Shown: positions 1 through 64,000 of the stretch, in pieces
How positions within the stretch are numbered: the first letter of the stretch is position 1
How the letters are laid out: the number at the start of each line of letters is the position of its first letter
From: an uncultured bacterium
Lineage (GTDB): Bacteria; Auribacterota; Auribacteria; Auribacterales; Auribacteraceae
Length of the DNA: 64,000 nt
Assembly (NCBI GenBank): GCA_964451165.1
Contig: CAYVGJ010000001.1
Coordinates: forward strand, 47,071 to 111,070
Direction of reading: 5' to 3'
The notes under the pieces: generated by a model
Told to the model about the DNA's origin: nothing
The model's input: the letters and a program-made list of their open reading frames with translations, nothing else
Databases searched by the model: none
Translations under genes and position numbers: made by a program

Positions 1-172
1 TTATGATTGACCCGGTGTGTATTTCATCCGACAAATTCTTTATGGGAAGTACTGTCAGCTGAATTTTGTCTTCGGGAAGCGACTTGATTATTCTCGCTCC
101 ATCGATAGAAAAAACGTTTTGCGATCCGATAAGAATTAAAGATATCAGGCATCCCAATAGGAAACTTTTCAT
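1..172 (-). CDS. Partial CDS (runs off window start): exported protein with signal peptide, possibly CsgG/TolB-N-like
   Basis: Not in the ORF track. Manual translation from ATG at 172 gives MKSFLLGCLISLILIGSQNVFSIDGARIIKSLPEDKIQLTVLPIKNLSDEIHTGSII..., open to the edge. AAGGA SD 7 nt upstream; hydrophobic N-terminus; 'LTVLPIKNLS' resembles the 'AVLPFxN' strand motif. Confidence 0.6.
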   Translation of the reverse strand, partial: MKSFLLGCLISLILIGSQNVFSIDGARIIKSLPEDKIQLTVLPIKNLSDEIHTGSII

Positions 173-196
173 AAGGTGATCCTTTTTAAATGGTTA

Positions 197-1048
197 TCAG
201 GTAAAAATCTCAAGTAAATCCGTTAATTCCATTTCCGCTTCAATTTTCAGCCTTTTTTTATGTTGCTCATCTATGCCGGCTATACCCCATGCCTGTTCGT
301 TTACCGGTTGGAATACGTTGCCGGGACTGGAGCCGATCCCTATTTCCCAACAGAGGCTGTTGGCGATATGGATTATGGCAGTCTCTTTCGGGTAATTGGA
401 AGATAATTGCGGGGTATGATGATAGGCTACAATCTCCTCAAGCATCGGTGGAAAATCCCACATATCGGCAAGTACTTTGCCGATTTCAGCATGTGTGACA
501 TTAAATACTTCCTGTTCCGCATCATCCATGGATATATTGCGTTCTTTCATCATGGAAAATATTTTTGGCATATGGTCCCAGAGGCATTTTATCTCAACTA
601 CTTTGCCTATATCATGAATAAGACCGGCAACCAGAAGCGATTCGATATCCTCATATCCGCTCTTTTCTGCGATTTTTTTAGATATTGCCGCGCAAGCCGC
701 TGAATGTTTCCACAACTTGTTTACATCAAATAAGCCTTCGCTTTTTTTTCCGCATGATTTGAAAAAATCAAATGTTTTTGAAGCCAGAACGAGATTTTTT
801 ATTTCGCGAAACCCGACAATAACAATTGCCTGAGTTAAAGTGGTAATTTTGCGGGAATACCCATAGAAAGCGGCGTTTACAAGTTTAAGTATTCTTGTTG
901 TAAGTACCTGATCTTGTTCAACAAGCTCAGCTATATCTTTCGCGCAGGTTTTCGGGTTGGCAAGAGCTGAGTTCAGGTGTAGCAGAACCTGCGGGATAGT
1001 GGGTAATTCATCGATACGCCCTAATTCATTGACTATTTTTAAATACAT
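197..1048 (-). CDS. HDOD domain-containing signal transduction protein
   Basis: LPTIPQV, DQVLTTRILKLVNAAFYG, LWKHS, GLIHDIGK, HAEIG..LADMWDFP are the HDOD signature. Confidence 0.9.
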   Translation of the reverse strand: MYLKIVNELGRIDELPTIPQVLLHLNSALANPKTCAKDIAELVEQDQVLTTRILKLVNAAFYGYSRKITTLTQAIVIVGFREIKNLVLASKTFDFFKSCGKKSEGLFDVNKLWKHSAACAAISKKIAEKSGYEDIESLLVAGLIHDIGKVVEIKCLWDHMPKIFSMMKERNISMDDAEQEVFNVTHAEIGKVLADMWDFPPMLEEIVAYHHTPQLSSNYPKETAIIHIANSLCWEIGIGSSPGNVFQPVNEQAWGIAGIDEQHKKRLKIEAEMELTDLLEIFT

Positions 1049-1100
1049 AGAGATTCCCCGATAAAATAAATGATCTTAAGATCAATTAAGGAGGCAAAAA

Positions 1101-1961
1101 TCAATCCATGATGGCCATAAACGTAAAAATATTTTCCCGTTCGCCTGAAGTTTGTTCAATGAGCTGATCGATATTAGATTGGTTTAACGACAAGATAGAA
1201 GCCGCCAGAGGGTTTATTTCCGGTAGAATGCAATCGCCGCCGGACCCGATATTGTGACGTCTGCATATGCTGTCGGCCACACTCACAATTGCCGCCAACA
1301 TAAGATACTGAGGAGGACATTGTTCCAAATCGTGATGAAACTCTATCGGATACACAAGTTCAGGTGGGAATTTCCACCGGTCGGTAAGCAATCCGCCCAC
1401 TTCGCTGTGGGTTATTCCGAAAACTTTTTGTTCAGCCTCATATATGGAACAGCGGTTGACGGTAACTTCTTTCATTATATCCTCAAACTGAGTCGGATAA
1501 AAACTCTCAAAAAAAAGTTTTCCTACATCGTGGAGCAATCCGTTTAAAAAAGCGACTTCCACATCCACTTTATTTATTTGCCGGGCAATAAGTTTAGATA
1601 TTGTTCCCACACCGATTGAATGAATCCAGAACTGGCACCTGTCGAAATTGTAGTTACTGCGAATTTTCTTGAAAGTATCAAAAACCGAAGCGCTTATCGC
1701 CAGACTGCGGATAGTGTCGAAACCAAGTATATTAACGGCCTTAGGAATAGTGTTTACTTTTCTCAAATAACCGTAATAAGCGGAGTTGGCGAGTTTAAGT
1801 ATGCGGGAAGCTATCGACTGGTCTCTTGAAACAACTTTTGCCAGGTCATCTACAGTTGATTCGCTGTTTCCGCAGATTTCAATGACTTTTGATATCACCT
1901 GAGGCAGTGTCGGAAACTCCTCAACATTCATTATAGCAAGCATAATATCCTGTTTATTCAA
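1101..1961 (-). CDS. HDOD domain-containing signal transduction protein (tandem paralog)
   Basis: FPTLPQV, DQSIASRILKLANSAYYG, FWIHS, GLLHDVGK, HSEVG..LTDRWKFP. Confidence 0.9.
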   Translation of the reverse strand: MNKQDIMLAIMNVEEFPTLPQVISKVIEICGNSESTVDDLAKVVSRDQSIASRILKLANSAYYGYLRKVNTIPKAVNILGFDTIRSLAISASVFDTFKKIRSNYNFDRCQFWIHSIGVGTISKLIARQINKVDVEVAFLNGLLHDVGKLFFESFYPTQFEDIMKEVTVNRCSIYEAEQKVFGITHSEVGGLLTDRWKFPPELVYPIEFHHDLEQCPPQYLMLAAIVSVADSICRRHNIGSGGDCILPEINPLAASILSLNQSNIDQLIEQTSGERENIFTFMAIMD

Positions 1962-2040
1962 TAAAATATCCCCTGTTTTGTAGTATCAGTTTACACTGAT
2001 TATATAAAAATACAACAAAAAAAATTTTTCTACAAGCAGA

Positions 2041-2925
2041 TTATTTTTCACGCGGGGTTTTCCATCGTTTATGAAACCAAAACCAGAGATGAGGGTTTTT
2101 ATCGACCCATTTTTCCAAAACCTCATTGTATTTTTCCGTGTTAATTAGAATATCTTTTTGCCTGTCGGTTGATTTTTCCGTATAAACAGGGTCTTCAACG
2201 TATATTATATGTGTTCCGTCAGGTTGCCTCACGTTAAACGCCGGTATAACCTCGGCTCCGGTATGTAGAGCAAGTTGAGCGACCGCCGGTGTTGTATATG
2301 CCGAGCGCCCGAAAAAATCGACTTTTGCTCCCGACCTTCCGGCATACTGGTCGAATAAAATCGCCACCACTTTATTGGCGTAAAGTTCGCGCAGTATCTC
2401 TTTTGCGGCACCTTTTTTATTCAGGCTTTTAAGCCCCGTATACTGGCGCAGACGCTCGATATATTTATAAATATAAATGTTTTTCATCGGACGTCCCACA
2501 GCTGATATCGGATACCCGATAACACCTGCCATAATCGCCATAAGTTCCCAGTTGCCGTAATGGGATATCAGAAGAATAACGCCGTTACCTTTATCAAGCC
2601 CCTGCCACACTATTTCTTTGCGCTCAATTGTAACGTAAGATGAAAAATTCTTAACCATCCGTGGTATTCTTATGAATTCGATAAATACCATAACCAGATT
2701 CTGAAACGATTTTTTAGCGATTTGCTTTATCTCAGTTTCGCTTTTTTTACTGCGATAAGCGTTTCGCAAATTGTCGAGAGCAATATTGCGCCTGGATACC
2801 ATTAGACAATATCCGGCCGAGCCGAAAATTTTTCCTAACGCCAGCGCCGCTTTGTACGGCACGAGATTTACCGCCGCGCAGGTCGATCTAACGAAAAGAT
2901 AAATAATATATTGTGCAAATTTCAT
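2041..2925 (-). CDS. lpxL: Lipid A biosynthesis lauroyl/myristoyl acyltransferase (LpxL/HtrB family)
   Basis: HYGNWE, LFDQ, FFG, WFWFHKRWK motifs. Start moved from 3048 to the ATG at 2925 (MKFAQY), which overlaps the upstream TGA (TGATG coupling). Confidence 0.85.
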   Translation of the reverse strand: MKFAQYIIYLFVRSTCAAVNLVPYKAALALGKIFGSAGYCLMVSRRNIALDNLRNAYRSKKSETEIKQIAKKSFQNLVMVFIEFIRIPRMVKNFSSYVTIERKEIVWQGLDKGNGVILLISHYGNWELMAIMAGVIGYPISAVGRPMKNIYIYKYIERLRQYTGLKSLNKKGAAKEILRELYANKVVAILFDQYAGRSGAKVDFFGRSAYTTPAVAQLALHTGAEVIPAFNVRQPDGTHIIYVEDPVYTEKSTDRQKDILINTEKYNEVLEKWVDKNPHLWFWFHKRWKTPREK

Positions 2926-3866
2926 CAAACAGAAAACATATTGGTTTGTTTTTTTAGTTTTGGAGCAAGAAAATAAATCGTAAAAAGAAAAATACAGACA
3001 AGCAAAACCCATGTAAATACACCGCTTACGAGATTGCTTGAACCCCACAAAAAGATTTTATTCTCGACAGTTCGCGTAGCTACCATACCATCCATTTTTA
3101 TTATAAATACCCAACCCGCGTGAAGGCCGATAGCAAAATACAATGACCGCATAAAATAGTATCCGGCGGCAAGGCACATGCCGACTAAAAACAACCCTGT
3201 GCTCTCTGACAAAAAGTCAGGGCCGGCAAGCGGTTTTACCATCTGTCCGAGCGCGTAAAATCCGGATAGGATTGAATCGGGATTGACATTGATCTCTTTC
3301 GGCTTGAAAAAATGAAGGAGCGAATAGATAAAACTGCTGGCCCCAAGGCTAATGGGAAGAGAAAACACTTTTTTTAGCGATCCGAAAAGAATACCCCTGA
3401 ACAAAAACTCTTCAAGCACTCCGATTAAAGATGCCGAGAAAAAAGACTCAATCCCTTCAGCCAAAAATTTGTGCCAGGTGAAATTTGTCGTATAGAATTC
3501 CCTCGCGCCAAATAATATAGCAAGAGCCACATGGAGCGCCAGCGTTGCCGATCCGAAAATAAACGCGATAAAAAAAAGAGAGAAATCTTTTTTATCCGGT
3601 TTGAGGATATAAAAAACTTTTCCCGATGCGAAAATGAATTTACGAAATATAATCAGCGATAAAACGGTTAAAACGATGATGATTCTTGACAGTATCCTGT
3701 GGATCTCCGTATCGGCGATCGGTTTAAACAGATCGAATTGAGCGGCCAGATAATCAATCAGCCATTTTACAGGTGCCGCCAGGGCACAGCTTAAAAACAG
3801 AATAGAGAAAAATATCAGGAAAAAACCGGATATACGTTTAATCGTAGTATTGTTTATAGAACTCAT
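2925..3866 (-). CDS. CPBP (CAAX/Abi) family intramembrane glutamic endopeptidase
   Basis: Multi-TM protein with EEFLFRG, F..LH and H..W motifs. Confidence 0.85.
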   Translation of the reverse strand: MSSINNTTIKRISGFFLIFFSILFLSCALAAPVKWLIDYLAAQFDLFKPIADTEIHRILSRIIIVLTVLSLIIFRKFIFASGKVFYILKPDKKDFSLFFIAFIFGSATLALHVALAILFGAREFYTTNFTWHKFLAEGIESFFSASLIGVLEEFLFRGILFGSLKKVFSLPISLGASSFIYSLLHFFKPKEINVNPDSILSGFYALGQMVKPLAGPDFLSESTGLFLVGMCLAAGYYFMRSLYFAIGLHAGWVFIIKMDGMVATRTVENKIFLWGSSNLVSGVFTWVLLVCIFLFTIYFLAPKLKKQTNMFSV

Positions 3867-3892
3867 AAAATTAATATAACCTCTTGACTTTT

Positions 3893-5071
3893 TTAATGGA
3901 AACAGAGTTGGGATATACAGTTCTGGAAATCCTGCATGCCGTTTATAATATTCATGTTAACTTTCAGGTAATATATGGGTATTCCCCTCGTGGACGATAA
4001 TGCAGGAAACCGGACGGCGTCTTTTTGCGTGGTTATAAGAGCAGTTACGTTTTTTCGTGTTCCTTCCTTGAGAATATTTCGGATTTCCCTGACAGAAAAC
4101 CTGTGATGATCCTGAAACCTCTCTGATAACACAATATTCGCTCCGAGTTCCTGAAGCGTTTTTTCAAACCCTTCCGGATCGGCGATGCCCGAAACCATAG
4201 CGATTTTTTTGCCTTTTATGAACTGGAGTTCTCTGGGTGTTTCGTCAATCAGATTGACAAATTCTATCGGCACATGCTGGCATTCTATAAAATCTGCGTT
4301 GTAATTGTACTGGCGGATAAGCGATTTCAGGTCGGTCAGGTCTTTGCCGGGTTGTGATTTGGTTAACATGATAAGGTTAGCCCGTCTCAGGTTTTCTATA
4401 GGTTCGCGCAGTATTCCTGCAGGAAGTAATTTTTTGTTGCCGAACGGGTTTGTGGTATCCACAAGGAGCACGTCAAAGCGCGGGTTAAGCGGTAAATACT
4501 GGAACCCGTCATCGAGAATGATTGTATCGATACCGTACTTTTGAATAACATATTCGCCTGCAAGAACTCTGTCTTTATCAACAGCAACTACCACTCCGGG
4601 CAAATTTTTGGCAAGCATATAAGGTTCATCGCCCGCGAGAGACGAATTCAGGTAAATTTTTGTCCCGTCGGATACTACTTTGACCTGTTTATTGCGCCCT
4701 GTGAAAAGAAATATTTTTTTCATAAACCGTTTCAGGCGAAACCTGCTTGAAGCACGGTACCCACGGCTGATAACGGCAACCTTGCGTCCTTCTTTCTGGA
4801 GTGCCCGTGCGAAAATCTCAACAGCCGGAGTTTTCCCTGTACCGCCGACAGTTATGTTGCCGATACTCACAATCATGCATCCGAGGCTTTTTGTTCGCAG
4901 GAGATGCGATCTGTATAAGTACAGCCTGAACTGTACAAGCAGGCTGAATACATTTGACAATCCAATCAGGAAAAAGCGGACAACTGGTACGAGTTTTCCT
5001 TCTTTTTTGCCGTTTATTACACCCAGTACATAATCCTGTACCACATCTCCGAAATTTTGGATAAGACCCAT
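3893..5071 (-). CDS. lpxK: Tetraacyldisaccharide 4'-kinase
   Basis: SIGNITVGGTGKTP P-loop, SRGY, GDEP, LDDGFQ, LLPAG.LRE, F.DHH, TTQKDAVR. Confidence 0.95.
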   Translation of the reverse strand: MGLIQNFGDVVQDYVLGVINGKKEGKLVPVVRFFLIGLSNVFSLLVQFRLYLYRSHLLRTKSLGCMIVSIGNITVGGTGKTPAVEIFARALQKEGRKVAVISRGYRASSRFRLKRFMKKIFLFTGRNKQVKVVSDGTKIYLNSSLAGDEPYMLAKNLPGVVVAVDKDRVLAGEYVIQKYGIDTIILDDGFQYLPLNPRFDVLLVDTTNPFGNKKLLPAGILREPIENLRRANLIMLTKSQPGKDLTDLKSLIRQYNYNADFIECQHVPIEFVNLIDETPRELQFIKGKKIAMVSGIADPEGFEKTLQELGANIVLSERFQDHHRFSVREIRNILKEGTRKNVTALITTQKDAVRFPALSSTRGIPIYYLKVNMNIINGMQDFQNCISQLCFH

Positions 5072-5337
5072 ATCATATATTATCCTGAAATTAATGAATC
5101 CGTTTAAACAAGGTAATTTAAAATATAACCTGAAACTCAGGTATTATCCCATACAATTATTATGCGTGTCAATTGTTTGATTCATTTTTTAAAATATGGG
5201 GATTTTAAACGAAAAATATAATCGATTCAGGGCACTCGCATAACTTGTGTTATTTAATTAAGATTCCCGAGGCCTGATTTCGCGAAACTTCTTGTAATGA
5301 TATAGTAACTAAAGACTTTATCTGCGATCAACAATTA

Positions 5338-6666
5338 TTAATACTCGTAGACAAAACTAACATCGAAGAGGTTTCTTTCATACTCAAAAAAACGCTCGAT
5401 GTTTGCCTCGTTTTTGGTATACCTGTATGAAGTCTCTATACTGGCAGAACGGTTGAATGCGTATTTGCATTTCACACGGAATGAATAGAAATTCTCATCT
5501 CTTTCCGCGGTTGTGTTGTAAAACGAGCCGAAAAATGGATCGAAATAGCGGTTATGGTATTCCGCAAGCAAAAAACAGTATAATTTTTCAGTAAAAACGG
5601 GAGTGGCGAATTCGGAAAATATCCGGTTTTGGGTATAGTTCCAGTTTGTGCCTTCCGCTTCGTTGTTTGTAAAATCGTAACCGGTGTAAATATACATTTT
5701 TCTCGGAAGTTTTATTGTAGCGCGGATTCCGGATTCGGTTTGTACCGCGTCGCGGTTGAGTAAATTCTCATATTGCAGATTGTCCCGGTAAAAGAAGTTG
5801 TCGAAATCGGTTTGAGTGTAAATTGTCGCGTCAAGCCAGTTGGTTATATCGGTAGATACCCGGTAATGAATCCTGTGAGTTCGCGAAAACGATTCTCCAT
5901 TGAGAACATCGAACATAAACCTGTATTCAACACGATTGCTTAAATTGTGGCCGTAAAAGGGAATATCGAATGTAAAAAACGGGCCGAGATCATAACTGGT
6001 AAGGTTATACCTTTGCAGTTCGCTCTCCATGTGAAGGTTCTGGTAAAAAGAACTTATGATACCGCCGGTATAAGGTTTTTGTTTGATAGCGGTATATTCA
6101 AGCCATGTGTAGGTTACATATCTTGCGCTGTCTTCGTTTTCGTTGATGCCTTTGAGTTTTTGCGGTTGCAGAGTTACATTTGAATCATACTGAAATCCGT
6201 TTCTCAAGTAAAGTTTCAGGGGAGAGTATTTCTTACCCGTTTTGACGGTTTTAGATTCAAGGTTTATCGCTTTGTATTCGTAAATATCCGAAGGAAGATT
6301 GTTTTTAATATAATCGATCTCGTTTTTCGCTTTATCCCTGTTTCCGGAACGTAAATAAGCTTCAGCAAGGTAGTAACGGATACTGCTATTTTGCGGTACA
6401 ATAGATTTTGCCCGTTCAAGATACTCTATCGCCTTATCCGGTAAATTAAGACGAAGATAGCTCAACGCGAGATATTTAAGCGCATTAACATCGCGCGGGT
6501 TCTTCTCCAGTACCGATTCATATTTCGATATCGCCAGTGAATAATCTTTTTCCACAAAGGCGTTTGCCGCCTCATCCGATGATGTCTCTTTCGCGCTAAC
6601 GTATGAATTACAATTTAAGAGTATCATGAAAAGAAAAGCACTCCTAAAGAAAATCTTCATTCTCAT
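5338..6666 (-). CDS. TPR-containing outer-membrane beta-barrel protein (Slam/DUF560-like)
   Basis: Signal peptide, about three TPRs, then a GFQYDSNV barrel start, alternating aromatic beta-strands and a C-terminal aromatic (FDVSFVYEY) BAM-type signal. Confidence 0.7.
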   Translation of the reverse strand: MRMKIFFRSAFLFMILLNCNSYVSAKETSSDEAANAFVEKDYSLAISKYESVLEKNPRDVNALKYLALSYLRLNLPDKAIEYLERAKSIVPQNSSIRYYLAEAYLRSGNRDKAKNEIDYIKNNLPSDIYEYKAINLESKTVKTGKKYSPLKLYLRNGFQYDSNVTLQPQKLKGINENEDSARYVTYTWLEYTAIKQKPYTGGIISSFYQNLHMESELQRYNLTSYDLGPFFTFDIPFYGHNLSNRVEYRFMFDVLNGESFSRTHRIHYRVSTDITNWLDATIYTQTDFDNFFYRDNLQYENLLNRDAVQTESGIRATIKLPRKMYIYTGYDFTNNEAEGTNWNYTQNRIFSEFATPVFTEKLYCFLLAEYHNRYFDPFFGSFYNTTAERDENFYSFRVKCKYAFNRSASIETSYRYTKNEANIERFFEYERNLFDVSFVYEY

Positions 6667-6750
6667 AAACCTTTCTTTTAATAAGATTATTTACGGTAAA
6701 ATATTGCGTGAAACGGTATTCTTTTTTAATAAAAAAAGGAACATTTTAAA

Positions 6751-6779
6751 ATTATTAAGGATTTAATAACAGGTGTCAA
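6751..6779 (-). promoter_or_regulatory. Putative sigma-70 promoter of the TPR/beta-barrel gene
   Basis: Minus strand TTGACA (6779-6774), 17 bp, AATAAT (6756-6751). Confidence 0.4.
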
Positions 6780-6857
6780 TAAAAATCGAAATTGTTTTCT
6801 ATATGAAATTTATTTTCGCTTAGAAAAAATCGACCAGAACGCAAGGTTCCTGCATGC

Positions 6858-6886
6858 TTGTTAAAAGGCTTTGAATCTGGTATAAT
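6858..6886 (+). promoter_or_regulatory. Putative sigma-70 promoter (extended -10) of the giant-protein gene
   Basis: TTGTTA (6858-6863), 17 bp, TG-N-TATAAT (TATAAT 6881-6886); implies a leader of about 300 nt. Confidence 0.55.
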
Positions 6887-7195
6887 TATATTTAATGGGA
6901 ACCATGCGTAAATTGAGCATAATGTAAAAAGAAGCGGCAGTTAAATATTATAGGAAACTGTTTTAGTTTTTTTCGCGATTTATTGAAAAAGTTTTCAATA
7001 GTGTTTCGGTTTCTGTCGTTGATAAATAGAACTTATGATATTGAAAAAGGTTTTTACGGAGAAAATATAGCTTTTATCTGGATTGATAACATCTAAAATG
7101 TGTAACGAATAAAATCTAAATATATGTAAAATTCTTTAATAACGGAATTTATAGTGGGTAAAAGTATTAATAAATAATATAGGATGTCTGAATAA

Positions 7196-10100
7196 ATGAG
7201 AATAAGAAATTCGATTTACCGGAGATTAGTTTGTGCGTTTCTGGTTCAGTCGCTGGTTTTTATCCCGCAAGTACTGGTGCCGGCAATTGAGGTAGATGAG
7301 ATCTCAATACCGGAAAGTTATGGTGTGATTACCGAGAAACATCAGGGGCAAAAGGATAAACCCGTTGTTATCCATATAAGGGACGCGCACTGCAATACGC
7401 AAGCCCAGCAAAATATAGCCGCGATAATAAACTCGCTTGTAAATAACAACGATGTTTCTCTTGTCGGGTTGGAAGGCGCGCAGGGTGAAATTGATGTGGA
7501 GAATTTCACTTCGTTTCCCGTAGCTGAAGTAAGGCGTGATGTATCCGGCGCGTTTATGGCCACAGGCAACATTTCCGGAAGTGAGTATGCCCTGATAAAT
7601 TCCGATAAACCTTTTAAATTGCATGGAATAGAGTCATCGGGTCTGTACGCGAAAAACTATAACCTTTTTCTGAATTCGTTCAGGAAATCGGATCAATACA
7701 AATCGGCTTTTTTAACTTTGAAAGAATACCTTGGCTCTTTTGCGGATAAAATTTGCGGGGATAAGATATTAGGTGGATTCATATCGGCTAATTATTCTTA
7801 TCTGACAAAAAAAGAGAGCCTGACTTCATATTGCAAATATGTTGTATCGGTCGCCGGTGATGAAAAGATAGATTTAACCAGTTTTGAAAATATATCGTTA
7901 CTGAATAAAATCTCGGCGCTTGAAGAATCGTTTAATTTAAAAGACGTGGAGGTTCAGGCAGGTGAATCTTTCGATATGTTGTGTGATTTTGTGGAAGGCG
8001 AAGATAAAGAACAACTTCTGCAGATGAAAATAAAATATCAGCTCGGTCATTTGAGTAACCGCGAATATTATGATTACCTGAAAAAAATGATGGCCGAGAT
8101 TGAAGCCGATTTAGCAGAGTATCCGGATCTTGCTTCGTATATAGAATATTTAAACTGCGCCGGTAAACTGGATTTCAAATCCCTTGCGCTGGAATGTGAT
8201 AAACTCAGCGCGTCAATAATTGATAAACTTGCGGTTACGCAAACAGAAAAAACCATAGTTTCGCTTATGCGTAACCTTGCCATGCTTGAACTTACAGCGG
8301 AGTTGAGGTTAACTCACTCTGATTTCGAGTACATAAAAGAACATAAAGCGGAATTTACCGACCAGTATTTCTCTAAAAAAATCAAGGAACTATCGGAAGC
8401 GACAAAAAATCCGCTTTCTAAACCGCTGAACCTGACAATATTTGATACCGCGATTCCCGAATTCATATCTTTTTATGAGATAAGCAAACTCAGAGATGTG
8501 AATCTTGCCGATAACCTCATAGCGGAAATCGGGAAAGATAATGCCGACAGGGCCGCCGTAGTAACCGGCGGATTCCATACCGAAGGGATGACGGATTACC
8601 TTGCGAAAAAAGGTTATTCGTATATTGTGGTAAGCCCGAATATAACATCTGCTGGCAAAGATAATTACATGGAACGGATGTCGCGCGGTAAATCGCCTTT
8701 TGTTCAGTCGTTGTTGTCGAGTAATGCTCTGGCTGTAGAATCGCTTTTGCAGAAAACCGGAATGGTGTTGTCCGCGCAGGAACTCAGGGCATACCGCAAC
8801 GCGTTTAACGCGTATCTTCTGGCGTATTCTGCGAACAACATAAAAGACGCCGAGTTTTTCAGGCAGAACCTCAAAATATTTGAGGATTCGCTAACTTCCG
8901 ATGTAATAACCAAACTCAAACCTGTCATGGATCTTATCGAACAGGAACTTGGTTCTGTGGCAAGGGAATGGGCAGAAAAACATTTTGCCGACCTGTCAGA
9001 GTTTAAGGTGGAGAAGGTTACCAGCGATGAACTGATTATAGCTATGAACATAATGGACAAAAGGTACACAATAGACGTATCGAGAAAAGACATACAGGAC
9101 CTGAACCTCGAAGATACCGCGCTAAAACTCGCGAGTAACCTGAATATGGCTGTGGCGTCGATTTCAGAGATAGTGCCTGTTTCTGCTAAACTGCAGAATA
9201 TTGACGCCGCGTTAGTGGCATCGGCAAAAAATATCGCGTCGGTTGTTAAATCTCCGCAGGCTGATAATCATAGAAAATTGAAATCGCCTGAATTTATATC
9301 CATGTTATCGGGTAACATCGAATTTCAGAAGAAAATGTATCAGGTTTTAAGTGACCTGAAAATTTCGGAAATATGGATTGAGGAAGGAACTCCTTTTGAG
9401 GTGTTTGCGTCCATATTTGATTCGATTAACCGTTCTTCCTCAGATCCGTCGAGGCTTACATTGTCGAAAAAAATGGCGATACTCGACGATTTCTCATACG
9501 GGATTATGGTTACAACCGATTTATCAGGAGCGAACCAGCTTAATCTATACAGTGTGCCTGAACTTCTGGCGAAAAAATTCGGCAGAAAAGCGGAACTTGC
9601 CGATTTATCCGCCTCGGATCGTGAATTCAATAAGTCACTTGCGACTTATTTTGCAGGGTTGCCTGACGGGAAAAACGGGATCATCACATCCGTTGCCGGT
9701 TCGGATACACTCATGGTTCCCCAGATAGTCGATGAACTATCCGCCAGAGTGAAAACCGAATTCAGTGATAAAATCCGCGATGAAATCCGAGCTATTTTTA
9801 TAAACCGCAACGCCACTTCAATGAACAATCTTGAGAAATACACCCATATTTTTCAAACATCACTTAACGTTCGGGCTGAACTTACTTTGTTGTTTGTGGA
9901 AAGCGTTTCATCGTTACTTATAGCAAGCGGGAGTTTGTCGAAGAATGACGAAACTTCATTTAATCAGGTGTTGATGTATATTCTTATTAATTATGGTTAC
10001 GACAGAGCTCTTACAATATTTGATTTTCTCCATGGACAGAGTGCGCAAACGACACATAGAATACTCAACGATCAGCGGGTTCCAATCGGAAAAGATTTTA

Positions 10101-13100
10101 TTCCAGCGGCTTTTATGGGCCATGAGGTAGCTATAGGCAACGATGTGATTGAGGATCTTGTGAGTTATGACCTTTCGCCGGATCAGTTTTTGATTCGGAT
10201 GGGAGATATACTTTACAATCCATGGAATTCCCAGGAAGACCGCAACATCCTTATTCAGAACGCTAAGATATTTATTAACAAGGCAGATAAACCGCAATAT
10301 TTAAAAGCGTTATTCGATCTGCTTCAGTTTCAGAATAACAAGGAGATCGTGTTCCCGGAACCGAAAAAAGAGGGTGACGAAAAAAAGGATGGCGTACCGG
10401 ATAAAAGCGGATTGTTTTCTAATTCAAAACCGGAAGATTTATACACGATTCTCATCGGCAATGCGCCTCTTGATGAAAAAGAATCAGCGATAGTATACCT
10501 TTCTAATTCCAGAAACAAAGAGTCTCTGGAATTACTTATGAAATATATGGACCAATCCGTACCCTCCAAACTAATCCGAACAACGGTAGACAGGCTCGTA
10601 ACAAAGATATTGCTCGGTATAACTAACGGTACTCTGACGACATCGGAAGGGCTCATAGCCATAGATAAACTTATGCAGACATATTCGCGCAGTCATTATC
10701 TGGATATGAAAAAAGCCATTCTCGAGAATTTAGCGGATATGGCTTTGGCTCCCAATATTCCTATTTCCGTAAAAGCTGTTGTTCTCATGTTTCTTGAATC
10801 TGCTCAGAACGGCCCGGATATAACCATGCGTGAAACCGCAAGAAAACTTTTCCGTGAAAAAGAAGGTTATTCCCGTATGGGATTGGTAGCTAAAGATATT
10901 TTCGATGGGAAGGCAAGAGATGAGATTCAACTTATCATGAATAATATGGGCAACATAAACCTTCTTGCCAGAAAAGGATTGAACAATGTTGACCGTCTTG
11001 ATCTCGATACTGCTCTTGAGATTTATAACTCGACAAAACAAACCAGAATCCTTTTTGAGCTTGAGTCCACACCGACAATAGATCAGTTCAGAAAAATCTC
11101 AGAACTTGCCATCGAAATTATTTTACTGCGTGACCGTTACACAGGGAAATGGTACATATTAAACGGCGATGAATACAGCATTGATAGTGAAATACTGTTA
11201 AACCAGCTTTTAACAGGAAGTTTTGACGTAAATATTCATAACCACCCGACAGAGAGGATACCTACACCCAGCGGAGCCGATTTGAAAACTGCCCGGCTTG
11301 CCGAACATAATTTTATCATCGCAGGGGATGGGCTTATGACGTACGGTACTCCGACCAAATCGCCTTCCGGAGGAACTGGTGTAGTTGATCTTGATGTCTT
11401 CGAAAAAACATACAATTCATGGGCGGATGATAAAACGATAGATCAGAAAACATTGTTTTGGCTTGCTCGAAAAGATTACGGTGTTGAACTGAAGTTTCAG
11501 AAATGGAATGAGATTAATCTGAATGAAACAATACCGCCTTCAGTTTCGTTGCCGGATCTGCTTTATGATCAGTCGCCTTTTGTTCAATCAATAGGTATAA
11601 ATGCTTTGATGGGTTATAATTATCAGGATTTAGCGGGTGCTGTTAACCTGATATCCGCTGTTTATGATAAATCAAAGGATTCTTCTTATTATTTAGTATC
11701 GGATTCGTCACGGAAAACGGTGAATTATTTCTTTGATGAGATGGAACATATGCTCGATAATCTCATTTTGAGGTTAGGGATAATTCAGGAATCCCTATTG
11801 GCAGCAAAACCATATGTTGATGAAACCATTGGGCGTAAACTCGCTATGCCTGAACGTGCTCAGTTTATTCTGGATAATATTGATAAATATAAAAACGCTA
11901 TCGATACTTTCGATCTGCAATCGTTTGACAACCTTCAGATAATCGCGCAAGCACTTATCGGATTGAAAGATCTTACATCCGATATGGAGAAATATTTGTT
12001 CAATATCGAGATTGCCTTAAACGATATCCTTGAGGATATTCCCCGTCAGGATATGGTTGAGTTTGGTGAGATCTCAGCGTTTCAGCGCAATATTCAGTCT
12101 GCCTTAAACGAGATTTCGACACTGAACGAATTCCTCAGCGAATCCGATGCGGGAACACAATTACAGAACCAGCAAATGCGTCCGTCTGAATTTGGGCCTG
12201 CGGTAAAAAGGGAAAGTGCTAAAGAAACAGCTGTTTCGTTTGCTTCCACAAGAAAGAATACTGCGTTAACGGCTGAAAATATTATAAGAGAACTATCTTC
12301 ACCTGTACCTACGGAATTATCCGATGCGATTATAAGCGAGATGTCCACGAAGATGTTTCTGGCGAATAAAGAGATAACTATAGATATTTTTAAGAAATAT
12401 AATTCGATCATCGACAACCATCCGGATTTAAAAAAGAAGGTGGCGGATTTATTCGCGCAAGCACTGGCTAATTCTCTGGCGGATAAAAATCTGATAATGG
12501 GTAACGATATAAAACCGTTCACACTTATTACGGGCGGGTTTTTAAATAATTTCGGATTGGAGTATTTAAATCCCTTATACACATATTTTCATGGAAAACC
12601 ACCTGGATTTTTTAAAGATGTTATTTATGGAGAATATATTGAGGTAAATAATATACGGATACCATTGCTGTTTATAGCCCATAGCGCAACATTGAGCAAT
12701 GGTGTGGCTGTAGAACTTGCGTCTTCGCAATTACCCAAATCCGAGTTTATTGAGAAAATGTCGAAACTTCTTTACAATGATCTGGTAACACCACGGATGC
12801 GCAGTTTCATATTCTCAAATGTAAGCGACTATCTTAAAACCAATAACAAGACAGATTTATTAACCGCATTGTATACACTTACCGCTGATCACAATAGCCA
12901 GGAGTTTGAGTTGCCTGATGCTCGCAAGAAACCATCATATCTGAGTATGGCAAAACTGGCTTTTTTCAGGATAAACATGATTGTATCGAGATCAACAAAA
13001 CCTGAAAAACTGCGTGATTTACTTCTCAGCGACAAACCAGTAGGGCAAAAAGAATACGCGCTGATGCTTCTTGGAGAGTCAAATTTACCTGATTCGCTGG

Positions 13101-16100
13101 ATATACTACAGAATTATGTTTTTAATAATCTGCAACCGGAATTGAGCACTCTTGCCCTGGGAATTCTTATGGAAAAAACCCAGAAATGGGTTAGTGAAGG
13201 CAAAATTTCCATAAATGTGGCTTCAGAAATTGTCACTCAGGTAATAAAGATGTTGGGCCAACTCAGGTATCTTGAACCTAAACAGGCAATTCTCACAGGG
13301 CTTGGCAACTTGGCTAAAGATAAGAAAATCGATTGGCAACTGCGGGCTGTTGCCCTGACACAACTTGAATCTGCTCAATTAGGGCCTGATATAACCGTTT
13401 TGATTACCGCTAAAGAAATTTTTGAAAATATCAATGGATACAGATTGGTTAAAGAACTGTCTAACCTTATTATTCAAGGTAAGCTTGATGATAAATTACC
13501 ATACCTTATGGATAAAATCAAAACTCCTGTGGATCTTGCTGAAATGGGTCTTTCCAGGGTGGATAAAATCAGTATTGAAACCGCTATCGATATATATCGG
13601 CAAAACACGAAGCCAGGTATTATATTTGAGCTGAAAACAATACCAACAATAGAAGATTTGAAAATGTTGGCGGATCTTCCTTTTGAAGTTCTTGTCCTTC
13701 GTGAAAGGGATTCACATAAATTTTATATAGTAAGCGGTGACGAAACATCAGTCAATACGCAGGTACTTCGTTATTTGAGTGCAGTAGGAAAAGTTGATCT
13801 GGCAATCCATAACCATCCCGAACAAGATATAACCAGACCAAGTGATACGGATATTGTTTATGGAGCGAAAAATACCGAGAATAATTACATTATCGGTAAA
13901 AAAGGTATGGCTAAATTTAATCAGGTAACTCATATGCCACCTTTTATGACTCCGGTACGGATAAACGATATGAGTGATTTTCTTTCCTTAGTAGAAACAT
14001 GGTTGAGCATGAAAGGCGAACCGAATCCGACAGATATTATGACACACCTGTTAATGTTCCGGGATTTCGGAGTGGATTATAAATTCGAGTATTGGGAAGA
14101 TATCGATTTCAATAAAATACTTTCTTCATCCAACCCGGTAAACAGTTTAATAATCAATCAGAAACCTTCATTACAAGGCATAGGGATAACAAGTATTGCA
14201 AACTCCTCATATCCGAATTTAATTAATGCGATAGGAGCATTGAAAATAATCGAGGGAAGCTCAATAAACAGTAATGTCAAATTTGTTAATGAGTTATCGC
14301 AAGCCGCCAGATCGAATTTTTACGATCAGATGAATAACCTGCGGGATGTTTTTGAATATAAATTCGGACTTATCAACAAATGGTTGTATAGCAATCAGGG
14401 TTATTTCCTGGACACAATTGCGTTAGAGCTCGGTAAACAAGATCAGGCAACCGCTGTTATCTCAGCCATTCATGATTTCGATATCATTTTAAACAAATTC
14501 AAAGTTCCTGATATTGACAATATTTATAATGCTAACGTTTTTTTAGATCAATTGAAATCGACAGTACCTAAGTTGCTGGTTACGTTGAATACTATCTCAG
14601 CTAATTTGGAAGAATTGCTGATAGATTTAAGTTCATCTAATCCCAAAGAGTACATAAAATTGCTTGAATTCAACAGGCGGCTTGAAAACGCTATCGATAT
14701 ATCTGCGTTCATGATGAATATTCTTGCTCCTTCGGTTAATAATGCGTCTTCAATGCCTTTATCTGAATCATCATTTAATGATCCGGCTAAGAAAAAAGAA
14801 GTTATATCTGCGGATTATGTTCCTCCAATGGATTTGGTGCCAGATTATATCCCGTTACCTGTGTATTCCGCTCAGAAAGATTTCAAAAACCATTATAATG
14901 CGGTAGCCGATTTCATATTGAATGCCAACAAAATGCTGGAGTCTTCGAATTCGTTTGAGCGGAGGTTAAACGAGCTGGTGTTTCTGTTCTATGAAACAGG
15001 AGTATACAGGGCGTTTCAGGATAATACGGTCAATCCGTTTGAGTTACTCATGTTTTTAAATTTAAGTTCATCGGAGAAAATATTGATTCAGATGCTCAGC
15101 ACTATCAACGGTGATGGTCAACTAAACAGGTTCTTTGAATCGCTGAATTTTACCGCTGAACAGAAAGAAACAGTTCATTTCTTCTTAAATGTAATAACAC
15201 ATGGCGTGATATCCGCCATACCTTCTCGACCGATCATTGAAATGCGGTGGCAAACACTTATACGGCCTGAACTTGTGCTTGACGGTAATCCTTTATCCGG
15301 CGAGCTAACAAAAGACGGAGCGAAGGGGATTGCCGCAATTACGCGAAAAATAGACATGGATTCTAAAGATGTTGAAATTACTGTGAACGGAAAAAAGATT
15401 TTTCTTCGGACGGAATCGAGAATTATCAGCGAACTTGGTTTTACCGGTGAAACAGCTGTTGCGGATTTCGCGAAATTCGTTAAGGAAGGCATTGATGGCA
15501 GGGGTGAATACCTTTTTTCCGGATTGGTTGAAGGCGAAACGCTGTATATTGGTGTTGTGGATGCATCTGCGACTTTGTTTGCGGATCATATAGACGACGG
15601 GTTTATCGGAATCAACCGCGGGTTTTTTGCCATGCTGGATAAAAAATTCCAGAAACCGGCTTTTCTTGTCGGATTGACTCACGAGTTGCGCCATGAAGCG
15701 GGAGTTTACCGCAACACAGTATTGGTTGAGGATACTCCATCAGTTGAAAAAATACTTACCGATGAGGATGTAGAGTTTACCAAAACACTAATACCTGATC
15801 TTAAAGGTTTTGCGCAATCCCTGTCACTGATTGTTGGCGAGAATGCCGATATTGATGTTCCGGATTATCTCCGTCAGATCAAAAGAGAAATTATTACCGC
15901 TGAAGCTCCGCCGGCAAAACAACCTGTAACTCTGGAAAAGCCCTTAACTCAATCGGAAATTATTGCTGAGTTTGCTAAACCGATGTCTACTCCATTATTC
16001 TGGGATATCCTCAACGAAATAAATGCTATGTTTAAGATAGATGGAAATATTGATATTGGGATTCTTGATAAGTATACGCAGTCCGCTGCGGCAAACCCTC

Positions 16101-19100
16101 TTGTTAGCAAAAAGATAGCGAACTTGATAGCAATATCAATGACAGCCAGGTTGGAGGTTCCTGTTTCAGAAAGAGGAAGGTTAAACCAGCTTATCTCGTC
16201 TACTTTGGATCTGGGGGGCGTGGATTTGACGGAACAAATTTATACAGCACTCAAATCCCAGCCGATTGATTATTTGAGCTCAATAGCCAATAAGAACCAT
16301 TATAATGGCAAGACAGCTCGTGTTTATGGTACTGAAATACCGGTTGTACTGCTAAATACGGTAGATTTGTTTAGAAAACGGATTGTTGAGAAGTTATTTA
16401 TGGATGAGAACCTGAAACCGCGCGATTTATACCGGGATTTAAGAAAAGTTCTGTATGGAGAAAATATCACGGAATCAGCCAGATCCGAAATGATTAAAAC
16501 AGCGTCCAAACTTCTTAAAACCCTAACCCCTGACGGGGTTCCGGTTGTAAAGGATTCGGTGGATAAAGCCAAAATGTTTTATCTTCTTATAACCAGGTAT
16601 AACAATAAAGAACTGGTTATGCCAGAACTCAGCAAACTGCCGAAATTTAAAAATATCATCCGAAGAGTCGTTTTAGGTAAAATAAATTTCAGAAATGTAC
16701 CGCGCAACCTTGCTCCGGGTGCGATTCAGTTAATTCTGTTAAGACTCCAACAGATGGTACAGCAAGGAGAAATGAATACCGAACAGGCATCGCGAATAAT
16801 TTTTCTGTTGGGAAACCATTACAGAAAAAGCAATTTTATAGATCAGAAAAAGAGTATACTTGAAGGGTTTGGGAAACTCGCGGCGAATAAGTCTATATCT
16901 CCGGCTTTACGGGCGATATCGTTAATATATATCGAATCTGCTCAGACCGGAGATGATATCTCAACCAGGGGAATCGCTACGGAAATATTCGCTGAAATAA
17001 AAGGGTATAGTTTAATGAAATCTTTAACCGGCAAGATAGAAACTAATCTTGCTCAGGTAATTGAGTCTATGGGCGCCAAACCTTATCTTGCGGATGATAT
17101 CCTTCTGGATGTTGATAAAGTACCTTTCGATTTCGCGCTTGAAACATTTAAAGCCATAAGAACAAAATGTACCTGTTTTGAGCTCGAATCGGCTCCAACG
17201 CTGTCTCAATTGCGGATGCTCTCCGATCTTGATTTCGAAACCCACTTGCTACACGACAAATTAACAGGTAAATATTATATCATAAATGGCGAGCAGTCAA
17301 CCATAAGGACTGTTATAACATCCATATTTGCGCAAACAGGGCGTGTGGATATATCCATTCATAACCACCCCTCTTTTGTGCCTGAGCAGGAAGCTATTCG
17401 CCCAAGCGCATCGGATATGGTATCTGCGCGTCTCAGTGTGCACAATTTTATTATTACCAAAACAGGAATTGTAAGATTCGGATCGCCTAAAATCAAGCCA
17501 AGTACCGGTAAAAACCATGTTTATCAAACAACTAAAGAGCTTGAGATGGAAAGGGATAAATGGATAGCGAAAATAGGCGCCGAGAATGCCACATGGGATA
17601 ATTATAACCGTACGTTCGGAATGGATATGGAAATTAGCGCTTGGAAAGATATTGCCGAATCACAAACCGTCGATCAATTCGCCGCTTCGTTTGCGACTCA
17701 AATGCCTGATACAGAAATTTTGGCTCTCGGTATATCGAGATTTAATCAGATGATGTATATGTTCGATAAAATTCAGAATCTCAATCAAATCGTCAGCTCA
17801 GGCGATGAAATAAGATCACAATCCGCGTCAGACGTGATACTTAGGTTTAATAGTTTATTTAATGAGTTCCAGTCGGTTGTTAAATTTAAAGCTACTGCTA
17901 TATCTGCCTGGCTAAAGGATGAATCGGGTTTTATTAAAGGTCAGTTGAGTATTTCTGACCCGTCAGCCGCTACCAATATTTTACGGAAATTAACGCAGAT
18001 TGAACAACTTCTGGATTCGATAAAAACAAAAGATGTTCGTGATCTGCAAAATGCCCGGGTACAAATATCGGATATTCTTAGCGTTTTATCCGAGACACAT
18101 AGAATAATGTTTGATATTACGCGCGATTTAAACCAATTGATGGCCCAGCTTCAAAGTATCGATCCCAAACAGTACCGTCTTGTTTCTGATTTTCGGATTC
18201 ATATGAAAAAAGCTATCGCTGAAATCAATAATATGAGAAAAATTCTGGAATACTCGGGTATAAAACCTTCCCTTGAGATCATAACTCAGGAAGACGATTT
18301 GTTTGCCAAACCCGATAGATTGTCTCTTGATTCGATACTTGGTTCGGCAAATATTGATTTGACTCAGATTGTGAAAGATTTACGGGATATAAAAACAGAT
18401 AAGACGCAGTACCCACAGATTTCAGTGGTTACCCGTAAAATATCAGCTATCGATACTGAATTGCCGTTCAATATAAAGGTAATGCAAATAGGCGCAGCGC
18501 TTGTGGATACCGGAGTTGCCGACCTGATCCGCAAAGGAAAAGCGGATTTGTTTGAGCTTGTTTCACAACCGAATTTCTTGCCGCGGGAACAGCGGATATT
18601 CACTGATTTGCGAAATACACAAACGGAAAAAGAATTTATCGACGTCATAAAAAAACACAGGATGACTTTTAATGAAGTGAAAGAAATCAAACGCCTATTT
18701 GAATTTACTCCCGGTGGAATACCAAAAGGCATATCGTCAGGAGTAATGCGGTTTCAGGCTTATATCAGGCCCGATATAAAGGTTGGCAAACAAAAAGTAG
18801 CCGGCAAATTGTCGAAAAACGGGTTTACCGATCTTGATAATATAAAAAAGGAGATTGCGAAAGATTCGAGTACGGTTGTTGTTTCGGTTGCCGGAAAGAA
18901 CATTAATATTGCCGTAGAGAATGAAATCCTCAAAAGGTTAGGGTTTACTTCGGAAAACCGGGTCGCTGAATTTTCGGAGTTTTTGAGATCGGCGTTAGTT
19001 ATTCGTGGCGAAACCCTTTTTTCAGGATTAACAGGCGGAGAAACCATACATCTTGGTATTGCCGATACTTCAGATACATTGTTTGTCGACCATAACGACA

Positions 19101-21673
19101 ACGCATTTATCGGTATAAACAAGGTTTTCTTTGACTCCATTGATCAGAAATTTATACGCCCCGCGTTTCTTGTGGGGGTAACCCATGAGTTAAGACATGA
19201 GGCGGGAGTATATTTCGACGGTAAATTAATTGACCAGCCCGATGAGGTTGAGGAAATACTAACTCAGGAAGACACATCATTATCACGAATATTAATTCCT
19301 GAACTTGAGCAGTATGTTATGTCATTGGAAAAAATCGTTCAGGTGAGAGAAGATGCTTCCGCAGATTATGTTGCACAATTAAAAAATAATTCTGTGGATG
19401 AATACGAACCGGCGGTATCCGATATGGAAGTGGCTGAGGAAATTGAAAAAGCCAAACAGGAAGTGGGCGGAGGACAATTTTTTGTGGTTTATGAGAAAGG
19501 GGCCGCGACAGGCAAAATAGGCAAATCTATTGAGCAGGCGATATCCGGCATAAAAGCTAAAAGCGCGCAATACCCGGTTTTGACGGATGTTGCTGATTTT
19601 CTGAGGAATTCTCTTACGATATCGGCTGTACCGTCTGCCGATGGATCGATAGGGTTGTACCGGAAAGAAAACCTTATCCGGCTTGCGCAACCAGGTATAG
19701 ATATTCATAATGGAAAGATCGATACACTGTATCTTGGCAAAGGGATAGTGGAGGAACTATCTCAAAAAGGGGCTGGACTGAGCGAATTTCTTGTTTTCGA
19801 GGGCGTAAAAGCTTTTATACTCCAGAAACTATTTGATTTTCAAAGTGTTTCCATCGAAAGGTTTTCAAACGACCTTAAAATGGCAGGACTTACCGGTTTT
19901 ACAAGCCAATTGGAAAATCAGGCAAAACTGTACAATATAACAAAAGTCTCGGATGTTATAGACCTTATGTATGGGAGGGGAAATATTGCCGCCAATGAGC
20001 TGTTTAAGTTGGAATTAATGAATGGAATAATTCAGGACGCGCTCCGTTTTCAAAAAATAATGCAGACGGGAGACATCAATTTTCAATCGATTAAATCTCA
20101 GCTGATGAAGGATAAAAAACCTCAGGCGGTTACATATGTATTGGAACATCTCGGTCAGGCAGATCCGTCGAAGAATTTTCTTTATGTGCAGTTTAAGAAT
20201 ATGGAAAGAGTTCATCAGCAGGCGATTATAGAAATGATTACCGCAAAATTAGGCAAAAATTTCGAGGACAATATTCTCGATCTGGCTCAACGGAGTGATG
20301 AGATAACGGTATCTATCCCGGTTACTGTCAGGGATAATATCGAGTCTATAGTAGGATCCAATCTGCCTGCGGTATTTATAATACCGCGCGAGTTTTTCGA
20401 GTTGACAGTAAGCCAGAGAAACTGGAATATGGAATTTTTCATGAATCAATTTAAGGAGAACCAGAAAACTACAGGTAAATTTGTGGTTTTTGTAGCCGCA
20501 GATGCCGATCCGCAAAATCCGTTTTCGCTTATGGTAAACATGAAAATCAAAGGGGTTGAGGGTACCGATGTCGACTATGTTCAACGGTCGGAAAACGCGC
20601 GCCAGATGATGGATTCGATAAAAACAAGGTTTCCGAACTCAGCAATAAAAGTTGTTGATTTGCCGGGAGGAAAAATTTCGGTGGAAATAGCCAATTATTC
20701 CAAATTCAATAAGATTAATCTTGAAGTTATTCCTGTTGAGGAAGAACAGTTTTTCTATGACGCTTTGCAGGGTTCGGTTTATATATCCGGTATAAAAACC
20801 GATATAGGATTGCCTGCAGGGGAGACCGATCTTACTTCGATAGTATCGGATTTCAGAAAATCGGTTGCTGATAAATTTTCGGTTGCGGTAGATGGTGCTT
20901 TAAGAGACAACGATATTTTGACCGCCAGGCACGAAATGGCAGTACGGTTAATTAACGATTTTATGAAATCAAGTTTGGATAGAATCGATGGTGCCGATAT
21001 AAAATTTATCGGCCCCCGATTGCTTGACCTTCAAAACAATCTCCAGCCGGATGAGTTCGTAAAACAAGTAGGTGAGCTGAAACGCCAGGCTGTTTTCGAT
21101 GCATTGCTAAAACAATATCAACTTTTAAAATTGCAGAGGTTATACTCATTTTTTAATTTATCCGATATTGAGGAAATGTTGTCTGTATACAAACAAATAG
21201 TCACGGAATATGGAAAAGTATTAGCTGAAAACGGCAAAGTTACTCAGCAGATTTTTCATCCGGTATTGGATAGAATCGTATTTGACGCCGGTCTTAAAAA
21301 CCGTATCAAAAAACTTAATCTCGGTAAACCTTTTGCGGGTGACTTAAAGAATCTTTTTGAAAGTTATATCGGCGATTATATCAATGCTCGTTATGATGGC
21401 GCGTACAAAGATATGTTGACCGGATACGTGCAAAAACGGTTCGAGTCTTTCAATAATACTATGAATCTTGCTAATACGGATGGATATCTAACTACTGATG
21501 CTATGAATACATTTTTTGACAGCGCCGAAGGAGTTGCTATAAATCCGGCTGACGCTTCTTATCTGCGTCAATTCGGCGATGATTTATTCAACAAAGCGAA
21601 AATAATCCGGTCTGCTTCGGAAAATATTATGGAACGGATCGAAAAAGCGCGTGCTCTTGAACAATCCGCGTAA
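7196..21673 (+). CDS. Giant secreted multidomain protein (4,825 aa) with three JAB/MPN-like domains and two HExxH modules
   Basis: Uninterrupted 14.5-kb ORF with AGGA SD and Sec-type signal peptide. N-terminal HIRDAHCN / VGLEG / VTGGFH block; HNHP..PS..D x3; THELRHE x2. Confidence 0.9.
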   Translation: MRIRNSIYRRLVCAFLVQSLVFIPQVLVPAIEVDEISIPESYGVITEKHQGQKDKPVVIHIRDAHCNTQAQQNIAAIINSLVNNNDVSLVGLEGAQGEIDVENFTSFPVAEVRRDVSGAFMATGNISGSEYALINSDKPFKLHGIESSGLYAKNYNLFLNSFRKSDQYKSAFLTLKEYLGSFADKICGDKILGGFISANYSYLTKKESLTSYCKYVVSVAGDEKIDLTSFENISLLNKISALEESFNLKDVEVQAGESFDMLCDFVEGEDKEQLLQMKIKYQLGHLSNREYYDYLKKMMAEIEADLAEYPDLASYIEYLNCAGKLDFKSLALECDKLSASIIDKLAVTQTEKTIVSLMRNLAMLELTAELRLTHSDFEYIKEHKAEFTDQYFSKKIKELSEATKNPLSKPLNLTIFDTAIPEFISFYEISKLRDVNLADNLIAEIGKDNADRAAVVTGGFHTEGMTDYLAKKGYSYIVVSPNITSAGKDNYMERMSRGKSPFVQSLLSSNALAVESLLQKTGMVLSAQELRAYRNAFNAYLLAYSANNIKDAEFFRQNLKIFEDSLTSDVITKLKPVMDLIEQELGSVAREWAEKHFADLSEFKVEKVTSDELIIAMNIMDKRYTIDVSRKDIQDLNLEDTALKLASNLNMAVASISEIVPVSAKLQNIDAALVASAKNIASVVKSPQADNHRKLKSPEFISMLSGNIEFQKKMYQVLSDLKISEIWIEEGTPFEVFASIFDSINRSSSDPSRLTLSKKMAILDDFSYGIMVTTDLSGANQLNLYSVPELLAKKFGRKAELADLSASDREFNKSLATYFAGLPDGKNGIITSVAGSDTLMVPQIVDELSARVKTEFSDKIRDEIRAIFINRNATSMNNLEKYTHIFQTSLNVRAELTLLFVESVSSLLIASGSLSKNDETSFNQVLMYILINYGYDRALTIFDFLHGQSAQTTHRILNDQRVPIGKDFIPAAFMGHEVAIGNDVIEDLVSYDLSPDQFLIRMGDILYNPWNSQEDRNILIQNAKIFINKADKPQYLKALFDLLQFQNNKEIVFPEPKKEGDEKKDGVPDKSGLFSNSKPEDLYTILIGNAPLDEKESAIVYLSNSRNKESLELLMKYMDQSVPSKLIRTTVDRLVTKILLGITNGTLTTSEGLIAIDKLMQTYSRSHYLDMKKAILENLADMALAPNIPISVKAVVLMFLESAQNGPDITMRETARKLFREKEGYSRMGLVAKDIFDGKARDEIQLIMNNMGNINLLARKGLNNVDRLDLDTALEIYNSTKQTRILFELESTPTIDQFRKISELAIEIILLRDRYTGKWYILNGDEYSIDSEILLNQLLTGSFDVNIHNHPTERIPTPSGADLKTARLAEHNFIIAGDGLMTYGTPTKSPSGGTGVVDLDVFEKTYNSWADDKTIDQKTLFWLARKDYGVELKFQKWNEINLNETIPPSVSLPDLLYDQSPFVQSIGINALMGYNYQDLAGAVNLISAVYDKSKDSSYYLVSDSSRKTVNYFFDEMEHMLDNLILRLGIIQESLLAAKPYVDETIGRKLAMPERAQFILDNIDKYKNAIDTFDLQSFDNLQIIAQALIGLKDLTSDMEKYLFNIEIALNDILEDIPRQDMVEFGEISAFQRNIQSALNEISTLNEFLSESDAGTQLQNQQMRPSEFGPAVKRESAKETAVSFASTRKNTALTAENIIRELSSPVPTELSDAIISEMSTKMFLANKEITIDIFKKYNSIIDNHPDLKKKVADLFAQALANSLADKNLIMGNDIKPFTLITGGFLNNFGLEYLNPLYTYFHGKPPGFFKDVIYGEYIEVNNIRIPLLFIAHSATLSNGVAVELASSQLPKSEFIEKMSKLLYNDLVTPRMRSFIFSNVSDYLKTNNKTDLLTALYTLTADHNSQEFELPDARKKPSYLSMAKLAFFRINMIVSRSTKPEKLRDLLLSDKPVGQKEYALMLLGESNLPDSLDILQNYVFNNLQPELSTLALGILMEKTQKWVSEGKISINVASEIVTQVIKMLGQLRYLEPKQAILTGLGNLAKDKKIDWQLRAVALTQLESAQLGPDITVLITAKEIFENINGYRLVKELSNLIIQGKLDDKLPYLMDKIKTPVDLAEMGLSRVDKISIETAIDIYRQNTKPGIIFELKTIPTIEDLKMLADLPFEVLVLRERDSHKFYIVSGDETSVNTQVLRYLSAVGKVDLAIHNHPEQDITRPSDTDIVYGAKNTENNYIIGKKGMAKFNQVTHMPPFMTPVRINDMSDFLSLVETWLSMKGEPNPTDIMTHLLMFRDFGVDYKFEYWEDIDFNKILSSSNPVNSLIINQKPSLQGIGITSIANSSYPNLINAIGALKIIEGSSINSNVKFVNELSQAARSNFYDQMNNLRDVFEYKFGLINKWLYSNQGYFLDTIALELGKQDQATAVISAIHDFDIILNKFKVPDIDNIYNANVFLDQLKSTVPKLLVTLNTISANLEELLIDLSSSNPKEYIKLLEFNRRLENAIDISAFMMNILAPSVNNASSMPLSESSFNDPAKKKEVISADYVPPMDLVPDYIPLPVYSAQKDFKNHYNAVADFILNANKMLESSNSFERRLNELVFLFYETGVYRAFQDNTVNPFELLMFLNLSSSEKILIQMLSTINGDGQLNRFFESLNFTAEQKETVHFFLNVITHGVISAIPSRPIIEMRWQTLIRPELVLDGNPLSGELTKDGAKGIAAITRKIDMDSKDVEITVNGKKIFLRTESRIISELGFTGETAVADFAKFVKEGIDGRGEYLFSGLVEGETLYIGVVDASATLFADHIDDGFIGINRGFFAMLDKKFQKPAFLVGLTHELRHEAGVYRNTVLVEDTPSVEKILTDEDVEFTKTLIPDLKGFAQSLSLIVGENADIDVPDYLRQIKREIITAEAPPAKQPVTLEKPLTQSEIIAEFAKPMSTPLFWDILNEINAMFKIDGNIDIGILDKYTQSAAANPLVSKKIANLIAISMTARLEVPVSERGRLNQLISSTLDLGGVDLTEQIYTALKSQPIDYLSSIANKNHYNGKTARVYGTEIPVVLLNTVDLFRKRIVEKLFMDENLKPRDLYRDLRKVLYGENITESARSEMIKTASKLLKTLTPDGVPVVKDSVDKAKMFYLLITRYNNKELVMPELSKLPKFKNIIRRVVLGKINFRNVPRNLAPGAIQLILLRLQQMVQQGEMNTEQASRIIFLLGNHYRKSNFIDQKKSILEGFGKLAANKSISPALRAISLIYIESAQTGDDISTRGIATEIFAEIKGYSLMKSLTGKIETNLAQVIESMGAKPYLADDILLDVDKVPFDFALETFKAIRTKCTCFELESAPTLSQLRMLSDLDFETHLLHDKLTGKYYIINGEQSTIRTVITSIFAQTGRVDISIHNHPSFVPEQEAIRPSASDMVSARLSVHNFIITKTGIVRFGSPKIKPSTGKNHVYQTTKELEMERDKWIAKIGAENATWDNYNRTFGMDMEISAWKDIAESQTVDQFAASFATQMPDTEILALGISRFNQMMYMFDKIQNLNQIVSSGDEIRSQSASDVILRFNSLFNEFQSVVKFKATAISAWLKDESGFIKGQLSISDPSAATNILRKLTQIEQLLDSIKTKDVRDLQNARVQISDILSVLSETHRIMFDITRDLNQLMAQLQSIDPKQYRLVSDFRIHMKKAIAEINNMRKILEYSGIKPSLEIITQEDDLFAKPDRLSLDSILGSANIDLTQIVKDLRDIKTDKTQYPQISVVTRKISAIDTELPFNIKVMQIGAALVDTGVADLIRKGKADLFELVSQPNFLPREQRIFTDLRNTQTEKEFIDVIKKHRMTFNEVKEIKRLFEFTPGGIPKGISSGVMRFQAYIRPDIKVGKQKVAGKLSKNGFTDLDNIKKEIAKDSSTVVVSVAGKNINIAVENEILKRLGFTSENRVAEFSEFLRSALVIRGETLFSGLTGGETIHLGIADTSDTLFVDHNDNAFIGINKVFFDSIDQKFIRPAFLVGVTHELRHEAGVYFDGKLIDQPDEVEEILTQEDTSLSRILIPELEQYVMSLEKIVQVREDASADYVAQLKNNSVDEYEPAVSDMEVAEEIEKAKQEVGGGQFFVVYEKGAATGKIGKSIEQAISGIKAKSAQYPVLTDVADFLRNSLTISAVPSADGSIGLYRKENLIRLAQPGIDIHNGKIDTLYLGKGIVEELSQKGAGLSEFLVFEGVKAFILQKLFDFQSVSIERFSNDLKMAGLTGFTSQLENQAKLYNITKVSDVIDLMYGRGNIAANELFKLELMNGIIQDALRFQKIMQTGDINFQSIKSQLMKDKKPQAVTYVLEHLGQADPSKNFLYVQFKNMERVHQQAIIEMITAKLGKNFEDNILDLAQRSDEITVSIPVTVRDNIESIVGSNLPAVFIIPREFFELTVSQRNWNMEFFMNQFKENQKTTGKFVVFVAADADPQNPFSLMVNMKIKGVEGTDVDYVQRSENARQMMDSIKTRFPNSAIKVVDLPGGKISVEIANYSKFNKINLEVIPVEEEQFFYDALQGSVYISGIKTDIGLPAGETDLTSIVSDFRKSVADKFSVAVDGALRDNDILTARHEMAVRLINDFMKSSLDRIDGADIKFIGPRLLDLQNNLQPDEFVKQVGELKRQAVFDALLKQYQLLKLQRLYSFFNLSDIEEMLSVYKQIVTEYGKVLAENGKVTQQIFHPVLDRIVFDAGLKNRIKKLNLGKPFAGDLKNLFESYIGDYINARYDGAYKDMLTGYVQKRFESFNNTMNLANTDGYLTTDAMNTFFDSAEGVAINPADASYLRQFGDDLFNKAKIIRSASENIMERIEKARALEQSA
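9722..12140 (+). repeat. Giant-protein internal repeat R1 (helical + JAB + helical; protein-level, approximate bounds)
   Basis: Anchors: IVDELSARV (9722), ESAQNGPDIT (10796), FELESTPT, HNHP (11237). Confidence 0.75.
12275..14725 (+). repeat. Giant-protein internal repeat R2 (approximate bounds)
   Basis: Anchors: IIRELSSPV, ESAQLGPDIT (13367), FELKTIPT, HNHP (13808). Confidence 0.75.
14980..15880 (+). repeat. Giant-protein HExxH module Z1 (approximate bounds)
   Basis: ETGV..FEL..., GETLYIGVVD..TLFADHIDDGFIGINR, PAFLVGLTHELRHEAGVY (H at 15680). Confidence 0.75.
15950..18250 (+). repeat. Giant-protein internal repeat R3 (approximate bounds)
   Basis: Anchors: IIAEFAKPM, ESAQTGDDIS (16934), FELESAPT, HNHP (17360). 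Confidence 0.75.
18495..19385 (+). repeat. Giant-protein HExxH module Z2 (approximate bounds)
   Basis: DTGV..FEL..., GETIHLGIAD..TLFVDHNDNAFIGINK, PAFLVGVTHELRHEAGVY (H at 19184). Confidence 0.75.
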
Positions 21674-21976
21674 AAAACGAGATTATATTATATTCGGCAA
21701 ACTAATCCCTTATCGAATATAAGTGTAATTTTATGCCGGGCTAAAAACGGAAAACACGATGGATTATCATATCCAATTTATTTATAAAAAAATCTTTAAT
21801 CCGGTTCGGAAAAATAATATCATCGAATCAAAATTACCCTTGCTTATTTTTGATTCCAATTTTGGTTTGTATTAAATAAGATAAAAGTTATATCTTTTTA
21901 AAAAAAACGAAATTTTTTCTTAAGGGTGCTTTGCATCCTGTATTAAATACAGAACTATGAAAGGATAAATGATTTA

Positions 21977-22594
21977 ATGGATCGAAAACCGACTATAATC
22001 GCTATGGATTTGGAGGGAGTTCTTGTACCTGAAATATGGATTGCCGTTGCCTTGAAAACCGGTATCGAACAGCTTAAACGCACAACCCGGGACGAGCCGG
22101 ATTATGATTTGCTGATGAAAAGCAGAATCGCAATATTGAAAGACAATAATTTGAAACTTAAAGATATACAGGATGTCATAAACACATTGGAACCGCTTGA
22201 TGGAGCGAAAGAATATATCAATTGGCTCCGGTATGGGAACCAGCTGATTCTTTTATCCGATACCTATTATGAGTTCGCGTATCCTCTTATGCGAAAACTC
22301 GGTAACCCCACATTATTCTGCAACACGCTTGAAGTCGATAATGAAAATTTTATTACCGGGTACCGGTTACGTCAGTCTGATGGGAAACGCAAAGCAGTAT
22401 CTGCTTTGAAGCAAGTTGGTTTTAGAGTTATTGCCGCGGGAGATTCATATAATGATATCACTATGTTAAAAGAAGCTGACCACGGTATATTGTTTCGTCC
22501 GCCGGCAAATGTAATAGCGGAGTTCCCGGCGTTTCCTGTATTTACAGAATACAATGGGCTTAAATCACATCTGGAACTTTTGTTGGCTGAATGA
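21977..22594 (+). CDS. thrH: Bifunctional phosphoserine phosphatase / homoserine phosphotransferase ThrH (HAD family)
   Basis: MDLEGVLVPEIW, TTRDEPDYD, LSDT.YEF, AAGDSYND..ML. Confidence 0.93.
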   Translation: MDRKPTIIAMDLEGVLVPEIWIAVALKTGIEQLKRTTRDEPDYDLLMKSRIAILKDNNLKLKDIQDVINTLEPLDGAKEYINWLRYGNQLILLSDTYYEFAYPLMRKLGNPTLFCNTLEVDNENFITGYRLRQSDGKRKAVSALKQVGFRVIAAGDSYNDITMLKEADHGILFRPPANVIAEFPAFPVFTEYNGLKSHLELLLAE

Positions 22595-22620
22595 TTTATA
22601 GCAAATTCAAATACGGATTA

Positions 22621-24684
22621 TCATTTCAGGTATTCGATTATTTTAGGTTGATTCGGATTCATGGAAAGAGATTTTTTCCATAACGATTTTGCTTTGTCGA
22701 TATTTCCTTCCTGCGCGTATATTACCGCGAGGTTGTTGATTGCTTCAATCTGATTCGGATCAAGTGTTATGGCGGTTTCAAGATCAAGTCTGGCGAGTTC
22801 CCAATTATTTAGAGCGTAAAACACAGCGGCGCGAGTAACATAAGCGCTGGCAAACGAAGGATCCATTTTAATTGTTTCGTTAAGTATTTGAATCGCCTGA
22901 TCATATTTATTCTCGATCTGGAAAAGTTTTCCTAAAGTAGAGCGAATGAGAGAACTTTCGGGTATATTCCTCAATCCATCAATTAATATTGGTTCCGCTT
23001 TGTTTGTTTGATTCATCGAGTTGTATACCGATGCTATATTAACATACGCGTTTTCGTTCTTAGGGTCGATTTGAAGAATTTTATGGAGATATTGAATGGC
23101 TTTATCCGGCCGATTTCGTTTCAGCTCAATAAAATGCAGGTTGTTGTAAGCTCCTACCGCGTATTCAGGGTTAATCTTAATAGCCTTTAACATGAGTTCC
23201 TCAGATTTATTAAACTCATTTTTTTTTGTGTATAACGCCGATAATGAAAAATAAGCGTCGATAGCTTTCTCGTTCATGCGTATGGCATGGAGAAATTCTC
23301 TTTCCGCAAGATCGGGATACCCTTTTTCCATATATATTATGCCAATATTGTTGTAGCATCCCGTAAGGTATGGGTTCATCTGTCGCGCGACTAAAAATTC
23401 ACGCAGGGCGGCTTCATGGTTGCCTTTCTGATAATGAATGTTGCCAAGATGCATATGTAGTTCGGCTTTGTTGCTGAAATCTTCTGGTGACCGTTTTGCC
23501 GTAGAACTCCATAATGATTCATTATTTTTCCAATCCGGTGCGCGCATAATGAGCAAAATCTGAAAACAAAACATTATTGTTATGATAAATGATAACCTCA
23601 GCGCGCAAAAAATACGTTTGTCAGTAAGAAAAATGCCCGCGATAACCGCAAACCCTGCTGAGGAAAAATATATGTATCGTTCAGCTACTATTGCTCCGAA
23701 AGGAATAATGCCGGACACAGGCAGGAAATTAATCAAAAAATAGCTTATCCAGAATGCGTAATCCCTTTTTAGCTTGAATATGCATATAATCAGCGCCACA
23801 GCAATCGATAAAGCGGTTATAACAGGAAGCCTGAACGGGAAATCATACATTTGGAACTGATAATCCGCAGTAAGGTTTATGGGGAAAAACATTAGTTTTA
23901 TGTAATGCAAAAGAATCCGTGGAATATTGTAAATAGCTATAAGAAAACTACCGTCAGGATAACTTGCTGGTTTATCGTTGTTGAAAAACACATCAAAACG
24001 GAGATATAAATATGCTACGCTGATCAATAGGGAAGGGATATAAAAAAAAATGATATTTTTTCGTGAAAAAATTTTTTCATTCCGGTAAAAAAACAATAAT
24101 AGAGGCATTACAGCGATAAACGTTATACCCATTTCTTTACTCAATAGCGAGATAAAAAAACATATCCCGCAGAAAATAAGATAACAAAGATTCTTTTTTT
24201 CATAAAAAACCAAATACAGGATAATTGCCAGAAAATAAAACATAAGGCCCCACAGGTCTTCCATATAACTCACACAAAATATTGTTTCTGAGATAGCGGG
24301 GTGGACAAGAAAAATGATAGAGGCGATAAATGATGCTTTCTCGGTTACATCGAGTTTTCGCGCAAGCAGGAATAAAAGGATAGAATTTATCAGATGAAGA
24401 ATGAGGTTTACCGTATGATATCCAAACGGTTTATACTTAAACAGGGTATACTCGAGAAAAAGCGCTGCCGGAGCGATAGGGCGGAACGTTCGTTCTTTGG
24501 ATATGTGAAAATAATCTGAGGTAAATAATCTCGGCAGATTTTTTATATTTTTTATAAAGTAATTGCTTGTAAGAACCATACCGTCATCGTAAGTGAACTC
24601 ATTAAACAACGAGTTCGCGTATGACAATACCGCGAAAAAAACAATAAGAAGTAAACACATTTTTGTTTTAGAGATAGTCATCAA
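22621..24684 (-). CDS. TMTC-like GT-C membrane glycosyltransferase with C-terminal TPR array
   Basis: N-terminal F.YDD motif, RP/PFGYH..N..LH, HP..SE, SKE, AERY.Y in the TM region, then about eight TPRs. Confidence 0.75.
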   Translation of the reverse strand: MMTISKTKMCLLLIVFFAVLSYANSLFNEFTYDDGMVLTSNYFIKNIKNLPRLFTSDYFHISKERTFRPIAPAALFLEYTLFKYKPFGYHTVNLILHLINSILLFLLARKLDVTEKASFIASIIFLVHPAISETIFCVSYMEDLWGLMFYFLAIILYLVFYEKKNLCYLIFCGICFFISLLSKEMGITFIAVMPLLLFFYRNEKIFSRKNIIFFYIPSLLISVAYLYLRFDVFFNNDKPASYPDGSFLIAIYNIPRILLHYIKLMFFPINLTADYQFQMYDFPFRLPVITALSIAVALIICIFKLKRDYAFWISYFLINFLPVSGIIPFGAIVAERYIYFSSAGFAVIAGIFLTDKRIFCALRLSFIITIMFCFQILLIMRAPDWKNNESLWSSTAKRSPEDFSNKAELHMHLGNIHYQKGNHEAALREFLVARQMNPYLTGCYNNIGIIYMEKGYPDLAEREFLHAIRMNEKAIDAYFSLSALYTKKNEFNKSEELMLKAIKINPEYAVGAYNNLHFIELKRNRPDKAIQYLHKILQIDPKNENAYVNIASVYNSMNQTNKAEPILIDGLRNIPESSLIRSTLGKLFQIENKYDQAIQILNETIKMDPSFASAYVTRAAVFYALNNWELARLDLETAITLDPNQIEAINNLAVIYAQEGNIDKAKSLWKKSLSMNPNQPKIIEYLK

Positions 24685-24702
24685 ACAAAATTCAGCCTGT
24701 TA

Positions 24703-25641
24703 TCAGTCGATAGATAAAATAACTTTTTTAGTGGTTTTGAAATGCATTTTTGCTGTTTTTTTGAGTATTTCAACGCCATGTTTTTGTATGAGTTCTTTTG
24801 CCGCTTCTTCAACTTGTTTGGAAGCGCCTTTATGCAATTTCACTTCTATTTCTTTGGATAACCGTGCGATTCTCCGGAGAAACTCACCTCTGGCAAGAAC
24901 GGAAGCCGCCGCGACGGATATATCTTCTTCAGCTCTAACCTTTTGGACAACCGGAATCTTTTTGCCCCGTTTCATCAACGCGTCGAGAATAAATTTGTTG
25001 TTGCCGAATTTGTCAATAATTACCCTGTCGCAGTTGACTTTGGATAAAAGATTTTCTATGACTCTTGCGTGTCCCCATGCTAAAAGACGGTTCAGGTTGC
25101 CGATTTTGTCGTACAGCTCGTTGTATCTATCCGGTCCGATTACCACTACCGAAAAAGGGCATAGCTCGACTATTTTATCTCGAAGCACTTTAATTTTTTT
25201 GTCATTGATGAGTTTGCTGTCTTTAACGCCTAATTTTGTGAGAATTTTTTCTTTATCCGGATCGACATAAACTCCAGCTACAACCAGAGGGCCGAAATAG
25301 TCGCCCTTGCCGCTTTCATCAACTCCGATACGCGGTTCGTGTGTTTGAATATCGTTGAGCACGTCTTCATATCCGAAATTAAGTTTTTTGAGAAGAACGG
25401 GTTCCAGATAATACTGAATAAATTCCGGAGTTTCTTTACCTTGTATAAGGAGTTTACCGCTTTTGTAAAGAGTAACATGAAACTTGTTTTTTGTGGCGGT
25501 GAAAAAAGAGTACGGTGTTTTTTTAATCTCAAACCCTTGTTCAACAAGATCTTTTCTTAATTTAGGGTACAATTCTGCGTTAAGTTCGATTGTATAAGTG
25601 GTAATTTGTTTCAATTTTTCTAATTCAGCGATATTTTTCAT
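24703..25641 (-). CDS. rnhC: Ribonuclease HIII
   Basis: N-terminal TBP-like domain (LYKSGKLLIQG), IGVDESGKGDYFGP, GVKDSK, VAAASVLAR. Confidence 0.93.
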   Translation of the reverse strand: MKNIAELEKLKQITTYTIELNAELYPKLRKDLVEQGFEIKKTPYSFFTATKNKFHVTLYKSGKLLIQGKETPEFIQYYLEPVLLKKLNFGYEDVLNDIQTHEPRIGVDESGKGDYFGPLVVAGVYVDPDKEKILTKLGVKDSKLINDKKIKVLRDKIVELCPFSVVVIGPDRYNELYDKIGNLNRLLAWGHARVIENLLSKVNCDRVIIDKFGNNKFILDALMKRGKKIPVVQKVRAEEDISVAAASVLARGEFLRRIARLSKEIEVKLHKGASKQVEEAAKELIQKHGVEILKKTAKMHFKTTKKVILSID

Positions 25642-25645
25642 ATGT

Positions 25646-26311
25646 TCAACCCTCTCTTTTTTTGTTAGAACAACTGTTTTTGAGAGGAACAGAAGGTTTC
25701 ATGACGGGTTTATTGTGAATCAGGTATTTTTCCAACATAAGGCATGCTTTGTTAATGGCTTTTGCTCTATGGCTTATTTTGTTTTTTATATCAAGGTTAA
25801 GTTCCGCGAATGTAAGGTTATAATCGCGCGCGATAAACAACGGGTCATAACCGAATCCCGAAGTGCCGCGTGGATTTTCGCAAATATATCCTTCACAATT
25901 GGATGAGACAGTACCGATCAGTTCATCCGGCAGAGATATGGCTATCGCACAGACAAACCGGGCCTCTCTTTGACCGGAAGAAACGTTTGCCATTAAATCG
26001 AGCAGTTTCTGGTTATTCATATAATCGGTAGCGTTTTCTCCGGCGAATCTGGCGGAATAAATACCTGGTTGTCCGTTAAGAAAATCAACTTCAAGTCCGG
26101 AATCGTCACCCATAGCCATTTTACTGGTATATTTCGCTACAGTTTGAGCCTTAATAATCGCGTTTTCCTCAAAAGATGAACCGTTTTCAATTATTTGTGG
26201 AATATCGGGATAATCCTCAAGACCGATAATATTGAGATTAAGAGGGCTCAGAATCGCTTTTATTTCTTTTATTTTACCCTTGTTTTTTGTGGCTATTACT
26301 ATATCCGTCAT
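25646..26311 (-). CDS. rdgB: Non-canonical purine NTP pyrophosphatase (RdgB/HAM1)
   Basis: ATKNKGK, ENA..KA, DDSGLEV, PGIYSAR, FGYDP, KNKISHR. Confidence 0.95.
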   Translation of the reverse strand: MTDIVIATKNKGKIKEIKAILSPLNLNIIGLEDYPDIPQIIENGSSFEENAIIKAQTVAKYTSKMAMGDDSGLEVDFLNGQPGIYSARFAGENATDYMNNQKLLDLMANVSSGQREARFVCAIAISLPDELIGTVSSNCEGYICENPRGTSGFGYDPLFIARDYNLTFAELNLDIKNKISHRAKAINKACLMLEKYLIHNKPVMKPSVPLKNSCSNKKREG

Positions 26312-27054
26312 TATTTTACCTCAAAGTGAACATTGGCTTGAGTCAGTGCTTTTGCCTGAATATCCAATAAAAGTTTGATACCGGAATGAGCCAAATCGAT
26401 CAACTCAAAGCATTTTTTTTTGGAGAACGGTTTTCCTTCGGCCGTACCTTGTATTTCTATCAGCTTACCTGATTCTGTCATTACCACATTCATATCTACT
26501 TCCGCTTTGGAATCTTCTGCAAAATCAAGATCCAGAACCAGTTCGCCGTCAACCATACCGACGCTTACTGCCGCGAGCCGTTCTTTTATAGGATTCGATT
26601 TTATTTTGCCTTCTTTGATAAGTTTATCCACGGCAATCATAAGAGCGGTGAACCCTCCGGTGATGGATGCCGTGCGTGTACCTCCGTCAGCCTGAAGGAC
26701 ATCACAGTCGATCCAGATAGTTCTTTCGCCGAGACTCTCTAAATCAAACACTGACCGAAACGATCTGCCGATCAGACGTTGTATTTCCTGTGTTCGCCCG
26801 CCAATTTTACCGGAGGACGATTCTCTTTGTCTGCGGTCTCCGCCGGCGTATGGCATCATTGAATACTCGGATGTTACCCATCCTTGATTTTCGCCTTTCA
26901 TCCATTTCGGTACATTCTCATCAATAGATACACAGCATAGTACTTTTGTTCGCCCATATTCTATAAGTACCGATCCGATGGGTGAATCGAGATAATTTGT
27001 GATTATGTTTATATTTCTTAGTTGATCATGAGTTCTAATGCCGGATCTTGCCAT
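26311..27054 (-). CDS. rph: Ribonuclease PH
   Basis: GWVTSEYSMMP, GGRTQEIQRLIGR, DCDVLQADGGTRTASITG, EIQGTAEG. Confidence 0.96.
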   Translation of the reverse strand: MARSGIRTHDQLRNINIITNYLDSPIGSVLIEYGRTKVLCCVSIDENVPKWMKGENQGWVTSEYSMMPYAGGDRRQRESSSGKIGGRTQEIQRLIGRSFRSVFDLESLGERTIWIDCDVLQADGGTRTASITGGFTALMIAVDKLIKEGKIKSNPIKERLAAVSVGMVDGELVLDLDFAEDSKAEVDMNVVMTESGKLIEIQGTAEGKPFSKKKCFELIDLAHSGIKLLLDIQAKALTQANVHFEVK

Positions 27055-27109
27055 TGAAAAATCCTTTTTCTGAAGGAAGTTTAAGGAAAAAAAGTGTCAT
27101 TCTTTTCTT

Positions 27110-27138
27110 AATTTATCAGTAATTAACATTACAGTCAA
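27110..27138 (-). promoter_or_regulatory. Putative sigma-70 promoter for the rph-rdgB-rnhC operon
   Basis: Minus strand TTGACT (27138-27133), 17 bp, TAAATT (27115-27110). Confidence 0.4.
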
Positions 27139-27326
27139 CAAAAACTGAAATCAAATGGCGGGTTATTTTATTGATCGGATAATAAATTTTTGAATCATGA
27201 TGTTAATCTATATAAAAAATTTTTTACAAATAAAGTAAAAAAGTCTGTTAAAAATGGTTTCTATCGACAGTTGATAAAAGGAAAACGAATAAAAATAGAA
27301 AACATATAATGATAATAATGTATTTG

Positions 27327-28688
27327 CTAATTCGAGGATAAAACGGCTACGACCTGTTTTTTCCGTTTTTCGGTATAGTATTCGCGGATATCGGATTCCA
27401 ATTCGTTATATGTAATCAGAGCCGAGTCTTTCAGTACAGGTTCTCCTTTGTTGCCTTTAGCAAGACTGGTAAGAATATCTTTTATGATATCTTTTCCGTA
27501 TTCCTCGATCAGGTATTCGACGGCGACATACGATTGAACGTAGGCGAGTTTGCGGTCGTACACATCAAACACATTGGCTTCGATGGAGTCCATGCGGCTG
27601 AATTTTATCAGTGATTTTCTGTTTAACGCAAGGTCAAACATTTTTGCGCGCAGACTGTCCCATTCGCCGGCGACATATTGCGCGAGGCCTTCGTTAAGCC
27701 AGAATGGAATGTTGGATCGTGTTTTGCACATAAGTGCATGATGAGTATACTCATGAGCGGCTGTTCTGGCTATTGTATCTTTGTTGCCGGATGTTACTAA
27801 GAGCCGGATTTTACCGTCATATAAACCTATTACATAGTTGCCGCTGTTGGTTATTTTATAAAAAACGTCTTCCGGGTACAGGTATACGCTTATTTCCGAC
27901 TGTGGATTAAAATTCCACCACATGCCAAGTTTTAAATACGTATCCGCAAGTCCTTTAGCGACAAGATTGGCGTGTTCACGGTACATTTTTCCCGGATAAA
28001 ATATGACGAATGGATGGCATATTTCTCTTTTATAATTGCTGTATACTTCTTTTTCCGCTTTAGCTTGTTTTGCGTTTGTGTCTGCCGGAATATTATATTT
28101 CTTGGATAACGTATCATAGTTTTCAATCGCCTCATTATAGTCTTCCATAAGACAATTTAAGTAAGCGAGAAACTTAAGTACGTACGGATCGTTGGGTTTT
28201 AATATAAGGGCGATTCGCGCTTCTTTTTCCGCCGATAGAAGATCTCCGTCGTCATAGTATAGTTTTGCTAACAGAATATGTAGCGAATCAAGATCGGAGT
28301 TTAAGTCGACCGCTTGTTCAAGAACTTTTATTGCTTTATCGCGTTGCCCTTTGCTTTTTAACTCGATGGCAAGTTCCATATATGCATTAGCAAGGTTACG
28401 CTTTATAATTTTTTGATCCGGGGCGAGTTTAAGAGCGTTTTGAAAGTATTCGATTGATCTGGCGTAATCTTTCTGGCTGGAAAAACGGATTCCCTCTTCG
28501 TTCATGATTTGCACTTTTTGCCATATCCCATGATTAATCGATGTTCTGGAAAGTGTCCAGACAGGAATTAAAAAAGGAAGAGAAAACAAAATGGTTATGA
28601 ACAGCTTTTCCTTTAAACTGGTCAAAAAATTACGAATTATGGTATAATATATTTTTTCATTCATATTACAATTTATCGGCTTTTGCAT
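27327..28688 (-). CDS. TPR + peptidase MA-like (gluzincin) protein; start codon uncertain
   Basis: N-terminal TM segment, TPRs, AAHEYTH (HExxH) followed by WLNEGLAQY and AYVQSY. Confidence 0.8.
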   Translation of the reverse strand: MQKPINCNMNEKIYYTIIRNFLTSLKEKLFITILFSLPFLIPVWTLSRTSINHGIWQKVQIMNEEGIRFSSQKDYARSIEYFQNALKLAPDQKIIKRNLANAYMELAIELKSKGQRDKAIKVLEQAVDLNSDLDSLHILLAKLYYDDGDLLSAEKEARIALILKPNDPYVLKFLAYLNCLMEDYNEAIENYDTLSKKYNIPADTNAKQAKAEKEVYSNYKREICHPFVIFYPGKMYREHANLVAKGLADTYLKLGMWWNFNPQSEISVYLYPEDVFYKITNSGNYVIGLYDGKIRLLVTSGNKDTIARTAAHEYTHHALMCKTRSNIPFWLNEGLAQYVAGEWDSLRAKMFDLALNRKSLIKFSRMDSIEANVFDVYDRKLAYVQSYVAVEYLIEEYGKDIIKDILTSLAKGNKGEPVLKDSALITYNELESDIREYYTEKRKKQVVAVLSSN

Positions 28689-28715
28689 ATTTCATTTTAA
28701 GGAATTTATAATTTC

Positions 28716-31700
28716 ATGAACTTTAAAGCTCAATCCATATCCGCAATACTTAAGGTATTGCGTACAAAATTGATGTTCAGTCTCGCCTCTGAATCGGCGA
28801 GGTTAATTTTATTGTATCCGGTATTTGTAATATTTGCGGTATTGCCTTTATGCAGTTTGTTCGGGTTGGGAGATTTGTTTATCGTATGGGGTTGCGTTAT
28901 TTGTATTGGATTTTTGGTTTACGCGCAAATAAGCTTTGTTTTTTTGAATTTATCGAAGATTATTTCCTTGCGAGCCACCGCTCGTTGGATTGAATCAGTA
29001 TATCCTTTTTATCATGGAGATTTGATATCGTCTTTCGAGTTTGAGAACAAACCGGATCTCTTTATTGATCTTGGATTTTCAGAACAACTTATCCGGGCTC
29101 ATATTGATAAGGTAAGAGAAACCGTGGATATAAAAACGATTCTGAACTCAGGTTCATTTTATCCGCGCCCGCAACCGGGCAGATTTTTGATATATTTTAC
29201 TGCCGTTCTTGTACTGCCTATGATTGTATTCCCGGATTTTTACGCGGATACGTATTACGGATTATACAGCAAATATTTCGATCCGGTAAAACCTGTACCG
29301 GAGACGCTTGTTGTAAGGCCTGGAGATACCAAAACGGTTTTTGGTTCCACAGTTGATATAAAAGCGGTGATCTTTTCTCAGGCAACTGATGTTGCTAATA
29401 TTTATGTTCGCGGGCAAAATCAGCAATGGGATAAATTCTTGATGAAAAAGGTATCGTCCACATTATATTCCTATTCCATGAAAGATATTAAAGAGAACCG
29501 CCAGTATTATGTACAGTTTGGTTCCATGAAATCTCCGGTATACGAAATTGACGCGATAACACTTCCTATTATATTGCGCCATAGAATTACTTACAGTTAC
29601 CCCGATTATACCGGATTTAGATCACAATCTGAGATACGACAGCAGTTTGACGATATTACCGCCATAAAAGGTACGAAAATAAAATTTGAGATTTTTACCA
29701 ACAACAATATTTCCAGCGCGTTTTTTATTAAAGGGAAACAAAGTGTCCCTTTTGTTCCAAAAACTTCAGATAGTGGTTATGTCGAACTGAAACTGGATGC
29801 GGAATCACCATACAATATAAAAGTTCTGGATAGTTTAGGGCAGGAGAATGAACCGTTAAAATCTTTTAATCTGATACCAATTGAAGATAAACCTCCTTCA
29901 ATTTCAATAATAAGCCCTTCGCAGTACAGTGAGATACCTTCCCAAATGGAAGCGGCTATAATGTATAATGCGTCAGATGATATATCGCTTAAAAAAGCAA
30001 TACTTATTTTTAATGTGTCTTCTGGAGAAGAAAAATCAATTATTATTGAATCCAATATAAATAAGAAAACTGTGGAAAACACATACCGCTGGGATTTAAC
30101 GTCACTTCAGCTTGTACCGGGTGATGAGATTAATTACAAAATACGCGTTTACGATAATTGCGCTCCGCCGGATGGTCCGCATTGGGCACAATCAAAAACA
30201 CAGGTGATGACGTTTCCTTCCATGGCTGAGATATATAAACGGAAAACGGAAGTTTTCGATAAACCTCAGCAAAACCTTGAATCATTGAAGGAGTCGCATG
30301 ATTTGTTGATATCGAAAATAAAAAAAATGGAAGAAAAACTCAGTTATGCCGGACAACTATCCTGGGCAGACAAAAAATCAATTCAGGAAGCAATATCGCA
30401 ACAGCTCAATACACAGCAGTCTATCGACAATACAGCGCAGCAACTTAAAAAAGATATCATTGATAACAATATATCCACTCAGATATTGAAGAATTATACG
30501 GAACTACAATCGATAATGGAATCGCTTATGAGCGAACAGATGAAACAAACGTTACGCGATATTCAGCGTATGCTTGAGCAAACCACATCGTTCCAGCAGA
30601 TGAAAAACAAGCTGGAGATATCCGCTAAAGATATGGAAAAATATAATGAGAATCTCCAGAGAATGTTAAATCTGTTTAAAAAGTTGTCTTTGCACAATAA
30701 ATTAACAGAGTTGCTGGAAGCTACCCGCCAGGCAATTTCTGAACAGGAGAAACTTAACAAGAATTTCAGCGCTTGGCAAAAATCAAAAGAAATATCGCAT
30801 GATCAGGTAAATAAAGAGCTGAATGAGATTGACAAATTTTTAAAATATATGGAAGATTCGCAAAAAACTCTTGCTTCATCCGATCCCGCAGACAATGAAC
30901 TTCGTGATCAGGTGAAATTACTGGAACAGACATATGAAACCGACCGAATGAAAGATCTGCTTGGCATGATGAAACAAAATTTATCTGAAAACAATCCGCA
31001 ATCGGCAGGCGAATCTGGAAACAGGATGCGATCAGCGATGATAAATTACGAAAAGGTTCTGAAGGCGTTGCTGGATAAGTATAAATCGGATAAGATCAAC
31101 ATAAATCAGATTGTAGATATCATTAACCGAATAGAGCGTTTATCCCGTGAAATGGAACAGTTGATTATATCAATGGATACTAATCCGGGAAAAAACACGG
31201 AAAAAAACATCGACCATGCCAGATATATGAATTATATCGAGCGTGAACTTAATCGAACAGGGACTGAGGCAAAAAATCTTGGTAAACAAAGCACCATAAT
31301 AAATTCGGCGTATTACGATCCATTGTTTGATATATCGCAGACCATGGAGAGACAAAACGAGAACGTATTCAAAAGAGGCGATCCGACAGCTTCGCTGATG
31401 ATCAAAAACGAACTTGCTAATACCCGTTTGGTGGCGATCAAGTGGATATTGCTTCTCGAATCGATAAACCGCCAGGGACAACAAGGAGGAAGCGGAAACA
31501 GTGATATGCCTGCAAATATGGATGAATTTTTCGATCAGTTGAAGAAAATGGCTGAAAAGCAATCTTCAATAAACGATAAGACATCCGGTGTTCCGAATAT
31601 GATGCCGGGCTCAAATCCGATGAGCATGCAGAATTATTTAAGCCAGCTTGCCGCTGAACAAAAGATGTTGTCGCAGGCATTAAGCAAACTAAACAAAGCG

Positions 31701-32060
31701 TATCCTGATGCATCAAAACATGTACTTGGTGATTTGAACAATATGGCGGCAGAGATGGAAAAAGCGGCTCAATCGATTAAAAAAGGCGATATTTCATCTG
31801 AACTGATTAATCGGCAGAAGAAGATTCTCACAAGATTGCTTGAATCTGAAAAATCTGTTAAAACCCGGGAAAAAAGTGATAAGAGAGAATCAAAGGAAGG
31901 TAAATTGAATAAGGTTGCGGTATCTCCCGGGGAACTGGATAAAAAACTTTATAAAGTTAAGGAAGATAAAATCAAAAAAGATGGGGTGAAATCGTATATT
32001 CCTCCTGAATATAGAGATATTGTGGATAAATATTTTCAGTATTTAATAGAGGCAAAATAA
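28716..32060 (+). CDS. Large membrane-anchored coiled-coil protein, DUF4175-like
   Basis: N-terminal TMs, LISSFEF, Ig-like region (YPDYT, EDKPPSI, WDLTSLQLVPGDEINY), long Q/E/K coiled coil, C-terminal IPPEYRDIVDKYF. Confidence 0.75.
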   Translation: MNFKAQSISAILKVLRTKLMFSLASESARLILLYPVFVIFAVLPLCSLFGLGDLFIVWGCVICIGFLVYAQISFVFLNLSKIISLRATARWIESVYPFYHGDLISSFEFENKPDLFIDLGFSEQLIRAHIDKVRETVDIKTILNSGSFYPRPQPGRFLIYFTAVLVLPMIVFPDFYADTYYGLYSKYFDPVKPVPETLVVRPGDTKTVFGSTVDIKAVIFSQATDVANIYVRGQNQQWDKFLMKKVSSTLYSYSMKDIKENRQYYVQFGSMKSPVYEIDAITLPIILRHRITYSYPDYTGFRSQSEIRQQFDDITAIKGTKIKFEIFTNNNISSAFFIKGKQSVPFVPKTSDSGYVELKLDAESPYNIKVLDSLGQENEPLKSFNLIPIEDKPPSISIISPSQYSEIPSQMEAAIMYNASDDISLKKAILIFNVSSGEEKSIIIESNINKKTVENTYRWDLTSLQLVPGDEINYKIRVYDNCAPPDGPHWAQSKTQVMTFPSMAEIYKRKTEVFDKPQQNLESLKESHDLLISKIKKMEEKLSYAGQLSWADKKSIQEAISQQLNTQQSIDNTAQQLKKDIIDNNISTQILKNYTELQSIMESLMSEQMKQTLRDIQRMLEQTTSFQQMKNKLEISAKDMEKYNENLQRMLNLFKKLSLHNKLTELLEATRQAISEQEKLNKNFSAWQKSKEISHDQVNKELNEIDKFLKYMEDSQKTLASSDPADNELRDQVKLLEQTYETDRMKDLLGMMKQNLSENNPQSAGESGNRMRSAMINYEKVLKALLDKYKSDKININQIVDIINRIERLSREMEQLIISMDTNPGKNTEKNIDHARYMNYIERELNRTGTEAKNLGKQSTIINSAYYDPLFDISQTMERQNENVFKRGDPTASLMIKNELANTRLVAIKWILLLESINRQGQQGGSGNSDMPANMDEFFDQLKKMAEKQSSINDKTSGVPNMMPGSNPMSMQNYLSQLAAEQKMLSQALSKLNKAYPDASKHVLGDLNNMAAEMEKAAQSIKKGDISSELINRQKKILTRLLESEKSVKTREKSDKRESKEGKLNKVAVSPGELDKKLYKVKEDKIKKDGVKSYIPPEYRDIVDKYFQYLIEAK

Positions 32061-32498
32061 TCAATAAGAAGCGGTAATCGCGATTACCAGAGATCCGCCT
32101 TTAAACTTGTTTCCTCCGACAATCACGGTACCGTGATTTGAAATCTTAAAATTGGTGTTGAGGCCTGCCTTTTTTATTGCCACGTAAAGTTTGATATAAG
32201 GTTCGTCAACGGTAAGAAGAACGACTCTCAGCACATCACCATCGGGCAGATTAAAAAATAGCTCATCTTTAGGTACACCTGTTTTGGAATCCTGCATTAG
32301 AAATTGATATGATGTATAATTCAGCCGTACTAATTGAGAACTCAAATCAGATAACTGGGGGTCGATACCGCCTCTTTCATTGGATGCCTTAATTACTTTA
32401 ATGCCGATGTTGACTTCTTTAGAAAAATTGGATTGGGCAACAACCAGTCCTGAACTTAAAAATAAAAAAGCCAGAATCAATATAAATCTTTTTACCAT
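32061..32498 (-). CDS. Hypothetical exported protein, third gene of the ECF sigma operon
   Basis: Signal peptide (MVKRFILILAFLFLSSGLVVA); start moved to the ATG at 32498, 8 nt after GGAG. Confidence 0.7.
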   Translation of the reverse strand: MVKRFILILAFLFLSSGLVVAQSNFSKEVNIGIKVIKASNERGGIDPQLSDLSSQLVRLNYTSYQFLMQDSKTGVPKDELFFNLPDGDVLRVVLLTVDEPYIKLYVAIKKAGLNTNFKISNHGTVIVGGNKFKGGSLVIAITASY

Positions 32499-32515
32499 TA
32501 AGCTGTCTCCATGCC

Positions 32516-33028
32516 TCATGTATTGCTGACGGAGTTTTCGTCGGAAAACATCCAGATTATAGTTGTATTAGTTGATTTGTCTTTGTAAACCATCACAGGA
32601 GCTTTTTTAGATTCCACCCATGTTACGATGCACTGGTTCTGATTGAGTTTGGTTATTGCATAATAAGCGTAAAAACCTGCCAGAAGAATCAGACATGCCG
32701 CAACTGCTGATGAAATCCATAGCGCAAATTTTTTCTTACCGAAGGAGCCTGGTAACTCTATCAATTCGGATTCATTGTCGTTTAATTGTGCTTCAATGTT
32801 TGCCCATAATGAATCCTGATGAGAGTTCTTCCTTACTCTTCCGTATAAATCCTGCGTATACCCCTGGATCTGTTTAAGATCGTTCAGGTATTCTCTGCAA
32901 CTCATACAACTTTCCAGATGAAGCTCAACATCCGCTTTTTCGCGTGAATTCAGCTCATTGTCCAGATACGCGCTGAGTTTCTCTATATAATACTTACAGT
33001 TCACCGCCATTTCGGCTTCTCCCATCAT
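32516..33028 (-). CDS. Anti-sigma factor with zf-HC2 zinc finger and a single TM
   Basis: LSAYLDNEL..., HLESCMSC (HxxxCxxC), TM segment. Confidence 0.88.
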   Translation of the reverse strand: MMGEAEMAVNCKYYIEKLSAYLDNELNSREKADVELHLESCMSCREYLNDLKQIQGYTQDLYGRVRKNSHQDSLWANIEAQLNDNESELIELPGSFGKKKFALWISSAVAACLILLAGFYAYYAITKLNQNQCIVTWVESKKAPVMVYKDKSTNTTIIWMFSDENSVSNT

Positions 33029-33043
33029 TCATTTGACTGGATC

Positions 33044-33664
33044 TCATAAATAAGGTTTAAGGTACAACCTTATTTTATCTCTTGCGTAATATAACCTCGA
33101 CATCACCGTCCCTACGGAACATTTCATAATATCCGCGATTTCCTGATACGACAAATCTTCCATTTCACGCAGTATAAATGTTTTTTTCTGTTCTTCTGAT
33201 AAATTTTCTATGGCTTCCTGCAATTTGCCGTATATTTCTTTATCGTATATATATTTATCAGGCAACGCCTGTTTAGAATCAGCTAAAGGTAATTCTGTTT
33301 TTACATTTATGTCGTCGTTATATTCCATCGCCTGTTTTCTTTTTATTTTCCTGTTATAGTCTATCGCCATATTCACTGTTATGCGGTAAAGCCATGTATA
33401 AAATCTTGAATTTCCTTGAAAATTATCCAGCGATTTATATACTTTCACAAACACATCTTGTGATATATCCTTGGCGTCGTCTTCATTGTGAACAATGCCG
33501 TATGCCACAGATATAACCCTGGTCTGATACCGTTCCACAATTATTTTAAAGGCTTCCAAATCCGATTTTTTAGCTTTCTCTATAAGCGTTTCGTCTGAAT
33601 ATTCAGTATAATCGGCATCATTCACAGCTATATTTACTCCACCACAGATTATTGACGTATCCAT
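33044..33664 (-). CDS. ECF-family RNA polymerase sigma-70 factor (RpoE-like)
   Basis: DAKDISQDVF, FYTWLYRITVN, LSYQEIA..MKCSVGTVMSRL. Confidence 0.92.
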   Translation of the reverse strand: MDTSIICGGVNIAVNDADYTEYSDETLIEKAKKSDLEAFKIIVERYQTRVISVAYGIVHNEDDAKDISQDVFVKVYKSLDNFQGNSRFYTWLYRITVNMAIDYNRKIKRKQAMEYNDDINVKTELPLADSKQALPDKYIYDKEIYGKLQEAIENLSEEQKKTFILREMEDLSYQEIADIMKCSVGTVMSRLYYARDKIRLYLKPYL

Positions 33665-33741
33665 CAGATAAAATATTCGAATTATTTTCGGTTATAATTA
33701 AAGGATATATGAAATAAAGGTACCATAAAATCAACAAAAAT

Positions 33742-34518
33742 CTAAACTACTTTTTTTAAAGAATTTATCAAATGAAAATATCGGATTATGGTTTTCAATA
33801 TTTTCATTTTGGACGCGCCTGTTTTTAAATCATATCTGAGAACCATAGGCACTTCGTCGGCATTGCTGGCAAACGGGTGCACTTTTATAAGAAGTTCAGC
33901 CATGCAAGTAAATCCGTTTTCGCAAATAAGTTTTTCGCCATAAATATTGTATGCTTGTTTTAAAAGAGTTCCTTTATATGCTCTATACCCGCAGGTGTAA
34001 TCTCTTACTCCTTTACAATTGAAAAACAAAGACAGCAGACCGCTGGCACCGCGGCTAAGTATTTTTCTATGAAGTTTGAGTCCTTTCTCATCACCTCCGC
34101 CACAATAACGGGAAGCGATAACGATTTCGTTACCTTCCTCAATTTTCTCTATCATATCGGGCATATATTCAGGATTATGAGTATTATCCGCATCCATAGT
34201 GAAGATTATATCATTGTCGTTAGCCGTTTTAGTGAGATAATAGATACCTGTTCGCATTGCCTGACCGAGCCCCATATTTTTTTCATGAGGTATAATTTTT
34301 ATCTTAAAATCCGGATGTTGGGAACTGTATCTCTTCACATTGTTTACGGAATTGTCTTTACTGCCGTCATCGACAATAACAACCTCAAACGGATCTTTGA
34401 GAAGTTTTCGTACTCTGTTTACGTTTTCAAGCAGAGCTATTATTGATGTTTCCTCGTTATACATGGGAAGCATCAGGTATAATTGTCGGTTTGCGTTGCT
34501 ATTTTCTCGGTTACTCAT
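33742..34518 (-). CDS. Glycosyltransferase family 2 (polyprenol-phosphate glycosyltransferase-like)
   Basis: PMYNEE, VDDGSKD, MDADNTH, SRY, RDYTCGYRAY. Start placed at 34518 (GAGGA SD); the ORF extends to 34530. Confidence 0.88.
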   Translation of the reverse strand: MSNRENSNANRQLYLMLPMYNEETSIIALLENVNRVRKLLKDPFEVVIVDDGSKDNSVNNVKRYSSQHPDFKIKIIPHEKNMGLGQAMRTGIYYLTKTANDNDIIFTMDADNTHNPEYMPDMIEKIEEGNEIVIASRYCGGGDEKGLKLHRKILSRGASGLLSLFFNCKGVRDYTCGYRAYKGTLLKQAYNIYGEKLICENGFTCMAELLIKVHPFASNADEVPMVLRYDLKTGASKMKILKTIIRYFHLINSLKKVV

Positions 34519-35236
34519 ATTTATCCTCATCTGTGCATGGTTCGTCTGATATATTTCCTTCTAAAACTATAACAATCTCGCCTTTAAGTACAAGTTTTTT
34601 CTTATCGAGCATATCTAAAATCTCGGAAATTTTTCCGCGTACGGTTTGTTCGTGAATTTTTGTGAGTTCGCGGCATATAGATACATTTCTATCGCCGCAA
34701 AATCTAAGTGTATCTTTGAGCAACGATTCGAGTCTTAATGGAGACTCGAAAATTATGGTTGGGTTTAAGTCACCTGCAATTTTTTTCAGGATTTTGTTTC
34801 GTTTGCTACCTTTTCTTGGTATAAATCCGAAAAAAGAGAACCTGTCTGTCCGCATTCCCGATAAAATAATAGCCATAATCGGAGATGACGGGCCCGGTAT
34901 TACTTCTACGATTAAACCACGCTCGATTAAAGTGCGGATAAGTTTTTCGCCCGGATCGGAAATACCCGGCATACCCGCATCGCTTACAAGAGCGATTTGT
35001 TTGCCTGATTCAATTTCCGAAATAACAAAATTAATGCGGGAATCCTCATTTTGCCTGAAATGGCTTATCATTTTTGTTTTGATTTCGTATTTAGAAAAAA
35101 GGTTTTTTGTATGGCGCGTATCTTCGACGAGACAGAAATCCGCTTCCTTAAGAATTCTAATGGCTCTAAGGGTTATATCCTCAAGATTCCCGATAGGAGT
35201 GCCCACAACAAAAAGTTTGCCTTGTCTGGATTCCAT
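34511..35236 (-). CDS. rsmI: 16S rRNA (cytidine1402-2'-O)-methyltransferase
   Basis: VGTPIGNLEDIT.RA, EDTR, VSDAGMPGISDPG, FESP.R, RELTKIHE, KGEIV. Confidence 0.95.
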   Translation of the reverse strand: MESRQGKLFVVGTPIGNLEDITLRAIRILKEADFCLVEDTRHTKNLFSKYEIKTKMISHFRQNEDSRINFVISEIESGKQIALVSDAGMPGISDPGEKLIRTLIERGLIVEVIPGPSSPIMAIILSGMRTDRFSFFGFIPRKGSKRNKILKKIAGDLNPTIIFESPLRLESLLKDTLRFCGDRNVSICRELTKIHEQTVRGKISEILDMLDKKKLVLKGEIVIVLEGNISDEPCTDEDKYE

Positions 35237-35249
35237 ATGATCTCCGAAA

Positions 35250-36428
35250 TTAAGATGCCTTGTGGGTGTTCATAAACCTTTCGGCGAGCTTAATTCGTCT
35301 GGAAATACTTGGATGATCGTGCAGAAGAAACTCGATTATCGGATTTGGCTGATCGTCCGCCAGGTTCTGGTCAGCGAGTTTTGTCATAGCGGTTATGAAA
35401 TCTTTAGGTAAATTGGTTTGTTTAAGGGCAAAAAGGTCGGCCTGGTTTTCAAGGTATCTGGAATATGTGCTGTTCAAAGGAGACGTAAATATTGAAAATA
35501 AGAACATGCAAAGCAAAAATACCGGGAAACCGGCAATATCAGCAATACCGTTGTAACCAAGATTCATAACGACATCATTGAAAATAAGGCTTATTAAATA
35601 CAATCCGGCGAAAGTTATGAATGCGCCGAAAAATATAAGTTTCCAAATATGTTTATAATAAAAATGACCGAGTTCGTGGGCAAGCACAACCTCTATTTCC
35701 TCATTTGAAAAATTATCGAGGAGAGTATCACCAAGAATTATTCGTTTTGTGTTGCCTAATCCGGTTAAAGCGGCGTTGGCTTTTTTGGTTTTTGTTGATA
35801 GGATAATCTCATAAACGCCTGAAATTTTCGCTTTAACTTTTTCCGCAAGGAAAATCAATTTATTTTTAAGATCTTCATTTTCTAAAGGTTTTAATTTGTA
35901 AAAAAGAGGTATTATAATTACCGGGAATATATTGCTCAGGATAATGCCGAAAAGAAACCACATTGAACCGACCCATAACCACCACGAATGTTTCGCGTAA
36001 ACCAAAAATACGTATAGTACAAGTCCGAGCAAAAGCATAAAAATTACATTTAAAATGTATGATTTGAACCGGTCTTTAATCCACATCCAGAAACTCTCGT
36101 TGGATAACTGGTATTTGTGTTCAAGTAAATATCCGCCATAAAAACTGAACGGTGTAAGAAACAAAAAATAAATTGTTGTTGTGATTGTGATATATATAGA
36201 AACCTGGAGCCAGTAGTTATTTGACCATGACCGAATCAGACCGGCAAGTTGGTTTGAGTAACCGCCGTTTCCACCGGTAAATATAAAAACCAGTAGAACC
36301 ATCAATGTGAAGACAATATCAATCAAAAAAAGAATATTGTGAACTCGCTCATATTGTTTTGCGAGTTTCTTGCGAGTTTCCGGGTTTTCGGGCTCAGGTT
36401 TGGCTGTTATAATCGTCGTATCGGTCAT
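35250..36428 (-). CDS. M48 family (Ste24-like) membrane metallopeptidase
   Basis: KANAALTG, DTLL, AHELGH (HExxH), ENQAD, HDHP....RI. Confidence 0.92.
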   Translation of the reverse strand: MTDTTIITAKPEPENPETRKKLAKQYERVHNILFLIDIVFTLMVLLVFIFTGGNGGYSNQLAGLIRSWSNNYWLQVSIYITITTTIYFLFLTPFSFYGGYLLEHKYQLSNESFWMWIKDRFKSYILNVIFMLLLGLVLYVFLVYAKHSWWLWVGSMWFLFGIILSNIFPVIIIPLFYKLKPLENEDLKNKLIFLAEKVKAKISGVYEIILSTKTKKANAALTGLGNTKRIILGDTLLDNFSNEEIEVVLAHELGHFYYKHIWKLIFFGAFITFAGLYLISLIFNDVVMNLGYNGIADIAGFPVFLLCMFLFSIFTSPLNSTYSRYLENQADLFALKQTNLPKDFITAMTKLADQNLADDQPNPIIEFLLHDHPSISRRIKLAERFMNTHKAS

Positions 36429-36434
36429 TATGTA

Positions 36435-36875
36435 TCATTTCTCCAATTTTTTGCCGGCGAGAGTTAATCTTTTAATAGCCCTTTCAAGAGCGTTTTGCGC
36501 ACGGAAAGTATCTGTTCCGTCTTTCAGCTCGCTAAGAACTTTCTCGGCTTTATCTTTAGCGGTTTTAGCACGCTCCTGATCTATATCGGAAATTTTTTCC
36601 GATGAAGGTGTGAATATAGTTACTACATCGTCTTCCACATGAAGGTATCCGCCGGAAACAAAATAATTGAGTTTGGATTCTTTTGTCCTGGTGCCCTTTG
36701 CTGATTTCTTAACCGGTTCCATGATTATCTCGCATATTCTAAGCCCGGTTATAAAACGGGTATGTCCGGGATAAATCACAAGCTGACCTTCGCTACCTTC
36801 AGCGACTAATTTTGTGCATTCAAAGGATGCGATTTTTTTCTCCGGAGTTAATATATTAATTTTGAGAATAGACAT
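36435..36875 (-). CDS. atpC: ATP synthase F1 epsilon subunit
   Basis: ILTPEK, EGQL..YPGH, SGGY, DID.ERA..A; ATG at 36875 follows an AAGGCGG SD. Confidence 0.9.
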   Translation of the reverse strand: MSILKINILTPEKKIASFECTKLVAEGSEGQLVIYPGHTRFITGLRICEIIMEPVKKSAKGTRTKESKLNYFVSGGYLHVEDDVVTIFTPSSEKISDIDQERAKTAKDKAEKVLSELKDGTDTFRAQNALERAIKRLTLAGKKLEK

Positions 36876-36887
36876 TTTCAATCCGCC

Positions 36888-38294
<1,407 letters not shown>

Positions 38295-38320
38295 CTACCC
38301 TTTAAGCATTTATATTTTGA

Positions 38321-39178
38321 TTACTTATTAAGAGCCTCAGCTCCGCTTACGATTTCTATAATTTCCTTTGTGATTATCGCCTGGCGTGCGCGGTTATACG
38401 CAAGTATCAGGTTATCTATGAGTTCCGACGCGTTTTTGGTTGCAGCGTCCATAGCGTTCATTCGGGTTATCTGTTCAGACAATTCCGATTCAAGGAGTAT
38501 CCTTAACAACTGGATTTCGATATAATGATTAATCAAGTTATCGAATACAGCCGTTGAAGACGGCTCATAAACGAGTTTGCGTGTGGACAAATTATCAGGC
38601 CTATTTTCAAAATATCTCGTTAAAGGAAACATCTGCTCGAGTTTTAGGGATTGTTTACCCATTGACTCAAAATGGGTGTATAAAATATCAATTTTTGTAT
38701 AAGAGCCAACAGCAAAACATCTTGAAATATGACGCGCGAGGCTCGCGCAGATCTTGTAATTAAGTTTACCGAATATATCCGCTTTCTCGCCGATAATTTT
38801 TGCACCTTCAAGTTTATGGAAAAAAGCCTTTCCTTTTTTTCCAATAATGAACAGGTCTGTATCTTTAATTTGTTTCATAGCTGTTCTTATGACATTGGCG
38901 TTGAACCCGCCGCATAATCCTTTATCTGCGGTTACCACGATAAGGAGCCTTTTTTCCTGATCGGTATGTGCGACAAAATATTTATTGTACCTGAGTACAA
39001 CTTCCCATTGGATTCTCCAGAGGAGATTCTCAATGCTTTTTACATAAGCCTGGTTTTCCGATAACCTTGAATAAGCTTTCTTATATTTGGCCGTGGCGAC
39101 CATTTTCATAGCCCGGGTAATCTTGCGGATTTCCTTTACGGATTTAATTCTGTCTTTTACATCTTTTATGTTTTCCAT
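38321..39178 (-). CDS. atpG: ATP synthase F1 gamma subunit
   Basis: KITRAMKMVA, DKGLCGGFN, RMNAM..AT.NA, YNRARQA.IT.EI. Confidence 0.96.
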   Translation of the reverse strand: MENIKDVKDRIKSVKEIRKITRAMKMVATAKYKKAYSRLSENQAYVKSIENLLWRIQWEVVLRYNKYFVAHTDQEKRLLIVVTADKGLCGGFNANVIRTAMKQIKDTDLFIIGKKGKAFFHKLEGAKIIGEKADIFGKLNYKICASLARHISRCFAVGSYTKIDILYTHFESMGKQSLKLEQMFPLTRYFENRPDNLSTRKLVYEPSSTAVFDNLINHYIEIQLLRILLESELSEQITRMNAMDAATKNASELIDNLILAYNRARQAIITKEIIEIVSGAEALNK

Positions 39179-39181
39179 AGA

Positions 39182-40693
39182 TTAACTCAAAACAAATATT
39201 TTTTTGAATTCTTCGATTGCCGATTTTAACTTTTTTTCAATATCTTCAGTGATTTTCTGTTCGGATATAATCGAATCGAGAATATCTTTGTGGTTTTTAT
39301 CCATGAAATCAAGGTATTCGTTTTCAAACCGCCTGCATTGAACTACAGGTACATCATCGAGATAGTTATTAACGCCTACAAAGATGACGGCGATTTGTTT
39401 TTCCACGCTTAATGGTGTGTATTGATTCTGTTTGAGTATTTCAACAAGCCGTTCGCCTTTTTTCAGCTGAGCCTGAGTAGCTTTGTCGAGTTCTGTACCG
39501 AACTGGGCGAAAGCGGCCATTTCTCGGTATTGAGCAAGATCGATACGGAGCGAACCGGCAACTTGTTTCATGGCTTTTATCTGTGCGTTTCCACCTACAC
39601 GGGATACCGACAAACCCACGTTAATAGCTGGGCGAACGCCTGAATAAAAAAGGTTGCTTTCCAGATAAATCTGTCCGTCGGTAATGGAGATGACGTTTGT
39701 CGGGATGTAAGCCGATACGTCTCCCGCCTGTGTTTCGATTATAGGCAACGCTGTAAGTGATCCGCCGCCATGAGACTCATCGAATTTGGATGCTCTTTCA
39801 AGCAACCTTGAATGCAGATAGAAAATATCTCCAGGGTAAGCTTCACGTCCCGGCGGCCTGCGCAGAATCAAAGAGAGCTGGCGGTACGCGACAGCGTGTT
39901 TGGATAAATCGTCGTATATGATAAGAGCGTGTTTTCCGTTATCCATAAAATATTCGCCGATAGCGCAACCGGCATACGGCGCGATATATTGAAGCGGAGC
40001 CGGATCACTTGCCGTCGCGGCAACAACGGTTGTGTATTCCATGGCGCCGTAATCCTCAAGTGTTTTTATTACCTGAGCGACAGTTGATTTTTTCTGTCCG
40101 ATAGCCACATATATACAATAAACGCCTTTGCCTTTCTGGTTTATTATGGTATCAAGGGCAATAGCTGTTTTTCCTGTCTGGCGGTCACCGATGATCAGTT
40201 CGCGTTGACCGCGTCCGATAGGAACCATGGCGTCGATAGCTTTCAAACCTGTCTGGATAGGTTCCTTAACTGGCTGGCGGTCGACAACACCCGGCGCGAT
40301 TCTTTCAATCGGATAGAACTTCTGTGATTTTATAACACCTTTCCCGTCAATCGGTTCACCGATCGCGTTAACAATCCTGCCGCAGAGTCCTTCACCTACA
40401 GGTACCTCAACTATTCTTCCCGTAAGTTTGACGATATCTCCTTCTTTGATCAGGGTATCATCGCCGAGGATAGCTACGCCAACCACGGATTCCTCAAGGT
40501 TCATTACCATTCCTTTAATTCCCTTGCCCATATCGATCAACTCACCTGCCATAGCGTTATCGAGCCCGTAGATAGTGGCTACTCCGTCTCCCACTTGCAG
40601 TACGGTTCCTACATCATCGAGTTTCATTTCTTTCTGGTACTTGGAAATTTTATCTTTAATGAGAGAACTTATCTCATCGGGCTTTATTTGCAT
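39182..40693 (-). CDS. atpA: ATP synthase F1 alpha subunit
   Basis: [24 protein letters not shown]-like GVRPAINVG. Confidence 0.98.
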
Positions 40694-40700
40694 ATATAGT

Positions 40701-41252
40701 TCATCCTTCCTGTTTTAAAGCTTCTTGTAAACGTCTTAAATCTCCTTTTACGGAGTAATCTATAATATGATTGTCGAGATGAATAAGTATACCGCCTATT
40801 ATTTCTGGTTTGAGCTCATATTTTAATTCGACAATTTGATTGTACCGTTTTTCAAGCAACGATTTGAGCTGTTTTTTCGTATCCGGCCCTAATTCCTGTA
40901 CACTGAATATAGTACCGCTAATAATGCCCATTTCCTGTTTTGCCAACTTTCTAACAAAAAAGAGTATTTTTTCAAGAAGCTTGATTCTGCCGTTTTCAAT
41001 TAAAATAAACAAAAAATTGATAATTTCATTTTCAATACCGGCTTTTTTGAGTATCGATTCGATCATGTCTTTACGCTGAGCCAATTTAATAAGAGGATTA
41101 ACCAAAAAATCAATCAAAATCTGGTTTTGCTTAAAAATATCGCAAATCTTTTCAAGCTGATCAAGAAAACCGGAAATATTCTTTTTTTCTTTAGCCGCTT
41201 TGACAAAAGAAAAAGCGTAAGTACGTGAGATTTTTAGTTCTGTCAGTTCCAT
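40701..41252 (-). CDS. atpH: ATP synthase delta subunit
   Basis: Position; YA..F, FL.NP, PEIIGGI, IDYS. Confidence 0.9.
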
Positions 41253-41728
41253 TTTTCAATCTTTTTCAGAGCGTCGTTGATAATTTTTTGTTGATCCTGC
41301 GGTTTAATTTCTCGTTCAAGAATTTTCTGGGCAATATCCATGGCCACATCAGCTAAATTGTTTTGTAGTTCCGCTTTAGCTTTTTCTAATTCAATTTCAA
41401 GAGATTTTTTCCCGTTGACAATTATCGCGTTGTTTTCTTTTTCAGCGTTTGCGATAATAATATGAGCGTCGCTTTCCGCGCGTTTATGTGCCATTCGCAC
41501 AATTTCCGCGGCTTCTTTTTTAGCGTTTAAAAGTTCTGTTTCCTGTAAAACTTTCAAATCGGTGGCTTCCTGTTGGAGCCTGGAAGCATCAGCCATATCC
41601 ATCTCAATCCCTTGCGCGCGCCGGTCGAGATAATCGAGTATTTTTGAAAACAGAAACTTGTTCAGCAACCATAATAGTATGGCGAAATTAATCACCTGAA
41701 TGATCATTGTAAAACTGATTTCTACCAA
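41243..41728 (-). CDS. atpF: ATP synthase Fo b subunit
   Basis: QVINFAILLWLL..FLF..I...LD.R followed by a coiled coil; TTG start. Confidence 0.92.
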   Translation of the reverse strand: MVEISFTMIIQVINFAILLWLLNKFLFSKILDYLDRRAQGIEMDMADASRLQQEATDLKVLQETELLNAKKEAAEIVRMAHKRAESDAHIIIANAEKENNAIIVNGKKSLEIELEKAKAELQNNLADVAMDIAQKILEREIKPQDQQKIINDALKKIEKWN

Positions 41729-41762
41729 AGGAACTCACCCCTTCCAAAAGAATAAGCGATTA

Positions 41763-42017
41763 TTATTTTACAACAAAAAGCATGAGGAGCGCGATAACAA
41801 GAGAATATATACCTGTTGATTCCGAAACCGCCTGACCGATAAGCATAGTTCTTAAAATAAGGTTAGCGTTCTGTGGTTCACGGGCAACACCTGAACATGC
41901 TTGTCCTGCGGCATAACCTTCGCCGACGCCCGGTCCGATAGCTCCGAATCCCATACAAATACCGGCGCCAACCATTGCCGCCGCCCTGATTAAATCCGCA
42001 CCTGAAAAATCAACCAT
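41763..42017 (-). CDS. atpE: ATP synthase Fo c subunit, single hairpin, Na+-type motif
   Basis: GPGVGEGYAAG ... MLIGQAVSESTGIY. Confidence 0.95.
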   Translation of the reverse strand: MVDFSGADLIRAAAMVGAGICMGFGAIGPGVGEGYAAGQACSGVAREPQNANLILRTMLIGQAVSESTGIYSLVIALLMLFVVK

Positions 42018-42040
42018 ATTTTTGTCTCCTTTTTTAAACC

Positions 42041-42538
42041 TTAAACCATTATTAACAAAAGTGCTATTACCAAAGCGTAAATGCTGGTCGATTGTGAAAC
42101 CGCCTGGCCGACGAGCATCATTCGCATGATTACCGCTTCTTTATCCGGGTTAGCGCTAACGCCTTCGCATGCGCCAGCGTTTGCAAGACCGGCCCCTATA
42201 CCCGGGCCGAATGCGCCGCTACCCATACACAACCCTGCGCTGATGGCGGCGAAAAAAGTAATAAATTCTTTGCCTTTTAACGGCGTAAACAGCAACATAA
42301 TAGATACGATAAGCGAAAATAAAGCCGGTGATTCCGTTACCGCTTGTCCGATAAGCATTGTTTTTAATATATTACCTGAAACGTAAGGCTGGCGTGAAAT
42401 TCCTTTACACCCTTCGCCGGCGGCCAAACCTATTCCGTAAGCCGCTCCGATAGCGCCTAATCCCATTGATAATCCAGCTCCCAGAAAAGCTCCAAATCTT
42501 GCTAAATCTGCATCCGGCATAAAAAAATCCTTATTCAC
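42041..42538 (-). CDS. atpE: ATP synthase Fo c subunit, duplicated double-hairpin form
   Basis: Two c-like halves: MLIGQAVTESPALF and MLVGQAVSQSTSIY. Confidence 0.9.
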   Translation of the reverse strand: MNKDFFMPDADLARFGAFLGAGLSMGLGAIGAAYGIGLAAGEGCKGISRQPYVSGNILKTMLIGQAVTESPALFSLIVSIMLLFTPLKGKEFITFFAAISAGLCMGSGAFGPGIGAGLANAGACEGVSANPDKEAVIMRMMLVGQAVSQSTSIYALVIALLLIMV

Positions 42539-43421
42539 TAACCATTAAAGAAACATAAACCAGAGCCAGCATGGAAAACACAAATGCCTGGATGGTTCCA
42601 CCGAACAACCCGAAAAAGGCGTTCAAAAATATCGGCGGGCCGATAGGAAACCCGATTGGCCAGCCTGTTAACATTTTAAAAAACGAGATGCTCAATCCCG
42701 ATAAAACCAGAAAAATAATGGCTCCGCCGAATATATTGCCGAAAAGACGGAACGAGTGTGATATCGTTTTGCCGAACTCGCCGATTATATTCAGGAATCC
42801 CATTGGAATATTGGGTATGGTAACTTTGCCTATTTGGAACGAAGGTTCGAAAAATTCTTTTAAATATTTAACAGGGCCTCTGATAATAATACCGCTTATA
42901 TGAGCCACAAAGAAACACATTAAACCGAAACCGAGTGTTGTATTCAGGTCTCTGGTTGGTTCCTCAAGGACCATCCATTTTGGGAAAACGCCGTCAACGA
43001 TCAGCCAGAAATTGGGAATAATACCAAGCCAGTTGGAACATAAAATAAAAATAAACAGGGTAGCTACGAACGGCAAATATTTTCTGCCGAGTTTTTCGCC
43101 CAGAACATCTTTGCATAAAGTATCGAACATGGTGACAAAAAGTTCGCCAACCATTTGTAGCCTGCCGGGTTTCGGTTTGAGTTTGCGGGTCATAAAGTAA
43201 CTGGATATAACCAAAAACGCCATGATAAGCCATGTGTTTAAAACAGTGACGATATTTATCCCGTTGATCGGAATTTTGAAACCCATGATTGAATTGATCT
43301 TGATTCGGGGTTCTCCGATACCTTCGGATAAATCGACATGGGTAAAATAGGTTAAAGAAAACTCTATTATAAGGATAATCGCAATCCAAAATATTATTTT
43401 TAGTATCTTATTTTTTTTCAT
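42531..43421 (-). CDS. atpB: ATP synthase Fo a subunit
   Basis: PTRDLNTT, SHSFRLFGN, IQAFVFSML. Start placed at the ATG at 43421 overlapping the upstream gene end; the ORF extends to 43442. Confidence 0.93.
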   Translation of the reverse strand: MKKNKILKIIFWIAIILIIEFSLTYFTHVDLSEGIGEPRIKINSIMGFKIPINGINIVTVLNTWLIMAFLVISSYFMTRKLKPKPGRLQMVGELFVTMFDTLCKDVLGEKLGRKYLPFVATLFIFILCSNWLGIIPNFWLIVDGVFPKWMVLEEPTRDLNTTLGFGLMCFFVAHISGIIIRGPVKYLKEFFEPSFQIGKVTIPNIPMGFLNIIGEFGKTISHSFRLFGNIFGGAIIFLVLSGLSISFFKMLTGWPIGFPIGPPIFLNAFFGLFGGTIQAFVFSMLALVYVSLMVSE

Positions 43422-43854
43422 TACCGAACCCCATGAATACATATTCTATATATAATATTATCTGGATTAGAAACAATCCGAGAATAAAAGTGCTGAGAGT
43501 GAAAATTTTCACGGTAACTGCGATGATAAAAGCTATTGATAAGATAATATACCTTATGAAATATCCGAAAATCAATCTTTTTTGTCCGGTTGACTTTTTT
43601 TTTGTTCTTAATACGTCGTTTGCCATCATGGTTACGCCTTTTCCCATCAGGAAAAAGTTTATCCATCCCATGAAAGCACCGAAAATCAGTCCGGGAATAT
43701 AAAATTTCATGTCAGTGATCCAGAAAACGCAACTCATCAAAGAACAGACAAACAATATCTTTTTCAATAAAGATAAAGTTACCGGTACGATAGACGGATC
43801 AATAGCGAATAAATCTTTTAAAGTTTCAAGTCTTTTTTTATCAATCTGTAACAC
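43408..43854 (-). CDS. atpI: ATP synthase subunit I-like membrane protein
   Basis: Four TMs, 'FIRYIIL' motif, position directly before atpB. Confidence 0.7.
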   Translation of the reverse strand: MLQIDKKRLETLKDLFAIDPSIVPVTLSLLKKILFVCSLMSCVFWITDMKFYIPGLIFGAFMGWINFFLMGKGVTMMANDVLRTKKKSTGQKRLIFGYFIRYIILSIAFIIAVTVKIFTLSTFILGLFLIQIILYIEYVFMGFGNEKK

Positions 43855-44099
43855 TGGAAAAACCCTGCTATGATTCCTGCGATTAGAAATATTATAAGAA
43901 AAAAATGATTGCTTCCAAATATTTTATCAAGCCATAATCCTAAAAAAAAACCCGCGAGTATACATAATACCATTGTAAAGCCCAAATTGCCTGCGAAAAA
44001 AATTATCGACATAAGTTCTTTTGTATCTGAGCTTTTTTTCTGCTGATTATCTGACCGGGTAATCTTATCTTGAGTTTTATTGTCGGATTCTGTCTGCAA
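43818..44099 (-). CDS. AtpZ/AtpI family small membrane protein
   Basis: GFFLGLWLDKIFG...LIAGIIAGF two-TM pattern, first gene of the atp operon; start uncertain. Confidence 0.75.
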   Translation of the reverse strand: MQTESDNKTQDKITRSDNQQKKSSDTKELMSIIFFAGNLGFTMVLCILAGFFLGLWLDKIFGSNHFFLIIFLIAGIIAGFFQCYRLIKKDLKL

Positions 44100-44934
44100 T
44101 TCGGTCGAACTCCTCTTGCGATTCGAAATGAATTATTATTCTGCCTTTGTCAGAAGATGCGAATTTTATTTCCACTGGTGTGTTCAGTTTTTCTTTCAGG
44201 TTCAATGTCAGTTTGTATGATTTATCTTCGATAGCCGGTTCGAGTAAAAGTTGTTTTTCTTCTTTTGGGTCATTGATATCCTGTACCAGCTTTTCAGTTT
44301 GGCGGACAGTTAAGTTTTTTCGTATTACTTTCTCGAATATTCTCATTTGATCTTCAGTCGACGCTACCCCGAGTATAACTTTCGCGTGCCCTACGGATAA
44401 GGAACCGTCGATTAGTGCGTTCTGGATATGATCAGGCAATTTAAGAAGCCGCATGGAATTAGTGATCGAGGTTCTGCTTCGCCCTACGGTTTTCGCCACG
44501 GCATCCTGGGATAACCTGAACTCATTGCATAAGGTCATATAACCTTTTGCTTCTTCAATAGGATTCAGATCGTCGCGCTGTATATTTTCAATTAAAGCGA
44601 GTTCAAGAGATTTCTGATCAGTCACGTTTTTAACTATAGCTGGAATTTCGTCAAGCCCTATTCGTTTTGCTGCGATATATCGCCGTTCGCCAGCGATAAT
44701 TTCATAACCTTCAGGCGTTTTGCGCACTATTATGGGTTGAATTACACCGTGTTCGCGGATAGAGTTTTCCAGATCGTTTAATTTTTCTTCAATAAATGTG
44801 TTTCTAGGCTGATATTTGTTGGACACAATTTCGGTTAGGGCGATTTTTCGAACGAATTCCCTATCGAGATCTGTAATAGGTATTAGAGAGCTGAGCCCGC
44901 GTCCGAGAGCGGATTTTTTCTGTGATTCATCCAT
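44077..44934 (-). CDS. parB: Chromosome partitioning protein ParB/Spo0J
   Basis: LGRGLSSL, QPR, GVIQP, IAGERR, ALIENIQRDDLNPIEEA, HTH. Confidence 0.96.
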   Translation of the reverse strand: MDESQKKSALGRGLSSLIPITDLDREFVRKIALTEIVSNKYQPRNTFIEEKLNDLENSIREHGVIQPIIVRKTPEGYEIIAGERRYIAAKRIGLDEIPAIVKNVTDQKSLELALIENIQRDDLNPIEEAKGYMTLCNEFRLSQDAVAKTVGRSRTSITNSMRLLKLPDHIQNALIDGSLSVGHAKVILGVASTEDQMRIFEKVIRKNLTVRQTEKLVQDINDPKEEKQLLLEPAIEDKSYKLTLNLKEKLNTPVEIKFASSDKGRIIIHFESQEEFDRIADRIRQ

Positions 44935-44966
44935 GATAACAACCCCTTATTTGGCGAAAATATTAA

Positions 44967-45752
44967 TCAGCAGACCGTAACCAGTTCGTTTTTTCTAAGA
45001 AACTCTTTGGCGAGTTCTCTATAAGCCTGTGCTCCAAGAGACGATGGATCGTAATACAGAGCCGGTTTGCCGTAACTTGGCGCTTCGCTCAACTTCACAT
45101 TTCTTGGGATTATGGTTGAAAAAATATACTCGCGGTCACGGAAAAAGTTTTTTACTTCCTCAACAACCTGAAGTGAAAGTTTGGTTCTTCTGTCGCACAT
45201 GGTCAGGAGTATGCCTTCCAGAGTCAGATCGGGGTTTAAACCTAACCTGATTAAGTTCAGAGCGCCGATAAGTTGGCTCAATCCCTCGAGCGAATAATAT
45301 TCCGTCTGAATGGGTATCAGTACGGAATCCGCCGCGGTTAGAGCGTTTACGGTAACCAAAGTGAGTGACGGCGGGCAATCTATGAAGATATAATCGTATT
45401 CCATCCTTAGAAGGCTTAATCCTTCGCGCAACCTTTTTTCTCTTCTTTCCAGCCCGTAAAGTTCAACGTCGATTCCGCTCAAATCTTTTGTGGACGGGAT
45501 AATATGAAAATTGCTATAACCGGTTTCTATGACTATGTCGGTAAGCTGAAAATCATCAACAAGAGCTTCATATAAGCCGACTTGAACTTTTTTAAGGTCT
45601 ACTCCGAGGCCGCTGGTGGAATTTCCCTGGGCATCAGCATCGATCAGGAGAACTTTAATACCATGTTCCGCAAGTCCTGCACAAAGGTTTACAGCGGTCG
45701 TGGTTTTGCCTACTCCGCCTTTCTGATTCGATATGCTAATCACTTTTCCCAT
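44967..45752 (-). CDS. parA: Chromosome partitioning ATPase ParA/Soj
   Basis: NQKGGVGKTTT, DADAQGN, IDCPPSL, IPRNVKLSEAPS. Confidence 0.96.
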   Translation of the reverse strand: MGKVISISNQKGGVGKTTTAVNLCAGLAEHGIKVLLIDADAQGNSTSGLGVDLKKVQVGLYEALVDDFQLTDIVIETGYSNFHIIPSTKDLSGIDVELYGLERREKRLREGLSLLRMEYDYIFIDCPPSLTLVTVNALTAADSVLIPIQTEYYSLEGLSQLIGALNLIRLGLNPDLTLEGILLTMCDRRTKLSLQVVEEVKNFFRDREYIFSTIIPRNVKLSEAPSYGKPALYYDPSSLGAQAYRELAKEFLRKNELVTVC

Positions 45753-45978
45753 ATATCATTTTCCCCAGTTTTAATTAGACAAATATTAGCTTTTTTCGCT
45801 GACGGAATCAAGCATTTTGGGAAAATATTTTATTAAAATACATATGAATGAAAGATTTGTAATTGACAAGAATCCGTTCTAAACATAAATTTATTTACCA
45901 AAATTATATTTAAGGTATAATGGCAGATTCATAAATAAACCAAATAATGCCTTAACTGTAATCAATAGTATTATTCGG

Positions 45979-47817
45979 CTATATATCTTGCCGGTTCTGA
46001 TTATTTATACGTTTTTCTCTTTCAATGAAAATCATTACAAGCTGAACATCTACCGGATTTACTCCCGGTATTCTAAGCGCTTGTCCGATGGTAACGGGTT
46101 TTGAGCGGATAAGTTTTTCTTTCGCTTCTTTGCGCAGGCCTGATATGGAACTGTAATTGAAATTATCAGGAATTACCCATTGTTCGTATTTTCTTATTTT
46201 GTCAGCCTGAGATTTCTGTTTGGCAATGTAGCCTTCGTATTTTATCTCGGTTTCGACTTCGAAGATGTCGAGTTCAGATAACGTGTTGTCTTTTTGTATT
46301 ATATTATCCGAGATAAGTTTCTCATAAGTGTAATCCTGGCGTTTGAGGAGTTTAGCGGCGGTTGTATCTCTATAATTGGATGTATTTAAACGGTTGATAT
46401 CGTTGTTTATTTTATTTATGTGCGCGAGAGTATCCGAATATGTATCGGGATCGATCAAGCCGGCATCGAATCCGTATTTTGCCAGTCTCTGGTATGCGTT
46501 GTCCTGGCGAAGAAGAAGGCGGAATTCGGCCCGTGAAGTGAACATGCGGTATGGCTCCTGTGGTATTTTGGTTATCAGGTCGTCGATCATTACTCCGATA
46601 TACCCTTCATCTCTTCCAATGATAAGCGGTTGTTTACCGAGCAGTTTGTAGCCGGCGTTGATGGCGGCTAAAAGCCCTTGCGCGGCGGCTTCCTCATAGC
46701 CGGATGTGCCGTTGATCTGGCCTGCGAGGTACAGCCCTGAAATGGAGCGTGTCTCAAGCGATGGGGAAATCTGGTCGGTGGTCACGAAATCATATTCGAT
46801 TCCGTAAGCGTAGCGCATAATAACCGCGTTTTCCAATCCTTCGATCGACCTGATAATTTGTTCCTGAACATCCTGCGGCAATGAGCTTGACGCGCCGTTT
46901 ACGTAAATTTCTTCTGTGTTGATCCCTTCCGGCTCAAGAAAAATCTGGTGTTTTTCTTTGTCCGGGAATTTTACTATTTTATCTTCAATTGATGGGCAGT
47001 ACCTTGGTCCAATCCCTTTTATTTTTCCCGAATAGAGGGGAGATTTATCAAGGTTGCTGTTTATAACTTGCTTGGTTTTTGCAGTTGAGTATGTTATATA
47101 ACAACTTACCTGGGTGAGGGGAGGTTCCTTGATTTTTCTTGAAAACGGGATATAAACTTCATCGCCCGGCTGTTCGGTAACTTTTGAAAAATCGATAGAC
47201 GACCGCAGAATTCGCGGTGGTGTTCCTGTTTTAAGCCGGGCGAGTTTCAGCCCGCATTTGTGCAGGCTTTCGCTTAACCCGATTGACGCGAATTCGCCGA
47301 ACCTGCCGGATTCAAAACTTTTGAATCCGATATGAATCAGCCCGTTCATAAATGTCCCGGGTGTGACAATAACTGCCCTGGCTTCAATATAAGGTTTGTA
47401 TCGTGTCGCGACACCTTTTATTATATTGTTTTCCGTAAAAATTTCCTCTACGGTATCCTGTAATATGAATAGATTATTTTGTTTTTCGAGGATGCTTTTC
47501 ATTGTGAACTGGTAGACTTTTTTATCTGTCTGGGCACGCGGCGCCCAGACGGCAGGCCCTTTTTTCGTGTTTAGCATCCTGAATTGGATACAGCTGAGGT
47601 CGGTTACTCGTGCCATTTCTCCGCCGAGAGCGTCTATTTCTTTAACGAGGTGTCCTTTAGCCAATCCGCCGATAGCTGGATTGCATGACATCTGTGCGAT
47701 TGTATCTAAATTCATTGTAATCAGCAGGGTGGAAAATCCCATTCGTGCGCCGGCTAATGCGGCTTCGCAACCGGCGTGTCCTGCTCCGACTACAACAATA
47801 TCATAACTATCAGGCAT
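45979..47817 (-). CDS. mnmG: tRNA uridine-5-carboxymethylaminomethyl(34) synthesis enzyme MnmG (GidA)
   Basis: GAGHAGCEAA, MSCNPAIGG, KTGTPPR, GPRYCPSIEDK, GQINGTSGYEEAAAQG. Confidence 0.97.
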   Translation of the reverse strand: MPDSYDIVVVGAGHAGCEAALAGARMGFSTLLITMNLDTIAQMSCNPAIGGLAKGHLVKEIDALGGEMARVTDLSCIQFRMLNTKKGPAVWAPRAQTDKKVYQFTMKSILEKQNNLFILQDTVEEIFTENNIIKGVATRYKPYIEARAVIVTPGTFMNGLIHIGFKSFESGRFGEFASIGLSESLHKCGLKLARLKTGTPPRILRSSIDFSKVTEQPGDEVYIPFSRKIKEPPLTQVSCYITYSTAKTKQVINSNLDKSPLYSGKIKGIGPRYCPSIEDKIVKFPDKEKHQIFLEPEGINTEEIYVNGASSSLPQDVQEQIIRSIEGLENAVIMRYAYGIEYDFVTTDQISPSLETRSISGLYLAGQINGTSGYEEAAAQGLLAAINAGYKLLGKQPLIIGRDEGYIGVMIDDLITKIPQEPYRMFTSRAEFRLLLRQDNAYQRLAKYGFDAGLIDPDTYSDTLAHINKINNDINRLNTSNYRDTTAAKLLKRQDYTYEKLISDNIIQKDNTLSELDIFEVETEIKYEGYIAKQKSQADKIRKYEQWVIPDNFNYSSISGLRKEAKEKLIRSKPVTIGQALRIPGVNPVDVQLVMIFIEREKRINNQNRQDI

Positions 47818-48338
47818 AAAAGTTCTCCATATTATCGAGCAATATAATTAAGTATAAATAATAGATCAAGTTATCATGATCAAAAAAATATAGTTTTATT
47901 CCCCGAATGGCAAAATATGGTTAATATCCTTATTAATAAATAATTTCGCCGATAATGAAATGTATCTGGAATCGCTCTATTGCACAAATTCCCTTATATT
48001 TTGCGTACGGAAAACACAAATTTAATTAAATTTACGGAAAAATACAATAAAAATCGGGTATGTCTGGATTGTCTAATGAAAAATATTTGATATCCGGAGA
48101 GATTTTTATATAATTTAATATCCAAGAGTTGAAAAAGGTTGTATGTCTGTGTTTTTTTCTTTAAATATTTTGTTATCGCGAAAAAATAATGGAATATTGG
48201 CAATAACCTTTCAATGGTCAATAAGTAAATAACGTTTCACAATGTTTTTTAATTGGTTTGATTATATGAACTGCTGGTTTTTTTTTCACATCTTGAATAA
48301 AGATTCAAATCTAACCCAAGTGAGCGCAGGTGATAATG

Positions 48339-50882
48339 ATGTCTGATTATATTGACATAAATCAAATTTCCGGAATATCCGAACTTGAAGCGGCGGAAAA
48401 ACTGAAGCGAGAAGGATACAACGAAATACCATCCTCCGAGAAGAGAAATTTTCTTAAACTTCTTATCGAGATAATAAAAGAACCGATGTTTATTCTTCTT
48501 ATACTATGCGATTCTGTTTATTTTTTTCTCGGAGACATTCAGGAAGGAATAATGCTTCTCGGGTTTGTGTTTGTGGTAATCGGGATTACTTTTTATCAGG
48601 AAAATAAGACGGAGCGCGCGCTGGATGCTCTTCGCAATCTTTCAAGCCCTCGTGCCCTTGTTATACGCGACGGGCAACACAGACGTATACCGGGAAGAGA
48701 AGTTGTGACAGGCGATTTCATTATCTTATCGGAAGGCGACAGGGTACCTGCGGATTCAATAGTGATATCAAGCAGTAATTTGCTTGTTGATGAATCGTTG
48801 TTAACAGGCGAATCGATGCCTGTCAGAAAAGAAGCAGATCCCAACGCGAAAGATATGGAAATACCGGGCGGTGAAGGAAAACCTTTTGTTTATTCAAGTA
48901 CGCTGGTTGTGGCTGGAAAAGGTGTTGCTGTTGTGAAACATACCGGGATTAATACTGAAATCGGCAAAATCGGTAAATCGCTTCAGGAACTCGAAACGGA
49001 AAAAACCCAGCTTCAAACGGAAACAGACGGGTTGGTAAAAAATTTCGCTTTTGGTGCGGTGTTCTTATCTGTGCTTGTGGTTGTTTTGTATGGGTTAACC
49101 CGCGATAAATGGCTGGAAGGTTTTTTCGCGGGAATTACGCTGGCTATGTCGATATTGCCTGAAGAGTTTCCGGTTGTGCTCACAATATTTCTTGCTCTTG
49201 GTGCATGGAGAATGTCGTATAGAAAAGTGCTTACCCGCCGTCAGCATGCTATTCAGGCATTGGGTTCGGTTACTGTTTTATGCGTTGACAAAACAGGAAC
49301 TCTTACCGTCAACAAAATGGCGATAAAAAAAATATTCAGTAACGGCAAGTTTTTTGAAGTGGCAAACCATAATGATTTGCCTGAAGAGTTTCACGAACTG
49401 ATCGAATTCGGGATTCTTGCCAGCCAGAAAGAACCTTTCGACCCGATGGAGAAAGCGCTGATAAAACTTTGTGACAGGATGCTTGCGGGAACAGAACATA
49501 TTCATGACAACTGGACACTGGTTGAAGAGTATCCATTGTCGAAAAATCTGCTGGCGGTATCGCATGTATGGAAATCGCCCGATAAAAAAGATTATGTGAT
49601 TGCCGCCAAAGGCGCACCGGAAGCAATTTGGGATTTATGCCACCTGTCTGAACCGGAAATAAAAAAACAGAATGAAAAGTTGATTCAAATGGCATCCGAA
49701 GGATTAAGGGTAATTGCTGTTGCCGAGGCGTCAATGAAACAGGCTCCTTTGCCTGATTCACAGCACGAATTCACGTTCAAGTTTTTAGGGCTTCTCGGGT
49801 TTGAGGATCCGGTCAGAGATACGGTGCCAGATTCGATACGCGAATGTCATGAAGCCGGAATAAGGGTAGTGATGATAACCGGCGATTATTCTATAACTGC
49901 TCAGAAAATCGCGACCGAAATAGGTATGAACGGTTCAAATAGAATTGTTACCGGATCGGATTTAAGCAAAATGACCGACGAAGATTTGAATAAGATCATA
50001 AAAGACGTGAATATATTTGCCAGAGTTGTGCCTGAACAAAAACTGAGGATTGTCAATGCGCTTAAATCAGCGGGCGAGATTGTGGTGATGACTGGTGATG
50101 GAGTCAATGATGCCCCGGCGCTGAAATCCGCCCATATCGGTGTTGCTATGGGACTTCGCGGAACCGATGTCGCCAGGGAAGCTTCTTCAATTGTGGTACT
50201 CGATGACGATTTCTCAACTATTGTCGATGGAATTCGAATGGGACGCAGAATTTATGACAATATCAGAAAAGCTATGGCTTACGTTCTCGCCGTTCATATA
50301 CCAATAGCCGGGATTACATTGCTGGCTGTTATATTTAAATGGCCTCTTATACTCCTGCCGGTACATATATTATTTCTCGAGCTGATAATTGATCCGGCAT
50401 GTTCAATCGTGTTTGAGGCTGAAGAAGAAGAACCAAACGTAATGAAACGGTTGCCGAGAAACCCGAAAGAAAAAATATTCAATAGAAATACCATTATCTT
50501 TAGTACTCTTCAGGGATTGGTTGTGCTGATTATAATAGCGGCGATATTTAAAATCGGGCTGTATCGGGGTCATAGTGAAACAGAATCGAGGGCGCTCTGT
50601 TTCACTACTTTGATAATTGCAAATTTATGTTTAATATTAACAAATCGTTCATGGTCTAAAGTTATTTTCTCCATTTTAAAAACAAAAAATAAAGCGTTAT
50701 GGTATGTTATATCATTTACTATTGCATTTCTTATGATAGTTCTTTTTAATCCGTTTCTTCGAAATCTATTTAAATTTGATATTCTTCATTTTGTAGATAT
50801 ATTGTTCTGTGCCACAGCCGGTATACTTAGCATCATGTGGTTTGAGGTAACTAAATTCATCCACAGGCCTGCAGGGAATTGA
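48339..50882 (+). CDS. Cation-translocating P-type ATPase (P2-like, Ca2+/Mg2+/other cation; substrate unknown)
   Basis: LTGES, PEEFP, DKTGT phosphorylation site, KGAPE, MITGD, TGDGVNDAPAL. Start placed at 48339 (AGGTGA SD); the ORF extends to 48330. Confidence 0.92.
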   Translation: MSDYIDINQISGISELEAAEKLKREGYNEIPSSEKRNFLKLLIEIIKEPMFILLILCDSVYFFLGDIQEGIMLLGFVFVVIGITFYQENKTERALDALRNLSSPRALVIRDGQHRRIPGREVVTGDFIILSEGDRVPADSIVISSSNLLVDESLLTGESMPVRKEADPNAKDMEIPGGEGKPFVYSSTLVVAGKGVAVVKHTGINTEIGKIGKSLQELETEKTQLQTETDGLVKNFAFGAVFLSVLVVVLYGLTRDKWLEGFFAGITLAMSILPEEFPVVLTIFLALGAWRMSYRKVLTRRQHAIQALGSVTVLCVDKTGTLTVNKMAIKKIFSNGKFFEVANHNDLPEEFHELIEFGILASQKEPFDPMEKALIKLCDRMLAGTEHIHDNWTLVEEYPLSKNLLAVSHVWKSPDKKDYVIAAKGAPEAIWDLCHLSEPEIKKQNEKLIQMASEGLRVIAVAEASMKQAPLPDSQHEFTFKFLGLLGFEDPVRDTVPDSIRECHEAGIRVVMITGDYSITAQKIATEIGMNGSNRIVTGSDLSKMTDEDLNKIIKDVNIFARVVPEQKLRIVNALKSAGEIVVMTGDGVNDAPALKSAHIGVAMGLRGTDVAREASSIVVLDDDFSTIVDGIRMGRRIYDNIRKAMAYVLAVHIPIAGITLLAVIFKWPLILLPVHILFLELIIDPACSIVFEAEEEEPNVMKRLPRNPKEKIFNRNTIIFSTLQGLVVLIIIAAIFKIGLYRGHSETESRALCFTTLIIANLCLILTNRSWSKVIFSILKTKNKALWYVISFTIAFLMIVLFNPFLRNLFKFDILHFVDILFCATAGILSIMWFEVTKFIHRPAGN

Positions 50883-50969
50883 TTTTTTTGTTGTTAATAA
50901 TAATATAAATAAATTTGTGTTTGTCAAAATCCTTTATGATTCCTCAAATTTGAAATATTTTAACAAGAG

Positions 50970-51003
50970 AGCCGTTATTTCAAAATTTGTGGAAATAACG
51001 GCT
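50970..51003. terminator. Hairpin between convergent genes; probable bidirectional terminator
   Basis: AGCCGTTATTTC / GAAATAACGGCT 12-bp stem, 10-nt loop. Confidence 0.6.
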
Positions 51004-51036
51004 TCGGCTGTTTTATAGTAAAAAATTATCCGGTAT

Positions 51037-52218
51037 TTAATTTGTAAGGTTCATCTCTCTGTGTTTATTGCTGATTGTTTGAGCCATAATGTCGAGTGCC
51101 TGATACGTATCGGATTTCGGGTATCCTTTGCATATAACAGGATCTATTAATTCCGCTTTCAGGTTTGGTATAAGTCCCGATATTTTCTCAACGACACTAC
51201 TGCTCCAGCCGAACGATCCGACAACCGATACGAATTTCACTTTAGGGCGAAGCAGGTTAGCCAGATGAGCCACATAAACCGCTGCCGGATGCGGGCCAAC
51301 TTGAAATGTGGGTGTACCTATAACTACCGTTGCCGCATCGACAAGAGAAATCGCCAGTTTGCCTATATCGGTTGCGGTTATGTCATATTGTTCAACCTTG
51401 ACTCCTTTTTCAGCCAAAACGCTGACAAGATATTCGACCATTACTTTCGTACTGCCGTGCATAGATACATATGGAATAACAGCAACATTTTTCGGCGGGC
51501 CGAACACCCAGTCGGTATAAGCGTCAATGATAAATGCGGGTTTATCGTACAATGGCCCGTGGCTTGGCGCGATAATATCTATTTTATACCCGCGCAATTT
51601 TTCCATATTTTTCTGAATTACCGACCGGAACGGCATCATTATTTCCGCGAAATAGCGTTTAGCCGCCTCATAAACTCTACCTTCATCAGTAACAAATAAA
51701 TCTGATGTGGCAAGATGAGACCCGAAAAAATCGCAGGTAAACAGGATGTTGTCTTCGCGTAAATACGTGCTCATGGTTTCCGGCCAGTGAACCCATGGTG
51801 TATATACGAACTCCAGCGTTTTATTTCCGAGGTTTATGGTTTCGCCGTCTTTGACAACAATGATTTTGTCTTCAGGTATCAACAAATGATCGGCGAGCAT
51901 TCCTTTACCTTTGTCGGAAGCTATAACTTTTGCATCAGGATATTTTTGCATGACCAGCGGAATCGAACCCGAGTGGTCCTGTTCGGTATGATGAGAGATT
52001 ATATAATCTATTTTCGCGGTATCTTTGAGCTGGTTGATTAAAATATCCGATTTATCGGGATCGACAGAGTCTATCAGTACGGTCTTTTCGCTTCCGTAAA
52101 TGAGGTAGGCGTTATAGCTTGTGCCGTCAGGAAGAGGGACAAGAGAATCGAATAATCTTCTATCCCAATCGACAGCGCCAATCTTATAGATGGACGGTTT
52201 TATTTCCATTGCTTTCAT
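51037..52218 (-). CDS. fprA: Flavodiiron protein (FprA family; metallo-beta-lactamase + flavodoxin), O2/NO reductase-like
   Basis: GTSYNAY, HTEQDHSG, HWPE, TCDFFG, PSHG, YVSMHGST. Start 52218 follows GGAGG; the ORF extends to 52230. Confidence 0.92.
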   Translation of the reverse strand: MKAMEIKPSIYKIGAVDWDRRLFDSLVPLPDGTSYNAYLIYGSEKTVLIDSVDPDKSDILINQLKDTAKIDYIISHHTEQDHSGSIPLVMQKYPDAKVIASDKGKGMLADHLLIPEDKIIVVKDGETINLGNKTLEFVYTPWVHWPETMSTYLREDNILFTCDFFGSHLATSDLFVTDEGRVYEAAKRYFAEIMMPFRSVIQKNMEKLRGYKIDIIAPSHGPLYDKPAFIIDAYTDWVFGPPKNVAVIPYVSMHGSTKVMVEYLVSVLAEKGVKVEQYDITATDIGKLAISLVDAATVVIGTPTFQVGPHPAAVYVAHLANLLRPKVKFVSVVGSFGWSSSVVEKISGLIPNLKAELIDPVICKGYPKSDTYQALDIMAQTISNKHREMNLTN

Positions 52219-52385
52219 ATGATCCTCCATGTTTTAAATTAATATGTACATAAAAAGTTCGATTATGTTATCATCAAATGCAAAATTCGGATAATAAAAA
52301 TTTCTTGTTAAATACATTTTAAATTAGATACATGTAGTTTTTAAAAATTTAAATAATATAACAAAATATATATAAGGGGAACAAT

Positions 52386-52799
52386 ATGAGAATAACAGGA
52401 TTGATTTTATCTTTAATTTTGATTGCGTCTATTTCGTTAGCGACAGATAAAACCGCTGTCAATGAAGAAAACGTGAAGATGTTTATTGAGATGTACCCAA
52501 AATTCAAGGAAATGACCGAACGCAGTGGCGGATATGAAAGTACCGATAACGAAACACCCCAGATGTCTGTTGCGAAAATGTATGAGTATCAGGAGGAATT
52601 CAACAGCTTATTCTCGAAGTACGGTATATCTATTGAGGAATTCGCTCAGCTAATGCAGAAAGTTTCAATCGCTTATGCTTGTGCCCAGATGAAAGCACAG
52701 GGCCAGGATACTTATGGAATGTCTGTTCCGGAAGAAGACCTGAATGTAATCAAAAAATATCAGGCTGAGTTGGAAAAAGCCCTTGAAGTAAAAGACTAA
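52386..52799 (+). CDS. Hypothetical exported helical protein
   Basis: AAGGGG SD and signal peptide MRITGLILSLILIASISLA; no recognised motif. Confidence 0.7.
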   Translation: MRITGLILSLILIASISLATDKTAVNEENVKMFIEMYPKFKEMTERSGGYESTDNETPQMSVAKMYEYQEEFNSLFSKYGISIEEFAQLMQKVSIAYACAQMKAQGQDTYGMSVPEEDLNVIKKYQAELEKALEVKD

Positions 52800-53009
52800 T
52801 CATATCTGCGTATTTGTATGGATTTGTAAATGAAATATGGTGCGCAAAAGCACGATGGATTTCCATTAAATTATTTGCGAACTAAATTATTTATAAGCGT
52901 GAATAATCCGGCATTTAAAATATCTGTTTACCTCATCAGTTGAGTGATGTATTATTAATTTATTGTATTTATGTCATTTAATTATACCTTGTTGACAAAA
53001 TGAGTTTTT

Positions 53010-53663
53010 ATGGATAATCTGCCGTTTTCATCATATGATTTTTTCGGATACCTCTCATGCGGGTTCCTGATTATTTTCGCCTGGGATTTTTTCGCTGGCG
53101 GCGCGACATTTCTACAAACAACTCCTGATGTGCGGGATATAATTTTAATCCTTATAGGTACCTATATAATCGGTCACATCAACGCAATACCCTCTAAGAT
53201 TTTTATAGAAGATACATTAATCGGAAAGATTCTCAAGGAACCTCATTTTCACCTCATGGGACAGATGAAAAATAATATTATCCGGTTTGCCTTTCCGGGT
53301 TATTCCAAAATGTTTTCCAACCAGATACGTGTTTTGATAATAAATAAGGCCAAATCAGTCGGCATAACGGATTATTCTGATACCCTCTATAACTTCGCCT
53401 TCGCTAAGGTAAAGACTTGTGAAGTAACCATGGGCAGGCTTAATTGTTTTCTGAACCTTTATGGATTCTGCAGAAACATGAGTTTTTGTTTTGCGGTGAT
53501 TTCCGCTATTATTATCTACGGCTGGGTTAAAAAAGGATCGCCCGATAACCTTAAATGGCTTTTAGTTTCTGTTCCGGTAACGATAATGATGTTTTACAGG
53601 TACCTTAAATTTTACAGGGCATACTCGAAGGAAGTTTTAATATCATATCTTTCTGAACCTTAA
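53010..53663 (+). CDS. Hypothetical membrane protein (about four TMs)
   Basis: 217-aa ORF with YDFFGY, YIIGH, YGFCRNMS, RYLKFY segments; no SD visible. Confidence 0.7.
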   Translation: MDNLPFSSYDFFGYLSCGFLIIFAWDFFAGGATFLQTTPDVRDIILILIGTYIIGHINAIPSKIFIEDTLIGKILKEPHFHLMGQMKNNIIRFAFPGYSKMFSNQIRVLIINKAKSVGITDYSDTLYNFAFAKVKTCEVTMGRLNCFLNLYGFCRNMSFCFAVISAIIIYGWVKKGSPDNLKWLLVSVPVTIMMFYRYLKFYRAYSKEVLISYLSEP

Positions 53664-53772
53664 AAAATTATATAAATATAGATCAAATTAACTTTGTTTT
53701 GCTTTTCAGTTAATGAAATTTTACCAGAAAAAAATTGAAATAGTTATATACATATACCTTACTTTTCTATTA

Positions 53773-53802
53773 TTGACATATTCCAAAGGCTTTTGGTAGA
53801 TT
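53773..53802 (+). promoter_or_regulatory. Putative sigma-70 promoter of the 53876 gene
   Basis: TTGACA (53773-53778), 18 bp, TG-N-TAGATT (53797-53802). Confidence 0.45.
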
Positions 53803-53875
53803 CATAATATGGATACCCGGCAAACAGAATTCATATACATAATATAATAAAAAAATTAAAAAGGAGTCTGATGGT

Positions 53876-54265
53876 ATGGGGAAATTAGCGTATATTTCTA
53901 TTCTTGTTTTATTTATGTCTTTAAATGCATATTGCGCGGAAATTAGTATTCCAAAAGAAGAAGTCGCTGAAGGTTCAAAAATTACCGATACGGAAGAGAA
54001 ATTAGGATGGGCATCCGATAAATTTATGCGTGGAATTACAAATATTCTGACCGGATGGATGGAAGTACCTAAACATATCGGTGAGAAATCAAAAACAGAA
54101 GGCCCTTTAGCAGGTAGTACCGCCGGTTTATCGTCCGGATTTACGTGGATGCTGCTTCGCACAGGCGCCGGTATCTGGGATGCGGCAACATTTCCCGGTT
54201 CATTGATTATACCTGACGAAAAACCGGTAATTGACCCTCCAACTGTATTTGAGAAAGGTGAATAG
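53876..54265 (+). CDS. Putative exosortase-associated protein, TIGR04073-like
   Basis: Signal peptide, KFMRGITNILTGWMEVPK, G..AG...G....LRTGAGIWDAATFP; AGGAG SD. Confidence 0.7.
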   Translation: MGKLAYISILVLFMSLNAYCAEISIPKEEVAEGSKITDTEEKLGWASDKFMRGITNILTGWMEVPKHIGEKSKTEGPLAGSTAGLSSGFTWMLLRTGAGIWDAATFPGSLIIPDEKPVIDPPTVFEKGE

Positions 54266-54298
54266 TTGTAATCAATTGATAATAAGATAAATAAAAAG

Positions 54299-54328
54299 AT
54301 CCCGCTAAAAAAAAGCGGGGTTTTTTTT
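54299..54328 (+). terminator. Rho-independent terminator
   Basis: CCCGCT / AGCGGG stem followed by T8. Confidence 0.8.
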
Positions 54329-54357
54329 AAAAAAAGATAAAAATTTTAATTTTTCGG

Positions 54358-54385
54358 TAAAGTTTTATAAAAGTTGTGCCGATAC
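54358..54385 (+). promoter_or_regulatory. Sigma-28 (FliA/SigD)-type promoter upstream of the flagellin array
   Basis: TAAAGTTT (54358-54365), 12 nt, GCCGATAC (54378-54385); the consensus is TAAAGTTT-N11-GCCGATAA. Confidence 0.65.
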
Positions 54386-54427
54386 TATTTGGTGTAACAG
54401 GAAAAAAGGATTTAAAAAAGTTCAATA

Positions 54428-54652
54428 TTCAACAGGGAAGTTGAACCCAAAATCAATCAGGGAGGATTGAAAAATGGTTACTGATCAAAAAATGTATTAC
54501 CGTAAAAAATAGTAAATTTTTGAACGGTGATTTTCTGTCTTTTTATAAAATTTAACAAATGAATCAATAAATTAATTAATTATATATAGCGCAATAACTA
54601 TGTAAAACCGGCAGACAAGGATGTTTACCGGAGAAATTATCAAGGAGGATAA
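54428..54652 (+). promoter_or_regulatory. Four CsrA/RsmA-type GGA-loop hairpins in the leader of flagellin 1 (the last overlaps the SD)
   Basis: TTCAAC-agggaa-GTTGAA, TCAATC-agggag-GATTGA, ..GAC-aaggat-GTT.., TTATC-aaggag-GATAA; all match (A/U)CANGGANG(U/A). Confidence 0.7.
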
Positions 54653-54654
54653 AA

Positions 54655-55464
54655 ATGGGCGACTTATCAAGAATCAATACCAATGTAACCGCATTGCGGT
54701 CTTTCCAGACATTAACCAACATAAATTCACGGCTTGTTAAAACACAAGAGAGAATTTCTACCGGCCGGATGGTCAACAGGGCATCGGATAGTCCATCAGA
54801 TTATTATATTACCAGAATGATGAGTAAAGAAATCGACGCTACGAAACGGAAAAACGCTAATATCGAGCGCGGTATTAATTTCCTGCAGACAAACGATAGT
54901 CGCCTTGCGCAGGTTGTGAACATATTGATCGAGATGAGTGATATGGCAAACCAGGCGAACTCAATCGCAGTGACTTCAGCCGAAAAACAGGCAATTCAGC
55001 AGGATTTACAACAATTATCGCATGAAATCGAAAATATCCTTGAAAGTGGTGTTTCCGTGAAATTGTACAGTGGATTTACACTTGCGGGGTTGACCAACGT
55101 AAAGCTGACAGGCAATCTGTGTATCAATCCTCTGCAGACACTTACTATAGATGGTACAAATATTAACGTAACTGGTTCTCTAACGGATATAGATAACGCG
55201 ATAAGCAATATAAATAAAGCACTGGATGTGGTTTTGCGCGATGAAGAGAGGCTTGGTTCATACATAAAAAGGCTGGATACCGAGTATCAGCTAAATGAGA
55301 ATGAGGAAATAAACCTTCGCGCATCGCTAAGTTCCATTCAGGATTCGGATCTGGCGGCGGAACAAATGGAACTGACAAACCTGTCGATACTGCAACAGGC
55401 GGCTTTATCAATGCTTGCTCAGGCAAACAGCGCGCCGAACGCGATTATGGTTCTGTTCCAATAA
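54655..55464 (+). CDS. fliC: Flagellin 1 (minimal D0/D1 flagellin, 269 aa)
   Basis: RINTNV N-terminus, ISTG..VNRASD, IQDSDLA...LT..SILQQA..SMLAQAN C-terminus. Confidence 0.9.
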   Translation: MGDLSRINTNVTALRSFQTLTNINSRLVKTQERISTGRMVNRASDSPSDYYITRMMSKEIDATKRKNANIERGINFLQTNDSRLAQVVNILIEMSDMANQANSIAVTSAEKQAIQQDLQQLSHEIENILESGVSVKLYSGFTLAGLTNVKLTGNLCINPLQTLTIDGTNINVTGSLTDIDNAISNINKALDVVLRDEERLGSYIKRLDTEYQLNENEEINLRASLSSIQDSDLAAEQMELTNLSILQQAALSMLAQANSAPNAIMVLFQ

Positions 55465-55608
55465 TAAACAAAAGCGGACAGGGATAGTTCGCTCAAACCT
55501 TAACAGGGAGGTAGTTAAAGATGTACCTTGAAAACACTTGAGATCTGAATTAAAGATTTTGAGCGGAATCTATCCCGAAAAACAATACGAATTAAACAAA
55601 CAGAAAAA

Positions 55609-55792
55609 CCGCGAACAGGGAAGTTCTCGGGAAAATTAAAACAGGGAGGTTATCATGAAGTGGATCAAATTATGAATTTATAAAATGAACCCGGTTTAAT
55701 AAAAATAGATAAAAAAGTTAGTAAATTAAGCCATAATATGATTGTTGTCAGGGAAGACGGCAATTGAGAAATTAACAAAATCAAGGAGGATT
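55609..55792 (+). promoter_or_regulatory. CsrA-type GGA-loop hairpins upstream of flagellin 2
   Basis: ACAGGGAAGT (55615), ACAGGGAGGT (55641), TCAGGGAAGA (55748, 9-bp stem), TCAAGGAGGA (55781, SD); another site at 55503. Confidence 0.7.
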
Positions 55793-55797
55793 TAAAA

Positions 55798-56607
55798 ATG
55801 GGTGATCTATCAAGAATAAACACTAATGTATCGGCTTTAAGAAGTTTTCAAACTTTAACAAATATTAATACGAGGCTTGTAAAGAGCCAGGAACAAATAT
55901 CTACCGGTAAAGTTGTCAACAGGGCATCGGATAGTCCATCGGATTATTATATAACGCGAATGCTGGACACAAATATAAATTCGGTAAAACGGCAGAATTC
56001 AAATATTGAGCGCGGTATAAATTTTCTGCAGACCAACGACAGCCGTCTTGCCCAGGTAGCCAATATCCTGATTGAGATGAGTGATCTAGCCAATCAATCG
56101 AATTCAATAGCGGTTACGTCGGCTGAGAAACAAGCTATACAACAGGATCTAACCCAACTTGCTGAAGAAATCGAAGCGATTTTGCAAAGCGGTGTAAGCG
56201 CCAAACTTTATGCCGGATTTACTTTGGGCGGTTTAGAGAACGTAAAACTTACAGGGAACCTAACCGCTAATCCGCTGGGTAGTTTATCCTTGAATGGGAC
56301 AAACCTGAATGTTACCGGCTCGATGGTGGATATAGAAACAACCATAATGAATATTGATTCCGCATTGAATGTAATATTGCGCGATGAGGAACGGCTTGGA
56401 TCCTTTATAAAAAGGCTTGAGACTGAATATCAGATGAACGATGTGGAGGAAGTCAATTTGCGAGCATCTTTAAGCTCAATTCAGGATACCGACCTGGCAT
56501 CCGAGCAGATGGAATTGACTAAGCTGTCAATACTTCAGCAGGCATCGTTATCGATGTTGGCTCAGGCAAACTCCGCGCCGCAATCGGTAATGCAATTGTT
56601 CTCATAA
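55798..56607 (+). CDS. fliC: Flagellin 2 (269 aa)
   Basis: Same flagellin termini; paralog of flagellin 1. Confidence 0.9.
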   Translation: MGDLSRINTNVSALRSFQTLTNINTRLVKSQEQISTGKVVNRASDSPSDYYITRMLDTNINSVKRQNSNIERGINFLQTNDSRLAQVANILIEMSDLANQSNSIAVTSAEKQAIQQDLTQLAEEIEAILQSGVSAKLYAGFTLGGLENVKLTGNLTANPLGSLSLNGTNLNVTGSMVDIETTIMNIDSALNVILRDEERLGSFIKRLETEYQMNDVEEVNLRASLSSIQDTDLASEQMELTKLSILQQASLSMLAQANSAPQSVMQLFS

Positions 56608-56839
56608 GATTAGTTAGGAAAATTTGATGAGTGAAATTCACCAGAATAAGGCAAAGATAAAAATTGATAGCAAAAGTTGAATTAAACAAATAAGGCAAGA
56701 TTAAATGAACATAAAAGAAAGACCAAACAGGAGGATCATGAAAGAGTATCAACGAAGAGAAAATTAGTCTAAACAGGGAAAGTTAAAACTATAACGCAAC
56801 AAAAAAATGATCAATGTTAAAACCATGGAGGGAAAAAAC

Positions 56840-57649
56840 ATGGGTGATTTAGCGAGAATAAATACTAATGTGGCGGCTTTACGAAGTTTTCAGACACTGA
56901 CAAATATTAATACGCGATTGGTTACTGTACAGGAACATATATCAACCGGTAAGACTGTAAACAGAGCTTCCGATAGCCCGTCGGATTACTATATATCGAG
57001 AATGCTTGAGCGGGATATCAATTCGCTCAAACGCAAAAATGACAATATTGAGCGGGGTATAAATTATCTGCAGACCAACGACAGCCGGCTTGCTCAGGTA
57101 GCCAACATCCTGATTGAGATGAGCGATATGGCAAACCAGGCAAACTCGCTCGCGGTAACATCCGCTGAAAAACAGGCGATTCAACAGGACCTTGATCAGC
57201 TTAAATCTGAGATTGAGGCGATTCTGCAGAGCGGTGTAAGTCAGAAATTATATACCGGATTTACCCTTGGAGGACTGAAAAACGTAAAACTTACTGGTAA
57301 CCTTGTCCTGAATCCACTTGCGAACTTGACTCTAAACGGGACAAACATAAATGTAACAGGTAGCCAGACAGTACTTGACACAACGATACGGAATATCGAC
57401 AAAGCGCTTGATGTAGTCCTGCGCGATGAGGAACGGCTCGGCTCGTTTATACGCAGGCTGGAAGTGGAATCTGAAGTGAACGATGTTGAGGGAGTTAACC
57501 AGAAAGCCTCATTAAGTTCGATTCAGGATGCGGATTTGGCTGAAGAACAGCTCGAATACACAAAACTGAACATACTGCAACAGACATCTATGGCGATGAT
57601 GGCTCAGGCTAACACTGCACCGCAATCGATAATGCAGTTGTTCGGGTAA
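56840..57649 (+). CDS. fliC: Flagellin 3 (269 aa)
   Basis: Start moved to the ATG at 56840 (MGDLAR) by alignment with paralogs and the GGAGG SD. Confidence 0.9.
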   Translation: MGDLARINTNVAALRSFQTLTNINTRLVTVQEHISTGKTVNRASDSPSDYYISRMLERDINSLKRKNDNIERGINYLQTNDSRLAQVANILIEMSDMANQANSLAVTSAEKQAIQQDLDQLKSEIEAILQSGVSQKLYTGFTLGGLKNVKLTGNLVLNPLANLTLNGTNINVTGSQTVLDTTIRNIDKALDVVLRDEERLGSFIRRLEVESEVNDVEGVNQKASLSSIQDADLAEEQLEYTKLNILQQTSMAMMAQANTAPQSIMQLFG

Positions 57650-57664
57650 TATAAAAAATTTATG

Positions 57665-57705
57665 GTTGCGGCTGGTGGATAGTTTATACATCCTTCGGCC
57701 GCAAC
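57665..57705 (+). other. Long GC-rich hairpin after flagellin 3 (copy at 58741-58781), no U-tract
   Basis: GTTGCGGC / GCCGCAAC outer stem with an inner GGAT / ATCC stem. Confidence 0.5.
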
Positions 57706-57915
57706 GGAGAACGATGATGAAACTGTAAAAGTATTATATAACTACAAATTCGATGGATACTTGGAAAGGAATGGTGACTACTGATTGAGAATATGTGTGT
57801 ATAAAAGAAAATCTGTTTGGATTGGGAAAAATATAAAGGCTTAAATGATGATTGTGTAAACATCTTAAAATAAAATAATTATAAAAACAGATAAACATAT
57901 TTAAGGAGAAAACAA

Positions 57916-58725
57916 ATGGGTGATTTAGCAAGAGTTAATACTAATGTGTCTGCGTTGAGGTCGTTTCAAACCTTAACCGGGATTAACAACAGGCTTGTAA
58001 AAACACAGGAAGCGATTTCAACAGGCAAAGTCGTCAACAGAGCTTCCGATGCGCCGTCGGATTACTATATTTCAAGGATGTTGGAGAAGGATATTAACTC
58101 ATTGAAACGCAAAAACGACAACATCGAACGCGGTATCAATTTCCTGCAGACCAACGACAGCCGGCTCGCTCAGGTAGCCAACATCCTTATTGAGATGAGC
58201 GATATGGCGAACCAGGCGAATTCCATTGCTGTAACCTCAGCCGAGAAACAGGCTATCCAGCAGGATATAGATCAGTTGAAGATGGAAATCGAGAATATTC
58301 TTCATAGCGGTGTCAGCGCGAAATTGTATTCCGGGTTTACTCTTGGCGGGCTTGAGAACGTAAAACTTACAGGTAACCTCATAACCAATCCGCTTGGAAG
58401 TTTAACTCTTGACGGGACAAATCTGAATGTAACCGGAAGCCAGACAACCCTTGAGACAACGATACGGAATATCGACAAAGCGCTTGATATAGTCCTGCGC
58501 GATGAGGAACGGCTCGGCTCGTTTATCCGCAGGCTGGAAGTGGAATCGGAAGTAAACGATGTTGAGGGAGTTAACCAGAAAGCGTCATTAAGCTCGATTC
58601 AGGACGCGGATCTGGCTGAACAACAACTGGAATACACAAAACTGAGCATACTTCAACAAACATCTATGGCGATGATGGCTCAGGCTAACACTGCACCACA
58701 ATCGATAATGCAGTTGTTCGGGTAA
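57916..58725 (+). CDS. fliC: Flagellin 4 (269 aa)
   Basis: Flagellin termini; protein identical to flagellin 5. Confidence 0.9.
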   Translation: MGDLARVNTNVSALRSFQTLTGINNRLVKTQEAISTGKVVNRASDAPSDYYISRMLEKDINSLKRKNDNIERGINFLQTNDSRLAQVANILIEMSDMANQANSIAVTSAEKQAIQQDIDQLKMEIENILHSGVSAKLYSGFTLGGLENVKLTGNLITNPLGSLTLDGTNLNVTGSQTTLETTIRNIDKALDIVLRDEERLGSFIRRLEVESEVNDVEGVNQKASLSSIQDADLAEQQLEYTKLSILQQTSMAMMAQANTAPQSIMQLFG

Positions 58726-58991
58726 TATAAAAAATTTATGGTTGCGGCTGGTGGATAGTTTATACATCCTTCGGCCGCAACGGAGAACGATGATGAAACT
58801 GTAAAAGTATTATATAACTACAAATTCGATGGATACTTGGAAAGGAATGGTGACTACTGATTGAGAATATGTGTGTATAAAAGAAAATCTGTTTGGATTG
58901 GGAAAAATATAAAGGCTTAAATGATGATTGTGTAAACATCTTAAAATAAAATAATTATAAAAACAGATAAACATATTTAAGGAGAAAACAA

Positions 58992-59801
58992 ATGGGTGAT
59001 TTAGCAAGAGTTAATACTAATGTGTCTGCGTTGAGGTCGTTTCAAACCTTAACCGGGATTAACAACAGGCTTGTAAAAACACAGGAAGCGATTTCAACAG
59101 GCAAAGTCGTCAACAGAGCTTCCGATGCGCCGTCGGATTACTATATTTCAAGGATGTTGGAGAAGGATATTAACTCATTGAAACGCAAAAACGACAACAT
59201 CGAACGCGGTATCAATTTCCTGCAGACCAACGACAGCCGGCTCGCTCAGGTAGCCAACATCCTTATTGAGATGAGCGATATGGCGAACCAGGCGAATTCC
59301 ATTGCTGTAACCTCAGCCGAGAAACAGGCTATCCAGCAGGATATAGATCAGTTGAAGATGGAAATCGAGAATATTCTTCATAGCGGTGTCAGCGCGAAAT
59401 TGTATTCCGGGTTTACTCTTGGCGGGCTTGAGAACGTAAAACTTACAGGTAACCTCATAACCAATCCGCTTGGAAGTTTAACTCTTGACGGGACAAATCT
59501 GAATGTAACCGGAAGCCAGACAACCCTTGAGACAACGATACGGAATATCGACAAAGCGCTTGATATAGTCCTGCGCGATGAGGAACGGCTCGGCTCGTTT
59601 ATCCGCAGGCTGGAAGTGGAATCGGAAGTAAACGATGTTGAGGGAGTTAACCAGAAAGCGTCATTAAGCTCGATTCAGGACGCGGATCTGGCTGAACAAC
59701 AACTGGAATACACAAAACTGAGCATACTTCAACAAACATCTATGGCGATGATGGCTCAGGCTAACACTGCACCGCAATCAATAATGCAGTTGTTCGGTTA
59801 A
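58992..59801 (+). CDS. fliC: Flagellin 5 (269 aa)
   Basis: Flagellin termini; protein identical to flagellin 4. Confidence 0.88.
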   Translation: MGDLARVNTNVSALRSFQTLTGINNRLVKTQEAISTGKVVNRASDAPSDYYISRMLEKDINSLKRKNDNIERGINFLQTNDSRLAQVANILIEMSDMANQANSIAVTSAEKQAIQQDIDQLKMEIENILHSGVSAKLYSGFTLGGLENVKLTGNLITNPLGSLTLDGTNLNVTGSQTTLETTIRNIDKALDIVLRDEERLGSFIRRLEVESEVNDVEGVNQKASLSSIQDADLAEQQLEYTKLSILQQTSMAMMAQANTAPQSIMQLFG

Positions 59802-60046
59802 TTAAAACGCTTTTATGGAAGGGTTGGCTAATATGAAATTTGAATATGGTTTATGAAAAAAAGAGTGTTTGAATGTTATTGGATAATAAACAAAAGAAAA
59901 AGAATTAGAAACACCGAAAGGAGGAATTTTACACAAATTTAAATTAAAAAAAGAACCGGATTCAATATAAACATTGATTTATATAAGCCCTAAGGCTGTT
60001 TGCATGGAAGCAAACGAGGCGAAAAAACAAACAAGGAGGAATTAAA

Positions 60047-60856
60047 ATGGGTGATTTAGCAAGAGTAAACACAAACGTTGCTGCGTTGAGAGGTTTTCAA
60101 ACATTAACCAGTATCAATAACCGTCTGGTTAAAAGTCAGGAAGCTATATCGACGGGTAAAGTCGTAAACAGAGCATCAGATAGTCCGTCCGATTATTACA
60201 TATCGCGGACATTACAGAGAGATATCAACTCGCTTAAACGCAAAAACGACAACATTGAGCGCGGTGTGAATTTCCTGCAGACCAACGATAGCCGGTTGGC
60301 GCAGGTAGCCAATATCCTGATTGAGATGAGCGATATGGCAAACCAGGCAAACTCAATAGCTGTGACGTCGGCTGAGAAACAGGCAATCCAGCAGGATATT
60401 CAGCAATTGAGTATGGAGATAGAAAACATTCTGCAGAGCGGAGTCAGCGCCAAATTGTACACAGGATTTACGCTTGGCGGGCTAAAGAATGTGAAACTTA
60501 CTGGTAACCTGACTCAAAACGCACTTACAAAGCTGACTCTGGACGGAAATAACCTGAATGTTACAGGAAACCAGACAACACTTGACAGCACAATCAGGAA
60601 TATTGATAAGGCGCTTGATACGGTCTTAAGAGACGAGGAAAGGCTTGGTTCATTCATAAGAAGGTTGGATGTTGAATCAGAGGTGAATGAGGTTGAGGGT
60701 GTCAATCAGAAAGCATCGTTGAGCTCGATTCAGGATGCGGATCTGGCTGAACAACAGTTGGAGTTGACTAAACTAAGTATTCTTCAGCAGACATCTATCG
60801 CGATGCTTGCTCAGGCAAATTCGGCACCGCAATCTGTAATGCAGTTATTCGGATAA
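60047..60856 (+). CDS. fliC: Flagellin 6 (269 aa)
   Basis: Flagellin termini; ACAAGGAGGA SD. Confidence 0.9.
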   Translation: MGDLARVNTNVAALRGFQTLTSINNRLVKSQEAISTGKVVNRASDSPSDYYISRTLQRDINSLKRKNDNIERGVNFLQTNDSRLAQVANILIEMSDMANQANSIAVTSAEKQAIQQDIQQLSMEIENILQSGVSAKLYTGFTLGGLKNVKLTGNLTQNALTKLTLDGNNLNVTGNQTTLDSTIRNIDKALDTVLRDEERLGSFIRRLDVESEVNEVEGVNQKASLSSIQDADLAEQQLELTKLSILQQTSIAMLAQANSAPQSVMQLFG

Positions 60857-61111
60857 TAAAAGGAGGATTAAAATATAACAGTTAGGTTTATTTAAAAACT
60901 CAAACTGAATCAAAATCAAAACTTTGAAAAGGAGGTGATTAGTCCCTTAACGGCAGGATGATTATGTGAAATAAACAAATTCGGTGAACACAATCGATTC
61001 CTTTCGCTGGGGATAAACTGAAATGGACCTTATGAAAAGAGGATTTAATTAGATGAATTATGTATTTGACACGGAAGAAATTTTTCTGAAACAAAACAAG
61101 GAGGATTAACA

Positions 61112-61918
61112 ATGGGTGATTTAGCAAGAGTAAATACTAATGTTGCGGCTTTAAGAGGGTTCCAGACATTAACAAACATAAATAACAGGTTGGTAAAAAG
61201 TCAGGAAGCCATATCTACAGGTAAAATAGTAAACCGCGCATCCGACAGCCCTTCTGATTACTATATCTCGAGGACATTGGAGAGAGATATAAACTCGTTG
61301 CAACGAAAAAACGACAATATCGAACGCGGTATAAATTTCCTGCAAACCAATGATAGCCGTCTCGCTCAGGTAGCGAATATATTGATCGAGATGAGTGATA
61401 TGGCTAACCAGGCAAACTCTATCGCCGTAACATCGGCTGAAAAACAAGCCATCCAGCAGGATTTGAGTCAGTTGAAACTGGAAATCGAAAATATTCTGCA
61501 GAGTGGTGTCAGTGCCAAATTGTACACAGGGTTTACGCTTGGCGGATTGAAAAACGTGAAACTCACAGGTAACCTGACAGCTAACGCGATAACCACACTT
61601 ACTCTGGATGGAAACAACATGAACGTAACCGGAAACCAGGCGACACTTGACGCTACAATAAAAAATATTGATAAAGCGTTGTCGGTTGTATTGAGTGATG
61701 AGGAAAGGTTAGGTTCATTCATCCGCAGATTGGAAGTTGAATCGGATGTGAACGAAGTCGAAGGGTTAAATCAGAAAGCGTCGTTGAGTTCAATTCAGGA
61801 TGCTGATCTTGCGGAACAACAGTTGGAGTTAACAAAACTCAGTATACTCCAGCAAACAAGTATAGCGATGTTGGCTCAGGCAAATTCTGCGCCTCAATCT
61901 GTAATGCAGTTGTTCTAA
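61112..61918 (+). CDS. fliC: Flagellin 7 (268 aa)
   Basis: Flagellin termini; ACAAGGAGGA SD. Confidence 0.9.
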   Translation: MGDLARVNTNVAALRGFQTLTNINNRLVKSQEAISTGKIVNRASDSPSDYYISRTLERDINSLQRKNDNIERGINFLQTNDSRLAQVANILIEMSDMANQANSIAVTSAEKQAIQQDLSQLKLEIENILQSGVSAKLYTGFTLGGLKNVKLTGNLTANAITTLTLDGNNMNVTGNQATLDATIKNIDKALSVVLSDEERLGSFIRRLEVESDVNEVEGLNQKASLSSIQDADLAEQQLELTKLSILQQTSIAMLAQANSAPQSVMQLF

Positions 61919-61943
61919 TAATTGAATTGATATTGCGAATAAA

Positions 61944-61977
61944 TACCGGGAACCGTTACATGATACGGTTCCCGGTA
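61944..61977. other. Perfect 13-bp hairpin after flagellin 7 (terminator or mRNA-stabilising element)
   Basis: TACCGGGAACCGT / ACGGTTCCCGGTA, 8-nt loop; no U-tract on the + strand. Confidence 0.6.
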
Positions 61978-62178
61978 GAAAGAAATTAAAAATGGTTCTG
62001 TTTTACGGTAATAACATTAACATTCTTTTATTAAGGAGGTGCATTATTATGTAATTGATTTTGGTCAGAATGGATATGGATCTGGCGTATTGCGAATCAT
62101 ATCTTTTTCTGATCATGCTGTAAGAAGTATGTATAGTTCGCATGGACGCAAAAAACAAAACACATGGAGGAATTAAAA

Positions 62179-62985
62179 ATGGGTGATTTAGCAAGAGTAA
62201 ACACAAACGTTGCGGCTTTAAGAGGGTTCCAGACATTAACAGGTATAAACAACAGATTGGTAAAAAGTCAGGAAGCCATATCTACAGGTAAAATAGTAAA
62301 CCGCGCTTCAGACAGTCCTTCGGATTATTATATATCAAGGACTTTGGAGAGAGATATTAATTCATTGCAACGAAAAAACGACAATATCGAGCGCGGTATA
62401 AATTTCCTGCAAACCAATGATAGCCGTCTTGCTCAGGTAGCGAATATATTGATCGAGATGAGTGATATGGCTAACCAGGCAAACTCTATCGCCGTAACAT
62501 CGGCTGAAAAACAAGCCATCCAGCAGGATTTGAGTCAGTTGAAACTGGAAATCGAAAATATTCTGCAGAGTGGTGTCAGCGCCAAATTGTATACCGGATT
62601 CACACTTGGCGGATTGAAAAACGTAAAACTCACAGGTAACCTGACAACCAACCCAATAAGCTCGCTGACTCTGGATGGCACTAACCTTAACGTAACCGGT
62701 AATCAGGCATCGCTTGACGCTACAATAAAAAATATAGATACAGCGTTGTCGGTTGTATTGAGTGATGAGGAAAGATTAGGATCGTTTATCCGCAGGCTGG
62801 AGGTTGAATCGGATGTAAATGAAGTCGAGGGATTAAACCAGAAAGCATCATTGAGCTCAATTCAGGATGCGGATCTGGCTGAACAACAGTTGGAGTTGAC
62901 AAAACTCAGCATACTGCAGCAAACCAGTATAGCGATGTTGGCCCAGGCAAATTCAGCTCCGCAATCAGTAATGCAGTTGTTCTAA
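62179..62985 (+). CDS. fliC: Flagellin 8 (268 aa)
   Basis: Start moved to the ATG at 62179 (MGDLAR) after ACATGGAGGA. Confidence 0.9.
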   Translation: MGDLARVNTNVAALRGFQTLTGINNRLVKSQEAISTGKIVNRASDSPSDYYISRTLERDINSLQRKNDNIERGINFLQTNDSRLAQVANILIEMSDMANQANSIAVTSAEKQAIQQDLSQLKLEIENILQSGVSAKLYTGFTLGGLKNVKLTGNLTTNPISSLTLDGTNLNVTGNQASLDATIKNIDTALSVVLSDEERLGSFIRRLEVESDVNEVEGLNQKASLSSIQDADLAEQQLELTKLSILQQTSIAMLAQANSAPQSVMQLF

Positions 62986-62997
62986 TTTAAAAAAGTT

Positions 62998-63028
62998 AAG
63001 GCTGGGCAACATTGTTTTGCCCGGCCTT
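62998..63028. other. 12-bp hairpin after flagellin 8
   Basis: AAGGCTGGGCAA / TTGCCCGGCCTT (one G-U pair); no U-tract on the + strand. Confidence 0.55.
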
Positions 63029-63231
63029 GAGGGGATAAAATTTCTATAAAGGAGGTGATGCCATGACATGATCAAAGTAACATAAACCAAAAAATTTTGA
63101 TAGGAGGTGATGCCGGCTTATCAAATGAGAATGATTAGTTTTAAATTAACATTGCCGGATTGCATTGGATGGTTTAATCCGGCGCAAGGATGCGAATTAA
63201 GGCATTGAAAAAAAACAAGGAGGATTTTTAA

Positions 63232-64000
63232 ATGGGTGATTTAGCAAGAGTAAATACTAACGTTGCCGCATTAAAAGGTTTTCAAACATTAACGGACATA
63301 AACAAAAGACTGGTAAAGTCGCAGGAAGCTATATCGACAGGTAAAACCGTGAATCGCGCTTCCGATAGCCCTTCAGATTACTATATCTCAAGGACTTTGG
63401 ACAGAGATATCAACTCTCTGAAACGCAAAAATGATAATATCGAACGCGGTATAAATTTCCTGCAGACCAACGACAGCCGGCTCGCTCAGGTTGCGAACAT
63501 ATTGATCGAGATGAGCGATATGGCAAACCAGGCTAACAGCATCGCGGTAACATCGGCGGAAAAACAAGCCATCCAGCAGGATTTGGATCAGTTGAAACTG
63601 GAGATTGAAAATATCCTGCAAAGTGGAGTCAGCCAGAAACTCTATACAGGGTTTACACTTGGTGGATTGAAAGACGTGAAATTAACGGGTAATTTAACTT
63701 CAAATTCTTTAACAACTCTTACTCTTAACGGTACAAACTTAAACGTTACCGGGAGTCAGACAACACTCGACTCCACAATAAAAAATATCGATAACGCGTT
63801 GTCTGTTGTTTTGGGAGACGAGGAAAGATTGGGTTCTTTTATCCGTAGGCTGGAGGTTGAATCAGATGTAAATGAAGTTGAGGGGCTGAACCAGAAGGCA
63901 TCATTGAGCTCGATTCAGGATGCGGATCTTGCCGAGCAACAACTTGAGTTGACAAAGCTGAGCATACTACAGCAAACCAGTATAGCGATGCTCGCTCAGG
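63232..64000 (+). CDS. fliC: Flagellin 9, partial (truncated by the window end)
   Basis: Not in the ORF track. Manual translation gives MGDLARVNTNVAALKGFQTLTDINKRLVKSQEAISTG... to ...SILQQTSIAMLAQ, open at 64000. Confidence 0.9.
   Translation, partial: MGDLARVNTNVAALKGFQTLTDINKRLVKSQEAISTGKTVNRASDSPSDYYISRTLDRDINSLKRKNDNIERGINFLQTNDSRLAQVANILIEMSDMANQANSIAVTSAEKQAIQQDLDQLKLEIENILQSGVSQKLYTGFTLGGLKDVKLTGNLTSNSLTTLTLNGTNLNVTGSQTTLDSTIKNIDNALSVVLGDEERLGSFIRRLEVESDVNEVEGLNQKASLSSIQDADLAEQQLELTKLSILQQTSIAMLAQ

Follow-up and report, generated by a model that had tools for sequence, protein, structure and literature searches.

The window, by which we mean the whole 64-kb stretch of DNA analyzed here, contains a complete F1Fo ATP synthase operon with the gene order atpZ-I-B-E1-E2-F-H-A-G-D-C. 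The operon belongs to an uncultured wastewater bacterium. Its genes, all on the minus strand, are listed below with the evidence for each assignment.

43818..44099, minus strand: atpZ / ATPase_gene1 (PF09527, TIGR02230)
43408..43854, minus strand: atpI, ATP-synt_I (PF03899)
42531..43442, minus strand: atpB, Fo subunit a (PF00119, E=1.3e-48)
42041..42520, minus strand: atpE1, long c subunit (c1) of two hairpins and four transmembrane helices (two PF00137 domains, match to 4bem_J, AlphaFold2, Foldseek)
41763..42017, minus strand: atpE2, single-hairpin c subunit of 84 aa (c2) (open reading frame [ORF], PF00137, motif as in PMC3692424)
41243..41728, minus strand: atpF, subunit b (PF00430)
40701..41252, minus strand: atpH, subunit delta (ORF; OSCP called in the identical locus L049)
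39182..40693, minus strand: atpA, subunit alpha (ORF; matching call in locus L049; product 78.6% identical to the alpha subunit of a UBP3 MAG)
38321..39178, minus strand: atpG, subunit gamma (ORF, homologues)
36888..38288, minus strand: atpD, subunit beta (ORF, homologues)
36435..36881, minus strand: atpC, subunit epsilon (PF02823, PF00401)

Subunit a carries the stator arginine within the motif SFRLFGN and has an N-terminal extension relative to 224-aa homologues. The operon is covered by metatranscriptome contigs (contigs only, which may include DNA). An Rfam scan of the entire 64-kb window found no rRNA or tRNA.

The long subunit c

The ORF for c1 (42041-42538, minus strand) yields 165 aa when read from the GTG at 42538, the length given in an earlier, sequence-only reading of this DNA. 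A product of 159 aa, starting at the ATG at 42520, is probable instead: the GTG overlaps the final codons of atpB, an AAGGA Shine-Dalgarno (SD) sequence lies 7 nt upstream of the ATG, and the ATG is the start chosen by gene callers and found in a relative with 89% identity (P0002). The 159-aa start renumbers Glu69 as Glu63 and Gln149 as Gln143; the 165-aa numbering is used here unless stated otherwise. The features of c1 are as follows.

42284..42514, minus strand: hairpin 1, residues 9-85 (column mapping to the 84-aa c; class HMM)
42044..42277, minus strand: hairpin 2, residues 88-165 (column mapping; class HMM)
42431..42433, minus strand: Ile36, codon ata, aligned with Gln32 of I. tartaricus and Glu32 of F. 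nucleatum in the inner helix (column mapping)
42332..42334, minus strand: Glu69 (Glu63 in the 159-aa numbering), codon gaa (column mapping, sequence)
42092..42094, minus strand: Gln149 (Gln143 in the 159-aa numbering), codon caa, replacing the ion-binding Glu (column mapping; no variant in independent contigs)

PF00137 matched c1 in two domains with 100.7 bits (cut-off 24), and TIGR01260 scored 73 bits (cut-off 43.95). The best PDB sequence match was c1 of Acetobacterium woodii (4bem_J, E=6e-25). When modeled using AlphaFold2 with alignment A1, c1 is predicted to form four helices that break exactly at E63 and Q143 (159-aa numbering), with a pLDDT of 95.6; a single-sequence run gave a pLDDT of 57 and was discarded. 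A Foldseek search with the model returned 4bem_J as the top match (TM 0.94, rmsd 1.3 Å).

The two hairpins differ at the positions that matter for ion binding. In hairpin 1, the outer helix reads AVTESPALF, and the key residues are I36, V67, E69, S70, P71, and F74. Hairpin 2, with AVSQSTSIY in its outer helix and A116, V147, Q149, S150, T151, and Y154 as key residues, has no carboxylate, so that E69 is the sole carboxylate site of c1, whereas F-type subunits c are expected to carry one in every hairpin. The position equivalent to I. tartaricus Gln32 is Ala116 in hairpin 2, S150, T151, and Y154 are retained, and the loop reads ANP where R(Q/N)P is usual. ORFs and column mapping thus bear out the sequence-only description of a double-hairpin c with E69 in hairpin 1 and Q149 in hairpin 2 beside an 84-aa c, and the column mapping agrees with it that hairpin 1 lacks the polar inner-helix ligand (Ile36).

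Both the division into separate c1 and c2 genes and the E/Q residues recur in independent assemblies (L049, L004-L006), and we found no variants in either c gene across metagenome and metatranscriptome contigs. The E...Q pattern is also kept in relatives at 49-59% identity (L007, P0143, L025, P0167). Together, these observations indicate that the E/Q feature is neither a sequencing error nor a product of chance. We also considered whether c1 and c2 might be one triple-hairpin gene that had been split, or the result of a frameshift artefact. We rejected this because a separate c2 also accompanies the triple-hairpin c of relatives, and because relatives and independent assemblies all show an identical split.

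Site geometry and comparison with known rotors

The c1 subunits of A. woodii and Clostridium aceticum (PDB 4BEM) resemble that of the window: they are four-helix double hairpins whose genes lie in an F-type operon, upstream of one for a single-hairpin c. The sequence-only reading gave the A. woodii site order as Gln followed by Glu, and so described the window as its reverse. This proved mistaken, since hairpin 1 of 4bem_J reads AETSGIF, with Glu, and hairpin 2 reads AQTTGIY, with Gln, the order of the window c1, in agreement with the loss of the carboxylate from the second hairpin in the A. woodii and C. aceticum c1 (PMC7911925). Gln followed by Glu is instead the order of V/A-type four-helix c subunits, whose site is in hairpin 2 (PMC13564433). 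The A. woodii c1 also shares with the window c1 a Phe in place of Tyr70 in hairpin 1 and a Tyr kept in hairpin 2. The folds of the two proteins are nearly identical, yet sequence identity is only 36-38%. Hairpin 1 of A. woodii c1 keeps a Gln32-type ligand (Q...ET), whereas the window has Ile36; the live hairpin of the window c1 therefore lacks a complete Na+ motif, although the four helices with Glu then Gln and a co-encoded c with a complete Na+ motif are as in the A. woodii type.

V/A-type proteolipids (E. hirae NtpK, yeast and human V-ATPase c, and E. limosum/E. callanderi A1Ao c) also have a duplicated hairpin with one carboxylate per four helices, and align to c1 with TM scores of 0.7-0.8. 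In these proteins, however, hairpin 2 (TM4) holds the carboxylate and the live site is internal to the subunit (PMC3604715, PMC2359735, PMC13564433). In c1 the carboxylate is in hairpin 1, which would place the dead site inside the subunit and the live site between subunits. Consistent with an F-type assignment, the operon is F-type, PDB sequence matches of c1 to V-type proteins had E values of at least 1.8e-5 (5e-13 for F-type), and NCBIfam V-type K models scored far below their cut-offs. The operon does not belong to the N-ATPases either: TIGR03322 gave 88 and 65 bits (cut-off 130.85), TIGR03306 gave 92.8 bits (cut-off 302.1), and delta is present.

Which hairpin supplies which ligand can be read from a published mapping, in which Glu65A/Gln32A of I. 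tartaricus correspond to Glu139/Gln110 of E. hirae, and Ser66B/Val63B to Thr64/Leu61 (PMC2359735). The residue numbers put Glu139/Gln110 in the second hairpin and Thr64/Leu61 in the first, from which we infer that the preceding hairpin supplies the B side. On this geometry, each ion site spans two neighboring hairpins, one contributing the A side (the Gln/Glu32 position of the inner helix and the Glu65 position of the outer helix) and the preceding one the B side (the Val63 carbonyl and the Ser66, Thr67, and Tyr70 positions).

Covariation points to the same geometry. Across 272 multi-hairpin proteins, for which counts are not phylogenetically independent, the T67/Y70 positions were degenerate in 373 of 375 cases where the next hairpin lacks Glu, and 31 of 33 intact B sides preceded a Glu hairpin (OR 33, p=6e-13). 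The association held among representatives at 70% identity (OR 13.5, p=1e-5), whereas the opposite geometry was anti-correlated (OR 0.15). Of the 157 long subunits in a set of 195 sequences, 143 retained S/T-T-Y on the B side of the last hairpin, with or without a Glu in that hairpin. Such retention can be explained only if this B side abuts a working site of the next subunit in a ring.

Because the S/T/Y side comes from the preceding hairpin, this mapping assigns P71 and F74 to the dead Gln149 site and not to the Glu69 site, and leaves Ile36 as the sole defect of the Glu69 site. The sequence-only reading had held P71 and F74 to make the Glu site atypical, a view at odds with both the geometry and the Phe at the same position in hairpin 1 of A. 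woodii c1. The pattern amounts to a ligand-retention rule, by which the Ser/Thr/Tyr side is kept only ahead of a live Glu, and it provides a simple sequence test to count the live sites in any fused c subunit.

A family of long c subunits

Sequence comparisons place the window c1 in a widespread family of F-type long c subunits. Its members have 2 to 5 hairpins, and a separate c with a single hairpin follows each of them. The family comprises hundreds of cluster representatives. Examples with 3-5 hairpins are found in Deferrisoma camini, Desulfococcaceae, Dethiosulfatarculus sandiegensis, Cloacimonadota, Coatesbacteria, Verrucomicrobiota, Mcinerneyibacteriota, and UBP3 MAGs. Across many phyla, the long-c gene sits between atpB and a single-hairpin atpE, as it does in the window.

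Hairpin 1 of the window c1 scored best with the HMM of the "first hairpin" class (111 bits, compared with 91-101 for the other classes) and hairpin 2 with that of the "last hairpin" class (111 bits, compared with 82 for "first"). The inner helix is free of the deletion described below. The window c1 resembles the 3-5-hairpin forms in operon position, inner-helix length, and its EVSESTY partner c2. As in those forms, its first hairpin combines Glu with a degenerate B side, and its last hairpin carries S-T-Y on the B side. Unlike them, it consists of a "first" and a "last" hairpin alone, without any middle hairpin. Where the inner helix of hairpin 1 would otherwise carry its Glu ligand, the clade of the window (P0002, L007, P0143, L025, P0167) has a hydrophobic residue (I/L/V/M). 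Among two-hairpin forms, E-then-Q is the commonest site order (EQ 17, EE 9, QQ 7, EG 3, QE 2).

We then asked how the window c1 relates to that of A. woodii. In a neighbor-joining tree, H1, H2, and c2 of A. woodii clustered together (bootstrap 60), and with the c subunits of A. fimetarium and F. nucleatum at a support of 75. The class HMMs scored the A. woodii hairpins best as "single". The A. woodii lineage, including its c1 hairpins and c2, has a one-residue deletion in the inner helix, which none of the window family's 468 hairpins or 34 partner c2 sequences shares; P0225, an A. woodii-like c1, served as a second sequence of that type. No c1 was found in Acetobacterium fimetarium (L040), which has only two identical 82-aa c genes. 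The tree, class HMMs, and indel indicate that the window c1 arose independently of A. woodii c1 and is not its ortholog.

The proposal of independent evolution thus stood as far as separation from A. woodii is concerned and failed as a claim of a one-off, given the size of the family. Conversely, the possibility that c1 is an ordinary ortholog of a known c1 is contradicted by the tree, HMMs, and indel, although the site arrangement is indeed that of A. woodii. A unique rotor with a reversed site order and a Glu site crippled by P71/F74 has next to no chance of being correct: the residues are as described and c1 is not an A. woodii c1 ortholog, but the 4bem_J alignment refutes the reversal (see also PMC7911925), E-then-Q is the usual order, P71 and F74 fall in the Gln site, A. 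woodii c1 has the same Phe, and there are hundreds of relatives. We regard the window rotor as a variant of the F/V-hybrid rotor already known, reached by convergence, and the wider family as the more interesting lead. Our search found no published description of the family of 2-5-hairpin long c subunits, although the 2015 hybrid-rotor review by Brandt and Muller may already cover it.

Predicted composition and ion coupling of the rotor

The key residues of the 84-aa c2 are E33, V64, E66, S67, T68, and Y71. The homomeric c11 ring of F. nucleatum (PDB 3ZK1), which lacks a long c and has an inner helix one residue shorter, shares this motif and is 62% identical to c2 over the hairpin core. The F. 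nucleatum Na+ motif of two carboxylates is E32/E65/S66/T67/Y70, with Ser66 and Val63 coming from the adjacent subunit (PMC3692424), and c2 holds every ligand of that site (E32, V63, E65, S66, T67, Y70). The partner c2/3 of A. woodii uses Gln32, whereas c2 uses Glu33 and is of the two-carboxylate type. Judged from the c2 motif alone, the enzyme would be Na+-coupled.

An H+-coupled enzyme with a Na+-type motif, in which c1 merely lowers the H+/ATP ratio, is rather unlikely. Calls of ion specificity from motifs are fallible, and Ile36 gives the Glu site of c1 the look of an H+ site. The ATP synthases of Mycobacterium tuberculosis and Streptococcus pneumoniae are H+-coupled. Both share the two-carboxylate motif (PMC3692424, author summary). 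Against H+ coupling, c2 has all ligands of a site that binds Na+ experimentally in F. nucleatum, and the EVSESTY key columns are near-invariant across the 34 c2 partners in the long-c family.

A four-helix c with one carboxylate and an adjacent single-hairpin c in an F-type operon make an A. woodii-like heteromeric rotor the best reading, as originally proposed. We consider it likely that the rotor is a mixed ring of many c2 and one or few c1 subunits with a lower ion/ATP ratio, as in A. woodii. Each of the many c2 copies would supply a complete two-carboxylate Na+ site. Each c1, present in one or few copies, would fill two hairpin positions and take part in three sites. Inside c1, A116 and Q149 of hairpin 2 would face S70, P71, and F74 of hairpin 1 in a dead site that, having neither carboxylate nor polar ligands, would carry no ion past the stator arginine. 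A second site would combine the S/T/Y side of the preceding subunit with E69 and Ile36 of c1 hairpin 1; with its carboxylate kept and its inner-helix ligand missing, it should bind Na+ more weakly and favor H+. The third, formed by S150, T151, and Y154 of c1 hairpin 2 and the next c2, would be fully normal. Each c1 in the ring would then cost at least one coupling ion per turn, and fewer coupling ions per turn would mean a lower ion/ATP ratio. The expected effect of a hydrophobic residue at position 32 is based on mutagenesis of Gln32 in P. modestum, reportedly carried out by Kaim et al. in 1997.

It is very unlikely that c1 is instead a paralogue in decay, or that it serves in assembly or regulation and stays outside the mature ring, with the ring itself a plain c2 homo-oligomer. 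Deletion work in A. woodii by Brandt et al. in 2016 is said to have found that rings without c1 still assemble and function, so that c1 is not obligatory there, and the hairpin 2 loop of the window c1 lacks the conserved Arg (ANP, not RNP). This view is difficult to reconcile with the strong sequence conservation of c1, its confidently predicted four-helix fold, and a gene position between atpB and atpE2 that is kept across many phyla. Furthermore, A. woodii c1 is present in the crystallized ring (4bem), and the distribution of ligands, kept on the B side of the last hairpin and lost before dead sites, only fits a subunit in the ring beside active sites.

The proportion of c1 in the ring could also be higher. 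In c1-rich or c1-only rings, the number of ions per turn would be approximately halved as in V-type rotors, and the enzyme would act mainly as an ATP-driven Na+/H+ pump. The genes for c1 and c2 are single-copy neighbors, each with its own SD and a good ribosome-binding site, and E69 of one c1 could just as well be completed by the STY side in hairpin 2 of another. We nevertheless find such rings unlikely. In A. woodii, a hybrid Na+ ring with nine c2/3 to one c1 synthesizes ATP (PMC9171764), and the operon of the window encodes delta, epsilon, and b, typical of synthases. In addition, c2 is far more conserved than c1, and its gene has the stronger SD (AAGGAG) and the less structured start region, although the difference in folding energy is small (-6.3 vs -2.2 kcal/mol) and is given no weight as to stoichiometry. 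Metatranscriptome contig depth gives no c1:c2 expression ratio; a low-depth metatranscriptome assembly (X10) covers c2 and atpF and little of c1 and atpB, a weak indication in the same direction.

The number of ion-carrying sites per c ring sets the ions spent per ATP and, with them, the lowest ion-motive force that still allows ATP synthesis. To our knowledge, A. woodii is the textbook and nearly the only F-type example in which the number of sites is cut by means of a dead site. The long-c family shows the dead-site solution to have evolved separately, with the same site order; its versions range from 2 to 5 hairpins and are spread over many lineages, mostly uncultured, which suggests that tuning of the gear ratio is a general adaptation and no curiosity. 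More tentatively, and with less confidence than we attach to the mixed ring itself, the window c1 may represent the shortest version of a large, apparently undescribed lineage of 2-5-hairpin subunits, independent of A. woodii c1, in which 1-4 silenced sites per subunit would provide a graded, genetically fixed ion/ATP "gear ratio". Since the surviving Glu site of the window clade lacks the inner-helix ligand, such a ring would mix Na+ sites with one H+-preferring site. The lineage in this broader sense includes UBP3, Mcinerneyibacteriota, Cloacimonadota, Coatesbacteria, Verrucomicrobiota, Desulfobacterota, Deferrisoma, and others, most of them uncultured.

The ATP synthase operon and its two c genes

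The window holds a complete F1Fo ATP synthase operon on the minus strand (36435-44099). Upstream of it lie parB, parA and mnmG, and Deferrisoma camini has the same neighbourhood. Two atpE genes are present: a long one encoding a double-hairpin subunit (c1, with hairpins H1 and H2) and a short one encoding a single-hairpin subunit (c2).

Genes of the ATP synthase operon (window coordinates)
43818-44099, minus: atpZ (ATPase_gene1)
43408-43854, minus: atpI
42531-43442, minus: atpB (subunit a)
42041-42538, minus: long atpE (c1), two PF00137 domains
41763-42017, minus: short atpE (84-aa c2)
41243-41728, minus: atpF
40701-41252, minus: atpH
39182-40693, minus: atpA
38321-39178, minus: atpG
36888-38288, minus: atpD
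36435-36881, minus: atpC

The GTG start of c1 at 42538, from which residues are numbered here unless stated, overlaps the end of atpB. Because an AAGGA Shine-Dalgarno sequence lies 7 nt ahead of the ATG at 42520, and this Met is also the start used by gene callers and in the closest relative, c1 is probably 159 aa long, with critical residues E63 and Q143 in that numbering. Subunit a (42531-43442, minus) is 296-303 aa long, with an N terminus ~70 aa longer than in the 224-aa Deferrisoma/Desulfococcaceae homologues; this extension is also found in four fetched loci (L004-L007).

Ion-site columns (Q/E32, V63, A64, E65, S66, T67, Y70 in I. tartaricus/F. nucleatum numbering; c1 mapped onto the 84-aa c)
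c1 hairpin 1: I36, V67, T68, E69, S70, P71, F74
c1 hairpin 2: A116, V147, S148, Q149, S150, T151, Y154
84-aa c2: E33, V64, S65, E66, S67, T68, Y71

Column mapping bore out the sequence-only reading that c1 carries E69 in H1 and Q149 in H2 and is encoded beside an 84-aa c. This feature is no artefact. The same split c genes occur at identical or near-identical loci in independent assemblies, and no variant of either c gene was found in metagenome and metatranscriptome contigs from activated sludge, wastewater and biofilm. When window 36400-44150 was compared with contigs from four public sequencing runs (X1, X2, X4 and X10), strain differences were concentrated in atpD and atpA (18 substitutions, 37494-40469), with zero substitutions in atpB, both atpE genes and atpF.

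The cytoplasmic loop of H2 (42161-42169, minus) reads A-N-P, where the conserved form is R-(Q/N)-P; this motif is present in H1 as RQP, and c2 has REP. Among relatives, the H2 loop is I-N-P in the protein match P0002, RNP in locus L007 (a UBP3 MAG) and match P0143, and RTP in locus L025 and match P0167. The altered H2 loop suggests a relaxed contact with gamma/epsilon.

Order and geometry of the ion sites

The best solved relative of c1 is Acetobacterium woodii c1 (chain 4bem_J of the hybrid-ring structure; E=6e-25), which aligns with AETSGIF (Glu) in hairpin 1 and AQTTGIY (Gln) in hairpin 2. In A. woodii and C. aceticum, the active carboxylate is lost from the second hairpin, giving Q...ET and then Q...QT (PMC7911925). 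An AlphaFold2 model of c1 (60 homologues; pLDDT 95.6) has four helices, broken precisely at E63 and Q143 (159-aa numbering). Its top structural match is again 4bem_J (TM 0.94, rmsd 1.3 A), with V-type proteolipids scoring lower (TM 0.7-0.8). The arrangement in c1 is therefore the known one and not, as had been proposed, the reverse of that in A. woodii. True V/A-type four-helix c subunits, with their site in hairpin 2, have the order that the proposal assigned to A. woodii (PMC13564433).

In single-hairpin rings, sites are shared between subunits: one subunit supplies Glu32/Gln32 and Glu65, its neighbour supplies the Val63 carbonyl and Ser66, and Tyr70 and Thr67 likewise participate (PMC3692424). 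I. tartaricus Glu65A/Gln32A are equivalent to E. hirae Glu139/Gln110, and Ser66B/Val63B to Thr64/Leu61 (PMC2359735). Judged by residue numbers, the former E. hirae pair falls in hairpin 2 of the fused subunit and the latter in hairpin 1, and in the K ring the site sits within a single subunit (PMC3604715). Thus, the Ser/Thr/Tyr side of each site comes from the hairpin preceding the Glu-bearing one.

Covariation across 272 complete multi-hairpin c subunits agreed with this geometry. The T67/Y70 positions were degenerate in 373 of 375 hairpins whose next hairpin is without Glu, and 31 of the 33 intact Ser/Thr-Tyr sides preceded a Glu hairpin (odds ratio 33, p=6e-13; 13.5, p=1e-5, after thinning to 70% identity). 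The reverse pairing was anti-correlated (odds ratio 0.15). The last hairpin retained its S/T-T-Y side, even when Gln-bearing, in 143 of 157 long subunits from the first set of 195 sequences. Given the preceding-hairpin geometry, P71 and F74 face the dead Q149/A116 site within c1 and make no contact with E69, which corrects the earlier view that these residues make the Glu site atypical. The missing inner-helix polar ligand (Ile36) did hold up, as the sole defect at E69. A. woodii c1 hairpin 1 also has Phe at the Tyr70 position, like F74 here.

A family of multi-hairpin c subunits

Among 5.8 billion proteins searched, 1050 matched, and the best 120 of these were mostly ~240 aa, or three hairpins. 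D. camini and a Desulfococcaceae MAG have, at the operon position of the window's long atpE, a three-hairpin gene with an 82-aa c after it. Scanning GTDB species representatives yielded 42 loci. Within these, 36 long c genes were read, and a single-hairpin c lay directly downstream of 33; for the other three, the contig stops at or just beyond the long gene. Two hairpins were found in a UBP3 MAG, Mcinerneyibacteriota, a Bacillota MAG and several unclassified MAGs; three in Cloacimonadota, Verrucomicrobiota and a Deltaproteobacteria MAG; four in Coatesbacteria, Desulfarculia and Desulfobacteraceae; and five in Dethiosulfatarculus sandiegensis. At the site columns, any variation among partner c genes is confined to A64 (EVAESTY, EVTESTY); EVSESTY was read in 30 of the 38 single-hairpin c genes of these loci.

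HMMER, run exhaustively against 1.84 billion cluster representatives, found 326 matches (E<=1e-10), with lengths grouped around 160, 240, 320 and 410-435 aa. Two-hairpin forms had the site patterns EQ (17), EE (9), QQ (7), EG (3) and QE (2). The clade closest to c1 (P0002, 89% identical; L007, 59%; P0143, L025 and P0167) shares a hydrophobic residue in place of the inner-helix ligand, together with the motifs TESPF (hairpin 1) and QSTY (hairpin 2). The literature searched, which excluded the one review devoted to hybrid-rotor distribution, contained no description of three- to five-hairpin F-type c subunits.

F-type long c subunits in which five hairpins are fused (405-435 aa) were seen in D. 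sandiegensis (L019, 5965-7182) and in matches P0122-P0124 and P0159, with a single-hairpin c next in every example from the fetched loci. Most have one or two Glu sites (E-x-x-x-E in L019, E-x-x-x-x in P0122 and P0124), the exception being P0123 with Glu in all five. Three c-type proteins with 7 to at least 10 hairpins and Glu in all (P0190, 524 aa; P0191, 968 aa; P0240, 1139 aa) presumably represent Methanopyrus-like fused rings. A second large group (many of P0171-P0268; ~315-321 aa) comprises four-hairpin c proteins just 26-33% identical to the query. These recurrently carry Glu or Asp in the first, third and fourth hairpins and Gln, or now and then Met, in the second (for example, QLxET / SLIQTPF / LIIETPF / SLIDTxY).

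We built class profiles ('first', 'middle', 'last' and 'single') from hairpins of the long-c family, leaving out the window's clade. H1 scored best as 'first' (111 bits vs 91-101 for other classes) and H2 as 'last' (111 bits vs 82 as 'first'); both A. woodii c1 hairpins scored highest as 'single'. In a neighbour-joining tree of 78 hairpins, whose deep nodes are weak, A. woodii c1 H1 and H2 joined A. woodii c2 at a bootstrap of 60 and, more broadly, A. fimetarium c and F. nucleatum c at 75, and the window's H2 paired with that of L007 (62). The inner helix is one residue longer in all 468 long-c hairpins and all 34 partner c2 than in these A. woodii, A. fimetarium and F. nucleatum sequences and in P0225, an A. 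woodii-like c1. Based on profiles, tree and helix length, each c1 resembles the single-hairpin c found in its own lineage, and the 'Glu first, Gln last' design has originated at least twice. The suggested independent evolution thus stands as separateness from A. woodii c1, of which the window's c1 is not an ortholog despite identical site order, and falls as a singular event, since the family is large.

Proposed rotor and its host

We infer c1 incorporation, stoichiometry and the coupling ion as follows. Most subunits of the ring would be c2, whose sites match the Na+-binding two-carboxylate site of F. nucleatum (PMC3692424), with at least one c1 occupying two hairpin positions and carrying at most one ion. 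The hairpin preceding c1 would complete E69 with its S, T and Y, and S150, T151 and Y154 of c1 would do likewise for the Glu pair of the c2 that follows. Work on P. modestum Gln32 mutants and c-ring selectivity calculations suggests that, at an E69 site without a Glu/Gln ligand, Na+ affinity should fall and H+ may be preferred. With two positions filled and at most one ion per c1, fewer ions would be carried per three ATP. The A. woodii ring has nine c2/3 and one c1 and is competent for ATP synthesis at about 90 mV (PMC9171764); characterised F-type Na+ rings all have 11 hairpins (PMC3692424). An 11-hairpin ring with one c1 would have ten live sites.

The host comes from activated sludge, wastewater and biofilm and, judging by its lipid A genes, has two membranes. 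Among the fetched loci, the closest GTDB species representative is a UBP3 MAG (alpha subunit 78.6% identical). The window also encodes many flagellins and a flavodiiron-type protein. An unusually long flagellin gene array (54655-62985, plus) comprises eight tandem paralogous ORFs of 268-280 aa (starts at 54655, 55798, 56807, 57916, 58992, 60047, 61112 and 62164), of which the first and last, the two tested, are flagellins (Flagellin_N and Flagellin_C). A giant 4825-aa ORF (7196-21673, plus) had zero Pfam matches at E<=1e-5, and a 1114-aa ORF (28716-32060, plus) had no Pfam match. Two adjoining HDOD/HD-domain paralogues (283 and 286 aa) lie at 197-1961 (minus). A P-type cation ATPase (E1-E2, Cation_ATPase_N/C; 48330-50882, plus) is encoded ~4 kb away from the ATP synthase genes and may have a bearing on Na+/cation homeostasis.

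Follow-up and report, generated by a model that had tools for sequence, protein, structure and literature searches.

Nine-gene array spacers in an uncultured member of the Auribacterota probably carry two-site translational operators of the CsrA type that control flagellin synthesis. The array lies in a window of 64,000 nt, which is the whole stretch of DNA analysed. Each operator would comprise an upstream hairpin whose hexaloop, closed by C-G, displays A-N-GGA-N and, 19-43 nt downstream, a c-ANGGAG-g site that is the Shine-Dalgarno (SD) sequence itself. A CsrA dimer would dock on the hairpin, bridge to the SD and block 30S ribosome binding, and the FliW-flagellin partner switch would lift this block while flagellin is exported. 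The preliminary description had called the motif CsrA-type, and both its sequence and its two-site geometry match a CsrA operator, in which one GGA occupies a hairpin loop and a second overlaps the SD. Flagellin is the ancestral CsrA-FliW target, which is consistent with the presence of operators on flagellin genes.

Organization of the array and its leader sites

The features of the array are collected in Table 1; the starts of genes 2-9 were read off the sequence and agree with tblastn starts. Gene 9, cut by the window end, is complete in L001, where it encodes 268 aa and is the final gene of the array. A tandem duplication holds genes 4 and 5; its two copies, 57623-58697 and 58699-59773, agree at all 1,075 nt, and contigs assembled from short reads of the same organism break off there.

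Table 1. Flagellin genes, leader sites and associated modules, in window coordinates
Feature	Position	Strand	Description
Sigma-28 (FliA)-type promoter	54358-54384	+	TAAAGTTTTATAAAAGTTGTGCCGATA; array head
Head stub module	54428-54512	+	two hairpins, SD, ATG and short ORF; dG -14, z -2.69
Stub upstream hairpin	54428-54445	+	ttcaac-AGGGAA-gttgaa
Stub SD hairpin	54453-54470	+	tcaatc-AGGGAG-gattga
Stub ORF	54474-54512	+	ATG at 54474; 12 codons, MVTDQKMYYRKK and stop
Gene 1 upstream hairpin	54608-54631	+	ccgg-c-agac-AAGGAT-gttt-a-ccgg; folding z -2.80 for the whole operator
Gene 1 SD hairpin	54637-54652	+	ttatc-AAGGAG-gataa
Flagellin gene 1	54655-55464	+	269 aa, early clade
Decoy module 2a	55473-55541	+	z -2.71; hairpin agcggac-AGGGATA-gttcgct; SD CAGGGAGG 55504-55511; ATG 55521; ORF MYLENT and stop
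Decoy module 2b	55609-55675	+	by folding; paralogue of 2a; hairpin gaac-AGGGAA-gttc with outer extension; SD CAGGGAGG 55642-55649; ATG 55655; ORF MKWIKL and stop
Gene 2 upstream hairpin	55739-55766	+	11 bp, AGGGAA loop; for the whole operator, z -3.75 and 0/200 shuffles fold as well
Gene 2 SD hairpin	55778-55793	+	aaatc-AAGGAG-gattt
Flagellin gene 2	55798-56607	+	269 aa, early clade
Spacer 2-3	56727-56831	+	structure not significant; degenerate decoy: AGGAGGA, ATG 56738, ORF MKEYQRREN and stop; weak AGGGAA motif 56775
Gene 3 SD	56824-56831	+	CATGGAGG
Flagellin gene 3	56840-57649	+	269 aa; upstream hairpin degenerate or absent
Flagellin genes 4 and 5	57916-59801	+	57916-58725 and 58992-59801; leaders without upstream hairpin
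Gene 6 upstream hairpin	59997-60016	+	7 bp, tgtttgc-ATGGAA-gcaaacg; z -2.15
Gene 6 open SD	60032-60039	+	CAAGGAGG
Flagellin gene 6	60047-60856	+	
Gene 7 leader and gene	61070-61918	+	coding sequence 61112-61918
Gene 7 upstream motif	61070	+	CACGGAAG; without stable hexaloop
Gene 7 SD	61097	+	CAAGGAGG
Gene 8 leader and gene	62141-62985	+	coding sequence 62179-62985
Gene 8 upstream motif	62141	+	CATGGACG; stem of 2 bp only
Gene 8 SD	62163	+	CATGGAGG
Gene 9 leader and gene	63183-64000	+	coding sequence from 63232, cut by window end
Gene 9 small hairpin	63183-63194	+	cgc-AAGGAT-gcg; 3-bp stem
Gene 9 SD	63216	+	CAAGGAGG

Exact matches to CANGGANG number 30 on both strands of the window, against 18.3 ± 4.0 expected from shuffles, and 20 of them lie on the + strand of the array between 54433 and 63223. 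The nine flagellin spacers, 2,430 nt in total, hold 18 of these 20; the other two (58073 and 59149) fall within the coding sequences of genes 4 and 5. The motif is thus enriched and strand-biased, bearing out the earlier report of site-rich spacers, with 18 of the window's 30 matches in 2.4 kb. Strict counts ahead of genes 1-9 are 4, 5, 1, 0, 0, 2, 2, 2 and 2. The preliminary description gave the same series except for a single site at gene 7, having overlooked the one at 61070; its sites are real, with most positions one base too low (54432 for 54433, and so on). It had also placed many sites in hexaloops of complementary stems, which is true of roughly half. ANGGAN hexaloops with at least four contiguous closing pairs lie at 54434, 54459, 54617, 54642, 55617, 55750, 55783 and 60004. 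Eight hairpin-presented hexaloops in 2.4 kb of spacer, versus 17 in the ~125 kb of strand length that remains, amount to a ~24-fold enrichment.

Folding identified two-hairpin modules (z -2.7 to -3.75) at the head stub, gene 1, decoy 2a and gene 2, and one upstream hairpin in the gene 6 leader, while the leaders of genes 3, 4/5, 7 and 8 displayed no significant structure (z +0.44 for the unstructured gene 4/5 leader). In a covariance-model search the seven top window matches were all on the + strand of the array and the best match outside it scored 15.9 bits (E 0.3), a partly circular result, as nine of the model's training sequences were drawn from these same spacers. Some leaders argue against the operator reading: genes 7 and 8 lack a stable hexaloop for their upstream motif, that of gene 9 sits on a 3-bp stem, and four loose ANGGA motifs persist in each of the gene 4 and gene 5 spacers. 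Raw GGA counts are alike in all spacers (6-11), and "zero sites" for genes 4 and 5 is valid for the strict or hairpin-presented form only.

As previously stated, the SD is itself a site in every gene but 4 and 5, which carry TAAGGAGA instead (57902-57909 and 58978-58985). This pattern is non-trivial in this genome, since an CANGGAGG SD precedes none of the ~37 other window genes, most of whose SDs are weak or absent.

Conservation of the two-site leader

Eight related loci share the architecture of the array; they come from genomes and metagenomes of Auribacterota, Ca. Auribacter fodinae among them. Across eight loci of the phylum the c-ANGGAN-g hexaloop motif is present in 42 of 53 flagellin leaders, 19-43 nt upstream of an CANGGAGG SD; this intersite distance falls inside the 10-63 nt that a CsrA dimer can bridge (PMC7652899). 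When 49 leaders are aligned, the paired fraction of cells is 78.8% versus 50.4% after shuffling, and the stem covariation score is 0.725 versus 0.212 for shuffled alignments (0/500 reach 0.725) and 0.15-0.20 for slid controls. Double changes occur in all eight stem pairs, the loop GGA never varies and 45 of the 49 close with C-G. The leader consensus ACANGGAUG equals the CsrA SELEX consensus RUACARGGAUGU, a hexaloop with AC/GU pairing (PMC7652899). Of 53 genes, 46 have the SD octamer CANGGAGG, in which every base is accepted at N (A 25, T 9, G 6, C 6), as expected of CA-N-GGA and not of an extended anti-SD complement. The SD flanks tend to be lost where the upstream site is lost (6/11 versus 1/42, Fisher p = 1.3e-4, approximate because paralogues and orthologues are not independent). 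Between the window and the sister species L016, modules are 67-91% identical, the rest of the spacer about 61% and third codon positions 49-57%. The gene 1 operator reaches 91%, and L005, L006 and L007 hold its orthologous hairpin, GGTAAAC-AAGGAT-GTTTAC. Judged from these alignments, the motif is a conserved RNA element, beyond a merely strong SD, and binding of the leaders by CsrA is strongly suggested.

Leader classes are kept by position on the flagellin tree across the Auribacterota. The head stub, behind the only sigma-28 promoter, is followed by two flagellins of the early clade, each with its two sites presented in hairpins, then by one to three flagellins without an upstream hairpin and often with a degraded SD-flank motif (here genes 3-5), and last by distal flagellins, whose SD is open and whose leader has an upstream hairpin motif. 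Across the phylum the gene-specific pattern noticed earlier is conserved, and the hairpin-less class, genes 4 and 5 included, tends to lose the C...G flanks of the SD. For leaders of this class (here genes 3-5), little or no CsrA binding is predicted.

We consider it unlikely that CsrA plays no part, the SDs being strong for very high expression and the hairpins serving as mRNA-stabilizing or processing stem-loops whose GGA loops are at most ribosome standby sites. Only the head sigma-28 promoter is recognisable, so the array may be transcribed as an operon and then processed, with the spacer hairpins contributing to RNA stability, and A/T-rich -10-like hexamers 5-15 nt upstream of many hairpins would place these at transcript 5' ends. 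However, a stabilizer needs a stem and not a loop, and here the stems vary freely while A-N-GGA and the C-G closure are fixed in 45-49 of 49 leaders. With just GGA in common with the anti-SD complement, the loops would serve poorly as standby sites; the SD core is flanked by a C and an A that are conserved though not complementary to the 16S 3' end, with N free; and both sites are lost together.

The absence of csrA from the ~230 kb searched also favors that explanation: tblastn and Pfam on small ORFs detected neither csrA nor fliW in the window, the 10 kb on each side of it or the flanks of any related array, and a CsrA HMM, applied to the sequences other than L015-L017, had no match either. 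The gene is present in only about 30% of bacterial genomes (PMC13443453). With csrA still putative in this lineage, the loops might be read by another trans-acting factor, either a small RNA or an RNA-binding protein (FlbT/FlaF-like, or the divergent flagellin-like paralogue of L005 and L007), which we regard as quite improbable. Multi-flagellin control in Caulobacter runs through FlbT/FlaF and not CsrA, and a flagellin-derived protein, highly divergent and with a two-site leader of its own, is encoded in some related arrays. Against this, the consensus fits the CsrA SELEX site position by position (PMC7652899), FlbT/FlaF have no Pfam match in 20 neighboring ORFs scanned, the divergent paralogue is missing from the window, and a complementary small RNA is not evident.

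The head stub and the additional modules

The sigma-28 promoter follows the terminator of the upstream gene (54301-54327) and is the array's sole match to TAAA-N14-17-CCGAT[AT] in a conserved TTTCGC/G context. The same element occupies this place in L005, L006, L007, L008, L011, L015 and L016, and no per-gene promoter is recognisable elsewhere in the array. A stub module lies behind this promoter at the array head in all eight distinct related arrays, with hairpins and AAAATG kept in eight arrays, one compensatory change and no conservation of the peptide. The stub, 85% identical to that of L016 versus 49-57% at third codon positions, probably makes up the 5' portion of the sigma-28 transcript and could serve as a cis decoy or titrator or, alternatively, as a CsrA-controlled upstream ORF gating downstream expression.

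The four and five sites ahead of genes 1 and 2 had been read as a graded dose, yet they do not form bigger operators. The surplus sites belong to the stub and to another pair of stub-like decoys, separate and complete two-site modules of hairpin, SD, ATG and mini-ORF, each with its own ATG and an ORF of 6-12 codons. Decoy 2a is 84% conserved in L016 with a different peptide; decoy 2b, which matches 2a over 41 nt (76%), is also conserved there, with a stem mismatch repaired and an ORF of the same length but other sequence (MNRNKT and stop). It is quite unlikely that stub and decoys are functionless relics, 5' ends of deleted flagellin genes, and the high counts debris of array turnover. Every decoy does begin like a flagellin gene, with hairpin, SD and ATG, and then runs into junk, turnover is real (a truncated flagellin remnant in L011, the exact 1,075-nt duplication in the window), and the spacer 2-3 decoy is degenerate and not conserved in L016, where the gene 3 SD is the one part of that spacer retained. 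Yet the stub keeps its place in 8/8 distinct arrays, with hairpins, SD and ATG nearly invariant while flanks and peptide diverge; identity to L016 is 78-85% for stub, 2a and 2b versus 49-57% at synonymous sites; and in L016 the 2b stem is repaired and its ORF length retained.

Comparison with known systems

Caulobacter crescentus controls its multiple flagellins translationally through FlbT/FlaF. As probably here, several flagellin paralogues are regulated post-transcriptionally via 5' leaders in a manner coupled to assembly; the proteins and RNA determinants are different, with no GGA hexaloop consensus, and FlbT/FlaF were not seen among the 20 ORFs scanned with Pfam. The CsrB/CsrC/RsmX/Y/Z sponges, to which the leaders had been likened, also have clustered GGA hairpins, here two or three per stub and three tandem modules before gene 2. 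That reading is not supported: the array's modules have far fewer sites (just two or three GGA hairpins each), an SD and ATG on every module, no Rfam match, no consistent terminator, and a sigma-28 promoter rather than GacA/UvrY dependence.

In Escherichia coli, CsrA controls iraD via a short upstream ORF encoding a leader peptide (PMC5574718), with CsrA sites on the SD of that ORF and the peptide irrelevant, as proposed for the stub, and at the pgaA leader it promotes Rho termination (PMC7652899). These precedents offer a possible route for stub gating of downstream expression. Unlike in iraD, the stub ORF stops 100-250 nt short of flagellin 1, making direct translational coupling impossible; any effect through polarity or Rho would be pure conjecture.

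The flaA leader of Campylobacter jejuni contains two GGA stem-loops, CsrA binds it with a Kd of ~50 nM versus >350 nM for flaB, and flaA mRNA titrates CsrA (Dugar 2016, PMC4894983). Paralogous flagellin leaders thus differ in CsrA affinity, as predicted here from sequence, which provides a precedent for the "dose" and "sponge" ideas alike. The proposal that genes 4 and 5 encode the major flagellin is a guess that runs opposite to this analogy, as in Campylobacter CsrA targets the major flagellin most strongly and the minor one less so (PMC4894983); a translational "stoichiometry code" for the filament is likewise speculative. In C. jejuni, moreover, two genes are under different sigma factors, whereas here an array of 9-13 genes has position-conserved classes, and titration would fall to a separate stub or upstream ORF and not to the major flagellin leader.

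The hag leader of Bacillus subtilis and its CsrA-FliW-Hag partner switch were reportedly described by Yakhnin in 2007 and Mukherjee in 2011. This two-site leader with its FliW switch (PMC7652899, PMC6529632) shares with the array a sigma-28/sigma-D promoter, a flagellin target, and a hairpin-loop GGA with a second GGA overlapping the SD, a layout that the head stub reproduces almost exactly. Unlike B. subtilis, with its one flagellin gene, the array has nine or more, three leader classes, a sigma-28 promoter on the head stub only, a stub ORF of 12 codons, and csrA and fliW that are putative in the lineage. The gene-specific patterns of conserved hairpins, together with their conserved decoy copies, suggest adaptation of a known feedback switch on flagellin to a filament of many flagellins.

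The flagellin array and the motifs in its spacers

The nine co-oriented flagellin genes at the 3' end of the plus strand encode proteins of 268–269 aa with Flagellin_N and Flagellin_C domains; gene 9 is truncated by the window end, but contigs from the same organism carry it whole and show that it ends the array. Compared with flagellins from other Auribacterota genomes, among them Candidatus Auribacter fodinae SURF_26, they show 73–79% identity, and every relative with a sufficiently long contig has its flagellins in a tandem array, with a gene number of at least 8 to 13 or more. The paper describing the phylum mentions flagella in SURF_26 and is silent on flagellar regulation (PMC9324843).

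The preliminary description had reported GGA motifs in the flagellin spacers. This observation is confirmed: 30 exact CANGGANG matches are present in the window against 18.3 ± 4.0 expected, 20 of them on the plus strand of the array, and 18 of these 20 lie within the 2,430 nt of spacers. The list of sites given there was correct overall, apart from one-base offsets and the omission of one site (61070); strict counts before genes 1 to 9 are 4, 5, 1, 0, 0, 2, 2, 2 and 2. A motif-enrichment check gave the same picture for hairpin-borne sites, as ANGGAN hexaloops on at least 4 contiguous pairs number 8 in the 2.4 kb of spacers and 17 in the ~125 kb of other strand length, a density ~24-fold higher in the spacers than in the rest of the window. 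The CANGGAGG Shine-Dalgarno (SD) sequence is found in none of ~37 other window genes, most of which have weak SDs, and is not background in this genome. SDs are mostly weak or absent at these ~37 non-flagellin starts and near-perfect AAGGAGG is essentially restricted to the flagellin array and its decoys (see below), which suggests that the organism makes low general use of the SD.

Several features of the array and the window were observed along the way (table). Genes 4 and 5 are identical, the result of an exact tandem duplication whose copies agree over 1,075 nt and whose unit runs from the 3' end of a flagellin gene across the spacer into the following gene, most of which it covers; since short-read contigs L001 and L002 of the same organism begin exactly inside the repeat, its copy number may be uncertain or variable. 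GC-rich stem-loops lacking a U tract stand directly 3' of genes 3, 4, 7 and 8; they might stabilise 3' ends, mark processing sites or serve as non-canonical terminators, which matters for the question of a single operon. A conserved small secreted protein of ~130 aa with the motif GWA..KF.RGITN..TG and no Pfam match is encoded directly upstream of the array in several genomes. Past the window end, 3' of gene 9, are genes for a protein of 103 aa that matches no family and for a membrane protein of 626 aa that weakly matches the PMT_2 glycosyltransferase family; FliD, FliS and FlaG were not recognisable in this region. Elsewhere in the window are a pair of neighbouring HDOD-HD paralogues of 283 and 286 aa, assigned by Pfam, and a giant ORF of 4,825 aa; giant proteins have been reported for PVC-related candidate phyla (PMC12057145).

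Features of the array and of related loci. Positions without a prefix are those of the window; identity is to the sister species (locus L016).
Feature	Position	Strand	Particulars	Identity
Sigma-28-type promoter	54358-54384			
Head stub	54428-54512; ATG 54474	+	ORF MVTDQKMYYRKK*	85%
Gene 1 operator				91%
Decoy 2a	55473-55541; ATG 55521	+	ORF MYLENT*	84%
Decoy 2b	55609-55675; ATG 55655	+	ORF MKWIKL*	78%
Gene 2 operator				67%
Remaining spacer sequence				~61%
Flagellin genes 1-9, true starts	54655, 55798, 56840, 57916, 58992, 60047, 61112, 62179, 63232	+		
Exact tandem duplication	57623-59773		Genes 4 and 5	
GC-rich stem-loops	57666-57710 (repeated 58742-58786), 61944-61977, 62999-63030		After genes 3, 4, 7, 8	
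Third GGA hairpin	L005:9691-9712; L007:8707-8728; L015:1159-1182			
Window counterpart of third hairpin	54410-54425		Two AGGA motifs	
Small secreted protein	53876-54265; L005:9138-9536; L006:8114-8620			
Divergent flagellin paralogue	L005:11923-12660; L007:10937-11686		Third array gene	
Truncated flagellin remnant	L011:1800-2265			
Region 3' of gene 9	L001:5102-7411			
HDOD-HD paralogues	197-1961			
Giant ORF	7196-21673	+		

A two-site operator at the flagellin starts

Folding and a module scan showed that the sites are paired: an upstream hairpin with GGA in its loop is followed, 19–43 nt downstream, by a site embedded in the SD and then by the ATG. Genes 1, 2 and 6 each have a complete pair and gene 9 a weaker one; the same loop-GGA hairpin upstream of an SD is present in a module at the head of the array (the stub) and in two stub-like modules in the gene 2 spacer (decoys 2a and 2b). 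Genes 7 and 8 carry both motifs, the upstream one lying outside any stable hexaloop, the upstream motif of gene 3 is degenerate, and genes 4 and 5 have no upstream motif and TAAGGAGA as their SD. The SD-overlapping GGA site (CANGGAGG) is present in 7 of the 9 genes. The excess sites before genes 1 and 2 are three more complete pairs, namely the stub and the two decoys, each with its own ATG and tiny ORF; a fourth, decayed decoy copy lies in the spacer between genes 2 and 3. The dose of sites per gene that had been proposed from the counts therefore needs recasting as separate decoy modules plus leader classes. The decoys are probably not remnants of flagellin coding sequence, as blastn of the spacers against gene 1 returned chance-level matches only.

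Of 53 flagellin or flagellin-like genes compared from 8 loci, 35 have an upstream ANGGAN hexaloop closed by 4 bp or more, 7 have the motif on a weak stem and 11 lack it. When 49 upstream sites with an 8-bp stem were aligned by their loops without gaps, 78.8% of stem cells are paired compared to 50.4% after shuffling, and double changes occur at all eight stem pairs. The covariation score is 0.725, compared to 0.212 for shuffles (none of 500 reached 0.725) and 0.15–0.20 with the partners slid. The loop is fixed, with GGA and the preceding A invariant (49/49) and a C-G closing pair in 45/49. The column consensus, A-C-A-N-G-G-A-U-G (C 47/49, A 49/49, GGA 49/49, G 46/49, U 26/49), corresponds to that of CsrA/RsmE targets (RUACARGGAUGU, or A/UCANGGANGU/A), and the leader consensus ACANGGAUG is the CsrA SELEX site RUACARGGAUGU, which forms a hexaloop with AC/GU pairing (PMC7652899). 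Spacing between the two sites averages 28 nt, and its 19–43 nt range would be bridgeable by one CsrA dimer, which can span sites 10–63 nt apart (PMC7652899).

At the downstream site, CANGGAGG stands 12–16 nt before the ATG in 46 of the 53 genes, and the site retains C-A-N-GGA-G-G with N free (A 25, T 9, G 6, C 6), a pattern that fits the requirements of a CsrA site and not those of pairing with the 16S 3' end. The flanks of the SD are lost in 6 of the 11 genes without the upstream hairpin versus 1 of the 42 having the motif (p = 1.3e-4, approximate only because the genes are related), and the upstream hairpin and the SD site behave as one unit. In a covariance-model search the seven best matches in the window were all within the array and the best elsewhere had E 0.3, a specificity that is partly circular because nine training sequences come from these spacers.

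Two observations concern gene content in the related arrays. The third gene of the L005 and L007 arrays encodes a divergent flagellin-derived paralogue (MKN[LV]TKVV.RIDEAQA..., ~245–249 aa) that is 27% identical to flagellin (tblastn), has no Pfam match and carries the full two-site leader; it is missing from the window's array and may be a regulatory or specialised flagellin. At L011, a truncated flagellin remnant (ATGGATGATCTGACAAGTGTAAAC..., reading MDDLTSVNASIATLRAFQ...) follows an intact two-site operator in the stretch that separates the stub from the first intact flagellin, and is evidence for gene decay within arrays.

The head stub and the decoy modules

Each array has exactly one sigma-28-type promoter in the conserved context TTTCGC-TAAA-N15/16-GCCGATA, with TAAA-N15/16-GCCGATA kept in 8 arrays, and this promoter precedes the stub, not flagellin 1. 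The stub consists of a hairpin (TTCAAC-AAGGAT-GTTGAA), an SD hairpin (AATC-AAGGAGG-ATTG), AAAATG and an ORF, which ranges from 10 to 32 codons across arrays and is not conserved in sequence; the true flagellin 1 operator follows 100–250 nt after it. A stub-specific pattern scan of metagenomes returned three further loci, two of them distinct, with an identical layout in all. RNAalifold recovered both stub hairpins in 8 sequences, with one compensatory change. Between the window and the sister species, coding sequence is 78–80% identical and third codon positions 49–57%, and the operator, stub and decoy modules are far better preserved than neutral sites (table). In decoy 2b the length of the ORF is the same in both species while its residues have changed (to MNRNKT* in the sister species), and a stem mismatch is repaired in L016. 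These comparisons indicate that the stub and decoys are under selection as RNA plus start codon, not as peptides. In one sublineage a third GGA hairpin (GGAAC-GGGAAA-GTTCC) is found just past the predicted transcription start, where the window has two unstructured AGGA motifs.

CsrB/Rsm sponges are non-coding RNAs with roughly 5–22 GGA hairpins, their own promoter and terminator, and a curated Rfam family. In contrast, the modules here have 2–3 GGA hairpins each and carry an SD and an ATG, and there was no Rfam match at the gathering threshold anywhere in the window. A consistent intrinsic terminator after the stub was not found in the 7 arrays checked, which speaks against a separate small RNA; the earlier suggestion that the site-rich leaders act as CsrB-like sponges is not supported in that form. 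Most simply, the stub is the 5' portion of a sigma-28 transcript that continues into gene 1. Scans for sigma-70 and terminator consensus, sigma-28 and sigma-54 sequences found no clear promoters for individual genes, only the sigma-28 promoter at the head.

Leader classes follow position in the array

In a neighbour-joining tree, genes 1 and 2 of every array form one old clade, all with both hairpins, while the flagellins beyond them group by species. In every species compared, the genes directly after the early clade have no upstream hairpin (window genes 3–5; L005 gene 4; L006 genes 4–5; L007 genes 4–5; L008 genes 2 and 4; L011 gene 2), and distal genes have the upstream hairpin motif and an open SD. 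The preliminary description had set genes 4 and 5 apart from the rest; this difference is real and conserved, because genes at the same position lack the upstream hairpin in every species. The stoichiometry code that it drew from the site counts is not supported as stated. That the leader classes set the relative output of flagellin paralogues is speculative; in Campylobacter the major flagellin is a tight CsrA target and the minor flagellin a loose one (PMC4894983).

Search for csrA and fliW

csrA and fliW were sought in ~84 kb of this genome and ~150 kb of relatives. No csrA was found by tblastn with the E. coli and B. subtilis proteins in these ~230 kb (the window with 10 kb on either side, and DNA flanking the related arrays), nor by an HMM of 120 CsrA sequences against all six-frame ORFs (L015–L017 not included). 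Neither CsrA nor FliW had a Pfam match in 20 ORFs, mostly small and around the arrays, and FliW had none in the Pfam tables of the flanks. In most species csrA and fliW are located with flgK and flgL, not next to flagellin, so their absence from the searched DNA is uninformative. A global CsrA profile search gave 8,000 matches, the best 120 of which are from Bacillus, Geobacillus and relatives, Borreliella and metagenome sequences; the Auribacterota papers with their supplements and a 2026 CsrA survey make no mention of csrA or fliW in Auribacterota. The csrA gene is present in ~30% of bacterial genomes and is common in Planctomycetota (PMC13443453).

A model for control of the array and its relation to known systems

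For most of the flagellin genes the comparison establishes a two-site RNA operator that is conserved, covaries and carries the CsrA consensus; position-specific leader classes and conserved promoter-proximal decoy modules are established as well. The earlier interpretation is supported in part: that the operator is of the CsrA type is very likely; the dose, the stoichiometry code and the CsrB-like sponge do not stand as they were put. We propose that a CsrA homologue probably binds the predicted two-site operator and blocks initiation, and that FliW and flagellin would close the feedback loop. Were csrA absent, a CsrA-like RNA code would be read by another factor, which would be even more surprising.

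Two speculative roles can be envisaged for the stub. As a cis sink for CsrA it would resemble the Campylobacter flaA mRNA, which acts as a CsrA sink (PMC4894983). Alternatively, CsrA could gate its upstream ORF, and translation of that ORF would shield the nascent transcript, a model with part-precedents in the iraD upstream ORF (PMC5574718) and the Rho effect at pgaA (PMC7652899). A broader and doubtful proposal is that the head element is a new cis device that times and doses the whole array. In this view the sigma-28 promoter, a two-site CsrA operator of predicted high affinity, an ATG and a short ORF with an irrelevant peptide form one element. It would act in cis on the timing and amount of array expression, either by drawing off CsrA locally or as an upstream ORF or attenuator under CsrA control. 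The leader classes (two hairpins, none, one) would then share translation among paralogues at different filament positions, and gene 2 would be tuned specifically by the tandemly amplified copies of the device that precede it in this genus. In a limited literature search, no description was found, for flagellin loci, of a conserved promoter-proximal decoy such as the sigma-28 stub with a non-conserved upstream ORF.

Feedback through CsrA, FliW and flagellin is considered the original function of CsrA and, to our knowledge, work on it has been confined to bacteria that have one or two flagellins. The present comparison extends the RNA signature of this feedback to an uncultured candidate phylum within the PVC group and offers a natural series of ~50 covarying operators and three conserved leader classes, in arrays with a flagellin number of at least 8 to 13 or more. 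This compact natural set of putative CsrA sites would be useful for affinity-tuning studies and, if the proposed mechanism is true, provides a testable model of post-transcriptional control over the relative synthesis of many flagellin paralogues. The feedback is known in Bacillus, Campylobacter, Clostridioides and Helicobacter (PMC6529632, PMC4894983, PMC8523840, PMC11905337), and the flagellin operators are probably a variation on this known CsrA system in an unstudied phylum.

Follow-up and report, generated by a model that had tools for sequence, protein, structure and literature searches.

Eight or nine short flagellins encoded in tandem in Candidatus Auribacterota

The stretch of DNA analysed here (64 kb, hereafter the window) does carry short flagellin genes in a tandem array, eight or nine of them, confirmed on the + strand from 54655 to past 64000, and its host phylum is Candidatus Auribacterota, within the PVC group. 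At a probability of roughly 0.6, the array is best understood as a late-flagellar multi-flagellin locus, partly gated by FliW-CsrA, whose nearest counterparts are the arrays of Magnetococcus MO-1 and MC-1. The arrangement is rare but has been described before, and the window adds a new example.

Extent and copy number of the array

Nine open reading frames of 268–269 aa, eight of them distinct and each with Flagellin_N and Flagellin_C domains, lie head to tail with nothing between them but spacers of 232–333 nt:

F1, 54655..55464, + strand, 269-aa A-type (array-head) flagellin
F2, 55798..56607, + strand, 269-aa A-type flagellin
F3, 56840..57649, + strand, 269-aa B-type flagellin; alternative longer start at 56807
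F4, 57916..58725, + strand, 269-aa B-type flagellin
F5, 58992..59801, + strand, protein identical to F4
F6, 60047..60856, + strand, 269-aa B-type flagellin
F7, 61112..61918, + strand, 268-aa B-type flagellin
F8, 62179..62985, + strand, 268-aa B-type flagellin; alternative longer start at 62164
F9, 63232..64000, + strand, B-type flagellin, cut by the window edge at codon 256

No other flagellar gene was found elsewhere in the 64 kb window, and hence none between the copies, which bears out an initial annotation that had described an array uninterrupted by such genes. The same annotation had counted at least nine members and supposed that the array might continue beyond the window. It does not, because two same-species contigs (L001 and L002, 99.6–99.7% nt identity to the window) pass from F9, which is a full 268 aa in both and in L001 the final gene of the array, to genes that are not flagellins: a 103-aa ORF, a 626-aa membrane protein, gpsA, an M48 peptidase, clpB and dnaK. 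The nine consecutive genes are present as reading frames in the window, but F4 and F5 may be a single gene, leaving possibly only eight. They share a perfect 1,075-nt tandem duplicate with a unit of 1,076 nt:

repeat copy 1, 57623..58697, + strand, the final 27 nt of F3, the spacer after it and all of F4 except the final 28 nt
repeat copy 2, 58699..59773, + strand, second occurrence of the same 1,075 nt

In ERZ27257500 and JGI 3300022666, the left-hand and right-hand contigs share an overlap of exactly k (141 and 127, respectively) inside the F4/F5 gene, and contig L086 runs from the 3' end of F3 through one gene to an F5-type tail; for three other assemblies of the species, the simplest reading is one gene at this position. 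Given an exact duplicate that in other assemblies is most simply one copy, the count is therefore eight or nine: there are certainly eight distinct paralogues, and whether there is a ninth depends on the assembly. These same observations are what favours the view that mis-assembly inflated the array from fewer genes, a view we regard as very improbable. They concern one gene only, and even there the tail of F4 bears a private base that simple loop traversal would not produce. The eight distinct paralogues stand at 66–91% pairwise nt identity with synonymous divergence saturated in most pairs, F1–F3 and F5–F9 keep the same order in independent assemblies, and arrays of 8–15 genes occur in other genera on contigs of 42–765 kb. 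For the other eight genes, an array-wide artefact is excluded by this degree of divergence and by their recurrence in independent assemblies.

The nearest homologues belong to Candidatus Auribacterota and Candidatus Auribacter fodinae. In related genera, arrays of 8 to 15 genes occupy the same place on the chromosome (L005 with 15; SURF_26, as L004 and L008, with at least 10 and a further 4; L006 with 8), between common flanks: on the upstream side a TIGR04073 gene (53876–54265 in the window), and on the downstream side the genes for the 626-aa protein, M48 and ClpB. Arrays L005 and L007 each include one divergent 241-aa member, a type absent from the window.

Flagellin classes and flagellar machinery

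A Pfam scan of each distinct sequence (F5 being the same protein as F4) placed Flagellin_N (PF00669, E 5e-21 to 5e-23) at residues 7–130 in every distinct copy and Flagellin_C (PF00700, E 1e-13 to 2e-16) at residues 183–268, F9 being cut by the window; NCBIfam matches likewise support flagellin identity, and the sequences match filament flagellins of solved structure (270–286 aa) from end to end. An AlphaFold (AF2) model with a pLDDT of 72 has helices at residues 2–36, 47–130 and 176–268, and Foldseek aligned it (TM 0.75–0.78, probability 1.0) to filament flagellins of 270–304 aa, including Leptospira FlaB and flagellins of Kurthia, Roseburia, Shewanella, B. subtilis and Caulobacter. Model, Foldseek and full-length matches concur on a D0/D1 coiled-coil fold that lacks D2/D3. 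The earlier description of D0/D1-only flagellins thus agrees with both domains and fold, but its variable loop of ~30 aa needs revision to a non-helical middle region of ~45 aa (residues 131–175 in the AlphaFold model). Differences between paralogues cluster in the exposed middle region, at about residues 118–125 and 147–204, and D0 is nearly invariant. Glycosylation genes were not found beside the array, nor were N-X-S/T sequons enriched.

Three flagellin classes can be distinguished: a cluster-type (C), the array-head A-type (F1 and F2) and the array-body B-type (F3–F9), with bootstrap values out of 200 of 161 for A-type, 171 for A+B, 189 for C-type and 199 for the window's B-type genes. A-type genes always come first in an array and B-type genes form its body, and the split between them is older than the genera, with array position retained. 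B-type genes, which are of equal length and 85–97% identical in protein, group by lineage, and by this comparison they evidently multiplied separately in each, with occasional gene conversion: F3 is a mosaic whose 3' 300 nt are 88–98% identical to F4 and whose 5' part is 62–80% identical, and F8 matches F7 at 90.7% nt identity, including a tract of 99–100%. All copies are intact and, to judge from a dN/dS of 0.03–0.09 between paralogues, evidently under strong purifying selection.

Within the 64 kb window there is no csrA, fliW or fliA, nor any export, hook, junction, cap or chaperone gene, and searches beyond it linked no csrA, fliW, fliA or export gene, and no cluster flagellin, to this species. 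The initial annotation had named the lack of a flagellar export apparatus as a ground for doubting a filament role. For Auribacterota relatives, JACKPL01 among them, a lack of flagellar apparatus does not apply: genes for the L- and P-ring, rod, hook-junction, cap and chaperone are present there. The MAG HK-STAS-UBP3-1 (JACKPL01 contigs 13 and 2) combines the array L006 with a canonical cluster, L046, that runs flgF-to-flgL, fliW, csrA, flagellin, fliD, fliS; the cluster flagellin recurs in six further Auribacterota genomes. Among relatives, csrA and fliW adjoin the flagellin gene in L011, L043–L047, L087 and L088, and flgM lies at the edge of L043, L044 and L045. SURF_26 encodes flagella (PMC9324843).

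Transcription signals and leader hairpins

The array is insulated from the upstream TIGR04073 gene by a terminator, which is followed by a promoter-like site:

intrinsic terminator, 54301..54328, + strand, CCCGC-loop-GCGGG then T8, ending the TIGR04073 gene
sigma-28 (FliA)-like promoter, 54358..54385, + strand, TAAA-N16-GCCGATAC, 269 nt before the F1 ATG

Against the class III sigma-28 consensus used (TAAA-N15-GCCGATAA), this site has one mismatch and an N16 spacer. Arrays L004, L005, L006 and L007 each have an equivalent site (0–1 mismatch) 297–347 nt ahead of their first gene, and such a site also precedes the single genes in L010 and L011. No match within one mismatch falls in the internal array spacers of the window, and a few chance matches occur elsewhere in it. 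Neither an internal promoter nor a clear + strand terminator was found inside the array.

Several leaders contain hairpins that present GGA in a hexaloop:

54428..54445, + strand, CANGGANG hexaloop hairpin 1 of the F1 leader, UUCAAC-AGGGAA-GUUGAA
54453..54470, + strand, CANGGANG hexaloop hairpin 2 of the F1 leader, UCAAUC-AGGGAG-GAUUGA
54613..54626, + strand, CANGGANG hexaloop hairpin 3 of the F1 leader, AGAC-AAGGAU-GUUU, 36 nt upstream of the ATG, the counterpart of BS1 in B. subtilis and SL1 in C. jejuni
54637..54652, + strand, F1 Shine-Dalgarno-in-loop hairpin, UUAUC-AAGGAG-GAUAA, equivalent to BS2/SL2
55613..55626, + strand, CANGGANG hairpin of the F1–F2 spacer, GAAC-AGGGAA-GUUC
55739..55766, + strand, 11-bp CANGGANG hairpin, 46 nt upstream of the F2 start codon
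55778..55793, + strand, F2 Shine-Dalgarno-in-loop hairpin, AAAUC-AAGGAG-GAUUU
59997..60016, + strand, 7-bp CANGGANG hairpin, UGUUUGC-AUGGAA-GCAAACG, 41 nt upstream of the F6 start codon
63183..63194, + strand, weak 3-bp CANGGANG hairpin, CGC-AAGGAU-GCG, 44 nt upstream of the F9 start codon

All eight CANGGANG hairpins of at least 4 bp in the window, both strands considered, lie within the flagellin leaders of F1, F2 and F6. Upstream of the Shine-Dalgarno sequence F1 has three, F2 two and F6 one, that of F9 is weak (3 bp) and that of F8 decayed; counting the Shine-Dalgarno hairpin brings the CsrA-type hairpins to four for F1 and three for F2. Over 11 loci, CANGGANG hairpins number 16.5 per kb of leader window vs 0.035 per kb elsewhere. 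Across 47 leaders, 77.8% of stem cells pair, as against 48.1% in shuffles (0/500 reach the observed value) and 32–43% when slid, and the stem covariation score is 0.70 vs 0.20, with double changes in 7/7 pairs. The hairpins are also present in MFE folds. The Shine-Dalgarno sequence is CA[ACU]GGAGGA in most copies and strong in every copy, though weaker in F4 (AAGGAG); it is borne in a loop in F1 and F2, and a second GGA overlaps it, about 25–35 nt from the hairpin GGA.

The CANGGANG hexaloop motif corresponds to the known high-affinity CsrA/RsmE site, and the two-hairpin layout is that of the C. jejuni flaA leader (PMC4894983). The leader hairpins therefore suggest CsrA control of the array; the F3, F4, F5 and F7 leaders contain no upstream GGA hairpin, and the gating may thus be partial, reaching only some of the genes. 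The likeness to the Hag-FliW-CsrA system of B. subtilis and the FlaA-FliW-CsrA system of C. jejuni extends to an ANGGA hexaloop hairpin that precedes, at that spacing, a further GGA at the Shine-Dalgarno sequence, to fliW and csrA directly upstream of the flagellin gene in the clusters of Auribacterota relatives, and to compensatory stem changes like those reported for Campylobacter (PMC4894983; PMC6529632). The difference is that the element predicted here is spread across many paralogues, multiplied at F1 and F2, and lost or decayed in several.

Further elements occupy the spacers:

60930..60938, + strand, AGGAGGTGA leader motif, fully complementary to the anti-Shine-Dalgarno; four copies in the 64 kb with either strand counted, all within array spacers
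61944..61977, no strand assigned, 13-bp GC-rich stem-loop right after the F7 stop, followed by a T-run on the - strand and not the + strand
62034..62054, + strand, AGGAGGTGC motif, then a start-stop mini-ORF (ATG TAA) at 62049–62054
63000..63026, no strand assigned, stem-loop GGCTGGGCAA...TTGCCCGGCC right after the F8 stop
63050..63110, + strand, two AGGAGGTGATGCC motifs, at 63050 and 63102, in the F8–F9 spacer

Explanations for the array and comparison with known systems

On the preferred reading, the array would be transcribed late from the sigma-28 promoter at its head, with read-through and perhaps unrecognised internal promoters, although this transcript structure is a guess. By analogy with the Hag/FlaA partner switch, CsrA would keep the hairpin-bearing copies from being translated until the export of flagellin releases FliW, which could then bind CsrA. 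The products are predicted to co-assemble into one multi-flagellin filament, in which A-type, B-type and presumed cluster-encoded C-type subunits may differ in amount or in position. The function may be a segmented, sheathed or bundled filament, or one of dosage; the data do not bear on a sheath, and they argue against pure dosage because the A and B classes are old, separately conserved and furnished with different leaders.

Pure dosage would make the copies interchangeable, with gene number serving only to raise flagellin output for long or numerous flagella, and we think it unlikely. The uniform length and close protein identity of the B-type genes are what it would predict, as are their clustering by lineage, a copy number that ranges from 8 to 15 among genera, the recent duplicates or conversion tracts (F4/F5, F7/F8, the 3' end of F3) and a strong Shine-Dalgarno sequence on every copy. 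Yet dS is saturated for most copies while dN/dS remains low, and the copies have therefore long been kept separately and not homogenised; the A/B split, moreover, predates the genera with array position kept, and the leaders differ systematically, most B-type genes of the window having one CsrA-type hairpin or none against the four of F1 and three of F2. It is more doubtful still, and in our view decidedly improbable, that the array is a repertoire from which one or a few flagellins are switched on at a time, changing the filament surface against flagellotropic phages or grazers. The concentration of differences in the exposed middle over a nearly invariant D0 would suit such a role, as would lineage-specific expansion, but there is no invertible element, inverted repeat or recombinase in or beside the array, each copy has its own Shine-Dalgarno sequence and an intact frame, and the variable region is short, its differences modest and not hypervariable. 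That some copies are not filament subunits but secreted or regulatory paralogues, of the kind seen in C. jejuni (FlaC) and in Caulobacter (its regulatory paralogue), seems scarcely credible for the window: such paralogues are described in other multi-flagellin species (PMC7591256; PMC5466977), and the 241-aa member of arrays L005 and L007 might be of this kind, but that divergent type is missing from the window, where all nine genes retain full-length, highly conserved D0 and D1.

The multi-flagellin reading finds its closest parallel in Magnetococcus massalia MO-1 and M. marinus MC-1, which have 14 and 15 flagellin genes, most of them together in a single tandem array apart from the rest of the flagellar genes, with one further flagellin in a compact flgKL, fliW, fliD, fliS cluster (PMC7175107). 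The comparison with MO-1 had already been drawn from the window, and it holds more closely than was then apparent: the array-bearing MAG HK-STAS-UBP3-1 shows the same split (L006 and L046), its single cluster flagellin lying in a flgKL-fliW-csrA-fliD-fliS cluster. In both groups the duplications come without an IS element or flanking repeat to explain them, and copy number in the relatives reaches 15 in one array (L005). The differences are that Magnetococcus belongs to the Pseudomonadota, a phylum unrelated to the PVC group, that it has 14–15 genes to the 8–9 of the window, and that sheath, glycosylation, bundled filaments and expression were shown experimentally in MO-1, whereas the Auribacterota array is known from its sequence; on the Auribacterota side, the A/B/C classes, a sigma-28 promoter at the head only and CsrA-type hairpins are described here.

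Caulobacter crescentus offers a further likeness in FljJ–FljO, several flagellins of ~273 aa, likewise D0/D1-only, that are among the solved-structure and fold matches. They co-assemble in one filament, as is predicted for the Auribacterota products. Caulobacter has six genes against one array of 8–15. The Caulobacter genes lie in two loci, and their translation is under FlbT/FlaF, not CsrA. All six of its flagellins are O-glycosylated by FlmG (PMC7591256).

Number and nature of the flagellin genes

Nine plus-strand open reading frames of 268–269 aa each, separated by spacers of 232–333 nt, fill the window from 54655 onward, and no flagellar or chemotaxis gene lies outside this array within the 64 kb.

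Flagellin array and its upstream flank
53876-54265, +, TIGR04073 secreted protein, directly upstream of the array
54301-54328, +, terminator between the TIGR04073 gene and the array
54655-55464, +, flagellin F1
55798-56607, +, flagellin F2
56840-57649, +, flagellin F3
57916-58725, +, flagellin F4
58992-59801, +, flagellin F5
60047-60856, +, flagellin F6
61112-61918, +, flagellin F7
62179-62985, +, flagellin F8
63232 to past 64000, +, flagellin F9, cut by the window at codon 256

The array proteins are ordinary short flagellins. Pfam Flagellin_N (residues 7–130) and Flagellin_C (183–268) matched far above threshold in every distinct sequence scanned (the F5 protein is that of F4), and many NCBIfam flagellin models match all copies, none at equivalog level. 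They had been described as minimal flagellins with a loop of ~30 aa: the first part is correct, because solved filament flagellins of 270–286 aa align end to end with F4, the AlphaFold model (pLDDT 72) has helices at 2–36, 47–102, 108–130 and 176–268, and Foldseek returns TM scores of 0.75–0.78 to D0/D1-only flagellins of Leptospira, Kurthia, Roseburia, Shewanella, Bacillus and Caulobacter; the loop was put too short, the non-helical insert (low-confidence stretch 131–175) being nearer 45 residues. Pairwise identity among the nine is 72–100% in protein and 66–99.6% in DNA, with variable residues concentrated at about 55–66, 118–125 and 147–204 and D0 nearly invariant. Pairwise dN/dS is 0.03–0.09, and dS is saturated in most pairs, the exceptions being F7/F8 (0.5) and F4/F5 (0.017). 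F3 is 88–98% identical to F4 over its final 300 nt and 62–80% identical upstream of these, marking a conversion tract, and F7 and F8 share a tract of 99–100% identity (local conversion). Leaving aside the F4/F5 duplicate, the eight paralogues are real and old.

The suggestion that the array may continue past the window did not hold: L001 and L002, contigs from this species with 99.6–99.7% identity, carry F5–F9, F9 is complete at 268 aa, and beyond it lie a 103-aa ORF, a 626-aa polytopic membrane protein, gpsA, an M48 peptidase, clpB and dnaK. The count of 'at least nine' fares less simply, since this assembly has nine ORFs and three others disagree with two copies of F4/F5. Positions 57623–58697 are identical to 58699–59773, the sole differences between F4 and F5 lie in the final 28 nt, and the two therefore encode the same protein, exact look-ups of which returned no record. 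In ERZ27257500 a contig ending 139 nt into F4 overlaps by exactly 141 nt another that begins 2 nt upstream of the 'F5' ATG; in JGI 3300022666 the corresponding pair overlaps by exactly 127 nt; and in JGI 3300022664 a 1,315-nt contig passes from the 3' end of F3 through one gene to an F5-type tail. The simplest reading of these assemblies is one gene between F3 and F6. A very recent duplication, perhaps strain-specific, is nevertheless possible, because all three assemblies break inside the F4/F5 gene, two haplotypes of that gene occur, and the F4 tail carries a private base. Eight paralogues are thus certain and the ninth is a candidate, for a count of eight or nine. A metagenome scan for further same-species contigs returned only other species, mostly as 1.5–3 kb fragments. 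In short-read metagenomes (L048–L059, L080–L084, L086) arrays appear mostly as 1–4 kb fragments ending within flagellin genes. Since arrays break short-read assemblies in this way, flagellin counts in Auribacterota MAGs are unreliable and likely underestimates, with the window possibly overestimated by one.

Flagellin classes and the flagellar cluster in relatives

The most similar proteins carry the annotation Candidatus Auribacterota or Ca. Auribacter fodinae. NCBI taxonomy places this phylum, which has no cultured member, in the PVC group; it offers a natural comparison series, the flagellin count being one in some lineages and 8, at least 13 or 15 in others. A 15-gene array lies on a 765-kb contig (L005), an eight-gene array in L006, and at least 10 plus 4 genes in SURF_26 (L004 and L008), where the array runs off the contig; R3-B46 has array fragments, and the more distant L010 and L011 have a single flagellin. 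The chromosomal site of the array is conserved, as a TIGR04073 gene lies 5' of the arrays in L004 and L007, and the 626-aa protein, M48 and ClpB lie 3' of that in L006. TIGR04073, an exosortase-system-associated small secreted protein, adjoins the array's 5' side in three genera (the window; L004 1761–2030; L007 6339–6710). The 626-aa membrane protein, which matches PMT_2 (GT-C-like) weakly, is found 3' of the array in two (L001 5531–7411; L006 13544–15358). N-glycosylation of the flagellins by this neighbour was considered and rejected: N-X-S/T sequons are at the level expected by chance from composition (3–6 per protein vs 3.6–4.7 expected, P 0.3–0.8), and one alone is widely conserved. Separately, a flagellin 81% identical to F4 (P0021) comes from a EukProt TRINITY transcriptome, which hints at active transcription by an Auribacterota relative within a protist sample or culture.

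A neighbour-joining tree (own script) resolves three classes. The A-type clade (161/200 bootstraps) takes in the head of every array, one to three genes long, F1 and F2 included; B-type clades, which make up the array body, are lineage-specific (F3–F9 199/200, L006 186, SURF_26 193); and the C-type clade (189/200), whose members are 63–69% identical to F4, comprises flagellins of a separate cluster. Divergent 241-aa flagellin-like genes, ~27% identical to F4, stand third in the arrays of L005 (4595–5320) and L007 (9124–9837) and are missing from L004, L006 and the window; they were removed from the tree, their position being unstable through long-branch attraction.

The C-type cluster has the order flgF-flgG-flgA-flgH-flgI-flgJ-flgN-flgK-flgL-fliW-csrA-flagellin-fliD-fliS in every genome examined, and a more distant version is also seen in relatives. 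One such cluster (L046, JACKPL010000002) and the eight-gene array (L006, JACKPL010000013) belong to one MAG, so an Auribacterota genome with an array also encodes FliW, CsrA, one more flagellin and proteins of the rod, L-/P-ring, junction and cap together with a chaperone. For relatives, these genes speak against the concern that such an array might sit in a genome lacking a flagellar apparatus, and a published survey reports that SURF_26 encodes flagella (PMC9324843). Searches aimed at the window's own species did not recover these genes and gave, for FliW, matches only on distant short contigs and, for FlgI, matches dominated by other phyla, the one followed (P0186) being on a contig of 56.5% GC.

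Promoter and leader elements

Predicted regulatory elements of the array
54358-54385, +, sigma-28-like promoter TAAA-N16-GCCGATAC, 269 nt before the F1 ATG
F1 leader, four CANGGANG hairpins, one presenting the SD
F2 leader, three CANGGANG hairpins, one presenting the SD
F6 leader, one CANGGANG hairpin
F8 leader, decayed hairpin
F9 leader, 3-bp version of the hairpin
60930, 62034, 63050 and 63102, AGGAGGTG(A) copies in flagellin spacers

Sigma-28-like sites with 0–1 mismatch also stand at the head of the L004, L005, L006 and L007 arrays, 297–347 nt upstream of the opening gene, and precede the lone flagellin gene in L010 and in L011. Within the window's array the spacers hold no sigma-28 match within 1 mismatch and no sigma-54 candidate (GG-N10-GC), and sigma-70-like matches occur less often than after shuffling; GC-rich stem-loops 3' of F3/F4, F7 and F8 are followed by no T-run on the plus strand. 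The array would then be transcribed from one late promoter at its head, with read-through. Internal promoters of unrecognised type, for example with starts just upstream of AAGGAGGTGAT motifs, are possible. Rfam gave sub-threshold matches alone, on the upstream terminator, and no invertible switch or inverted repeats were found at the array. In the C-type leaders of L043, L044 and L046, CTG(G/A)TTGCTTG(A/G) stands 110–130 nt before the ATG, 5' of a CsrA-type hairpin, with no sigma-28 match; the promoter class of C-type flagellins may differ from that of the arrays.

Alignment and k-mer searches for shared spacer motifs recovered only the SD and A-rich words; lining up leaders of other genera is what made visible a hairpin 33–49 nt before most start codons, with a six-base loop, A-N-G-G-A-N, and a closing C:G pair. 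When 47 leaders were anchored on GGA alone, the stem playing no part in their choice, a 7-bp helix was paired in 77.8% of cells, vs 48.1% in shuffles (0/500 reach 77.8%) and 32–43% when slid, with double changes at 7/7 helix pairs and a covariation score of 0.70 vs 0.20. All eight CANGGANG hairpins with at least 4 bp on either strand of the 64-kb window fall in the array, the leaders of F3, F4, F5 and F7 having none; over 11 loci such hairpins number 16.5 per kb within leader windows vs 0.035 per kb elsewhere, and they are present in MFE folds. The motif is a published high-affinity CsrA/RsmE site (PMC4894983), and at the Campylobacter jejuni flaA leader CsrA binding and FliW antagonism have been shown (PMC4894983; also PMC6529632). 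The flaA and array leaders are alike in their two-hairpin layout, the CsrA sites of the array being predicted ones. Given this motif, this layout and the fliW-csrA pair adjoining the C-type flagellin, FliW–CsrA gating is the best-supported mechanism predicted for the array leaders and appears strongest for A-type genes; the element is predicted to be the known CsrA–FliW flagellin switch. Paralogues with and without CsrA-type hairpins yield testable predictions on ordered synthesis.

The AGGAGGTG(A) motif has extended complementarity to the anti-SD, and its four copies in the window all fall in the F6–F7, F7–F8 and F8–F9 spacers. It recurs in spacers of other arrays and, in L010 and L011, 35–45 nt after the sigma-28 -10 element, and is often followed by ATG, 0–3 codons and a stop (e.g. 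ATG TAA at 62049–62054). The motif may act as a ribosome-binding element that stabilises the mRNA, as a mini-ORF or as an additional CsrA site.

Comparison with magnetotactic cocci and the rest of the window

To our knowledge, tandem flagellin arrays this large are documented mainly in Magnetococcus. Strain MO-1 has 14 flagellin genes and MC-1 15, the highest number found according to a 2020 review, most of them in a tandem array and one in a flgKL-fliW-flaG-fliD-fliS cluster (PMC7175107). These strains are the nearest known system, the flagellin number of L005 matching or exceeding theirs, and the comparison with MO-1 made in the initial annotation was apt, as L006 and L046 show an array likewise combined with a flagellin-bearing cluster in one MAG of an unrelated phylum. 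Because the PVC-group phylum and that of Magnetococcus are distant, this gene arrangement probably evolved on more than one occasion, which suggests a selected design rather than a single-lineage oddity. New here are the division into classes, a promoter confined to the array head, predicted CsrA sites spread unevenly over the leaders and the repeated lineage-specific expansion. Auribacterota might, independently of the magnetotactic cocci, have arrived at a structurally complex flagellar propeller built from three flagellin classes (C, A and lineage-specific B), in which the multi-hairpin leaders of A-type genes double as a CsrA sponge timing the takeover by hairpin-poor B-type copies that largely escape CsrA; we would give this reading a probability of only about 15%. 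Were it true, no bacterium would be on record with more flagellins than relatives such as L005, whose 15 array genes are presumably joined by one in a cluster.

Rest of the window
7196-21673, +, 4,825-aa ORF, no Pfam match at E <= 1e-4
28716-32060, 1,114-aa ORF, no Pfam match at E <= 1e-4
Elsewhere, two HDOD proteins, lpxL-like gene, lpxK
Elsewhere, RNase HII, RNase PH, ECF sigma factor and its anti-sigma
Elsewhere, complete atp operon, parB, parA, mnmG
Elsewhere, P-type ATPase, flavodiiron protein

A perfect sigma-28 consensus, TAAA-N15-GCCGATAA, lies on the minus strand at 28673–28699, just upstream of the ORF at 27327–28688; its -10 box overlaps the first codons of this gene, which encodes TPR and Peptidase_MA_2 domains, and the site may be either a chance occurrence or the mark of a sigma-28 regulon member.
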